Position numbers and translations under genes: made by a program. A DNA stretch of 33,046 bases from Candidatus Limnocylindria bacterium (lineage in GTDB: Bacteria; Chloroflexota; Limnocylindria; QHBO01), in NCBI GenBank assembly GCA_039917415.1, contig JBDSJJ010000087.1:1-33046 (forward strand). The letters are read 5' to 3'. Positions 1 to 33,046 of this stretch are shown here, one piece after another. The notes beneath the pieces are model-generated. The model had not been told where the DNA came from. It was given only the letters and a program-made list of their open reading frames with translations, and made no database searches. How positions within the stretch are numbered: position 1 is the stretch's first letter; each line of letters opens with the position of its first letter.

Positions 1-299
1 GCGTCACCGGCATGAGCAAGGGCCACGGCTTCACCGGCGTGATCGCCCGACACAACTTCAAGCGCGGGCCGAAGTCGCACGGCTCCGATCATCATCGGGC
101 TCCCGGCTCGATCGGCGCGGGGACCTATCCCGGCCGCGTCTGGAAGGGGACCCGCATGCCCGGTCACATGGGCAACGAGCAGGTGACCGTCCAGAAGCTC
201 AAGGTCGTGAAGATCGATCCGGAACGCAACCTGATCCTGGTCAAGGGTGCGGTGCCCGGGGCGCGCAACGGCCTGCTGCTCGTGCAGAAGGCGAAGTAG
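1..299 (+). CDS. rplC: 50S ribosomal protein L3, C-terminal part (5' end lies outside the window)
   Basis: The frame is open to the window edge. The sequence is typical of the L3 C-terminus ([22 protein letters not shown]...[15 protein letters not shown]...VKGAVPG). It lies directly upstream of rplD. Confidence 0.93.
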
Positions 300-302
300 A
301 CG

Positions 303-926
303 ATGCCCCAGACGACGATCCTGAAGGCTGACGGCAAGGAGGGCGGCAAGGTTGATCTTGCCGAGACGCTCTTCGCCGCGCCGATCAGCGAAGCCCTCAT
401 CCACCAGGCCGCGATCCGTCAGCTCGCCGGCCGGCGTGTCGGCACTTCCGACACCCTGACCCGCGGCGAGGTCAACGGTGGGGGCAAGAAGCCGTGGCGC
501 CAGAAGGGGACCGGCCGCGCCCGACAGGGCACCAAGACGGCACCCCACTGGGTCGGCGGCGGCGTGGTCTTCGGGCCGCACCCGCGCAGCTACGCGCAGA
601 AGATGCCGTCGAAGATGCGCCGCAGCGCGCTGCGTGGCGTGCTCTCGGCCAAGCAGGCCGACGGTGCGGTGCGCGTCGTCGAGGGTTTCGACCTCGATGA
701 GACCAAGACGAAAGCGATGCTCGGACGGCTCAGCGCCTGGAAGGCGGAGGGCAAGGTCCTCGTCATCCTGGCGGCGCGCGATCCGCGCGTCGAGCTCGCC
801 GCCCGGAACCTGCGCGAGGTGCGCGTGATCCTGGCCGACAGCCTCAACGTCGTCGACCTGCTCGACGCCGACACGCTCGTCTTCACCCGGGACGCGCTGA
901 CCCGGGCCCAGGAGGTGTACGCATGA
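303..926 (+). CDS. rplD: 50S ribosomal protein L4
   Basis: 207 aa with the L4 signature [15 protein letters not shown]. It starts 3 nt after the rplC stop and follows S10-operon order. Confidence 0.97.
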
Positions 927-1219
927 CCGCAATGAGCCTGCACGACGTGCTCCTGCGCCCCGTGATCAGCGAGAAAAGCACGCTCGAGACGGAGCGCAAC
1001 AACTACACGTTCGCGGTCGCCCGCGACGCCAACAAGTTCCTCATCAAGGCAGCCGTCGAGTCCGAGTTCAAGGTGACCGTCCTCGGCGTGCGAGTCGTCA
1101 GCGTCCGGCCCAAGCAGAAGCGGCGCGGCCGCAAGACGATGGGCGTGGTTCCGGGCTGGAAGAAGGCCATCGTGACGATTGCGCCTGGTGACAAGATCGA
1201 ACTCTTCGAGGCCGTCTGA
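923..1219 (+). CDS. rplW: 50S ribosomal protein L23
   Basis: 98 aa with the L23-like N-terminus [10 protein letters not shown]. Its start forms an ATGA overlap with the rplD stop. Confidence 0.96.
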
Positions 1220-1221
1220 CG

Positions 1222-2055
1222 ATGCCACTTCGCAACTACCGACCGACATCGCCGGGCATCCGCCAGATGACTCGCTCGACGTTCGAGGAGATCACTGCCG
1301 ACAGCCCGCACAAGCCGCTTACCGAGAAGCTCGTACGCCGCGCCGGCCGCAACAGCCAGGGCAAGCTGACCGTTCGGCACCAGGGCAGTGGCCACAAGCG
1401 GCAGTACCGGATCATCGACTGGAAGCGCGATAAGTTCGAGGTGCCGGCGAAGATCGCCACGATCGAGTACGACCCGAACCGATCGGCGCGCATCGGGCTC
1501 CTGCACTACGCCGACGGCGAGAAGCGCTACATGCTTCTGCCGCATGGGCTGAACGTGGGCGACACCGTTGCCGCCGGCCCCGATGTCGAGGCGCGAACCG
1601 GCAATGCGCTTCCGCTCAACAGGATCCCCTTGGGCACCCAGATCCACAACATCGAGCTGATCGCCGGTCGCGGCGGCCAGATCGTGCGGAGCGCCGGCAG
1701 CAGCGCGCAGCTGCTCGCCAAGGAGTGCAACTTCGCCACCATCCGGCTGCCGTCGAACGAGGTGCGCCGAGTGCGCATCGAGTGCATGGCGACCGTCGGC
1801 CAGGTGAGCAATCTCGACCACGAGAACCAGAAGATCGGAAAAGCTGGCCGCTCGCGGCACATGGGTCGTCGGCCGCAGGTGCGCGGCTCGGCCATGAACC
1901 CGCGCGACCATCCGCATGGCGGCGGTGAGGGCAAGCAGCCCACGGGAATGCCGCCGAAGACCAAGTGGGGTAAGCCGGCCATGGGCCTGCGAACCCGTGT
2001 CAAGAAGAACAAGAGCAACAAGCTGATCGTCCGCCGTCGATACGGACGGGGTTAG
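1222..2055 (+). CDS. rplB: 50S ribosomal protein L2
   Basis: 277 aa with L2 hallmarks ([33 protein letters not shown]). Confidence 0.98.
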
Positions 2056-2066
2056 GAGCGTAAAAG

Positions 2067-2351
2067 ATGAGTCGTTCCGTCAAGAAGGGACCTTTCGTCG
2101 ACGCGCGCCTGCTCGGCCGCATCGACGACATGAACAAGCGCAGCGAGCGCAAGGTGCTGAAGACCTGGTCGCGGGCCAGCGTCATCTTCCCGCAGATGAT
2201 CGGCCACACGATCGCCGTGCATGACGGCCGTCGTCACGTGCCGGTCTTCATGACCGAGAACATGGTCGGACATCGCCTCGGCGAGTTCGCCCCCACACGA
2301 ACCTATCGCGGCCACGGCAAGGCCACCGACCGCTCGACGTCGCTGAAGTAG
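2067..2351 (+). CDS. rpsS: 30S ribosomal protein S19
   Basis: 94 aa with [12 protein letters not shown] and [18 protein letters not shown]. Confidence 0.98.
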
Positions 2352-2359
2352 GTGGATCG

Positions 2360-2701
2360 ATGCGAGTGAGTGCGACCGCGAAGTACATCCGGATCAGTCC
2401 GCGCAAGGTGCGGCTGGTCACCGACCTCATCGCGGGAAAGCCCGTCGAGGAGGCCGCGGCCATCCTGCGCTTCATGCCGAACGCGGCGGCGAAGGACGTG
2501 GCGAAGGTGCTGAAGAGCGCCACTGCCAATGCGGAGAATAACTACAACCTGTCGGCCGACGAGCTGCGCGTGGTGAGCGCAGTCGCCGATGAGGGACCGA
2601 CCCTCAAGCGCTGGCGCCCGCGGGCCCAGGGCCGAACATTCGGAATTTTGAAGCGAACCAGTCACATCACCGTCGCCGTGGCTGACCGAGAGGAGTCGTA
2701 G
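2360..2701 (+). CDS. rplV: 50S ribosomal protein L22
   Basis: 113 aa, L22-like ([16 protein letters not shown]...[14 protein letters not shown]). Operon position fits. Confidence 0.97.
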
Positions 2702-3877
2702 ATGGGTCACAAGGTTCACCCCTACGGCTTCCGGATCGGCATCATCAAGCCCTGGCTGGCGAAGTGGTACGCGGACCGCGACTACGCGACCCTGCTCCAG
2801 GAAGACATGCGGATCCGGGAGCTGGTTGCGAAGCAGCTGTCGAACGCGAGCGTCAGCCAGGTCGAGATCGAGCGCGGCATCAACCATGTCACCGTGACGG
2901 TGCACACGGCAAAGCCGGGAATCGTCATCGGCAAGGGCGGCGCGAACGTCGAGGCCCTGCGCACGAACGTCGGCAAGCTGACGAAGAAGAAGGTCAAGCT
3001 CGAAATCAAGGAGATCCTCCAGCCCGAGCTTGACGGCATGCTGCTGGCCCAGAACGTGGCCGGCCAGCTCGAGCGGCGCATCGCCTTCCGCAAGGCTATC
3101 AAGCAGTCAATCCAGCGCACGATCAAGGCCGGCGCCAAGGGCGTGAAGATCCAGGTCTCCGGCCGCCTCGGTGGCTCCGAGATGTCTCGCACCGAGTGGG
3201 ACAAGGAAGGCAGGATTCCGCTGGGCACGCTTCGCGCCGACATCAGCTACGGCGTCGTCCATGCGCACACCACCTACGGACGTATCGGTGTCAAGGCCTG
3301 GGTCTACCGCGGCGAGCAGCTCGGCGAGCGTCCTGGCAGTGCCCGGACCGAGCCGCGCGCTCCGCGGCGGGGTGCCCCCGGCACCCGCCCACGCCCGGCT
3401 GTCAAGACCAATGGCGGCTCGGGATCGGCCGCGCCGGCATCGGTTCCCGATGTCCAGGATCAGCCGGTGTCGAACGTCGCACCCGAGCAGCGAGCCGCGC
3501 CCGTCGCTCGGCCCGAAGTGACTCCCGCCGCGACAGCGGCTGAAACATCCGCGCCCGTGGCTGATGCACCGGCCGTGAGTGCGAAGGCACCCGTAATGGC
3601 CGCGGCCGAACAGGATGCACCCGCCAGGGCCGAGACCAGGGCCGAGACCAAGGCCGAGGGTGACGCCCCGGCCGCCGCGCCGGCGAAGGCGTCCAAGGCC
3701 AAGACTCCGACGGCCAAGGCAAAGAGCACGTCGACGACCAAGGCGAAGGCCGACGCCAAGCCGAAGGCTCCGCGCGCCACGAAGGCCCAGGCGGCCGCGG
3801 CCAAGGAGCCGGCGGCCGATGGTCCGGACGCCACCGAGGCCGGCACGGGCGCCGAGCCGCCGGCCGAGGATTCCTGA
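2702..3877 (+). CDS. rpsC: 30S ribosomal protein S3 with a long Ala/Pro/Lys-rich C-terminal extension
   Basis: 391 aa. The first ~205 aa are canonical S3 ([13 protein letters not shown], the KH-type [20 protein letters not shown]). About 180 further low-complexity residues follow in the same frame with G/C-rich third positions. rplP starts 2 nt after the stop. Confidence 0.95.
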
Positions 3878-3879
3878 CC

Positions 3880-4308
3880 ATGTTGATGCCGAAGCGCGTC
3901 AAGCACCGCAAGGTGCAGCGAGGGCGTCGTGCCGGACTGGCCAAGGGCGGAACCCTGGTCAGTTTCGGCGAGTACGGCCTGATGGCCGAAGAGGTCTGCT
4001 GGCTCACCAGCCGGCAGATCGAGGCTGCTCGCCGCGCCATGACCCACCACATCAAGCGTGGTGGCCGCGTCTGGATCCGGGTCTTCCCGGACAAGCCGGT
4101 CACCAAGAAGCCGGCGGAAGTCCGGATGGGATCCGGCAAGGGCGCTCCCGACCATTGGGTCGCCGTCGTCAAGCCGGGCAGAGTGATGTTCGAGATGTCG
4201 GGCGTCCCGGAGCCGATCGCACGCGAGGCGATGCGTCTCGCCAGCCACAAGCTGCCGATCAGCACAAAGTTCGTTCTCAAGGAGAACCAGGACCATGGAC
4301 ATCAGTGA
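3880..4308 (+). CDS. rplP: 50S ribosomal protein L16
   Basis: 142 aa with [16 protein letters not shown] and the remaining L16 core. Confidence 0.98.
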
Positions 4309-4519
4309 GGTGCGGGCCCTCTCCGAGAAGGACCTCGAGGGCGCGCTGCGTGACGCAAAGCAGGAGCTATGGAAGATCCGCTTCGACCTCGCCACGCGAC
4401 AGGAAAGCAACTACAGCAGGCTGCCGGCGACCCGCAAGCGGATCGCCCGCATCCTGACCGTGATGACTGAGCGTCAGCATGCCGCCGAAGCGGCTGCCGA
4501 TGCAGAGAAGGCCAGCTGA
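4295..4519 (+). CDS. rpmC: 50S ribosomal protein L29
   Basis: 74 aa, L29-like ([22 protein letters not shown]). It overlaps the rplP 3' end by 14 nt. Confidence 0.94.
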
Positions 4520-4803
4520 TGCAGGGCAAGCGAAAGAACAAGATCGGGCGCGTGGTGTCCGACAAGATGGACAAGACCGTGGTCGTGAGCGTCGAACGCC
4601 TGCGACGACACCCGATCTACAAGCGGGTGGTACGGCTCAGCAGCAAGTTCAAGGCGCATGACGCGGACAACGCCGCGCGCGTCGGCGACACGGTGCGCAT
4701 TGAGGAGAGCCGTCCGCTCTCGGCCGAGAAGCGCTGGAAGGTCGTCGAGATCGTGGCGCGTGGCTCGCACGAAGAGCTGATCGACGGGACGGAGCAGGCA
4801 TGA
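4519..4803 (+). CDS. rpsQ: 30S ribosomal protein S17
   Basis: 94 aa with [27 protein letters not shown]. The start overlaps the rpmC stop (TGATG). Confidence 0.97.
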
Positions 4804-5168
4804 TCCAGAAGTACAGCAGGCTGCGCGTGGCCGACAACTCCGGCGCGCGAACGCTGATGTGCATCTCCGTCATCGGGCGCTCGACGAGCGATACCGCCGA
4901 GGTCGGCGACGTCATCGTGGCCAGCGTGAAGCAGGCGCTGCCGAACGCGGCCGTGAAGAAGGGCGAGGTCGTGCGCGCCGTCGTGGTGCGTACCACGAAG
5001 GAGTACGGCCGCCCGGACGGCAGCCACATCCGCTTCGACGAGAACGCGGCAGTGCTCATCACCCCGCAGGGTAGCCCGCGAGGCACGCGCATCTTCGGGC
5101 CGGTGGCACGCGAGCTGCGCGAGCGCAACTACATGAAGATTGTCTCGCTCGCCCCGGAGGTGCTGTAG
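4800..5168 (+). CDS. rplN: 50S ribosomal protein L14
   Basis: 122 aa with [17 protein letters not shown]. The start forms an ATGA overlap with the rpsQ stop. Confidence 0.98.
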
Positions 5169-5504
5169 ATGAACGTGCGAAGGGGTGACACCGTCCTCGT
5201 GCTGGCGGGCAAGGACCGCGGCAAGCGCGGCACGGTTGATCGCGTCCAGAAGACCAAGCGGGGATTCGGCGTCGTGATCCCGGGCATCAACATGGCGAAG
5301 CGCCATCAGCGTGCTCGATCGCGGACGCAGACCGCCGGGATCATCGACCTGCCGGTGCCGATCCACGTCAGCAACGTCCAGGTGATCTGTCCACGCTGCG
5401 ACCGTCCGACACGCGTCGGTCACGGGTTGAGCGAGGGCGATCATGCTCGACGGACGCGCGTCTGCAAGCGCTGCGGCGAGCAGATCGAGGTGACCAGCAA
5501 GTGA
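5169..5504 (+). CDS. rplX: 50S ribosomal protein L24 (Cys4 zinc-ribbon type)
   Basis: 111 aa with the KOW motif [18 protein letters not shown]. The C-terminal part carries CPRC...CKRC. Confidence 0.96.
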
Positions 5505-6130
5505 GTCCCGAAGCAACAAAGAAGGCCGCGGGCAGCCGAGGCACGAAGGCGAAGGCCACCGTCAACGGGTCCTATCGGACCCCGACCTACGCCGGCCTGC
5601 GTCAGCGCTATCACGACGAGGTCGTGCCGGCGATGCAGCGTGAGTTCAGCTATGCGAACCCGATGCAGATCCCGCACGTCGAGAAGATCGTGGTCAACAT
5701 CGGGCTGGGCGAGGCGATTGCCAATGCCAAGGCGCTCGATGCCGCGGTCGGCGACCTGACGACCATCACCGGCCAGAAGCCGATCGTGACGCGTGCCAAG
5801 CGGTCGATCGCGCAGTTCCGACTGCGGACCGGCATGCCGATCGGCGCCAAGGTGACGCTGCGTGGGCAGCGGATGTACGACTTCCTCGAGCGCACGATGT
5901 CGCTCGCGCTTCCGCGCATCCGTGATTTCCGCGGCATTCCGACGCGCTCGTTCGACGGTCGCGGCAATTTCAGCCTTGGCCTCCGCGAGCAGCTCGTCTA
6001 CCCCGAAATCGATTACGACAAGATCGACCGGCTGCGCGGGCTCGAGATCAGCATCGTGACGACGGCGAAGACCGATGAGGAGGGGCGCAAGCTCCTCGAG
6101 CTCCTCGGCATGCCGTTCCAGGCGAACTAG
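5501..6130 (+). CDS. rplE: 50S ribosomal protein L5 (with a basic N-terminal extension; start uncertain)
   Basis: 209 aa. The L5 core begins near residue 30 ([17 protein letters not shown]...[13 protein letters not shown]). A GTG start overlaps the rplX stop (GTGA). There is no in-frame ATG between that start and the core. Confidence 0.93.
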
Positions 6131-6141
6131 AGGAGCATCCC

Positions 6142-6327
6142 GTGGCCAAGAAGTCGAGCATCGCCCGGTCGAAGCGCCCCGCGCGCTTCCCCGTGCGCGA
6201 ACACAACCGATGCCAGGTCTGCGGCCGGCCGCGCGGCTACATGCGCCGATTCGCCATGTGCCGCATCTGCTTCCGCGAGCGGGCTCTGCTGGGCCAGCTT
6301 CCGGGCGTGACCAAGTCGAGCTGGTAG
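6142..6327 (+). CDS. rpsN: 30S ribosomal protein S14, short zinc-binding type Z
   Basis: 61 aa with CQVC...CRIC and a C-terminal KSSW. Confidence 0.96.
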
Positions 6328-6436
6328 CAGCTCACCATTCATCCGACGGGCGCCACTCGGCGTCCGCCATCAGCGGAAGGCGCCACCCACCGAGCGGCAG
6401 GGAGCGAACCACCGCCGAGGAGAAGAACCTGAACCC

Positions 6437-6835
6437 ATGAACGTGACCGACCCGATCGCCGACATGCTGACGCGCATTCGCAACGCCAGCGCCGCCCGGC
6501 ACAAGGACCTCAGCCTGCCCTCGTCGCGGGTGAAGCGCGAGATCGCGCGGATCTTGACCGAGGAAGGCTTCATCGAGACGTACGAGACGCGGACCGAGGG
6601 CATTCAGGAGATGCTCAGCCTGAAGCTCAAGTACGTCGAGGGCCGAACGCCGGTCGTCACCGGCCTCAAGCGCATCAGCAAGCCCGGCCTGCGCGTCTAC
6701 GCGCGAAAGACCGAGATCCCGCGGGTTCTCGGTGGGCTCGGCCTCGCCATCCTCTCAACCTCCCACGGGATCATGACGGGCAACGATGCCCGGAAGCAGA
6801 ATCTCGGTGGCGAGGTCCTGGCCTACGTCTGGTAA
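6437..6835 (+). CDS. rpsH: 30S ribosomal protein S8
   Basis: 132 aa with [17 protein letters not shown]. Confidence 0.98.
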
Positions 6836-6850
6836 AGGAGCGAACGAAGC

Positions 6851-7396
6851 ATGTCCCGCATTGGACGAATGCCGATCCCGCTCCCTGCCGGAGTGGAAGT
6901 CACGCAGGAAGGACAGCGCCTCCGCGTCAAGGGCCCCCTCGGTCAGCTCGAGCGCGAGCTGCACCGCGAGATGATCCTCGAGCGCGAGGATGGAACGCTG
7001 CGCATCGTGCGACCGACTGACGAGCCGCGCCATCGCGCGCTGCACGGCCTGACCCGTACCCTCGTGAACAACATGGTGACCGGCGTGACGACCGGCTTCA
7101 CGAAGAACCTGGAAATCAGTGGCGTCGGCTACCGCGCCCAGCTCCAGGGACAGAAGCTGGTCCTGGCGCTCGGCTACTCCCATCCCGTGGAGGTCGACCC
7201 GCCCACCGGTATCGAGTTCCGCGTCGAGACCCCGACGAAGCTCGGTGTCTTCGGCGCCGACAAGGAGCTCGTCGGCCAGACCGCGGCCTACATCCGATCG
7301 AAGCGGAAGCCGGAGCCGTACAAGGGCAAGGGTATCCGTTACGCCGGCGAGCAGATCCTGCGCAAGGCCGGCAAGACCGGCAAGGTCGGAGGCTAG
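6851..7396 (+). CDS. rplF: 50S ribosomal protein L6
   Basis: 181 aa with [17 protein letters not shown] and [13 protein letters not shown]. Confidence 0.98.
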
Positions 7397-7403
7397 GAAG
7401 ACG

Positions 7404-7760
7404 ATGACGACGAACACCACGCGCGGTGCACTGCGCCGCAAGCGTCACAGCCGCATCCGACTGCGGATCTCCGGCAGCACGGAGCGACCGCGGCTATCGG
7501 TCTTCCGCAGCGCGAAATTCATCTATGCCCAGGTGATCGACGACAGCACCGGGCGCACCCTGGCCGCTGCCTCGAGCCGCGAGGCCGATCTTGGCGCTTC
7601 GACACCAGTCGACACGGCACGAGCGGTCGGCAAGGCCGTCGCCGAGCGGGCGAAGGCAGCCGGGGTCAGCGCCGTCGTGCTGGACCGCGGCGGTTACCAG
7701 TACCACGGGCGGGTCCGCTCGCTCGCCGAGGGCGCCCGCGAGGGCGGCCTCAACCTGTAA
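7404..7760 (+). CDS. rplR: 50S ribosomal protein L18
   Basis: The ORF-track model starting at 7119 is a 5' extension running through rplF. ATG 7404 lies 7 nt after the rplF stop. The product is 118 aa and L18-like ([20 protein letters not shown]...GYQYHGRV). Confidence 0.95.
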
Positions 7761-7774
7761 GCGAGGAGATCCAT

Positions 7775-8362
7775 ATGGCACGCATCGATGCGTCCAAGCT
7801 CAACCTGGAAGAGAAGGTCGTCCAGATCAACCGCGTGGCCAAGGTCGTCCAGGGCGGGCGTCGCTTCAGCTTCAGCGCGGTCGTGGTCGTCGGCGACGGG
7901 AACGGCACGGTCGGGGCGGGCCTGGGCAAGGCCGGCGAGGTGCCCGAGGCGATCCGCAAGGGCGTCGAGGATGCCAAGAAGCGGCTGATCAAGGTCCCTC
8001 TGGTGGGGTCGACCATTCCGCACGAGGTCCATCGTCATTTCGGCGCCGCGAAGGTGATGCTCAAGCCGGCAAGTCCCGGCACCGGCGTCATCGCGGGCGG
8101 ATCCGTGCGATCGGTGGTCGAGGCGGCCGGCATCCGGGACATCCTGAGCAAGGTCCAGGGTTCGACCAACCCGATCAACGTGGTGCGTGCGGCCATCGAG
8201 TGCCTCACCGTCCTGCGATCGGCAGACGAGATCGCCGCGCTGCGCGGTCGAACGGCCGAGCAGCTGCTCGGCAAGCGAGGAGCCGAGCGGGCGCGCACGC
8301 CGCACGAGATCCCGCCACGGCGTGAGCCGATGAACAGTGGGGGAGGCGGACGTGGCCGCTGA
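7775..8362 (+). CDS. rpsE: 30S ribosomal protein S5
   Basis: 195 aa with [27 protein letters not shown]. It has a ~30-aa Arg/Gly-rich C-terminal tail. Confidence 0.97.
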
Positions 8363-8588
8363 GCGAACGAAGTCGGCCACCGGGCCGATGCTCACCGTGA
8401 CCTGGACGAAGTCGACGATCGGCCACAAGCAGGCCGCGCGCGGCACGATCCGGGCCTTGGGACTGCATCGGCTGCACCAGTCGGTCCAGGTCGCTGATAC
8501 ACCGGTCATCCGGGGCATGCTGCGTCGCGTGGCGTTCCTGATCGAGGTCACCGAGCCGGCCGGCACCACGCAGGAGGACACGAAGTGA
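8352..8588 (+). CDS. rpmD: 50S ribosomal protein L30 (start ambiguous: GTG 8337, GTG 8352 or ATG 8388)
   Basis: L30 core [35 protein letters not shown] at 8341-8346 lies 5 nt before GTG 8352, which favours that start. ATG 8388 would give the minimal L30. Confidence 0.9.
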
Positions 8589-9253
8589 AGCTCCACGATC
8601 TGCACCCGGCGCCGGGTTCGCGGACGCCGTCCCGACGGGTCGGCCGCGGCCACGGGTCCGGACGCGGCAAGACCGCGGGGCGCGGCACGAAGGGCCAGAA
8701 GTCGCGCGCCGGCGGCAACATTCCCGCCTGGTTCGAGGGTGGCCAGACGCCACTCCACGTGCGGACCCCGAAGCTCCATGGCTTCCGCAACCGCGGACGG
8801 GTGGCGTACGCGCCGCTCAACCTCGCGAAGATCGCTGACGCCGAGAAGGGCACGCTGATCACTCCCGACGTGCTCGAGCACGACGGGCTGATTCGCGATA
8901 CGAAGCTGCCCGTCAAGGTGCTCGGAGTCGGTGACGCCCCGAAGGGCGTCACGATCCATGCCCACGCGTTCAGCAAGAGCGCGCTCGACAAGCTGGCCGC
9001 AGCCGGCAGCAGCGTCCAGCGCCTGAACTGGCCGGACAACACGCCGGTCGACGAAGAGGCCGATGCGAAGGTTGCCGCCGACATCGAGGCCAAGGCCGCG
9101 GTGCGGCTTGCGAAGCGCAAGGGCAAGGCCAAGGGCAAGGGCAGTGGCGGCACGCCGCCCGCCACCGAGTCGACGAGCGCCGAGCCGGCCGACGAGCCGG
9201 CGCCGTCCGTCGCTGACGACGAGGGTGCGAGCGAAAGCGAGCCCCAGGCTTGA
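8585..9253 (+). CDS. rplO: 50S ribosomal protein L15 with an extended charged C-terminal tail
   Basis: 222 aa. The L15 core spans residues 1 to ~147 (GRGHGSGRGKTAGRGTKGQKSRAGG). It starts at GTG and forms a GTGA overlap with rpmD. A further ~75 aa follows the core. Confidence 0.96.
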   Translation: MKLHDLHPAPGSRTPSRRVGRGHGSGRGKTAGRGTKGQKSRAGGNIPAWFEGGQTPLHVRTPKLHGFRNRGRVAYAPLNLAKIADAEKGTLITPDVLEHDGLIRDTKLPVKVLGVGDAPKGVTIHAHAFSKSALDKLAAAGSSVQRLNWPDNTPVDEEADAKVAADIEAKAAVRLAKRKGKAKGKGSGGTPPATESTSAEPADEPAPSVADDEGASESEPQA

Positions 9254-10536
9254 TCGAGACGGCGATCACCGCGTTCCGTGCGCCGGATATCCGGCGCAAG
9301 GTCCTCTTCACGCTCGGGATCCTTCTGATCTTCCGGGCACTGACGAACGTGCCCATCCCGAACGTGAACACGGCGGCGCTCAGCGACCTGTTCACGAACA
9401 ACCCGCTGCTCTCGATCCTCAACATCTTCTCGGGCGGTGGGCTGGCGGCGGCCTCGGTCATCGGCCTCGGCGTCAACCCGTACATCAACTCCAGCATCGT
9501 CATGCAGCTGATGCGCGGCGTCATACCCGCGCTCGAGGAGCTGAGCCGCGAAGGCGAGTACGGCCGTAACAAGATCAACCAGTACACGCGCATGCTTACC
9601 GTGCCGTTCGCCTTCGCGCAGGGCTATGGCATCAGCGTCCTGCTGTCCGCGAACGGGGTCATCCCGGCCAATCCGTTGTTCAGCATCGAGACGCTCAGCC
9701 TGCTGCTCAGCTTCACGGCCGGCACGATCCTCCTGATGTGGCTCGGCGAGCTGATCAGCGAAAAGGGCCTGGGCAACGGCATCAGCTTCATCATCTTCGC
9801 GGGCATCGTCGGAAGCATCCCGCAGCAGGTCGGCCCGATTCTCAGCGGACCGGACTCGCTCGCCCGGCTCATCCCGTTCGTCATCGTGGCGGTGATCATC
9901 GTGGCCGCGGTCGTGTTCATCAACGAGGGCCAGCGGCGCATTCCGGTGCAATACGCGAGCCGCGTCCGCGGTCGTCGCATGTACCAGGGCCAGACGCAAT
10001 ACCTGCCGCTCAAGGTGACGATGGCAGGCGTGATCCCGATCATCTTCGCGGTGAGCATCCTCCTGTTCCCGGCGCAGATTGCCCAGTACTTCACCGCGAG
10101 CGACATCGGCTGGGTGCGCGATACCGCGAACTTCATCGCCACCAACCTCAACGGGCAGAACAACATCCCGCTGTACGGGTCGCTCTACTTCCTGCTCGTG
10201 GTGTTCTTCACCTACTTCTACACCGCGTTCCAGTTCCGGCCCGACCAGACGGCGGACTACCTGCGCAAGAACGGCGGGTTCATCCCGGGCATCCGGCCCG
10301 GCAAGCCAACGGAGGAGTTCCTGGGTCGGGTGACGAACCGCATCACGCTGGGCGGTGCGCTCTTCCTCGGGACGATCGCGGTGACCCCGTTCATCGTGTC
10401 CGCCTTCATTCCCGGCACCAGCAACCTCCAGCTCGGCGGGACGAGCATCCTCATCATGGTCAGCGTGGTGGTCGAGACGATGAAGCAGCTCGAGGCGCAG
10501 ATGATGATGCGCAACTACGAAGGCTTCATCCGGTGA
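9250..10536 (+). CDS. secY: Preprotein translocase subunit SecY
   Basis: 428 aa and polytopic, with SecY-typical blocks (LFTLGILLIFR, GLGVNPYINSSI, GNGISFIIFAGI). It starts at TTG overlapping the rplO stop, in the canonical position after rplO. Confidence 0.97.
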   Translation: MIETAITAFRAPDIRRKVLFTLGILLIFRALTNVPIPNVNTAALSDLFTNNPLLSILNIFSGGGLAAASVIGLGVNPYINSSIVMQLMRGVIPALEELSREGEYGRNKINQYTRMLTVPFAFAQGYGISVLLSANGVIPANPLFSIETLSLLLSFTAGTILLMWLGELISEKGLGNGISFIIFAGIVGSIPQQVGPILSGPDSLARLIPFVIVAVIIVAAVVFINEGQRRIPVQYASRVRGRRMYQGQTQYLPLKVTMAGVIPIIFAVSILLFPAQIAQYFTASDIGWVRDTANFIATNLNGQNNIPLYGSLYFLLVVFFTYFYTAFQFRPDQTADYLRKNGGFIPGIRPGKPTEEFLGRVTNRITLGGALFLGTIAVTPFIVSAFIPGTSNLQLGGTSILIMVSVVVETMKQLEAQMMMRNYEGFIR

Positions 10537-11228
10537 CGGATGAGCCCGTCGCGGACCGCGGCGCCGAGCGCCTGATCCTCCTGCTTGTCGGTGCCGTCGG
10601 CGCCGGCAAGGGGACCCAGGCCTCGATTCTGTCGCGCGAGCTGGGGCTCGTCCACCTGGCGTCCGGCAACCTGTTCCGGGCCGCACTGGCCGCCGGCAGC
10701 GAGCTGGGCGAGGCCGCCCGCGAGTACATGGAGGCGGGAGAGCTCGTGCCCGACGAGCTGACGATCGCCATGTTCATGGAGGAGCTGGCGCGTCCGGCCG
10801 CCGATGAAGGCGCGATTCTTGACGGATTTCCGCGAACCGTCGGGCAGGCGCGAGCGCTCGATGACACTCTCGCAGCGGCGGGCGAGCGGATTCGTCGGGT
10901 GCTGTATATCGAGGTGCCGACCGAGATCCTCGTGCGCCGTGTGGCCGGCCGTTGGGTCTGCCCGCAGTGCGGCACCCCGTACCACGAAGACACCGATCCT
11001 CCACGCGAGACCGGCCATTGTGACCGGGACGGCACCGCGCTTCGTCAGCGCGACGACGACCGCCCGGAGGTCGTCCGTGCCCGACTCGACAAGCAGGTTC
11101 CGCCGATGCTCGCCGTGGTCGAACACTACGAGCGCGCCGGAATCGTCGAGCGGCTCGACGGCACGCAGGCAATCGAGAGGGTGACCGATGCGATTCTCTC
11201 GAGCATCGGCAGCCGATCCGCGACATGA
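10533..11228 (+). CDS. adk: Adenylate kinase (Cys3-Asp zinc lid)
   Basis: GTG 10533 overlaps the secY stop (GTGA). The track ORF starting at 9738 is a 5'-extended shadow inside secY. The product has the P-loop GAVGAGKGTQ and the lid CPQCG...CDRDG. Confidence 0.95.
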   Translation: MTDEPVADRGAERLILLLVGAVGAGKGTQASILSRELGLVHLASGNLFRAALAAGSELGEAAREYMEAGELVPDELTIAMFMEELARPAADEGAILDGFPRTVGQARALDDTLAAAGERIRRVLYIEVPTEILVRRVAGRWVCPQCGTPYHEDTDPPRETGHCDRDGTALRQRDDDRPEVVRARLDKQVPPMLAVVEHYERAGIVERLDGTQAIERVTDAILSSIGSRSAT

Positions 11229-11232
11229 CGCC

Positions 11233-12015
11233 ATGAGCATGCGCACCCCCGGCGCCGTCACGATCAAGCGCCCTTCGGAGATCGACCGCATGCGCGGTGC
11301 CGGCGTGATCCTGGCCAGCATTCTCGACGTCCTTCGCGCCGAGCTGCGCGCCGGCATCACCACCGGCGACCTCGACCTCATCGCCGAGCGGATGATCCGC
11401 GACGCCGGCGCGATCCCATCGTTCAAGGGCTACGGCGCGAACCCGCCGTTTCCCGGCTCGATCTGCGCCAGCGTCAATGATGAGGTGGTGCACGGCATCC
11501 CGTCGCTCCGCCGGCGAGTGGCGGACGGGGACATCGTCAGCATCGACATCGGATGCATCCTTGACGGCTGGCATGCGGACTGCGCCAGAACCTGGGTCGT
11601 CGGCACCGTTCCGCGCGAGGTCAGCGACCTGGTCGACGCCACCCGGCGCGGGATGGAGGCCGGCATCGCGGCGGCCCGTCCGGGGCAGCGGCTTGGGGAT
11701 ATCGGCCACGCGATCGAGTCGGTGGCGCGCGAGCACGGCTACGGCATCGTGCGGCCGTTCGTGGGCCATGGGATCGGTCGCTCGATGCACGAGGACCCGC
11801 AGGTGCCGAACTACGGCACGCCGGGAATCGGGCTCCAGATCGAAGCCGGCATGTGCTTCGCCATCGAGCCGATGTTCACCATGGGCGGGGACGACGTGTT
11901 CGTGGCCGATGACAATTGGACGGTCCGCACCTCGGACGGGAGCCTCTCGGCCCACTTCGAGAACACGATCGCGGTAACCGACGCGGGTCCCGAAGTTCTC
12001 ACGGAGCTGCCATGA
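11233..12015 (+). CDS. map: Type I methionine aminopeptidase
   Basis: ATG 11233 lies 4 nt after the adk stop; the track start at 11188 would overlap adk. MetAP blocks are present (VNDEVVHGIP, DIVSIDIG, HGIGRSMHE, FAIEPM, SAHFENT). Confidence 0.95.
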   Translation: MSMRTPGAVTIKRPSEIDRMRGAGVILASILDVLRAELRAGITTGDLDLIAERMIRDAGAIPSFKGYGANPPFPGSICASVNDEVVHGIPSLRRRVADGDIVSIDIGCILDGWHADCARTWVVGTVPREVSDLVDATRRGMEAGIAAARPGQRLGDIGHAIESVAREHGYGIVRPFVGHGIGRSMHEDPQVPNYGTPGIGLQIEAGMCFAIEPMFTMGGDDVFVADDNWTVRTSDGSLSAHFENTIAVTDAGPEVLTELP

Positions 12016-12021
12016 CCCTCC

Positions 12022-12051
12022 TTGAACGACCCGGCTGGGGTGATGTATACT
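12022..12051 (+). promoter_or_regulatory. Putative sigma-70-type promoter for infA-rpmJ-rpsM...
   Basis: TTGAAC (12022-12027), an 18-nt spacer, then TATACT (12046-12051), inside the 125-nt map-infA gap. This implies a leader of roughly 80-90 nt. Confidence 0.4.
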
Positions 12052-12140
12052 CTGGGTTCCGTGGGTCGCCCTATGCGGCGGCCTTTCCGTGTGTCAGTCA
12101 CATTCCAATGATTCAACGCTGAACCGAGGGTGCGTGTCGC

Positions 12141-12359
12141 TTGCCAAAGAAGGATGCCATTGAGGTCGAGGGAGAGGTCGTTCTTCCCTTACCGAACGCG
12201 ATGTTCAAGGTGCGCCTGGAGAACGGGCACGAAGTGCTCGCACACATCTCCGGGAAGCTGCGCCAGAACTTCATCCGCATCCTACCCGGCGACACCGTCC
12301 GAGTTGAGCTTTCCCCGTACGACCTCACCCGGGGTCGCATCACGTACAGGATGAGATGA
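12141..12359 (+). CDS. infA: Translation initiation factor IF-1
   Basis: 72 aa with a TTG start and the sequence [39 protein letters not shown]. Confidence 0.97.
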
Positions 12360-12469
12360 AAGTTTCTGCATCCGTGAAGCCGCGCTGCGAGCGCTGCAAG
12401 GTCATCAAGCGCTCCGGTGTGGTGATGGTCATCTGCGTCATTCCCAAGCACAAGCAGCGGCAGGGCTAG
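12356..12469 (+). CDS. rpmJ: 50S ribosomal protein L36 (zinc-binding C3H form)
   Basis: Not in the ORF track because it is too short. Manual translation gives [37 protein letters not shown]. The start forms an ATGA overlap with the infA stop, and the TAG stop is at 12467-12469. Confidence 0.95.
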
Positions 12470-12476
12470 GAGGATC

Positions 12477-12848
12477 GTGGCACGTATCTCCGGCGTCGAC
12501 CTTCCCCGCGAGAAGCGGGTGATCATCGGCCTCACCTACATCCACGGCATCGGTTCGACCTCGGCGAGCAAGGTCATCGGCGCGGCGAACGTGTCTCCGG
12601 ACACGCGCGTCCGTGACCTCAGCGAGGAGGAGGTCAACCGCCTCCGCGAGGTGATCGACCGACAGTTCAAGGTCGAGGGCGACCTTCGCCGCGAAGTCAG
12701 CCTCAACGTCAAGCGCCTGATGGAGATCGGCTCCTACCGTGGGCTGCGCCACCGGCGCAATCTGCCGGTCCGCGGGCAGCGAACCAAGACCAATGCGCGG
12801 CAGCGCCGAGGTCCGAAGAAGACCGTCGGCATCCGCCGCAAGAAGTAA
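12477..12848 (+). CDS. rpsM: 30S ribosomal protein S13
   Basis: 123 aa with a GTG start and [15 protein letters not shown]. Confidence 0.97.
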
Positions 12849-12858
12849 CGGGAGTTCC

Positions 12859-13254
12859 ATGGCAGAGCGTAAGCGCGCTCAGCGCGGCAAGAAGCGCGAG
12901 CGAAAGAACGTGCCGACGGGGCACGCGCATATCCAGTCGACGTTCAACAACACGATCGTGACGATCACCGACACGACCGGCAACGTCATCAGCTGGGGCA
13001 GCGCGGGCCTGGTCGGCTTCAAGGGCTCCCGCAAGAGCACGCCGTACGCGGCCGCCCAGACGGCGGACATCGCTGCAAAGCGCGCGATGGAGAACGGCAT
13101 GCGCCAGATCGAGGTCTTCGTGAAGGGACCCGGTGGTGGCCGAGAGCAGGCGATTCGCTCGCTCCAGACCGCCGGCCTCGAGGTGACCGCCATCACGGAC
13201 GTCACTCCCATTCCGCACAACGGCTGCCGCCCGCCCAAGCGGCGCCGGGTCTGA
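12859..13254 (+). CDS. rpsK: 30S ribosomal protein S11
   Basis: ATG 12859 lies 10 nt after the rpsM stop; the track start at 12739 overlaps rpsM. The product is 131 aa with [18 protein letters not shown] and [13 protein letters not shown]. Confidence 0.97.
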
Positions 13255-13270
13255 GAGGGGACTGAACGAT

Positions 13271-13897
13271 ATGGCACGTTACAACGACGCGGTCTGCCGC
13301 ATCTGCCGCCGGGAGGGGCTCAAGCTCTTCCTGAAGGGCAGCCGATGCTACAGCCGCAAGTGCGCCTTCGAGCGCCGCAGCACGCCGCCGGGCATGAACA
13401 CCATGCGCCGCCGCAAGGTCAGCGAGTACGGCCTTCAGCTTCGCGAGAAGCAGAAGGTCCGCAAGAGCTACTCCGTACTCGAGCGCCAGTTCCGCAACTA
13501 CTTTGAGAAGGCGGAGCAGCACAACGGTGTCACCGGAGAGAACTTGCTGCGCCTGCTCGAGATGCGCCTCGACAACGTCGTTTTCCGGATGGGCTTCGCC
13601 TCGAGCCGCGCACAGGCGCGCCAGCTCGTCAGCCACGGCCATTTCGCGGTGAACGGGCGACCCACCAACGTTCCGAGTTTCGGCGTCAAGGTCGGTGACG
13701 GGGTCGAGGTGCGGGACAGCCGTCGGAGTCGCGAGTACTTCAAGATCGCACCCGAGACGATGAAGTCGGCACAGGTCCCCGAATGGGTGAGCGCCGACCC
13801 ATCGAAGCTGTCCGGAACCGTTCTCGCCGAACCGGCGCGCGAGCAGATGCCGCTCGAATTCAACGAGCAGCTCGTCGTCGAGTACTACTCGCGCTAG
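13271..13897 (+). CDS. rpsD: 30S ribosomal protein S4 (N-terminal Cys4 cluster)
   Basis: 208 aa with [16 protein letters not shown]...CYSRKC. An S4 domain follows. Confidence 0.97.
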
Positions 13898-13913
13898 GAG
13901 CCTGATCCTTTCC

Positions 13914-14951
13914 ATGATTGAACTTGAAACCCCCCTTCAGCCCGAGGCGCCCGACCCGCACATCGATGAGGTGCACGCCGAGGGCAACATGAGCCGCTTC
14001 GAGGTCACCCCCCTCCAAGAGGGATACGGGATGACGCTCGGCAACGGCCTGCGTCGCGTACTGCTCAGCTCGCTCGAGGGCGCCGCCGTCACCAGCGTGC
14101 AGATCAACGGCGTCTTCCACGAGTTCAGCACGATCGAGAACGTCAAGGAGGACGTCACCCAGATCGTGCTGAACGTGAAGAAGCTTCGACTGCGCTCGTT
14201 CGCGCACCATCCGGTCACGCTCAAGCTCGTGAAGCGCGGCGCCGGGCCGGTCACGGCGTCCGACATCACCGAGTCGGCCGACGTGGAGATCGTCAACCCG
14301 GAGCTCGTGCTGCTCACCCTCGACTCGGACGCCGGCGCGATCGAGATGGACCTGACCGTCGAGACCGGGATGGGCTATCACCCCGCGGAGCACACCGAGG
14401 ACATGCCGATCGGCGTGGTGCCGGTTGACGCCATCTTCTCCCCGGTGCGCCGCGTGAACTACCAGGTCGAGAAGACTCGAGTCGGCCAGATGACCAACTA
14501 CGACAAGCTGACGATCGAGATCGAGACCGATGGCACGACGACCGCGCAGTCGGCGTTGAACCAGGCGGCCGAGATTCTCGTCCGCGAGTTCAACCGGTTC
14601 ACCGAGATCGGACGACCCTCGGCCGCGGGAGCCGAGGCCGCGGCGCCGTCGGCGCCCAGTGCCAATCTGCTGGACGCGCCCATCGAGGAGCTCGACCTGC
14701 CGATGCGGGCCTACAACAGCCTCAAGCGCAACAGCATCACGAAGATCGGCCAGGTCCTGTCGCTCAGCGATGACGAGTTCCTGCGCATGCGCAACTTCGG
14801 CCAGAAGAGTCTGGACGAGCTCAAGGAACGGCTCGCCCTGCGCGGCTTCATTGCACCCGAGGCAACGGCCATGAGCAGCGACGAGTCGGACCTGCCGGCA
14901 TCGGCCGAGCTGGACGAGGCCGCCGCCGCCGAGCTGGACCGGGAGTCCTAG
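13914..14951 (+). CDS. rpoA: DNA-directed RNA polymerase subunit alpha
   Basis: 345 aa with an N-terminal domain (GMTLGNGLRRVLLSS) and a C-terminal domain (LDLPMRAYNSLKRNSITKIGQV...NFGQKSLDE). Confidence 0.97.
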   Translation: MIELETPLQPEAPDPHIDEVHAEGNMSRFEVTPLQEGYGMTLGNGLRRVLLSSLEGAAVTSVQINGVFHEFSTIENVKEDVTQIVLNVKKLRLRSFAHHPVTLKLVKRGAGPVTASDITESADVEIVNPELVLLTLDSDAGAIEMDLTVETGMGYHPAEHTEDMPIGVVPVDAIFSPVRRVNYQVEKTRVGQMTNYDKLTIEIETDGTTTAQSALNQAAEILVREFNRFTEIGRPSAAGAEAAAPSAPSANLLDAPIEELDLPMRAYNSLKRNSITKIGQVLSLSDDEFLRMRNFGQKSLDELKERLALRGFIAPEATAMSSDESDLPASAELDEAAAAELDRES

Positions 14952-14955
14952 ACCG

Positions 14956-15309
14956 ATGCCGCACCGGATCGCCGGGCGCAAGCTCAGCCGAACGCACGCG
15001 CATCGCGTCTCGATGCTCGGCAATTTGGCCGTGGCGATCATCCGCTACGAGAAGGTCAAGACCACCGAGGCCAAGGCCAAGGAAGTCCGAGGCATGGTGG
15101 ACGGGATGATCACGCTGGCGAAGCGGGGCGACCTCCACGCGCGCCGTCAGCTTGTCAGCAAGATGCCCCACGAGCCGCTCATCGTCGAGAAGCTCATGTC
15201 CGAGCTGGCCGAGAAGTACGCTGACCGAACGTCGGGCTACACCCGCATCGTCAAGCTGGGACAGCGTCTGGGTGACTCTGCCTTGATGGTCCAGATCGAG
15301 CTCGTCTGA
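14956..15309 (+). CDS. rplQ: 50S ribosomal protein L17
   Basis: 117 aa with MPHRIAGRKLSRTHAHR and GYTRIVKLGQRLGD. Confidence 0.97.
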   Translation: MPHRIAGRKLSRTHAHRVSMLGNLAVAIIRYEKVKTTEAKAKEVRGMVDGMITLAKRGDLHARRQLVSKMPHEPLIVEKLMSELAEKYADRTSGYTRIVKLGQRLGDSALMVQIELV

Positions 15310-15331
15310 GGACGGGCGATTCAATACGGTC

Positions 15332-16186
15332 GTGCCGATGACCGCCGATGCGCAACGTGTGCTGCGGGCGGTCGTCGAGTACGACGGAACGGCCTTCGCC
15401 GGCTCGCAGGTTCAGCAACGTGCTCGGACCGTGCAGGGGGAGCTGGAGAAGGCGCTTAACAGGCTGATCGGCGAGCGGACCGAGGTCCACCTCGCCGGGC
15501 GAACCGATGCCGGGGTGCATGCCACCGGTCAGGTCTTGGCGTTCTCGTGTCCGCGGGATCTCCCGCGAGGCTTGGGGCTGCCAGAGCTGCAGCGACGGCT
15601 GAACGCCACGCTGCCGCGTGACCTGGCGATCCGAGGGTTGCGGTCGGCCCGCGCCGGCTTCGATCCGCGACGAGAGGCGCGCAGGCGCGTCTATCGCTAT
15701 CGGATCCGCACGAACGGGGCGAAGAACCCGCTCGAGCGGCATCGGACGCTGGAGATCGACGAAATCCTCGACGTCGCCGCCATGCAGGCGGCGGCGGACC
15801 GGATGGTGGGGAAGCGCGACTTTGCCGCGCTGGGTGCCGACGCTCGAGGACAGACGGTGCGCACCATCGTCGACCTCGAGGTTCGCCGGCGCGGAGCGCT
15901 CGTCGAGGTTCGGGTGACGGCGAACGCGTTCCTGAGACGGATGGTCCGCAGCATCGTCGCTCTCCTCATCGAGATCGGGAGAGGTCGCGCGGACCCGCCC
16001 TCGGTGGATGCCATTCTCGCCGGAGGCGCCCGCGCGCTCCACGGGCGAGTGGCGCCGCCGCACGGGCTGACGCTCGAGCGGGTCATCTACGATCGGCCAC
16101 GAAAATTGAACACTGAACGCTCATCGGCCCGACGTGGGACGATGGTCTTGAACCGAACGAACAAGTCGGAGAGCTCAACAACGTGA
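15332..16186 (+). CDS. truA: tRNA pseudouridine(38-40) synthase TruA
   Basis: 284 aa with [14 protein letters not shown] and the catalytic-Asp block [16 protein letters not shown]. The start is GTG 15332 or ATG 15338. The last ~30 aa form an atypical tail overlapping the rplM start (GTGA). Confidence 0.92.
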
Positions 16187-16611
16187 AAACCTACGCCGTC
16201 AAGGCGAGCGAGATCGAGCGCAGCTGGTGGGTCGTCGACGCGACCGGCCAGACTCTTGGCAGGCTGGCGACCCGCATCGCCACGCTGCTCGAGGGCAAGC
16301 ACAAGCCGATCTACACGCCGCACCTCGACACGGGTGACCACGTCGTCGTCCTCAATGCGCGGAAGATCAAGGTCACCGGTGACAAGCTGCGCCAGAAGAG
16401 CTACTTCCGCCATTCGAACTACCCGGGAGGACTGCGTGAGGAGACGCTCGGGACGCTCCTCGAGCGCAAGCCCGAGCTCGTCATCGAGCGCGCGGTCAAG
16501 GGCATGCTGCCCCAGAACCGGCTGGGGCGGGCGATGTTCAAGAAGCTGAAGGTCTACAGCGGCGCGGATCATCCGCACCAGGCTCAGCAGCCCACCGCTG
16601 TCGAGCTGTAA
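16183..16611 (+). CDS. rplM: 50S ribosomal protein L13
   Basis: 142 aa with a GTG start and [34 protein letters not shown] lies 9 nt upstream. Confidence 0.97.
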
Positions 16612-16627
16612 GAGAGAGGACGATCCC

Positions 16628-17020
16628 GTGAGCACGAATTATGTCTACGGCACCGGCCGGCGCAAGACCTCGGTCGCCCGCGTGCGCCTGCTTCCCGGTG
16701 ACGGGAGCATCGTCGTCAACGGCAAGACCGTCGATGACTACTTCGGTGGCGTGGCACGCGACGGCGGCATGCTGCTCCCGTTTCGGGTGACCGAGACCGA
16801 GGGTCGCTACTCCGTCAGCGTCCTCGTCGCCGGTGGCGGCGTGTCGGGGCAGATCGGTGCCATCCGTCACGGCATCGCCCGCGCACTGCTGCGCGCGCAT
16901 CCGGACGCCCGCGCCGCGTTGCGCGGAGCCGGTCTGCTGACCCGAGATCCGCGAGCCAAGGAGCGCAAGAAGTTCGGCCTCAAGCGAGCCCGCAAGGCGC
17001 CCCAGTACACCAAGCGCTAG
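16628..17020 (+). CDS. rpsI: 30S ribosomal protein S9
   Basis: 130 aa with a GTG start, [14 protein letters not shown] and a C-terminal [12 protein letters not shown]. Confidence 0.97.
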
Positions 17021-17040
17021 CCACGAGCCCGATCGAACGT

Positions 17041-17074
17041 CAAAGCGCCCCGGCGGATTCGCCGGGGCGCTTTG
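17041..17074 (+). terminator. Hairpin terminator downstream of rpsI
   Basis: A perfect inverted repeat, CAAAGCGCCCCGGC (17041-17054) and GCCGGGGCGCTTTG (17061-17074), flanks the loop GGATTC. The 3' arm ends in TTT, but no long U-run follows. Confidence 0.6.
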
Positions 17075-17081
17075 GTATCAT
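17073..17081 (+). promoter_or_regulatory. Possible extended -10 element (TGgTATCAT) for cdaA
   Basis: TG at 17073-17074, then one nt, then TATCAT at 17076-17081, abutting the 3' arm of the terminator. I saw no convincing -35. Confidence 0.3.
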
Positions 17082-17122
17082 CCGAGCCTCCGCCACACAG
17101 CAACGCAGGCCATACTGCCCTC

Positions 17123-18058
17123 GTGATCGACGCGCTCCGCGAATTCTTCACGACCTATCTCCGTGGCAGCTGGACGTCGATCGTCGACATCGGGCTGGTG
17201 GCGATCGTCATCTACTGGCTGTTCATCCTGATCCGTGGCACTCGAGCGGTGCGCATCGTGATCGGCCTCTCGATCCTGTACCTCGTCTACCTGGCCGCGT
17301 TGTTGTTCGGCTTCGACCTGCTGCGAAGCCTCATGGAGACCGCCGCCGTGGTCGGCCTCTTCGCGGTGGTGGTGGTGTTCCAGCCTGAGCTGAGGCGCGG
17401 GCTCGAGCAGATCGGTCGCATCGGGTCGGTCAACCGGTTCTTCGTGAGCACCGAAGTCGCCAGTGCCGAGCGCGTTGCGCGCGAGATCAGCCGCGCATCT
17501 CGGATCCTGGCCGGATCGCGCCATGGAGCGCTGATCGTGCTCGAGCGCGAGACGGGCCTCCAGGACCTTGCCACCGAGTCAGGCGTGCCGGTCCACGCCG
17601 ACCTGCGTGCCGAGCTGCTCGTCACGATCTTCTATCGCGGGACCGCCCTGCACGACGGCGCGGTCGTGATCTCCGGTGAGAAGATCAGTTCGGCCGGCGT
17701 CCTGCTTCCGCTGAGCCAGAACGTCGTCGACTCCGAGCGCTACGGGACGCGGCACCGAGCGGCCATCGGCATCAGCGAGCAGACCGACGCCGTGGTCGTG
17801 GTGGTCAGCGAGGAGACCGGGTCGATCTCGCTCGTGGTGCGCGGTCGGATCGAGCGCAATCTCACCGAGGAACACCTGCGACGGCGGATCTTCAATCTCA
17901 TTCGGCCGCAGGCGCCGCGTCGCGCCGTGCCCTTCCTGCGCCGCTCGATCGAGGGCCGGTGGCAGATTGGCCAGGACGCGAGCGACGGCGACGAGCCGAT
18001 CGATCCCGATGCGCGCGTGGTCCCGACGGCGTCCGACGGCCCCACGGTGAGCCGCTGA
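17123..18058 (+). CDS. cdaA: Diadenylate cyclase CdaA (membrane-anchored DAC domain)
   Basis: An N-terminal hydrophobic region (IVDIGLVAIVIYWLFILIRGTRAV...) is followed by a DAC domain (TALHDGAVVI, GTRHRAAIGISEQTDAVVVVVSEETG). The track start at TTG 17072 lies inside the terminator hairpin. GTG 17123 is the next in-frame start. Confidence 0.88.
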   Translation: MIDALREFFTTYLRGSWTSIVDIGLVAIVIYWLFILIRGTRAVRIVIGLSILYLVYLAALLFGFDLLRSLMETAAVVGLFAVVVVFQPELRRGLEQIGRIGSVNRFFVSTEVASAERVAREISRASRILAGSRHGALIVLERETGLQDLATESGVPVHADLRAELLVTIFYRGTALHDGAVVISGEKISSAGVLLPLSQNVVDSERYGTRHRAAIGISEQTDAVVVVVSEETGSISLVVRGRIERNLTEEHLRRRIFNLIRPQAPRRAVPFLRRSIEGRWQIGQDASDGDEPIDPDARVVPTASDGPTVSR

Positions 18059-18059
18059 C

Positions 18060-19310
18060 ATGGGATTCTTTCTGCGCAACTGGCACCTCAAACTGTCCGC
18101 GGTCCTGCTCGCGACGGTGCTCTACACCGGGCTCGTCTTCTCCGGGTCGTTCGCGGAGGCGGACATCAAGGTACGAATCGACCAGGTCAACGCTCCGGCC
18201 GAGTCATTCGTGCTGAGCGGCGACCTGGGATTCGTCGACGTCCGGTATCGCACCACCAACGACGCGGCGCCAACCGTGGTGGCCGAGGCATTTGTGGCGA
18301 GCGTCGACCTGGCCGGCTACGACATGGAACGGGCTCCCGAACCGCAGGTGCTCGACGTCGAAGTCTCGGCCCTGATCGATGGGATCGAGATCCTGTCGCA
18401 CACGCCGTCGACCGTGCGTGTCGAGCTCGACCGCATCGAGGTTCGCACCGTCCCGGTGCAGGTCGAGACGAGCGCGGTACCGAGCGGTCTCGAGATCGGC
18501 GAACCCGTCCTCAGCCACGACAGCGTGGATGTTCGCGGGCCGTCGTCGATCGTCCGTGGCGTGAGTCGGGCTGTGGCATTCGTGAGCATCAGCGCTTCGA
18601 CCATCGACTTCAACGAGCCGGTTGACCTCGTGGCGGTGGATGTCGAGGGCCAGCCGGTCGACACCGGTCGTCTCGAGCTCGAGCCGGGCACGGTGTCGGT
18701 GCAGATCGACGTCGAGGCCACCGAGACCAGCAAGACCGTGCCGGTGCGGCCGGACATCAGCGGGACGCCCGCTCCCGGCTTCGCGCTCGAGTCGCTGTCG
18801 GTCGACCCCTCGGTCGTCACGCTTCGCGGCCTGCCCGAGGATCTCGCTGAAATCGACGAGGTGCTGACCGAGCCCCTGAGCATTGCCGGCGTCTCAGGCG
18901 ATCAGGCCTTCGAGGCGGCGCTCGTCGTCGGAGAATCGGTTCGGCTCGATGCGGCCGATGGCGGGGTCGTGTCGGTCACCGCCACGATCGTGCCATCAGT
19001 CTCCAGCCGCACGTTCGTCGTGGGCATCGTGTGCCAGGGAGCGGGCGAGAACGCGTGCCTCCCGAGTCTCGACCAGCTCACGATCACCCTCAGCGGGCCG
19101 GGCGACACGGTCTCCAGCCTGAGCGCTGGCGCGTTGACGCCGGTCGTGAACGTGACCGGGCTGGGACCGGGGACGTACAACCTCCAGCCGTCGATCGGTG
19201 GCCTGCCGGAAGGCGTCCAGCTGCTGGCAATCACCCCGGGTACCGTGACCGTCACGGTGCGGGCACCGGCCGCCCCGACGCCCACGCCCACGCCGACCCC
19301 GGCGCCGTAG
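18060..19310 (+). CDS. cdaR: CdaA regulatory protein CdaR (YbbR-repeat protein)
   Basis: 416 aa with an N-terminal anchor (FLRNWHLKLSAVLLATVLYTGLVF). Repeated beta-rich modules follow (V.V...P.G....V.P..V.V.G). It lies between cdaA and glmM and ends in a (PT)4 tail. Confidence 0.8.
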   Translation: MGFFLRNWHLKLSAVLLATVLYTGLVFSGSFAEADIKVRIDQVNAPAESFVLSGDLGFVDVRYRTTNDAAPTVVAEAFVASVDLAGYDMERAPEPQVLDVEVSALIDGIEILSHTPSTVRVELDRIEVRTVPVQVETSAVPSGLEIGEPVLSHDSVDVRGPSSIVRGVSRAVAFVSISASTIDFNEPVDLVAVDVEGQPVDTGRLELEPGTVSVQIDVEATETSKTVPVRPDISGTPAPGFALESLSVDPSVVTLRGLPEDLAEIDEVLTEPLSIAGVSGDQAFEAALVVGESVRLDAADGGVVSVTATIVPSVSSRTFVVGIVCQGAGENACLPSLDQLTITLSGPGDTVSSLSAGALTPVVNVTGLGPGTYNLQPSIGGLPEGVQLLAITPGTVTVTVRAPAAPTPTPTPTPAP

Positions 19311-20633
19311 ATGGCGGGCCGCTTCGGCACCGATGGCATCCGCGGTGAGGTGGGAACTGAGATCACCGCGGACCTCGCCCTCGCCCTCGGGCGGGCGGTC
19401 GGCCACCGGTTCGGTGATGGTGTGGCTGTCGTCATTGGGCGGGACCCGCGCCGATCGGGCGAGATGCTCGCCTCGGCACTCGCGGCCGGCCTTACGTCGG
19501 CGGGTGCCGATGTCATGGACCTCGGCATCGTGACGACACCGTGCCTGGTCCACGCCTCAGGTGCCACGAAGTCGGCGGGCATCATGGTGTCGGCGTCCCA
19601 CAATCCGGCGCCCGACAACGGGCTGAAGGTCGTGGTCGACGGACGCAAGGTCGACGACGATGTCGAGCTGGATCTCGACCGCCTGATCGACGATCCGTCG
19701 CCGATCGCCCATCGTCCCAACCATGGGCTCGGCCGCGTCGGCACCAGTGACGATCCGGTACGTGCCTATCGGCGCCACCTGGCCGACATCGCGGGAGACG
19801 CGTTTGAGGGGTTGAGGCTCGGGATTGACTGCGCCAATGGATCGGCCAGCGCCATCGCGCCTGACCTGTTCCGATCGCTGGGCGCCGAGGTCACTGTGCT
19901 CTTTGCAGCCCCGGACGGGACGAATATCAATGACGGGTGCGGCTCGACCCACCCGGGGCGCCTGGCGGCGACGGTTGCGGCGGCGGGCCTCGATGTCGGC
20001 CTGGCCTTCGACGGCGACGCCGATCGGCTCATCGCGGTGGACGAGCAGGGCAGCCTGGTCGACGGCGACGCGATCATGGGGATCTGCGCGCTTGCGCGCC
20101 TTCGGGACGGTTCGTTGCGCAATGGAACCCTGGTGGTGACCGTCATGACAAACGGTGGCCTCGAGCGCGCCGTGACGGAGGCCGGCGGCCGTGTCGTCCG
20201 GACGCCGGTCGGGGACCGCCACGTCTTCGCCGCCATGGAACAGGAGGACGCCGTGCTCGGTGGCGAGCAGTCCGGCCACATCATTTTCCGCGACCGCGCC
20301 TCGACCGGCGATGGACTGCTGACCGGGATCGAGCTCGTGCGGGCCATGCGTCGGTCCGGCATGCCGCTCTCCGAGCTGGCGAGCGGAATTCCGAGGCTCC
20401 CGCAGGTGGTGATAAACTCGGCCGCGAGCCGCCGCAACGAATGGGAGGCGGTCCCGGAGTTCGCGTCGGCCGTGCAGCGCGCCACAGCGCAGATCGGGGC
20501 GCGCGGCAGGATCCTGGTTCGACCGTCGGGCACCGAGCCGAAGATCAGGATCATGGTCGAGGGGGACGATGGTGAGGAGATCGAACGCATCGCCCGCGAG
20601 CTCGCCACGCTCGCCGAGGCACGATTGAACTGA
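19311..20633 (+). CDS. glmM: Phosphoglucosamine mutase
   Basis: 440 aa with FGTDGIRG, the active-site block GIMVSASHNPAPDNG, and FDGDADR. Confidence 0.95.
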   Translation: MAGRFGTDGIRGEVGTEITADLALALGRAVGHRFGDGVAVVIGRDPRRSGEMLASALAAGLTSAGADVMDLGIVTTPCLVHASGATKSAGIMVSASHNPAPDNGLKVVVDGRKVDDDVELDLDRLIDDPSPIAHRPNHGLGRVGTSDDPVRAYRRHLADIAGDAFEGLRLGIDCANGSASAIAPDLFRSLGAEVTVLFAAPDGTNINDGCGSTHPGRLAATVAAAGLDVGLAFDGDADRLIAVDEQGSLVDGDAIMGICALARLRDGSLRNGTLVVTVMTNGGLERAVTEAGGRVVRTPVGDRHVFAAMEQEDAVLGGEQSGHIIFRDRASTGDGLLTGIELVRAMRRSGMPLSELASGIPRLPQVVINSAASRRNEWEAVPEFASAVQRATAQIGARGRILVRPSGTEPKIRIMVEGDDGEEIERIARELATLAEARLN

Positions 20634-20643
20634 GGAGATCCAG

Positions 20644-22473
20644 ATGTGCGGCATCGTCGGGTACGTCGGGCCGCGAGATGCGGCCCCCATCCTGCTCGAG
20701 GGTCTGCGACGCCTCGAGTACCGCGGCTATGACTCGGCCGGGATCGCGATCCTCACCGACGCGGGCGAGGTCTTCATCGAGAAGAAGGCCGGCAAGCTCA
20801 CCAACCTGACCGACCACCTCAACGGCGATGCGCCCGCCGGACACCCAGGCATCGGCCACACCCGCTGGGCGACGCACGGGCGACCCAACGACACCAATGC
20901 CCATCCGCACGTCGACTGCAGCGGCAAGCTGGCCCTGATCCACAACGGGATCATCGAGAACTATGTCGAGATCAAGCAGGAGCTGAGTGCCGCAGGCCAC
21001 CGTTTCTCCTCGGAGACCGACACCGAGGTCCTTGCCCACCTGATCGAGTCGAAATACGACGGTGACCTGGTCGAGGCCGTTCGCCGCGCATTGAACGACG
21101 TTCGGGGCGCATATGCGATCGGCGTCATGCACACCGATCACCCCGATCGGATCGTGGGCGCGCGCATGAACGTTCCCCTGATCGTCGGTCTCGGTGAGGG
21201 GGAAGGATTCCTCGCCAGTGACGTGCCGGCCATCCTCGAGCACACGAAGAACGTCGTCATCCTCCACGAAGGAGACATCGCCGACGTCACTCCGTCCGGC
21301 ACGAGGATCATTTCGCTCGACGGCGAGACGGTGGAGCGCGACACGACCGAGATCCACTGGAACATCGAAGCCGCCGAAAAGGGTGGCTTCGCGCACTTCA
21401 CCCTCAAGGAGATCTACGAGCAGCCGCACGCCATCCAGGAGTGCCTCCGCGGCCGCGTCGACGGAGAGGGCAACGTCACCCTGGACGAGCTGGGCGAGAT
21501 CGAGGATCGGCTGCGCGAGATCGAACGCGTCTACGTCGTGGGCTGTGGAACGGCCAGCTATGCCGCGCACGTGGCGGCCTATCTGATCCAGGACTGGGTC
21601 GGCATCCCGGCCACGATGCAGGTCGGGTCCGAGATGCGGTACAGCCCGCCGCCCATCGATCGGAACACGCTCGTGATCGGCGTGAGCCAGTCGGGGGAGA
21701 CCGCGGACACGCTCGCACCGCTGCGGTTGGCCCAGGAGCGCGGTGCGCTGGTCGTCGTGGTGACCAACGTGGTTGGCAGCGCGATCACCCGCGAGGCCGA
21801 TGCGGTCTGCTATCTCCAGGCCGGCCCCGAGATCGCGGTCGCCAGCACCAAGGCCTTCGTGACCCAGGTGCTCGTCCTCCAGATGATCGCCCTTCACCTG
21901 GCGGCGCTGCGCGAGACGCTGTCGACCAACCGGCTGCGCACGTTCGGACGATCTCTACGCAGCCTGCCGCGCCTCGCCGCCGAGACGCTGAAGCTCGGGC
22001 CGCAGATCAAGAAACTGGCCCGTCGCTTCGCCGGCGCGCGCGACTTCATCTTCATCGGGCGCGGCGTCGGGTACCCGATCGCAATGGAAGGCGCGCTGAA
22101 GCTCAAGGAGCTGAGCTATGTGCATGCCGAGGGCTATGCCGCAGGGGAGCTCAAGCACGGGCCGATCGCCCTCCTCGACCCGGAGACGCCCCTGCTGGCG
22201 ATCGCCACCCGCGGGGCAACGTACGAGAAGGTGACGAGCAACGTGGCCGAGGCGCGTGCCCGATCGGCGCCGGTGATCGCGATCGCCACCGAGGGAGATG
22301 ACCAGATCGATCGCTACGCGGGCGACGTCATCTACGTGCCCGACGTCCCGGAGCCTATCAGCCCGGTCATCGTCGTCCTGCCGCTCCAGCTCCTCGCGTA
22401 CGAGGTCGCCGTTGCCCGCAACACCGACGTCGACCAGCCGCGCAATCTCGCGAAGTCCGTCACCGTCGAGTAG
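20644..22473 (+). CDS. glmS: Glutamine--fructose-6-phosphate aminotransferase
   Basis: 609 aa with the N-terminal nucleophile MCGIVGY, two SIS domains, and a C-terminal KSVTVE. Confidence 0.98.
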   Translation: MCGIVGYVGPRDAAPILLEGLRRLEYRGYDSAGIAILTDAGEVFIEKKAGKLTNLTDHLNGDAPAGHPGIGHTRWATHGRPNDTNAHPHVDCSGKLALIHNGIIENYVEIKQELSAAGHRFSSETDTEVLAHLIESKYDGDLVEAVRRALNDVRGAYAIGVMHTDHPDRIVGARMNVPLIVGLGEGEGFLASDVPAILEHTKNVVILHEGDIADVTPSGTRIISLDGETVERDTTEIHWNIEAAEKGGFAHFTLKEIYEQPHAIQECLRGRVDGEGNVTLDELGEIEDRLREIERVYVVGCGTASYAAHVAAYLIQDWVGIPATMQVGSEMRYSPPPIDRNTLVIGVSQSGETADTLAPLRLAQERGALVVVVTNVVGSAITREADAVCYLQAGPEIAVASTKAFVTQVLVLQMIALHLAALRETLSTNRLRTFGRSLRSLPRLAAETLKLGPQIKKLARRFAGARDFIFIGRGVGYPIAMEGALKLKELSYVHAEGYAAGELKHGPIALLDPETPLLAIATRGATYEKVTSNVAEARARSAPVIAIATEGDDQIDRYAGDVIYVPDVPEPISPVIVVLPLQLLAYEVAVARNTDVDQPRNLAKSVTVE

Positions 22474-22483
22474 AGGCCCTCGC

Positions 22484-22861
22484 ATGAGCCGCCACGAGAT
22501 CGGGATCGACCTGGTCGACATCCATCGTATCCGCGCCGTACTGGGACGGTTCCCGGATCGGTTCCGCCTCCGCGTCCTGACCGAACACGAGCAGGCGTAC
22601 TGCGGCCGGCGCATCGAGCGCATCGCGGGCCGTTGGGCAGCCAAGGAGGCCATCAGCAAGGTGCTGGGCCTCGGGGTCCGCGGCGTCGGCTGGCGCGAGA
22701 TCGAGATCCTGCCCAATCGTGCCGGAGCACCCCAGGTCTACCTCCACGAGCGCGCCGCTCGACGTGCCGCGGCGCTCGACCTCGACGAGGTGAGCGTCTC
22801 GATATCCCACGAGCGCGAGATGGCTGTCGCGGTCGCGGTGGCGCACCGGCGTCACCCGTGA
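22484..22861 (+). CDS. acpS: Holo-[acyl-carrier-protein] synthase
   Basis: ATG 22484 lies 10 nt after the glmS stop; the track start at 22298 overlaps glmS. The product is 125 aa with IGIDLVDIHRI, RWAAKEAISKVLG and ISHEREMAVAVAV. Confidence 0.9.
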   Translation: MSRHEIGIDLVDIHRIRAVLGRFPDRFRLRVLTEHEQAYCGRRIERIAGRWAAKEAISKVLGLGVRGVGWREIEILPNRAGAPQVYLHERAARRAAALDLDEVSVSISHEREMAVAVAVAHRRHP

Positions 22862-22877
22862 CCGTGGGGACACCCGG

Positions 22878-23783
22878 GTGAGCAGGCCGGTTGCGCGCAA
22901 CCTCACGCAGCGCTGGGTCGCGTCGCACCTGCCGGACCGCCCAGCGCGATCGCACAAGGGTGACTTCGGACGCCTGTTGGTCGTCGCCGGATCGACCGAG
23001 TTCCCCGGGGCGGCGATGCTCACCGCTCTCGGGGCCATGCGCGCCGGCGCCGGTGTCGTTCGCGTCGCCGCGGCCGAGTCCGTGGCGGCACGCCTGGCGG
23101 GCGCGATTCCGGAGCTGACCTGGATCGTGCTCGACGAGGAGGCGCCGGGCCTCATTGCCCCCAGCGGCTGGCGCCAGGTTGCCGGCGAGGTCAACAGCCA
23201 GGACGCCGTCGTGATCGGGCCCGGTCTCGGTGCGCAACCGGCCACCCAACGGCGCGCGCGCAACCTCGTGACCGGACTGCGCATCCCCGGAGTGGTTGAC
23301 GCGGACGGTCTCAACGCGCTGGCCTCCGGCGGCAATTGGTGGACCGGGTTGGCGGCCTCGCTGGTGCTCACGCCACATCCGGGCGAGTTCGCGCGGCTGA
23401 CGAGGGCACCAGCACCGAACAGCGACGATGACGACGCTCGCCTGGTCGCCGCGCGCGACGCCGGCCTCCGCTGGCAGCAGGTCGTCGTCCTCAAGGGAGC
23501 GAACACCCTGGTGGCCGATCCGCACGGGGACGTTCTGCGCTCCAACGTTTCGACACCCGCGCTGGCGACAGCCGGCACCGGCGATCTGCTGGCAGGCGTG
23601 ATCGGCGCTTTTTTGGCTGCCGGGTTGGCGCCGATGGAAGCGGCTGGCTGCGCCGTGGCCGTGCATGGCGCAGCCGGGCTGCTGGCGGAGGATCGGATCG
23701 GCCGTGCGGGCGTCATGGCGCGCGACGTGGCGGCGCTCCTTCCCGAGGCCATCGAGCAGTTGCGCGGCGGTCGTGCCCGGTGA
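22878..23783 (+). CDS. nnrD: ADP-dependent NAD(P)H-hydrate dehydratase (YjeF C-terminal-type carbohydrate kinase fold; no epimerase domain)
   Basis: 301 aa with HKGDFGRLLVVAGSTEFPGAAMLTALGAMRAGAG, TPHPGEFARL, VVLKGANTLVA and TAGTGDLLAGVIGAFLA. Confidence 0.85.
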   Translation: MSRPVARNLTQRWVASHLPDRPARSHKGDFGRLLVVAGSTEFPGAAMLTALGAMRAGAGVVRVAAAESVAARLAGAIPELTWIVLDEEAPGLIAPSGWRQVAGEVNSQDAVVIGPGLGAQPATQRRARNLVTGLRIPGVVDADGLNALASGGNWWTGLAASLVLTPHPGEFARLTRAPAPNSDDDDARLVAARDAGLRWQQVVVLKGANTLVADPHGDVLRSNVSTPALATAGTGDLLAGVIGAFLAAGLAPMEAAGCAVAVHGAAGLLAEDRIGRAGVMARDVAALLPEAIEQLRGGRAR

Positions 23784-24910
23784 CGTTGCCCGGCAGCCCG
23801 CATCGGGCCTGGATCGAGGTCGATCATCGAGCGATCCGCTCGAATCTCGCCGCGGTCCGTGTCGCCGCTCCGAGCGCGGAGGTCATCGCGGTGGTGAAGG
23901 CCAACGCCTATGGGCATGGCGCCGTACCCGTTGCTCGAACGCTGCTGGCGGACGGAACCGAGCGCCTGGCGGTCGCCACCATTGACGAGGCGATCGAGCT
24001 GCGTGACGCGGGGATCAGCGCTCCGATCCTCGTCCTGTGGGCCGTCACCGAGGTAGAGGCGGGAGCGATCTCCGCGTACGGTTTGGAGGCGATGGCCGAC
24101 GCTGAGCATTCGATCGTGGCGCTTGAGGCCGCCGGACAGCGAGATGGCGTCCGCATCGGCGTCCATCTCAAGATCGACACGGGCCTGGGTCGCCAGGGAG
24201 CTCGTCCCGAGGACGCGATCAGCCTCGCCACCCGGATCGCCCGCAGCCGCCATCTCCTCCTGGCGGGCACGATGAGCCACCTCGCGGTTCCCGGCGAGGA
24301 CGACGCCTACACCGAGGTCCAGGCCCTGCGCCTGTCCCGCGCGCTGGATGCCATGCGCTCGTCAGGAGTCGACCCGGGGCTCGTGCACATCAGCGCGACG
24401 GGCGGCCTGCTCGCGGGATCAGTCGCCTTCGCCGATGCCGTGCGGCCCGGGCTGGCCCTCTACGGCCTTCGCCCGTCGTGGGCTCGAGCTCGGGAAGCGG
24501 CGCTCACACCGGCGCTCACCCTCAAGGCGCGCGCGCTGCGCGTGTTTGATCTCGGGGCCGGCGAGGCCGTTGGCTACGGGCTTCGCTTTCGAGCAGCACG
24601 CGCCACCCGCATCGCCACGCTCGGCATCGGCTACGGAGACGGGTGGCCGCGCGTCCATGCCAACCATGGATCCGCGCTCGTCCGCGGGTCCCGGGTCCCC
24701 GTCGTCGGAGCGCTGAGCATGGACGGCCTGACCGTGGATGTCGGCGAAATCGATGGTGTAACCTACGGCGACGAATTCGTCCTGATCGGGGAGCAGGGCG
24801 GCGCGCGGATCACAGCCGACGACGTGGCGGCCGAGCGAAGAACCATCAACTACGAAGTGACGACCGCATTGCGCGAGCGTCTCCCGCGGCTCCACATTGG
24901 AGCCGACTGA
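23780..24910 (+). CDS. alr: Alanine racemase
   Basis: 376 aa with a GTG start overlapping the nnrD stop. It has the PLP-lysine block VVKANAYGHG and the later blocks GYGDGW and MDGLTVDV. Confidence 0.94.
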   Translation: MTLPGSPHRAWIEVDHRAIRSNLAAVRVAAPSAEVIAVVKANAYGHGAVPVARTLLADGTERLAVATIDEAIELRDAGISAPILVLWAVTEVEAGAISAYGLEAMADAEHSIVALEAAGQRDGVRIGVHLKIDTGLGRQGARPEDAISLATRIARSRHLLLAGTMSHLAVPGEDDAYTEVQALRLSRALDAMRSSGVDPGLVHISATGGLLAGSVAFADAVRPGLALYGLRPSWARAREAALTPALTLKARALRVFDLGAGEAVGYGLRFRAARATRIATLGIGYGDGWPRVHANHGSALVRGSRVPVVGALSMDGLTVDVGEIDGVTYGDEFVLIGEQGGARITADDVAAERRTINYEVTTALRERLPRLHIGAD

Positions 24911-24942
24911 TCGCCCGCCGCGGACCGGAAGCGCAGGCACGC

Positions 24943-25470
24943 ATGGCATCACCGATCGAGATCGACGTGTGGCAAGGGGAGATTGCAGAGCTCGAGGTGG
25001 ACGCGCTCATCGTCCCGGCCAATGAGTCCCTGTTCATGACCGCCGGAACGGCCGCGTCGGTGAAGCGTCTCGGCGGGGACGAGATCGAACGCAACGCGGT
25101 GGATCAGGGCCCGGCCGAATCCGGAACTGCCATCGCCACGCATGCCGGCTCGCTCGCCGCCGCGTATGTCATCCACGCCGTCGGAGTCGGACATGAGCGC
25201 AATGCCGATCGCGAACGGCTCGCCGCCGCGATTCGCGCGGCGCTCTCCTTCATCGTCCCACTTCAGCTCCGGCGAATCGCCTTCTCCCTCGTCGGCACCG
25301 AGCACGGCGTCTTCACTCCGGCCGAAGCGGCCGAGGTGCTGTTCGCCGAGTTGGCGCTGCCGGACTCGGCGGGTGAGCACTTGGACTCGGTCGTGGTAGC
25401 GACCGCCAACGTCGCCGAGACCCACGCGGTAAACGAGGCGATCGCCGCGCGCCGGGCGCAGGCGAGGTGA
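24943..25470 (+). CDS. Macro-domain protein (divergent; probable ADP-ribose binding or hydrolase fold)
   Basis: 175 aa, with ATG 24943 lying 32 nt after the alr stop. Macro-like blocks are ALIVPANESL, GTAIATHAGSLAAAYVIHAVGVG and RIAFSLVGTEHGVFTP. The usual GGGV..AI glycine loop reads TAGTAASV. Confidence 0.65.
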   Translation: MASPIEIDVWQGEIAELEVDALIVPANESLFMTAGTAASVKRLGGDEIERNAVDQGPAESGTAIATHAGSLAAAYVIHAVGVGHERNADRERLAAAIRAALSFIVPLQLRRIAFSLVGTEHGVFTPAEAAEVLFAELALPDSAGEHLDSVVVATANVAETHAVNEAIAARRAQAR

Positions 25471-25715
25471 GCGGGGACGCCGCGCGCCGCATTGCGCGAG
25501 CGCTCGACCGTCGTGGCCTCACGGTACCCGCCGGGCTGCTGCTCGACGCCCATCGTCCACTCGCTCCGCTCTTGAGCGACCTCGGCGTCGCGCTCGCGCC
25601 GATCCTGACCGCCGCCGCTGGCCCCGATCCGGACACGCTGAGGTTGCTGCGCGACGAAGCCGCCATCGAGCGGATCATCGACGCCCTCGAGGAGCGGCAT
25701 GCCGAGCCCCGCTGA
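25467..25715 (+). CDS. Hypothetical small soluble protein (82 aa), first gene of the unassigned cluster
   Basis: The GTG start overlaps the macro-gene stop (GTGA). Third positions are G/C-rich throughout. It has no hydrophobic segment and no motif I recognise. Confidence 0.6.
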   Translation: MSGDAARRIARALDRRGLTVPAGLLLDAHRPLAPLLSDLGVALAPILTAAAGPDPDTLRLLRDEAAIERIIDALEERHAEPR

Positions 25716-26550
25716 CCTGCTCGGACGCCTCGTCCGCTTCATCGGCGAAGTGCTCGGCGCCTCTTCGCTTAGGTTCGAAATCGGTACCACGATTGTCCTG
25801 CTCGGCGTTCTCCTCGTGCTCCTCCAGCTCGTTGCTCGGCCCATCAGCCGCTGGGTCACCGCCGATGCGGCCGGCCTCGCTGGCGTCGGACGCGCCATGG
25901 CGCTGGCCGCCGAGTCGGGGACCGATGCGGTCGTGTCGCTGGGAGGAGGCGGTATCACCCGCACGACCGATGCCCTGGCACGGCTCCAGACGATCGCCTC
26001 GCTTCCGCTGCTTGGCCACGTGGCCCGGGCGGCGGCGCGCAGCGGCGTTCCCCTGCGCGTCCTGGTCAACGATCCCATCGCCGCCTCCCTGGCCGCTGCC
26101 ACGGTGGATGCTGCCCACGAAGCCACGGCCACGCTGGAGCGACAGGGACGCACGCGGATTGTCATCGTCGGCGAGGGACGCCCGGCGATCGCCGGCCTGG
26201 CAATGACGACTCGGGCGCGGCCCGCGGCGGCATTCGCGTTCGGATCTCTCCGCGAGGAAGCGCTGCTTCACCTCGACGGTTTGCGGAGCGGTGCCGGCAC
26301 CCTGACGACCGTCAGCGCCGACGCGGCGCAGGCTCCGTCCCTGCGGTTGGGAGGGGGATCGGCGCTCATCGGGCCTGAACTGTTCCAGGCCGGCGCCGAT
26401 CTGAGGTCGAGCGTGGACGAGCGCACGATGGTGATGGCGGGCAATCGGCTCATCGGCCTGGCGGTTGCGGTCGTCGCAATCGGGACCGTGCTCGCCATGG
26501 CGGGCATCATCGACCTCGGGGAGATCCTGGTCGGAGTCGCGCGCGAGTGA
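25699..26550 (+). CDS. Hypothetical bitopic membrane protein (N-terminal TM, ~200-aa soluble domain, C-terminal TM)
   Basis: 283 aa. GAGGAG precedes ATG 25699, which overlaps the previous gene by 17 nt. The hydrophobic helices are IGTTIVLLGVLLVLLQLVA and LIGLAVAVVAIGTVLAMAGII. The middle looks alpha/beta, with the strands AVVSLGGGG, LRVLVND and RIVIVGEG. Confidence 0.7.
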   Translation: MPSPADLLGRLVRFIGEVLGASSLRFEIGTTIVLLGVLLVLLQLVARPISRWVTADAAGLAGVGRAMALAAESGTDAVVSLGGGGITRTTDALARLQTIASLPLLGHVARAAARSGVPLRVLVNDPIAASLAAATVDAAHEATATLERQGRTRIVIVGEGRPAIAGLAMTTRARPAAAFAFGSLREEALLHLDGLRSGAGTLTTVSADAAQAPSLRLGGGSALIGPELFQAGADLRSSVDERTMVMAGNRLIGLAVAVVAIGTVLAMAGIIDLGEILVGVARE

Positions 26551-27164
26551 CGCGCCCGACCATCACCGCGCTCGTGGTCCTGGTCGGGCTGCTGCTGTTG
26601 GCGGATCTGCTGGTCGTCAACAGCGCCCTTCAAGACGTGGCCGGCGTCGTGGTCGACGCCGCGATCCTGGTGGCCGCGGGCGCCGCGCTTGCTGCCGGGG
26701 CATCCCTCGTGACGCGCCGCCTCGGCGACCTGTGGCGCCGTCGCGGAGACCCGATCGGCGCCCTGCTCGTGGTGGCGGGTGTCGCCGCCATGCTCGTGGC
26801 CGGCATGCGTCCGGGCTCCAGCGGGTCCGATGATCCCGCCGTGCAGTGGCTGCTGGCCGCGCTGCTCATCCCGATCGGGGCCACGCTGTTCGGGCTGCTC
26901 TTCGTCTCGACCGTCGCCGCCGCCCGGCGATCGGTGGCCGGCGGCAGTCGAGAGGCAGTCGTGCTGGTCACGGCAACGACGATCACCGTCCTGCTCCTCC
27001 TTCCGCTGGCCGGCAGCATCGGCTCCTGGCTCTCGGATGCCAGCGGCTGGATGCTCGGGACGGCGGTGGCTTCGGTGTTTCGTGGCCTGCTGATCGGTAT
27101 CGCACTGCTGGGCGCGGTGTATGCGGCCCGCACGATGCTCGGGATCGGGTCCGCCGATGAGTGA
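26547..27164 (+). CDS. Hypothetical polytopic membrane protein (~6 hydrophobic segments)
   Basis: 205 aa with a GTGA overlap to the previous gene. It is almost entirely hydrophobic helices separated by short Arg/Gly/Ser loops. Confidence 0.7.
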   Translation: MTRPTITALVVLVGLLLLADLLVVNSALQDVAGVVVDAAILVAAGAALAAGASLVTRRLGDLWRRRGDPIGALLVVAGVAAMLVAGMRPGSSGSDDPAVQWLLAALLIPIGATLFGLLFVSTVAAARRSVAGGSREAVVLVTATTITVLLLLPLAGSIGSWLSDASGWMLGTAVASVFRGLLIGIALLGAVYAARTMLGIGSADE

Positions 27165-28002
27165 CCGCCGACCACCGTGGTCGCTGCTCGCGCCCGCGCT
27201 GCTGCTCGTCCTGCTGGGAGTCGCATGGCTGCTGCCGGATCTCGACGTCCTGGGTCTCGAGGCGGACGATGACGGCCCTCAGGCGGACGTTCGGGCCACG
27301 CTGGACGGACTGGGCCCGGCTCCGCTGGTGCTCATCGGGTTCGACGCCGACCTCGGCACATATGCGGAGGTGCGACCCACGGTGCGGACGCTCATCGCCG
27401 ACCTGCTGGTGCGAGACGCACGGATCGCGTTCGTGTCGCTTACCGTCGAAGGACGCGCCCTGGCGACGAGCGAGCAGGCCCGCCTGCGGCGCGGCGAGGC
27501 AAATGCGAACCGCATGCTCGATCTTGGCTTCATCCCCGCCGCCGAGGCCGGCCTGGTGGACCTCACGCGCAGCATCCGGCCGGATGACGATGCGGGTGCC
27601 CTGGCATTCGCCAGGGAAGTCTCGACCGCGGGAATGGCCGCGTTCGACGCGATCATCGTCGTGGGCGGTAACGATCTCGGGCCGCGTAGCTGGATCGAGC
27701 AGGTCGCACCTCGGATCGCGCCCACTCCGATCGTGGCCATCACCCCGAGCGTGCTGCTGCCCGAGGTCCTGCCCTACGTTGCGAGCGGCCAGCTGGCCGC
27801 CCTGATCGGCACGCCGGGCGACGGGGCCGCGTATCGATCCGCAGCCGAGGTGGGCTCGCTCGAGCGCCTGGTCGAGGCGGGTGGTCCGCGGTCTCTCCCC
27901 ATCCTGGTCGGTCTTCTCATCGCAGCGGGCGCCATGGGACAGGCCCTCGTCGCACGCCTGGTCGGAACGACGAGATCCCTTGCTGATCGAGACCGCGCAT
28001 GA
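27157..28002 (+). CDS. Hypothetical bitopic membrane protein (N-terminal TM, soluble alpha/beta-like domain, C-terminal TM)
   Basis: 281 aa. ATG 27157 overlaps the previous stop (ATGAGTGA); the track start at 27121 overlaps further. The hydrophobic helices are WSLLAPALLLVLLGVAWLL and LPILVGLLIAAGAMGQALVA. The strands are LVLIGFD, RIAFVSL, AIIVVGG and PIVAITP. Confidence 0.7.
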   Translation: MSDRRPPWSLLAPALLLVLLGVAWLLPDLDVLGLEADDDGPQADVRATLDGLGPAPLVLIGFDADLGTYAEVRPTVRTLIADLLVRDARIAFVSLTVEGRALATSEQARLRRGEANANRMLDLGFIPAAEAGLVDLTRSIRPDDDAGALAFAREVSTAGMAAFDAIIVVGGNDLGPRSWIEQVAPRIAPTPIVAITPSVLLPEVLPYVASGQLAALIGTPGDGAAYRSAAEVGSLERLVEAGGPRSLPILVGLLIAAGAMGQALVARLVGTTRSLADRDRA

Positions 28003-28643
28003 CCGGACTGTTCGGCGCCGGCCCGGCGGAGGTGGTCGGAACCTGGGTCGCGGCCACTCTCACGCTCGTGGTCCTCGGCTCGCTGCTCGGAGAACGGCGC
28101 ATGTTCGGCTGGTCGCAACATCTGCTGGCTGGCCTCGCGACCGGTTTCCTGGCGTTGATCGCCCTGCGCGAGGTAATCGCCCCGCGCCTCCTCGAGCCGC
28201 TGGCCGCCGATCCTGCGGGCCGACCCGAACTGTGGGGTGGCGTGGCGCTCGTGGCGGTCGCGGCCGCCGCACCGTGGCTGCCGCGGCGCGTGACGGCCGT
28301 TCCGGCCTCGATCGCGATCGGGGCCCTGGCCGCATTCGCCCTCGCTGGCGCCGTGATCGGCACACTGCTGCCCCAGCTTGACGCCGCGATCGTGCGCCCG
28401 GGAAGCGATCTCGGCGCAACCGTGGTCGGTGTGATCGGCGCCGTGGTGACCGGACTCGTGCTCATCGGGTTCGTGCATGGCGTGCCGCGCGGCCGGATCC
28501 TCACGTCGGCGGCGGGCGTCGGGCGTTGGTTGCTCGTTGCCGGCATCGGCGCGTGGCTCGGCTACCTCGTCCTGTCGCGACTCATCCTGCTCATCGATCG
28601 CATCGGCTTCCTGCTTGGCGAGTGGCTGGGGTTCGTACCGTGA
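27999..28643 (+). CDS. Hypothetical polytopic membrane protein (~6 hydrophobic segments)
   Basis: 214 aa with an ATGA overlap to the previous gene. It is a hydrophobic multi-helix protein. Confidence 0.7.
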   Translation: MTGLFGAGPAEVVGTWVAATLTLVVLGSLLGERRMFGWSQHLLAGLATGFLALIALREVIAPRLLEPLAADPAGRPELWGGVALVAVAAAAPWLPRRVTAVPASIAIGALAAFALAGAVIGTLLPQLDAAIVRPGSDLGATVVGVIGAVVTGLVLIGFVHGVPRGRILTSAAGVGRWLLVAGIGAWLGYLVLSRLILLIDRIGFLLGEWLGFVP

Positions 28644-30277
28644 GCCAGCCTCGCGTGCGCGCCGAGATGGCGGTCCTGATCGATGTCGGCTCCGCATGGG
28701 CCAAGGCCGGGGTCATCGGCCAGGTTGGCGGTCGCTGGCGCCTCGTGGCCCATGCCACACAGCCGACGGCCTGGGGCTCGGCCGCGCTGCGTGCGGCGCT
28801 GGTCGACCAGCTCGCGTCGGCCGTCGATGCGCGATTGACCGGTCAGGTCGACCAGCTGTTGGCGGATGCGCGCAGGATCGAATGCCACACCGCCATCCCG
28901 CCGCGCCTGGCGATCGTGGCGGTCAGCCGTGAGCTGTCGGGGAGCGCGGCCCGACGCGCCGCAGAGGCGGCGGGGTGGCACGTGGTCGAGTTCATGACCC
29001 TCGACGACGGCAGGGACCTCGCCGATCGGCTGGCGACCCTGCAGGCAGCCGAGGTAAGCGCCTGGCTTATCGCAGGAGGCTTCGACGGTGCGCGCAGCCC
29101 CCGAGCGCTCGAGGCCGCGGCGCTGGTGGCCGCAGCGCGGCGTCAGGGCGGCGGGCCGGTGGTGTGGGCCGGCTCGGCGGATCTCGGGCCTGACGTCGTG
29201 GAGCTCTTCGAGCCAGGGGTCGTGGCGACCGTCGCGAACCCCCGACCTGACGCACGCCGCGACGAGCCCGGGCCACTGCGCGATCACCTCGTTGCCCTGC
29301 TCAGGGACGAGGTTGCGGTCACGGAGGAGACGCATCTCGCATCGTCAACCTTCGGTCGAGCCGTGGGTGCCCTGGCCACGCTCAGCGGGTTGCGCATCCT
29401 GGGCGTCGACCTCGGGGCGCGTTCAGCTGTCAGGGTGCTGGCCGAGCCAGATGGCAGCGTCGCCAGCCGAGTCCGCGCTCGTGGCGGCCTGGCGGGCACC
29501 GTCCTCGTGTCCGGCGCCGCGGCCCGCGTCGCCCGCCTGGCCGGCGATGCGGGCGACGAGTCGGCCGTCGCCGACGTGCTGCAGACCCTGCGCGCCCGCC
29601 CCACAACCCTGCCGCAGACGGTCGAGGAGCTCTCGGCCACCCAGACGGCCGCGCGGGTCCAGCTGGCGGCGATGTTCGACGAGGGGACCGACGGGTCTGT
29701 CGATCTCGTCATCGGTGCCGGCCGCACCTTGGCGGCTGCGCCGTACCCCGGACAGGCTGCCCGCATGCTGCTCGACGGAGTGCGCCCGCTCGGGGTGACG
29801 CAGCTTGCCGTCGATGCCGGCGCTGTGCTCGGCCCGCTCGGCTCGCTTCCCGACGACCAGGTGCGGGAGGGCGTCTCGCTGCTCGGCGAGGACCTCCTTG
29901 TGCCCCTCGGCACAGCGATCGTGTGCCGCGGCGGCGACCCCGGCCGGACCGCGATGCGCGTCACCCTGCATCGGGCAGGCTGGCCGGCGGTGGGTCCGGT
30001 CGAGATGCGGACCGGGCAGCTCCAGGTGCTGCCGCTGCCGCGCGGTCAGGTCGCCGAGGTGACGATCGAGCTGCTCGGGTCGGCCACCTTCGGCGCGACC
30101 CGCCGTTCGCCCCGCATCCAGGCCATGGTCTCGGGTGGCGCGGTCGGGCTGATTCTCGACGCGCGCGGGTCGCCGATCGGACTCCCGCGACGCGGCGACG
30201 ATCGGCGCGAGGTGCTGGCCGCATGGCGCGATGCGCTGAACCGGGATGCCGCCGCCGGAGCGGAGCGCTTCGCATGA
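28640..30277 (+). CDS. GlmL/MutL-like ASKHA-fold (actin/Hsp70/sugar-kinase superfamily) protein with an extra C-terminal domain
   Basis: 545 aa from GTG 28640, which forms a GTGA overlap; the alternative start is ATG 28667, and the track start at 28526 overlaps the previous gene. The ordered blocks are LIDVGSAWAKAG, PRLAIVAVSRELSGSAARRAAEAAGWHVV, WLIAGGFDGA...PVVWAGS, ILGVDLGARSAV and DLVIGAGRTL. There are no hydrophobic helices. Confidence 0.6.
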   Translation: MSQPRVRAEMAVLIDVGSAWAKAGVIGQVGGRWRLVAHATQPTAWGSAALRAALVDQLASAVDARLTGQVDQLLADARRIECHTAIPPRLAIVAVSRELSGSAARRAAEAAGWHVVEFMTLDDGRDLADRLATLQAAEVSAWLIAGGFDGARSPRALEAAALVAAARRQGGGPVVWAGSADLGPDVVELFEPGVVATVANPRPDARRDEPGPLRDHLVALLRDEVAVTEETHLASSTFGRAVGALATLSGLRILGVDLGARSAVRVLAEPDGSVASRVRARGGLAGTVLVSGAAARVARLAGDAGDESAVADVLQTLRARPTTLPQTVEELSATQTAARVQLAAMFDEGTDGSVDLVIGAGRTLAAAPYPGQAARMLLDGVRPLGVTQLAVDAGAVLGPLGSLPDDQVREGVSLLGEDLLVPLGTAIVCRGGDPGRTAMRVTLHRAGWPAVGPVEMRTGQLQVLPLPRGQVAEVTIELLGSATFGATRRSPRIQAMVSGGAVGLILDARGSPIGLPRRGDDRREVLAAWRDALNRDAAAGAERFA

Positions 30278-31308
30278 GCGTGGTCCACCGGATTCCGCTG
30301 CCGGTCGGAGCGACACCGATGGTCGAGGTCGGGCACGTGGTCGAGCCGTCCGAGGTGCTGGCAACGCGGCGGACGCCGCGTGGCGGGCAAGCAATCGCCG
30401 TCGCCGCTCCCCTGCGTCGCTCGGCCGTGGACGCTGCTGCCTGCCTGACCGTTCGACCGGGGACGTTCCTGGATGCGGGCGCCACCCTCGCCGACAACGG
30501 ACGGGGGCGCGTGGTTCGGGTCCCCGAGTCCTGCATCCTGCTTGGATACGATCGCGACGACGGCTCGGCGCTCATCGCTCCGCTCAGTGGCAGCCAGCCG
30601 GTGGTGGGTCATGTGCGCGGCGAGGTGGTCGCCATGGAGCCGGACGCCATCGAGGTCCGCGTCAGCGGCGCCCTCGTGGGAGGGGTGGGTGGCACGGGCA
30701 ACGCCGTCCACGGGGAGCTCAGGGTGGCCGTCCATGACCCGGCCGCCGAACTGCGTGCCAGCGCCATCGACGTCGGGGCTACCGGGCGCATCCTCGTCGG
30801 GGGCTCGCGCGCTTCGGCTGAGACGCTGACGCGGGCACGCGCGATGGGTGTCGCCGGAATCGTCCTCGGCGGAGTCCTCGACAAAGAGCTGCGTGACTTC
30901 GAGGCGACGCAGGTCCGACGCCGGGAGCTCGGAGTGGTGCGGGGCGACTTCGCGGTAATCCTGCTGGAGGGCTACGGCAAAGTCGGGTTCGATCCTGGGC
31001 TGTTCGCCTGGTTCCAGCGCCACGATGGTCGCCTGGCCAGCCTGTTCGGAGCCGATGCCCGCCTCTACGTCTACGACGCGGAGCCCGCTCCCGCGCGGCG
31101 CATGCTGGCTCGCTCAGGGGAGCGCGTCATCGCCCACCGACGTCCGCACGCTGGGTTGGCGGGAGAGCTGATCCGCGTCCTCGACCGTCCGCACGCGTTC
31201 GGATCCGGGGTCGTGGGGCGCGCCGCCGTCGTCCGGTTCGATGACGGACGTACCGCGATCGTTCCGCTCGCCAACCTCGAGGCCACGGAGGCGTTTCCCG
31301 TCGGTTGA
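30274..31308 (+). CDS. Hypothetical soluble protein (beta-barrel/lipoyl-like N-terminus, central alpha/beta segment, KOW/SH3-like C-terminus)
   Basis: 344 aa with an ATGA overlap to the previous gene; the track start at 29923 is a 5'-extended shadow. The N-terminus has MVEVGHVVEPSEVLA and TVRPGTFLDAGATLA. The middle has ILVGGSRASAETLTRARAMGVAGIVLGG. The C-terminus has GERVIAHRRPHAGLAGELIRV...AAVVRFDDGRTAIVPLANLE. Confidence 0.65.
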   Translation: MSVVHRIPLPVGATPMVEVGHVVEPSEVLATRRTPRGGQAIAVAAPLRRSAVDAAACLTVRPGTFLDAGATLADNGRGRVVRVPESCILLGYDRDDGSALIAPLSGSQPVVGHVRGEVVAMEPDAIEVRVSGALVGGVGGTGNAVHGELRVAVHDPAAELRASAIDVGATGRILVGGSRASAETLTRARAMGVAGIVLGGVLDKELRDFEATQVRRRELGVVRGDFAVILLEGYGKVGFDPGLFAWFQRHDGRLASLFGADARLYVYDAEPAPARRMLARSGERVIAHRRPHAGLAGELIRVLDRPHAFGSGVVGRAAVVRFDDGRTAIVPLANLEATEAFPVG

Positions 31309-31320
31309 GCGTGGGATTCC

Positions 31321-31326
31321 TATACT
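31321..31326 (+). promoter_or_regulatory. Possible -10 hexamer (TATACT) giving a leaderless or near-leaderless tsaE transcript
   Basis: TATACT ends 7 nt before the A of ATG 31334. No Shine-Dalgarno sequence lies in between. I saw no properly spaced -35. Confidence 0.3.
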
Positions 31327-31333
31327 GGCCGGC

Positions 31334-31831
31334 ATGCACTCATCTACGCTGCGAGTGCCCGTCGAGGGCGAGCTGTTCACGTCCAACGTCGAGGAGACCC
31401 GTGAGATCGGCCGTCAGATCGGGGCCATCGCGTTGCCGGCGAGCGTGCTCGCCCTGGTCGGCCCGCTCGGCGCGGGGAAGACGCAGATGGCCAAGGGTGT
31501 AGCCGCCGGACTCGGCATCGGCGGCGTGGTCAACAGCCCCACCTTCGTCCTCATGAACGAGCACGTCGGCCGTTTGCGGATGTACCACATCGACGCGTAT
31601 CGGCTCGACGAGCCGGAAGACGTCCTGGGTGCGGGCCTCCTCGACGATCGGCAGGTGCACGGGGTCGTCGTCATCGAGTGGGCCGATCGAGTGGCGGAAT
31701 GGCTGCCAAATGAGCGCCTCGAGATCCACCTCGAGCCGCTGCCTCGCGAACCGGATCGCCGACGACTGCGCTGGATCGCATTCGGGCACGCTCACAGTCG
31801 CCTCGCGCACGAGGTCCTGGCCCGCCCGTGA
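31334..31831 (+). CDS. tsaE: tRNA t6A37 biosynthesis ATPase TsaE
   Basis: ATG 31334; the track start at 31241 overlaps the previous gene. The product is 165 aa with LVGPLGAGKTQMAKGVA, NSPTFVLMNEH and YHIDAYRL. Confidence 0.9.
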   Translation: MHSSTLRVPVEGELFTSNVEETREIGRQIGAIALPASVLALVGPLGAGKTQMAKGVAAGLGIGGVVNSPTFVLMNEHVGRLRMYHIDAYRLDEPEDVLGAGLLDDRQVHGVVVIEWADRVAEWLPNERLEIHLEPLPREPDRRRLRWIAFGHAHSRLAHEVLARP

Positions 31832-32454
31832 TCATCGCGTTCGACGGTGCATCAACCGACCTGTCAGTGGCGCTGCTGGCGCACGATGGAACGGTCATCG
31901 CGGAGGATGCATGGAGCAGCGGCCACCGCCAGTCCGCCGAGCTGCTGCCGCGACTGCTTGCCACGATCGAAGGGTCCGACCGCACCCTGCCCGATGCAAC
32001 GGCAATCGCCGTCGGCCTCGGTCCCGGGTCGTTCACCGGGTTGAGGGTGGCAGTCGCCCTTGGCAAGGGGCTGGCGATGGGTCTGGGTCTGCCGATCGTC
32101 GGGGTCCCAAGCCTGGTCGCCTGGCTGGCATCGGATGCGCAGGCCAGCGCTGCCGTGGCGCGTGCCGGCGCGCGGGACGCCTTCGTGGCCCGACGGGACG
32201 ACCCAGACATTGCGATCGTGGATCGCGACGCGTTGATCGGCATCGGGAACGTCGTGACGCCCGCCGAGCTCGTGGCGGCCTTCGGCCTGCTCGACAGCCG
32301 CCCGCCACGCGCCGCAGCCACCATCGCTCGCATGGCCGCGTCGCGACTCGCCGCCGACGGATCGGGCGATGATCTCAGCGCCCTCGAGCCGATCTATCTC
32401 CGCGCGCCGCGCGGCATCACCGCCGAAAGCACCGGGGTCGTCCGGTGGCTCTGA
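31828..32454 (+). CDS. tsaB: tRNA t6A37 biosynthesis protein TsaB
   Basis: 208 aa with a GTGA overlap to tsaE. Motifs are IIAFDGASTDLSVAL and VGLGPGSFTGLRVAVALGKGLA. Confidence 0.9.
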   Translation: MIIAFDGASTDLSVALLAHDGTVIAEDAWSSGHRQSAELLPRLLATIEGSDRTLPDATAIAVGLGPGSFTGLRVAVALGKGLAMGLGLPIVGVPSLVAWLASDAQASAAVARAGARDAFVARRDDPDIAIVDRDALIGIGNVVTPAELVAAFGLLDSRPPRAAATIARMAASRLAADGSGDDLSALEPIYLRAPRGITAESTGVVRWL

Positions 32455-32957
32455 TGGCCCGCGTCGTGGTCGACCCGATGCGGCTCGATGACGTGGCGGC
32501 GGTCCACGAGATCGAGCGGCTGAGTTTCCGGACTCCCTGGCCGATTCATGCCTTCGAGCAGGAGCTGCGCTCGAATCGACTCGCGCACTACGTCGTGGCG
32601 CGGGCGGGAGAGCAGATCGTCGGGTTCGCCGGGATCTGGATGATGGTCGACGAGGCGCACGTTACGACGTTCAGCGTCCATCCCGATTGGCGGCGGCAGT
32701 CGATCGGCCGGCAGCTGCTCCTCAACCTGGCCGAGCTGGCAGGCACGGTCGGCGCCCGCCGCCTGACGCTCGAGGTCCGGGAGTCCAACAAGCACGCGCA
32801 GGCCCTCTATGACAGCTTTGGCTTCGACATCGTCGGGCGGCGCCATGGCTATTACACCGATGACGGGGAGGACGCGCTGGTCATGACGACACTTAACCTC
32901 GACGATCCGCACATGCATTCGGTCCTCGCTCGCGAGCGCGAGCGCATCGGCGCATGA
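32445..32957 (+). CDS. rimI: Ribosomal-protein-alanine N-acetyltransferase RimI (GNAT)
   Basis: 170 aa from GTG 32445, or 167 aa from ATG 32454 which abuts the tsaB stop. It has the GNAT block HPDWRRQSIGRQLL...LEVRESNKHAQALYDSFGF and sits between tsaB and tsaD. Confidence 0.88.
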   Translation: MALMARVVVDPMRLDDVAAVHEIERLSFRTPWPIHAFEQELRSNRLAHYVVARAGEQIVGFAGIWMMVDEAHVTTFSVHPDWRRQSIGRQLLLNLAELAGTVGARRLTLEVRESNKHAQALYDSFGFDIVGRRHGYYTDDGEDALVMTTLNLDDPHMHSVLARERERIGA

Positions 32958-33046
32958 GCGGCCCGCGGATCCTGGCCATCGAGTCGTCGTGCGACGAGAC
33001 GGGCGTCGCCGTGGTGGTGGGCGGGCGGCGGATCGAGGCGAGCCAG
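32954..33046 (+). CDS. tsaD: tRNA N6-adenosine threonylcarbamoyltransferase TsaD, N-terminal fragment (runs off the window)
   Basis: The start forms an ATGA overlap with the rimI stop. The translation MSGPRILAIESSCDETGVAVV is the typical TsaD N-terminus. Confidence 0.88.
   Translation, partial: MSGPRILAIESSCDETGVAVVVGGRRIEASQ

What the first reader, a model, noticed from the sequence alone, without database searches (positions are those of the whole stretch)
24943..31308. Eight translationally coupled genes (macro domain plus seven unknowns) at the normally contiguous alr|tsaE junction: candidate undescribed membrane plus ASKHA-protein system
Seen: from the macro-domain gene to the gene ending at 31308, every junction is a start/stop overlap. 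These are GTGA 25467-25470, a 17-nt overlap at 25699-25715, GTGA 26547-26550, ATGAGTGA 27157-27164, ATGA 27999-28002, GTGA 28640-28643 and ATGA 30274-30277. All genes share one orientation and the same G/C-rich third positions as the flanking housekeeping genes. The products, in order, are a divergent macro domain, an 82-aa soluble protein, and a 283-aa protein with an N-terminal TM, an alpha/beta-like domain and a C-terminal TM. Next come a 205-aa polytopic protein, a 281-aa protein with the same TM/soluble/TM layout, and a 214-aa polytopic protein. The last two are a 545-aa GlmL/MutL-like ASKHA-fold protein and a 344-aa soluble barrel/KOW-like protein. Established: in classical actinobacterial synteny (for example Mycobacterium tuberculosis alr-tsaE-tsaB-rimI-tsaD), alr is directly followed by tsaE. 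Here about 6.4 kb sits at that junction. Inference: coupling this tight usually marks subunits of one stoichiometric complex. Four membrane subunits plus an actin/Hsp70-like subunit loosely recalls MreB-MreC-MreD (actin-like, bitopic, polytopic). The neighbours supply envelope precursors or signalling (cdaA, glmM, glmS, alr), so my working hypothesis is an envelope-associated machine. I cannot place the small protein, the four membrane proteins or the last protein in any named family.
Basis: partly seen in the sequence, partly recalled or inferred. Interest (0 to 1): 0.85.

Follow-up and report, generated by a model that had tools for sequence, protein, structure and literature searches.

The report
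Conserved seven-gene membrane and ATPase module
Seven of the eight tightly packed genes form an uncharacterised module (four membrane proteins, a GlmL-type actin-fold ATPase, its adaptor protein and a small partner) that stays together in several bacterial phyla, so it is probably an undescribed membrane machine.

Summary
Eight same-strand genes (24943-31308) are linked by seven start/stop overlaps, and the domain calls are correct.

The window comes from a Chloroflexota bacterium (Candidatus Limnocylindria), not an actinobacterium. It is part of a 33-kb one-strand housekeeping string.

Seven of the genes (P2-P8) form a real, widely conserved unit:
- They are collinear in 48 of 80 genome loci outside the window's own lineage, mostly Chloroflexota.
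- They occur in a permuted order, P2-P7-P8-P3-P4-P5-P6, in a Brocadiales genome and in marine metagenome contigs.
- In that marine clade P7 and P8 are fused into one protein of about 1000 aa.
- A reduced P2-P7-P8 core occurs in Bacillota and Armatimonadota. In Bacillota it again lies between alr and tsaE.

The macro gene is a neighbour found only in the window's own lineage.

Curated family matches are few. P3 matches DUF6754 and P7 matches Pfam MutL, but P7 falls far below the GlmL cut-offs. P8 is a barrel-sandwich hybrid, an unassigned alpha/beta domain and a KOW barrel. I found no B12 mutase, defence system, riboswitch or paper.

Most likely this is an undescribed membrane complex coupled to a GlmL-type ASKHA switch. 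Its function is unknown and its link to the envelope is only circumstantial.

The parts
23780..24910 (+). alr (alanine racemase). This is the left boundary and context only, not part of the module.
   Evidence: The ORF is. Its orthologues in L001 and L002 carry Ala_racemase_N/C. A 32-nt gap separates it from the macro gene.
24943..25470 (+). P1, a divergent macro-domain protein of 175 aa. It is coupled to the module only in the window's own lineage and is not a core member.
   Evidence: Pfam Macro gives 2.8e-16 (60 bits). The best NCBIfam score is 76 bits against cut-offs of 200 or more. A homologue sits next to the module only in the window, L001 and L002, and in none of the other 80 genome loci.
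25467..25715 (+). P2, a small 82-aa helical protein with a hydrophobic central segment. It is the first core member and travels with P7-P8 even where P3-P6 are not nearby.
   Evidence: No family match was found. The iterated HMM was built from 60 sequences. P2 sits at the head of the module in both gene orders. Bacillota loci carry two copies flanking P7-P8. The hydropathy peak is at residues 32-50.
25699..26550 (+). P3, a 283-aa DUF6754 protein with the layout TM, alpha/beta domain of about 200 aa, TM. The soluble domain is inferred to be cytoplasmic (N terminus out, C terminus out).
   Evidence: PF20539 gives 7.2e-15 here and 1e-117 to 1e-123 in the permuted-order clade. A mean of 3.4 K/R residues follows TM1, against 0.8 before it. 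Some relatives carry a signal peptide plus an FN3-like domain N-terminal to TM1. Invariant residues are E72, G74, G82, G182, E187 and G225.
26547..27164 (+). P4, a 205-aa membrane protein with six TM segments. It belongs to no Pfam or PDB family.
   Evidence: Six hydropathy peaks are seen in 46 of 57 homologues, and the K/R bias favours N terminus in. Invariant residues are P109, R128, R179, G184 and L187. There is no Pfam, NCBIfam or PDB match.
27157..28002 (+). P5, a 281-aa protein with the layout TM, acidic alpha/beta domain of about 220 aa, TM. The domain is inferred to lie outside the cytoplasm (N terminus in, C terminus in).
   Evidence: No family is shared by more than one of the 25 homologues. 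Anaerolineae orthologues carry an N-terminal zinc ribbon and a long acidic repeat region before TM1, which places the N terminus in the cytoplasm. Invariant residues are E71, G99 and W179.
27999..28643 (+). P6, a 214-aa membrane protein with five or six TM segments. It belongs to no Pfam or PDB family.
   Evidence: Six TM segments are seen in 47 of 68 homologues. Invariant residues are T22, G45, G108, Q126, F158, G175 and R201. There is no Pfam or PDB match.
28640..30277 (+). P7, a 545-aa ASKHA-fold protein of the GlmL/MutL (PF13941) family with an extra C-terminal beta domain of about 100 aa that ends in GG..G[LI]I[LI]DARG.P. Its nucleotide-binding motifs are partly degenerate in this lineage.
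   Evidence: Pfam MutL gives 1.1e-19 over residues 12-221 only. The NCBIfam GlmL score is 31 bits against cut-offs of 204 and 475. There are 928 representative clusters at E<=1e-3. Motif comparison: DVGSAWAKA versus DCGSTTTKA, DLGARSAV versus DIGGATTD, and GAGRTL versus SGGVLS. No solved structure is detectable by sequence.
30274..31308 (+). P8, a 344-aa cytoplasmic adaptor made of N-terminal barrel-sandwich hybrid beta domains, an unassigned alpha/beta domain (GG...A...G.V.GG ... TEGFG) and a C-terminal KOW/SH3-like barrel. It is fused to P7 in one clade.
   Evidence: The AF2 model has pLDDT 89 and pTM 0.73. RnfC_N matches 21 of 35 homologues, NqrA_N 12 of 35 and KOW 9 of 35. The profile matches Spt5/NusG/L24 KOW domains in the PDB at 5.7e-6 and weaker. 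Foldseek finds only barrel matches at low TM-score. P7-P8 fusions are shown.
31334..31831 (+). tsaE. This is the right boundary and context only.
   Evidence: The orthologue in L002 is a 165-aa TsaE that starts 25 nt after P8. The sequence at the junction is. tsaB and rimI follow with overlaps.

Best explanation
P2-P8 encode one conserved, so far undescribed membrane-associated machine.

Shown:
- The seven families stay together in two different gene orders and in several phyla.
- P7 and P8 are fused in one clade.
- P3 to P6 supply about 16 transmembrane helices.

Inferred from topology:
- P3 exposes its alpha/beta domain to the cytoplasm.
- P5 exposes its alpha/beta domain to the outside.
- P4 and P6 are six-helix bundles.

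Inferred mechanism: P7 is a GlmL-type ASKHA protein. Together with its adaptor P8 (barrel-sandwich hybrid, alpha/beta domain, KOW barrel) it works as a nucleotide-dependent conformational switch, as the GlmL and diol-dehydratase reactivase chaperones do. The switch docks on the membrane through P2 and the cytoplasmic domain of P3. Its movement is relayed through P4 and P6 to the external domain of P5, which transports something or remodels something at the cell surface.

The macro protein is a neighbour found only in the window's own lineage. The substrate is unknown. An envelope-related role is the leading guess.
For: Conservation as a unit:
- Iterated HMMs found collinear P2-P3-P4-P5-P6-P7-P8 in 51 of 83 sources: the window, its two close relatives L001 and L002, and 48 of the 80 genome loci. 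Most of the rest are cut by contig ends.
- An independent gene caller gave the same array with overlapping genes.
- The permuted order P2-P7-P8-P3-P4-P5-P6 occurs in a Brocadiales genome and in 12 complete marine metagenome loci.

Fusion: proteins of about 1000 aa combine P7 and P8 (BLASTP of P8 against their C-terminal parts gives 3e-12 to 2e-18). They recur across independent metagenomes at 58-100% identity.

Breadth:
- There are 928 representative clusters of P7 relatives.
- At least 582 species genomes carry the C-terminal motif.

Topology:
- The positive-inside bias after TM1 of P3 points to a cytoplasmic domain.
- N-terminal signal peptide plus FN3-like additions to P3 in some relatives agree with that.
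- The zinc-ribbon extension on P5 places its N terminus inside.

P7 and P8:
- P7 belongs to PF13941, and relatives cover the whole model at 1e-110 and below.
- GlmL/MutL is described as a reactivating chaperone of glutamate mutase (PMC4682846).
- The P8 model is confident (pLDDT 89).

Surface hints in relatives:
- An LPXTG-type protein is encoded directly after P8 in 48 loci by clustering (56 by HMM). 44 of the 48 carry the motif.
- The external domain of P5 also points outward.

Operon signals: no promoter-like or terminator-like site lies inside the block.

Native origin: composition matches the flanks and there is no defence-system hit.
Against: - No physical interaction, expression or phenotype data exist.
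- In Bacillota, Armatimonadota and some other loci only (P2-)P7-P8 lie together, with no P3-P6 within 10 kb. The soluble core can therefore exist apart from the membrane genes, at least locally.
- The nucleotide-binding motifs of P7 are partly degenerate in the window's own lineage: the phosphate-2 GG..TD motif and the adenosine GG motif are lost. ATP turnover here is uncertain.
- No ASKHA-driven transporter is known as a precedent.
- The swivelling-domain reading of the P8 middle domain rests on weak Foldseek hits (TM-score 0.17-0.24).
- The envelope link rests on neighbourhood and on a gene (P9) that this window lacks.
Confidence: 0.55

Rival explanations
1. The functional unit is the soluble core P2-P7-P8: an ATP-dependent enzyme or chaperone, by analogy with hydantoinase/oxoprolinase-type enzymes or with cofactor reactivases. 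P3-P6 are then a separate membrane system, such as a transporter for its substrate. They are genomically linked in Chloroflexota, Planctomycetota and the marine clade, but do not form one complex with the core.
For: Bacillota and Armatimonadota loci have (P2-)P7-P8 without P3-P6 within the flanks. Relatives of P7 give weaker Hydantoinase_A hits. The P7-P8 fusion links only these two proteins.
Against: All seven families are kept through a gene-order permutation. Linkage is tight, with overlapping genes, in distant clades. P2 is hydrophobic. In Bacillota the core is preceded by a conserved two-TM bPH-like protein, so a membrane connection persists there too.
Confidence: 0.25
2. P7 is a true GlmL/MutL-type reactivase that serves a B12-dependent mutase, and the membrane proteins handle the cofactor.
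For: P7 matches Pfam MutL. GlmL/MutL is a reactivating chaperone of glutamate mutase (PMC4682846).
Against: P7 scores 31 bits against the GlmL cut-offs of 204 and 475, and even the best relatives stay below them. No mutase or B12-binding gene lies in the window, and none is among the recurrent neighbours of the 80 genome loci. The marine loci were only spot-checked. No cobalamin riboswitch was found in six sources. P7 also has an extra C-terminal domain and an obligate partner, P8, that canonical GlmL is not known to have; that last point is from my own knowledge.
Confidence: 0.05
3. The module is an MreB-MreC-MreD-like cytoskeletal elongation system in which P7 polymerises.
Against: P7 falls in the GlmL/hydantoinase branch, not in MreB_Mbl, FtsA or ParM. 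No component matches MreB, MreC or MreD.
Confidence: 0.03
4. The genes are unrelated neighbours, or a recently acquired island, packed together by genome compaction.
For: Start/stop overlaps are common throughout this window.
Against: The same seven families co-occur in more than 60 complete loci from distant lineages. GC3 equals that of the flanks. There is no PADLOC hit. The position is shared with Bacillota.
Confidence: 0.02

Closest known systems
GlmL/MutL, the accessory (reactivating) chaperone of coenzyme-B12-dependent glutamate mutase (PF13941, TIGR01319, NF040745)
   Same: P7 has the same ASKHA-fold family signature (Pfam MutL above its gathering score). Its relatives align over the whole 450-position model. 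A nucleotide-dependent chaperone action is a reasonable working model (PMC4682846).
   Different: P7 scores far below the curated GlmL cut-offs. It has an extra C-terminal beta domain with the GLIIDARGRP motif. It always has a P8 partner and is sometimes fused to it. No B12 mutase is nearby. It is embedded with four membrane proteins. Its phosphate-2 and adenosine motifs are degenerate in this lineage.
Diol dehydratase reactivase DdrAB and EutA-type reactivases (from my own knowledge: an ASKHA ATPase with a swivelling beta/beta/alpha domain that swaps subunits with its client)
   Same: P7 plus P8 together supply an ASKHA domain and a possibly swivelling-like alpha/beta domain. The support is weak Foldseek hits to an RraA-like protein and to the C-terminal domain of a pyruvate kinase.
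   Different: No sequence homology was detected. The domain assignment is weak. P8 adds barrel-sandwich hybrid and KOW domains. The presumed client is a membrane complex, not a soluble B12 enzyme.
NqrA/RnfC subunits of the Nqr and Rnf membrane redox pumps
   Same: The N-terminal barrel-sandwich hybrid domain of P8 relatives matches RnfC_N (21 of 35, best 8.8e-7) and NqrA_N (12 of 35). In both cases a peripheral cytoplasmic subunit sits next to polytopic proteins of about 200 aa.
   Different: The rest of NqrA/RnfC does not match. P4 and P6 do not hit the Rnf-Nqr membrane families. I saw no Fe-S or flavin motifs. The window's own P8 does not reach the RnfC_N threshold.
Mechanotransmission systems with cytoplasmic ATPases and external domains bracketed by TM helices (FtsEX, MacB, LolCDE), and the PilM-PilN-PilO platform. 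These are analogies from my own knowledge.
   Same: The logic is shared: a cytoplasmic nucleotide-dependent protein, membrane subunits and an external domain held between two TM helices (P5).
   Different: There is no ABC ATPase, no homology to any of these components and a different fold family. This is an analogy only.
MreB-MreC-MreD
   Same: An actin-superfamily fold protein is encoded next to bitopic and polytopic membrane proteins.
   Different: No component is homologous. P7 belongs to a non-filament branch of the fold.
KOW domains of NusG, Spt5 and ribosomal protein L24
   Same: The C-terminal barrel of P8 matches KOW profiles and structures.
   Different: P8 has no NGN domain and no transcription or ribosome context. 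Here the KOW barrel is most likely a protein-binding module.

Membership tests
GlmL/MutL family (PF13941; TIGR01319; NF040745) | Match to the Pfam MutL model above its gathering score | tested here: met
   The score is 71 bits against a cut-off of 27, but only residues 12-221 align to model positions 2-200 of 450.
GlmL/MutL family (PF13941; TIGR01319; NF040745) | Score above the curated NCBIfam cut-offs for the GlmL family or the GlmL equivalog | tested here: not met
   The scores are 31.0 against 204.05 (TIGR01319) and 31.6 against 475 (NF040745). Relatives L005 and L052 also stay below the cut-offs.
GlmL/MutL family (PF13941; TIGR01319; NF040745) | Encoded with the subunits of a B12-dependent mutase (glmS/glmE, kamDE or oraSE) | tested here: not met
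   All neighbours in the window are housekeeping genes. No mutase-like cluster appears among the recurrent flanking genes of the 80 genome loci or in the marine loci I read.
GlmL/MutL family (PF13941; TIGR01319; NF040745) | Intact ASKHA nucleotide-binding motifs (phosphate 1, phosphate 2, adenosine) | tested here: inconclusive
   Phosphate 1 keeps D, G, S and K. In the window's clade phosphate 2 (DLGARSAV) and the adenosine motif (GAGRTL) have lost canonical residues that relatives keep.
DUF6754 (PF20539) | Match above the gathering score | tested here: met
   P3 scores 55.3 bits against a cut-off of 27. Orthologues reach 1e-117 to 1e-123. The family has no known function.
Macro domain (PF01661) | Match above the gathering score | tested here: met
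   P1 scores 60 bits against a cut-off of 22. No NCBIfam equivalog cut-off is reached.
MreB-MreC-MreD elongation system | Homologues of MreB (actin-like), MreC and MreD | tested here: not met
   None of the eight proteins has a Pfam or NCBIfam hit to these families.
Rnf/Nqr membrane complexes | An RnfC/NqrA-type subunit beyond the N-terminal hybrid domain, plus Rnf-Nqr family membrane subunits | tested here: not met
   Only the N-terminal barrel-sandwich hybrid domain matches. P4 and P6 have no Rnf-Nqr hits.
Known anti-phage defence systems (PADLOC) | Any component matching a defence-system model | tested here: not met
   There are no meaningful hits for the eight proteins. The only hit is a 12-bit Cas12b match at E=0.0099.
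PEP-utiliser/RraA-like swivelling beta/beta/alpha domain (P8 middle domain) | A structural match of the middle domain with a good TM-score, and the catalytic His of the phospho-carrier domains | tested here: inconclusive
   Foldseek hits 5x15 and 2e28 have TMq of only 0.17-0.24 with the whole model. No Pfam family covering the middle domain is shared among the 35 homologues. The alignment shows no invariant His. A domain-wise search was not possible.

The most novel reading that the evidence does not exclude
P2-P8 define a new class of transmembrane machine that is energised or gated by a GlmL-type ASKHA protein and its adaptor, rather than by a P-loop ATPase. It would be ancient enough to be shared by Chloroflexota, a Brocadiales planctomycete and uncultured marine lineages, with a reduced form in Bacillota and Armatimonadota. 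It would carry out a housekeeping step at the cell surface, such as export, anchoring or remodelling of an envelope component.
Probability: 0.35. Interest if true: 0.9.

Novelty: categorically new. Interest (0 to 1): 0.75.

Why it matters
The module occurs in hundreds of species. It sits inside the most conserved housekeeping gene string of this genome: ribosomal protein operons, then glmM, glmS, alr, the module, and tsaEBD. Even so, five of its seven families have no Pfam model or solved structure detectable by sequence, and none has a known function.

If it is one machine, it would be the first membrane system coupled to a GlmL-type ASKHA protein. That would widen the known roles of this fold beyond cofactor reactivation. 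It could also fill a gap in how Chloroflexota, whose envelope biology is poorly understood, build or maintain their cell surface.

The natural P7-P8 fusion and the two gene orders give concrete constructs for structural and genetic tests.

Tried and rejected
- **Paralogy of the two membrane pairs.**
  - BLASTP found nothing for P3 versus P5 or for P4 versus P6.
  - My local hhalign run gave a collinear but insignificant P3/P5 alignment (probability 8%), and the tool's run gave nothing.
  - I do not claim paralogy.
- **Solved structures by sequence.** P3, P4, P5, P6 and P7 have no usable match, with single sequences or with profiles.
- **First P8 model.** A shallow alignment left the middle domain unresolved (pLDDT 60.8). 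A more diverse alignment fixed this. Foldseek on the whole model then returned mainly KOW/Tudor barrels.
- **CW_7 cell-wall-binding repeat match to P8.** The E-value of 2.7e-7 comes from one short motif, QGxWGxGxE, counted against three repeats of about 10 bits each. Only 1 of 35 homologues hits Pfam CW_7. I treat it as coincidence.
- **TIGR04222 hint for P2.** The E-value of 0.034 was not reproduced in relatives.
- **Riboswitch search.** Nothing lies upstream of the module in six sources.
- **Defence island.** There are no PADLOC hits.
- **Literature.** Searches for DUF6754, PF13941 and GlmL-like terms found nothing relevant.
- **Exact-sequence look-up.** The window's P7 is not on record.

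Full report
**1. The observation**

The starts chosen for P5 (ATG 27157) and P7 (GTG 28640) are not the first start codons in their ORFs. They do reproduce the gene lengths and overlaps called independently in two related contigs, including the unusual 17-nt P2/P3 overlap.

Third-position GC is 0.80-0.87 in the block and 0.81-0.88 in the flanking genes. No promoter-like or terminator-like site lies inside the block.

Seven overlaps out of seven junctions exceed the local background, which by my reading of the ORF table is about one junction in three. Overlaps are nevertheless frequent in this window: nnrD/alr, tsaE/tsaB and tsaB/rimI all overlap. Coupling alone therefore says little.

The whole 33-kb window is one same-strand housekeeping string. 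My reading of the ORF translations, with Pfam labels taken from the relatives, gives this order: ribosomal protein operons, secY, rpoA, truA, rplM-rpsI, cdaA, ybbR, glmM, glmS, acpS, nnrD, alr, the block, then tsaE, tsaB and rimI.

**2. The organism**

The closest P7 and P8 homologues (66-96% identity) come from Chloroflexota. Those that carry a more specific label are almost all Candidatus Limnocylindria. The actinobacterial frame of the finding is wrong, although the alr-to-tsaE synteny argument still applies, as section 5 shows.

**3. The components**

| Gene | Size | What it is |
|---|---|---|
| P1 | 175 aa | Divergent macro domain |
| P2 | 82 aa | No family; hydrophobic centre |
| P3 | 283 aa | DUF6754 (PF20539); two TM helices around an alpha/beta domain of about 200 aa |
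| P4 | 205 aa | Six TM helices; no Pfam, NCBIfam or PDB relative |
| P5 | 281 aa | Two TM helices around an acidic domain of about 220 aa; no Pfam family shared by more than one of 25 homologues |
| P6 | 214 aa | Five or six TM helices; no Pfam, NCBIfam or PDB relative |
| P7 | 545 aa | Pfam MutL/GlmL, N-terminal half only |
| P8 | 344 aa | Barrel-sandwich hybrid, unassigned alpha/beta domain, KOW barrel |

P7 scores 31 bits against the GlmL cut-offs of 204 and 475, and no solved structure is detectable by sequence.

With a diverse alignment, P8 gave a confident AlphaFold model (pLDDT 89, pTM 0.73).
- Its N-terminal barrel-sandwich hybrid beta structure matches RnfC_N in 21 of 35 homologues and NqrA_N in 12 of 35.
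- Its alpha/beta middle domain carries the most conserved motifs (QG.WG.GGE, VGG...A...G.V.GG, TEGFG).
- Its C-terminal KOW/SH3-like barrel is supported.
- Foldseek gave only weak hints that the middle domain resembles swivelling beta/beta/alpha domains (RraA-like 5x15 and the C-terminal domain of pyruvate kinase 2e28, with TMq 0.17-0.24).

**4. Conservation: the key result**

A search of 1.84 billion representative proteins found 928 clusters related to P7. Many are full-length, 550-620 aa, at 27-36% identity.

A scan of one genome per species with an alignment of these distant relatives found at least 582 species carrying the C-terminal motif, and it returned 80 loci. Their titles name:
- Anaerolineae, Thermoflexia, Caldilineaceae, Ardenticatenales and Candidatus Aquidulcis;
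- Armatimonadota and Bacillota;
- Planctomycetota, including Brocadiales;
- Poribacteria.

I built iterated HMMs from the window's proteins. They detect P2, P3, P4, P5, P6, P7 and P8, in that order and on one strand, in 51 of 83 sources: the window, its two close relatives and 48 of the 80 genome loci. Most of the others are cut by contig ends. An independent gene caller shows the same eight-gene array with overlapping genes in a 1-Mb contig.

A Brocadiales genome (L068) and a large set of marine metagenome contigs (GC 35-69%) carry the same seven families in a permuted order, P2-P7-P8-P3-P4-P5-P6.

In the marine clade P7 and P8 are one polypeptide of about 1000 aa. This fusion recurs in independent assemblies at 58-100% identity, so it is not an assembly artefact.

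The macro gene accompanies the module only in the window's own lineage.

Retention of all seven families through a permutation and a fusion is strong evidence for a functional unit.

**5. Variants and context**

- In Bacillota loci P2-P7-P8 lie together without P3-P6 within 10 kb. Most Armatimonadota loci have only P7-P8 there, with no detectable P2, and a few loci have P7 alone.
- In Bacillota and in some permuted-order loci, P2-P7-P8 is preceded by a conserved two-TM protein with a bPH-like domain, which I call P0. Bacillota also have a second P2 copy after P8.
- Bacillota loci L036 and L058 read glmM-glmS-acpS-alr ... P2-P7-P8, and L058 continues to thiL-tsaE-tsaB-rimI. The core therefore lies between alr and tsaE there too. 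The position is shared between phyla and is probably ancestral, not a local insertion.
- In Anaerolineae-type loci a further gene (P9) follows P8 directly, in 48 loci by clustering and 56 by HMM. Its layout is an acidic N terminus, one TM helix, a Pro/Thr-rich linker, and a C-terminal (L/V)PxTG motif with a hydrophobic stretch and a basic tail. That ending is an LPXTG-type sorting signal, present in 44 of 48. The window lacks P9.
- In Anaerolineae P5 is about 850-920 aa long. It has an N-terminal zinc ribbon and long acidic repeats with a WL motif before its first TM helix.
- In the permuted clade P3 gains a signal peptide and an FN3-like domain.

**6. Topology (inferred)**

P3 has 3.4 K/R residues in the 12 positions after TM1, against 0.8 before it. 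In some clades it also carries secreted N-terminal additions. Its DUF6754 domain is therefore probably cytoplasmic.

The cytoplasm-type zinc ribbon N-terminal to TM1 of P5, and the acidity of its domain, place that domain outside. P4 is probably N terminus in, with six helices.

Together the four proteins give about 16 helices, one cytoplasmic domain and one external domain.

**7. How it most likely works**

*Shown.* There is a conserved seven-gene unit, a P7-P8 fusion, membership of P7 in the GlmL fold family, and the domain make-up of P8.

*Inferred.* P7-P8 acts as a nucleotide-dependent switch, by analogy with GlmL/MutL, which is described as a reactivating chaperone of glutamate mutase (PMC4682846). 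It attaches to the membrane part through P2 and the cytoplasmic domain of P3. Its movement is passed through P4 and P6 to the external domain of P5. I give this 0.55.

*Main rival (0.25).* P2-P7-P8 is a self-sufficient soluble enzyme or chaperone, and P3-P6 are a linked but separate membrane system.

*Caveat.* In the window's clade the phosphate-2 and adenosine motifs of P7 have lost canonical residues that relatives keep. Even so, the protein is 66-96% conserved within the class. It may bind rather than hydrolyse nucleotide.

*Other rivals.*
- A B12-reactivase role is unlikely. There is no mutase neighbour anywhere I looked, no cobalamin riboswitch, and the scores fall below the cut-offs.
- An MreBCD-like cytoskeleton has no homology support.
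- A defence island or chance neighbourhood is excluded by composition, PADLOC and synteny.

**8. Comparison with the known, and novelty**

The module shares a fold family with GlmL, a hybrid domain with RnfC/NqrA and a KOW barrel with NusG/Spt5. It is not a member of any of those systems, as the membership tests show.

P2, P4, P5, P6 and the P8 middle domain have no Pfam family. P3 belongs only to a DUF. Searches for DUF6754, PF13941 and GlmL-like terms found nothing relevant. I therefore rate it as a new kind of system of unknown function.

The envelope-related reading is supported only by circumstance: the P9 sorting signal, the external domain of P5, and the neighbours glmM, glmS and alr, which may reflect nothing more than old synteny.

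**9. Verdict**

Interest is 0.75.

Noticed in passing
L005:13044-13622 (also L004:5455-5922, L006:12649-13194, L083:11119-11700): In Anaerolineae-type modules a further gene follows P8 directly. Its layout is an acidic N terminus, one TM helix, a Pro/Thr-rich linker and a C-terminal (L/V)PxTG motif with a hydrophobic stretch and an RR tail. That ending is an LPXTG-like sortase signal, present in 44 of 48 sequences. The gene is absent from the window, L001 and L002.
   Followed up: partly
L058:8870-9367; L036:8784-9350; L052:73-540; L129:9158-9625: A conserved protein of about 160 aa with two TM helices and a bacterial PH-like domain (bPH_6, 7.6e-5) lies directly upstream of P2 in Bacillota and in some permuted-order loci (13 loci). 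It is not present in Chloroflexota-type loci or in the window.
   Followed up: partly
L005:6677-8440 (N-terminal part of the P5 orthologue): In Anaerolineae P5 carries an N-terminal zinc ribbon followed by about 500 aa of highly acidic repeats with a recurring PxWL(Q/R)xL motif, all before the first TM helix. The window's P5 lacks this region.
   Followed up: partly
L036 and L058 (whole loci); window 19311-32957: The same large-scale gene order, glmM-glmS-acpS-alr ... module core, occurs in a Bacillota lineage and in this Limnocylindria window. In L058 it continues to tsaE-tsaB-rimI. This suggests that the core has an old position inside the housekeeping gene string.
   Followed up: partly
window 30667-30714 (P8 residues 132-147): The most conserved P8 motif (QG.WG.GGE in relatives, GALVGGVGGTGNAVHG here) resembles the core of the CW_7 peptidoglycan-binding repeat of Cpl-7 lysozyme (PDB 5i8l). 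Each repeat scores only about 10 bits, and only 1 of 35 homologues hits Pfam CW_7, so it is probably a coincidence.
   Followed up: partly
window 31241-31334: The longest tsaE ORF starts at 31241 and would overlap P8 by 68 nt. The lengths of orthologues favour ATG 31334, which is 25 nt after the P8 stop.
   Followed up: partly
window 20000-20650 versus L058:293-556: Rfam finds a glmS ribozyme upstream of glmS in the Bacillota locus. It finds no RNA family at all at gathering threshold in the 33-kb window, not even upstream of glmS or cdaA.
   Followed up: no
proteins P0376, P0377 and P0254: Unusual fusions appear among the P7 relatives. Two proteins of about 1300 aa have a signal peptide plus TSP3 repeats or a Peptidase_M1 domain N-terminal to the MutL domain. 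One 568-aa protein joins a P6-like N terminus to P7. I did not check whether these are gene-calling artefacts.
   Followed up: no
L036:13134-14528: A second P7-like gene lies directly after P8 in one Bacillota locus. It appears as two adjacent ORFs and runs off the end of the locus.
   Followed up: no
L035, L047-L049, L054, L056, L059, L063, L064, L072, L073, L077, L078, L080, L083 (about 0.7-1.7 kb downstream of P8/P9, minus strand): A 486-aa phosphoglucomutase/phosphomannomutase-family gene recurs in convergent orientation downstream of the module in 23 Anaerolineae-type loci. This may only reflect shared ancestry of these genomes.
   Followed up: no

Follow-up and report, generated by a model that had tools for sequence, protein, structure and literature searches.

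The window analysed here, a stretch of 33,046 nucleotides from a Candidatus Limnocylindria bacterium, contains a translationally coupled seven-gene operon (25467-31308; genes g1 to g7, with junction overlaps of 4-17 nt), whose sixth gene, g6, is the main subject of this analysis (Table 1). The operon sits in a conserved Limnocylindria block of housekeeping and cell-envelope-precursor genes (cdaA, glmM, glmS and alr). The open reading frame at g6 is a real gene, belonging to a Chloroflexota genome of the Ca. Limnocylindria type, with coding-like GC at the three codon positions (0.81/0.57/0.85) and a GTG start that overlaps the stop of g5 as GTGA, a start position that its homologues share. Close homologues number 549 and clusters at 50% identity 928, and a search of genome contigs with the single protein returned only three near-identical loci. 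All of the sequence blocks quoted in the original prediction are found in its translation. NCBI labels the protein 'glutamate mutase L'.

Table 1. The seven-gene operon, its upstream neighbour, and the domains and motifs of g6 (coordinates are those of the window).
Feature	Position (nt)	Strand	Description
Macro-domain gene	24943..25470	+	Pfam Macro, E 3e-16; GTGA overlap with g1
g1	25467..25715	+	Small protein of 82 aa, opening the module; a single central stretch is hydrophobic/amphipathic
g2	25699..26550	+	DUF6754 protein, 283 aa; Pfam PF20539, E 7e-15
g3	26547..27164	+	205-aa polytopic membrane protein; ~6 hydrophobic segments by hydropathy
g4	27157..28002	+	281-aa bitopic protein; TM, ~220-aa domain, TM by hydropathy
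g5	27999..28643	+	214-aa polytopic membrane protein; ~5-6 hydrophobic segments
g6	28640..30277	+	545-aa ASKHA-fold protein; Pfam MutL/GlmL family, long subfamily
g6 residues ~10-250	28667..29389	+	ASKHA lobe I with inserted alpha/beta subdomain (Pfam match, secondary structure)
g6 DVGS block	28682..28693		Phosphate-1
g6 ECHTAIPP block	28880..28903		Lobe I loop
g6 GGFDGAR block	29075..29095		Lobe I loop
g6 residues ~251-418	29390..29893	+	ASKHA lobe II (alignment with true GlmL and canonical long-family members)
g6 DLGARSA block	29408..29428		Phosphate-2
g6 GAGR block	29714..29725		Adenosine loop
g6 residues ~419-537	29894..30250	+	C-terminal beta domain and helix (AF2 strands/helix)
g6 GGAVGLILDARGSPIGLP	30134..30187		Most conserved motif of the family (GGxxGLIIDARGRPL), in the C-terminal domain
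g7	30274..31308	+	344-aa soluble partner; barrel-sandwich-hybrid (RnfC/NqrA-like) N-domain, alpha/beta middle, KOW/SH3-like C-domain

The proteins encoded around g6 are, for the most part, without a match to known families. The g1 product found no family in Pfam and NCBIfam-type profile scans, and its homologues lie upstream of the DUF6754 or ASKHA gene in 20+ loci; the stop codon of the Macro-domain gene and the GTG start of g1 overlap, an arrangement that is repeated in locus L090, and the Macro gene, which is absent from Anaerolineae loci, is a possible lineage-specific eighth member of the module. Hydropathy places one hydrophobic segment at each end of g2, around a domain of ~200 aa, and the protein has no sequence match in the PDB. 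Orthologues of g3 occupy the equivalent operon position in other loci; the window sequence, scanned alone, has no Pfam match, and there is no PDB profile match. The start of g4 was assigned from M(S/T/N)(D/E)R, which is conserved among its relatives, and its ~220-aa domain is probably extracytoplasmic. This protein, which has no PDB match, corresponds to the C-terminal part of Anaerolineae zinc-ribbon proteins of 830-1290 aa (BLASTP E 1e-10 in locus L008 and 1e-6 in L007), and g5 matches its orthologues in both of those loci at E 1e-19, with no PDB match and no Pfam match that is consistent among its members.

Several further relationships were considered and set aside: g3 and g5 are not mutual duplicates (hhalign probability 0.2%), nor do they look like Rnf/Nqr-type subunits, given the lack of PDB profile matches and of a consistent g5 Pfam match; g2 and g4 do not share a domain (hhalign probability 0.8%); and the window g4 has, in its cytoplasmic N-terminus, a PxWL 'docking' motif that Limnocylindria-type g4 proteins do not conserve. 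Anaerolineae-type g4 proteins carry up to 22 PxWL repeats. When all seven proteins were scanned with PADLOC, no defence system was matched, and we found no relevant literature on DUF6754, PF13941, TIGR01319, 'glutamate mutase L' or GlmL-like proteins.

The original prediction had described g6 as GlmL/MutL-like from the order of its sequence blocks, and this reading is borne out by the Pfam MutL profile (PF13941), which matches g6 with 71 bits (E 1.1e-19; gathering threshold 27 bits), if only over the N-terminal half of the protein (residues 12-221, profile positions 2-200 of 450). Full-length homologues at 26-35% identity align with positions 1-450 of the same model at E 1e-49 to 1e-128, and these intermediates thereby connect g6 to the whole of MutL; full-length distant relatives also carry ~120 residues beyond the end of the model. 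GlmL and g6 share the block order DxGS(T)xTK, SSAGG loop, GGxDGG, AGN, VDxGGATT and GxGG, and in the GlmL of Peptoclostridium acidaminophilum, which is encoded between glmS and glmE, the blocks LIDFGSTYTK, SSAAGGL, GGTDGG, AGN, VDVGGATTD and ATGGSL align with those of g6; identity amounts to 22%, over the N-terminal half only (BLASTP E 9e-4). These comparisons establish that the two proteins descend from the same Pfam family. MutL was the only match in the Pfam scan of g6 at E <= 0.1, with nothing from EutA, DdrA/PduG, PilM, FtsA, MreB/ParM or hydantoinase A.

Family membership in this broad sense does not, however, extend to the curated GlmL models, which refines the 'GlmL/MutL-like' label. 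The GlmL equivalog NF040745 gave 31.6 bits where 475 are required, and TIGR01319 gave 31 bits against 204 (41-149 bits for relatives); the orthologues of g6 are likewise below the curated GlmL cut-offs. The model for Or-4 (NF040744), a GlmL-related ornithine-degradation protein, gave no reported match to g6 at E <= 0.1, and relatives of the Anaerolineae type and the g6+g7 type reach 60-208 bits against the Or-4 and TIGR01319 models, all of those tested falling below the curated cut-offs. Or-4 and the TIGR01319 subfamily thus share a superfamily with g6, which differs from them in having no aminomutase context.

At the level of the fold, the assignment made in the original prediction has held up well. 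Proteins of the ASKHA (actin/Hsp70/sugar-kinase) superfamily are built from two RNase-H-like lobes separated by a cleft, and a beta-beta-beta hairpin unit opens each lobe. An AF2 model of g6 (pLDDT 90, pTM 0.86) opens its two ASKHA lobes with strands at residues 10-42 and 253-279, and a Foldseek search with this model gave 89 PDB matches at E <= 1e-3, of which the best 50 of the 89 are all ASKHA proteins: PilM at the top, with Ppx/GppA, acetone carboxylase, dehydratase activators, FtsA, EutJ and DnaK (E 1e-7 to 1e-4); N-methylhydantoinase is also in the list. A phmmer search of the PDB with the full protein found no match. As modelled, then, g6 is an ASKHA-fold protein, and it shares with GlmL both this fold and an alpha/beta insertion in lobe I.

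Where the two part company is at the C-terminus. GlmL, at about 460 aa, ends after ASKHA lobe II, whereas the 545 residues of g6 include ~120 more, and in an alignment with true GlmL the latter stops where this extra domain, which takes up the remainder of g6 from residue ~420 on, begins. The last ~110 aa had been described as beta-rich and without a family, and so they appear: AF2 gives seven beta strands and one helix in residues ~421-534 (strands at 421-507, helix at 519-534), with the last ~8 residues not confidently modelled, and the domain has no Pfam or PDB sequence match. Candidate hotdog and TOBE-like folds were rejected, as each was represented by single matches at E 0.04-0.06 only. 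The long-subfamily motif GGxxG(L/I)(I/L)xDxRxxP is present in g6 as GGAVGLILDARGSPIGLP, with D507, R509 and P512 of the motif invariant in 55 diverse sequences. The homologues of g6 form a separate long subfamily, defined by this added beta domain together with an obligatory linkage to g7.

The genomic setting points the same way. A Pfam scan of the main open reading frames of the window revealed no mutase or cobalamin gene, and phmmer searches with GlmS, GlmE, methylaspartate ammonia-lyase and adenosyltransferase found none in the window and 88 related loci (reading frames of at least 50 aa), in agreement with what had been claimed for the window at the outset; a reference locus, L089, by comparison, has the layout glmS-glmL-glmE-mal-ATR. 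Unlike GlmL, g6 lies in a seven-gene membrane operon and never between glmS and glmE, and its predicted 'orphan' status is upheld across homologues, whose neighbours are a constant set of six partner genes (four encoding membrane proteins) and never B12 mutases. Given scores far below the NCBIfam cut-offs, the extra C-terminal beta domain and the lack of a mutase neighbour, g6 is a very divergent relative of GlmL that belongs to Pfam MutL in the broad sense only and is not GlmL itself.

Conservation of the operon can be followed well beyond the window. All seven window proteins have BLASTP matches, in the same order, in the Anaerolineae loci L007 and L008 (E 1e-6 to 1e-25), and all seven genes recur, in two gene orders, in Anaerolineae and ~80 metagenome loci, the latter from a search with a 12-sequence g6 alignment in which neighbours were called with iterated HMMs. 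The g7 gene adjoins g6 in 67/69 loci; g5 lies directly upstream of g6 in 52 of the 60 loci having enough flank, and g1-g5 are complete in 17 of 20 such loci. The second order, g1-g6-g7 followed by g2-g5, was seen in three loci, and the membrane genes are not always adjacent (L004 has g6 and g7 only; L041 and L052 have g1 and g6 only). The start of g7 overlaps the stop of g6 (ATGA), and the two are fused in Ozemobacteraceae and other proteins, with fusions in P0179 and P0195; P0184 may be another, although the portion resembling g7 is cut short. A further apparent fusion, P0293 in L001 (8204-11638), was dismissed as a stop-free frame in GC-rich DNA. By homology the operon occurs in several bacterial phyla, with the g6 partner set common to at least two Chloroflexota classes. 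Among culturable bacteria, Clostridium sp. 'deep sea' (WP_195158549.1) is a carrier.

These observations bear directly on whether g6 might be a true reactivase or chaperone, akin to GlmL, EutA or DdrA, acting on an enzyme encoded elsewhere and with incidental neighbours. Its NCBI name and its common ancestry with GlmL and Or-4 would fit, but six constant partners in two gene orders, the g6-g7 fusion, the absence of a mutase from 88 loci, scores far below the curated cut-offs, the additional C-terminal domain and eroded nucleotide loops all argue against it, such that we consider this reading largely refuted and extremely improbable.

The nucleotide-binding motifs, which had been described as partly eroded, are indeed altered. 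In the ASKHA superfamily, phosphate-1 reads DxGxS/T, phosphate-2 DxGGG/AT and the adenosine loop GG. Phosphate-1 is kept as DVGS...K (D15, G17, S18 and K22), as is D257; four glycine-rich loops are rewritten relative to GlmL, with CHTAIPP in place of the TSSAGG loop and GGFDGAR in place of the GGxDGGA loop in lobe I, DLGARSA for the canonical DxGGATT of phosphate-2, and GAGRTL for the canonical GxGGVL of the adenosine loop. The erosion proves to be Limnocylindria-wide, with four of five glycine-rich loops rewritten in that lineage, and all Limnocylindria-type copies examined carry Arg in three of these loops; the arginines of g6 are R152, R261 and R362. Most of the remaining long-family members, by contrast, keep canonical loops. 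Thus the GG of phosphate-2 is kept in 0/34 Limnocylindria-type copies against 37/53 other long-family copies, the adenosine GG in 3/34 against 40/53, and DGG in 0/29 against 49/52. As judged by these alignments, the erosion of the motifs is confined to the Limnocylindria lineage and does not characterise the long subfamily as a whole, and the clade-wide character of the remodelling implies that it was selected. We infer a loss of ATPase activity in Limnocylindria; as phosphate-1 and D257 are retained, binding of a nucleotide or phosphate may persist, and the window protein could still be active via an altered site. Since most members outside Limnocylindria have canonical loops, the ancestral machine may need ATP hydrolysis.

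One could imagine that g6 is an active ATPase powering the membrane module, which would be a new transporter or envelope-assembly machine with g6 as its motor or gate; the altered loops would then reflect another mode of nucleotide binding. Retention of phosphate-1 and D257, the canonical phosphate-2 and adenosine loops of most members outside Limnocylindria, and the ATP-driven nature of clan relatives (hydantoinases, acetone carboxylase and dehydratase activators) lend this some appeal, but no Limnocylindria-lineage copy keeps the phosphate-2 GG, three loops have Arg where a backbone-amide Gly is expected, and g3 and g5 match no known transporter family; we judge it unlikely, if a serious contender.

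For g7, the domain assignment draws on sub-threshold Pfam matches among its members (RnfC_N in 11/37, KOW in 9/37 and NQRA_N in 9/37) and on profile comparisons with Spt5/uL24 (KOW; E 3e-5) and NqrA (E 0.04). Its model is of moderate confidence (pLDDT 71, from a four-row alignment of the window, two full g6+g7 fusions and one truncated), and Foldseek gave only KOW/Tudor barrels and weak alpha/beta matches. The N-terminal halves of NqrA and RnfC resemble g7 in placing a barrel-sandwich-hybrid before an alpha/beta domain, and they too are cytoplasmic subunits encoded with polytopic membrane proteins of ~200 aa; however, the matches are below threshold, the C-terminus of g7 is KOW rather than SLBB or Fe-S domains, and g3 and g5 match no Rnf/Nqr family.

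Members of g7 also show weak Biotin_lipoyl matches and relatives of g6 have sub-threshold or borderline Hydantoinase_A and Hydant_A_N matches, with no reported domain; together with acetone carboxylase and N-methylhydantoinase among the fold matches of g6, these might suggest a membrane-anchored metabolic enzyme complex, for instance a hydantoinase-type ATP-dependent carboxylase/hydrolase with g7 as its carrier-like barrel-sandwich-hybrid subunit. Against this, no homologue of Hydantoinase_B, the catalytic beta-subunit, is present, the inspected g7 alignment has no conserved Lys at the biotin/lipoyl attachment position, and the g6 loops in the window are eroded, which leaves such an enzyme decidedly improbable.

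A further parallel is offered by scaffolds of the PilM, FtsA and GspL type, which are likewise soluble ASKHA-fold proteins encoded with bitopic and polytopic membrane proteins. They differ from g6 in sequence family, in their domain insertions and in their partner proteins, which are unrelated, and TM-scores are low (0.2-0.35). Scaffolds of this type may lose their functional nucleotide site, the cytoplasmic domain of GspL being an instance.

Synthesising these findings, we suggest from synteny, translational coupling and fusion that the products of g1-g7 form a membrane complex, in keeping with the original proposal of an ASKHA scaffold recruited to such a complex, which synteny in two gene orders and the g6-g7 fusion support. 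Our best guess is that g6 would be a cytoplasmic scaffold or regulatory subunit of this new complex; more specifically, we think it rather probable that g6 is the soluble ASKHA subunit of a conserved seven-protein membrane-associated module, acting in Limnocylindria as scaffold or regulator rather than as a reactivase that hydrolyses ATP. The output of the module may lie in transport, envelope assembly or signalling. The cytoplasmic part of the module would comprise g1, g6 and g7, and the membrane part the DUF6754 protein (g2), the polytopic g3 and g5, and the bitopic g4 with its external domain. We envisage that g6 and g7 bind each other and dock on the membrane proteins, much as PilM, FtsA, GspL and NqrA/RnfC do on theirs. 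In most lineages g6 would probably bind ATP, and the Limnocylindria protein most likely acts as a scaffold or regulator without nucleotide, or with a different ligand.

We also speculate, more tentatively and as something that may well prove otherwise, that the seven genes encode a previously unrecognised membrane/envelope machine, with a GlmL-type ASKHA engine or scaffold and an NqrA/RnfC-like adaptor, found in Chloroflexota, Planctomycetota, some Bacillota and Ozemobacteraceae. If true, the apparatus would represent a new, ASKHA-coupled class of membrane machinery, of which Limnocylindria would possess a naturally occurring pseudo-ATPase form.

Finally, the analysis corrects a label: many database entries are auto-named 'glutamate mutase L', and the long subfamily is unrelated to glutamate mutase. 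It also defines a seven-gene module in which the six partners of g6 all belong to orphan families (DUF6754 and five unnamed). The GlmL branch of ASKHA proteins, regarded as chaperones of B12 enzymes, seems to have been co-opted by a membrane-associated system in bacteria that include the Limnocylindria, a poorly studied group without a cultured model, and its nucleotide loops, rewritten in this one lineage and kept in most others, amount to a natural experiment on the need for ATP turnover.

The original prediction had proposed an orphan GlmL-like protein of the ASKHA fold. Its observation is confirmed as a whole, and we can now place g6, sixth in a compact cluster of seven genes (junctions overlapping by 4-17 nt), in a distinct long subfamily of MutL-type proteins. 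What sets this subfamily apart is its new C-terminal domain together with an obligatory partner, g7; g6 is also tied genetically to four membrane proteins and one small protein.

That g6 is a real gene follows from its codon-position GC (0.81/0.57/0.85), a GTG start, shared by homologues, that overlaps the preceding stop codon (GTGA), 549 close homologues (labelled mostly Chloroflexota or Candidatus Limnocylindria), and relatives in 928 clusters (E <= 1e-3) when HMMER was run without filters against 1.84 billion representatives. Among the best 150 of these clusters, most are of 530-630 aa and align to nearly the whole of g6, C-terminus included; the rest are mainly short fragments, with a few longer fusions. 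All sequence blocks originally quoted are found in the translation. One close match, P0057 (70% identical), is labelled Thermoleophilaceae (Actinomycetota), all the others being Chloroflexota, and misbinning in its MAG is the probable cause. Long stop-free frames of high GC3, antisense or out-of-frame to g6/g7, were rejected as genes and are artefacts of GC-rich DNA.

Positions of the operon and associated features in the window and in related loci (L numbers)
Feature	Sequence	Position	Strand	Description
cdaA-alr run	window	17021-24910	+	cdaA (DAC), ybbR/cdaR, glmM, glmS, NAD(P)H-hydrate dehydratase, alr; directly upstream
Macro-domain gene	window	24943-25470	+	ADP-ribose-binding or hydrolase type; 4-nt overlap with g1 start
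Macro-domain gene	L090	6267-6791		placed alike in 57%-identical relative
Operon g1-g7	window	25467-31308		
g1	window			82-aa protein
g2	window			DUF6754, TM segments N- and C-terminal
g3	window			~6-TM protein
g4	window			TM / 220-aa domain / TM
g5	window			~5-6-TM protein
g6	window	28640-30277	+	ASKHA protein, 545 aa
g7	window			344-aa soluble protein
Stop-free ORF	window	28565-29344	-	artefact
Stop-free ORF	window	30049-31113	-	artefact
P0293	L001	8204-11638	+	similar frame, called as 1040-aa 'protein'; artefact
Extended g4	L007	5655-8306		Anaerolineae-type
Extended g4	L008	5755-8256		Anaerolineae-type
Extended g4	L085	~1830-5709		Anaerolineae-type
Extended g4	L076, L068			Anaerolineae-type
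Downstream of g7	L007	11973-13860		~165-190-aa protein and the regulator after it
Downstream of g7	L008	12044-14141		~165-190-aa protein and the regulator after it
Downstream of g7	L091	5599-7523		~165-190-aa protein and the regulator after it

The Pfam MutL model (PF13941) matches g6 with E 1.1e-19 (71 bits, cut-off 27), confined to residues 12-221, or profile positions 2-200 of 450; relatives 26-35% identical to g6 match the full model (E 1e-49 to 1e-128) and run ~120 residues beyond its end, and these intermediates tie the second half of g6 to the family. An AlphaFold2 model (114 sequences; pLDDT 90, pTM 0.86) predicts two lobes that both start with a unit of three strands, followed at residues 421-534 by seven beta strands and one helix. 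Foldseek against the PDB returned ASKHA proteins (E 1e-7 to 1e-4, with low TM-scores), namely PilM, Ppx/GppA, acetone carboxylase and N-methylhydantoinase, and further 2-hydroxyacyl-CoA dehydratase activators, FtsA, EutJ and DnaK; no PDB chain matched by sequence, hence no close relative has a solved structure. The protein is an ASKHA member of the MutL Pfam family. Two other long MutL-type proteins carry large N-terminal additions: P0257 (1332 aa, Bacillota MAG) has a Peptidase_M1 domain there, and P0256 (1304 aa) has a bacterial TSP3 repeat.

Saying this, g6 is not GlmL: the proposed likeness holds at the Pfam-family level but falls far short of the curated cut-offs for the NCBIfam GlmL equivalog (31.6 bits against 475) and TIGR01319 (31 against 204); orthologues from other clades, too, score under both. 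Our reference was the textbook GlmL locus on the Peptoclostridium acidaminophilum megaplasmid, with glmS, glmL, glmE, methylaspartate ammonia-lyase and adenosyltransferase. Its GlmL aligns by BLASTP with the N-terminal half of g6 only (22% identity, E 9e-4); a separate alignment of the two proteins confirms the motifs given in the original prediction, and their order, and this 461-aa protein ends exactly where the C-terminal domain of g6 begins. GlmS, GlmE, methylaspartate ammonia-lyase and the adenosyltransferase have no homologue in the window or in any of 88 related loci; g6, as predicted, has no link to any B12 mutase.

The reported erosion of nucleotide-binding motifs is real but specific to the Limnocylindria-type lineage, most other long-family copies being canonical. 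Comparing 34 Limnocylindria-type with 53 other copies, the phosphate-2 GG is canonical in 0/34 against 37/53, the adenosine GG in 3/34 against 40/53, and DGG in 0/29 against 49/52. In the window clade, CHTAIPP stands for TSSAGG, GGFDGAR for GGxDGGA, DLGARSA for DxGGATT and GAGRTL for GxGGVL; three loops gain arginine, and the changes are kept down to ~45% identity, whilst phosphate-1 (D15, G17, S18, K22) and D257 are retained. Together with membership at the Pfam-family level only, the lineage-specific erosion refines an interpretation that is otherwise supported. Across the whole long subfamily nothing varies less than the C-terminal motif GGxxGLIIDARGRPLxLP, in which D507, R509 and P512 are invariant across 55 diverse sequences; the domain itself matched nothing in Pfam or the PDB.

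Anaerolineae contigs carry all seven genes in the same order, each window protein matching its positional counterpart by BLASTP (E 1e-6 to 1e-25), and a metagenome scan added 80 loci. Using iterated HMMs per gene, and loci with enough flank, g7 directly follows g6 in 67/69 and g5 directly precedes it in 52/60; of the 20 loci whose upstream flank reaches 4.5 kb or more, 17 have all of g1-g5. The eight g5 exceptions comprise L001 and L003, in which the adjacency test missed a g5 that is present; L062, L066 and L081, with a second gene order (g1-g6-g7 then g2-g3-g4-g5 in L066 and L081, L062 ending within g7); and L004, L041 and L052, without membrane genes nearby. L073 shares the second order; its g6 starts at the contig edge, and the locus was left out of the g5 count. 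In L041 and L052 g1 accompanies g6 alone, in L004 two small genes unrelated to the module stand with g6 and g7, and L059 has a tandem g6-g7-g1-g6-g7; these alternative architectures suggest a cytoplasmic and a membrane sub-module. Fusions of g6 and g7 (~1000 aa) occur in Ozemobacteraceae and other metagenomes, and named long-subfamily members also in Planctomycetota and Clostridium sp. 'deep sea'. The Macro-domain gene, absent from Anaerolineae versions, may be a lineage-specific eighth member.

Sub-threshold Pfam matches of g7 were to RnfC_N (11/37 members, best 1.2e-5), NQRA_N (9/37) and KOW (9/37, best 2e-6); a profile search gave Spt5/uL24 KOW domains (E 3e-5) and NqrA (E 0.04), and a model (pLDDT 71) predicts an N-terminal part rich in beta structure, then an alpha/beta middle and, at the C-terminus, a small barrel. 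Proteins g2-g5 have no sequence relatives in the PDB, nor are they related among themselves; defence-system models matched none of the seven. Anaerolineae-type g4 carries a 300-1000-aa cytoplasmic N-terminal extension, lacking in the window clade, with a zinc ribbon, then acidic repeats and up to 22 PxW[LIMV] motifs, which look like multivalent docking motifs. The ~165-190-aa protein downstream of Anaerolineae g7 has a TM segment, a Pro/Thr-rich region and, at its C-terminus, a hydrophobic stretch with RR tail, resembling a sorting signal; an AAA_16/nSTAND and Trans_reg_C regulator follows, then PspA in L007 and L091.

Housekeeping genes make up the remainder of the window (ribosomal operons, secY, map, rpoA, cdaA, ybbR, glmM, glmS, nnrD, alr, then tsaE, tsaB and rimI), with synteny through tsaE-tsaB-rimI kept in L090; the proximity of cell-envelope precursor genes in Limnocylindria is a weak hint to the operon's output. 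A search of the accessible literature found no mention of DUF6754, PF13941 or TIGR01319, and the complete operon seems not to have been described so far. We infer that g6 and g7 would make up the cytoplasmic side of a membrane complex and that, its nucleotide cleft having been remodelled in the Limnocylindria lineage, g6 may there act as a scaffold or regulator, or bind a different, possibly anionic, ligand, rather than serve as an ATP-driven reactivase.
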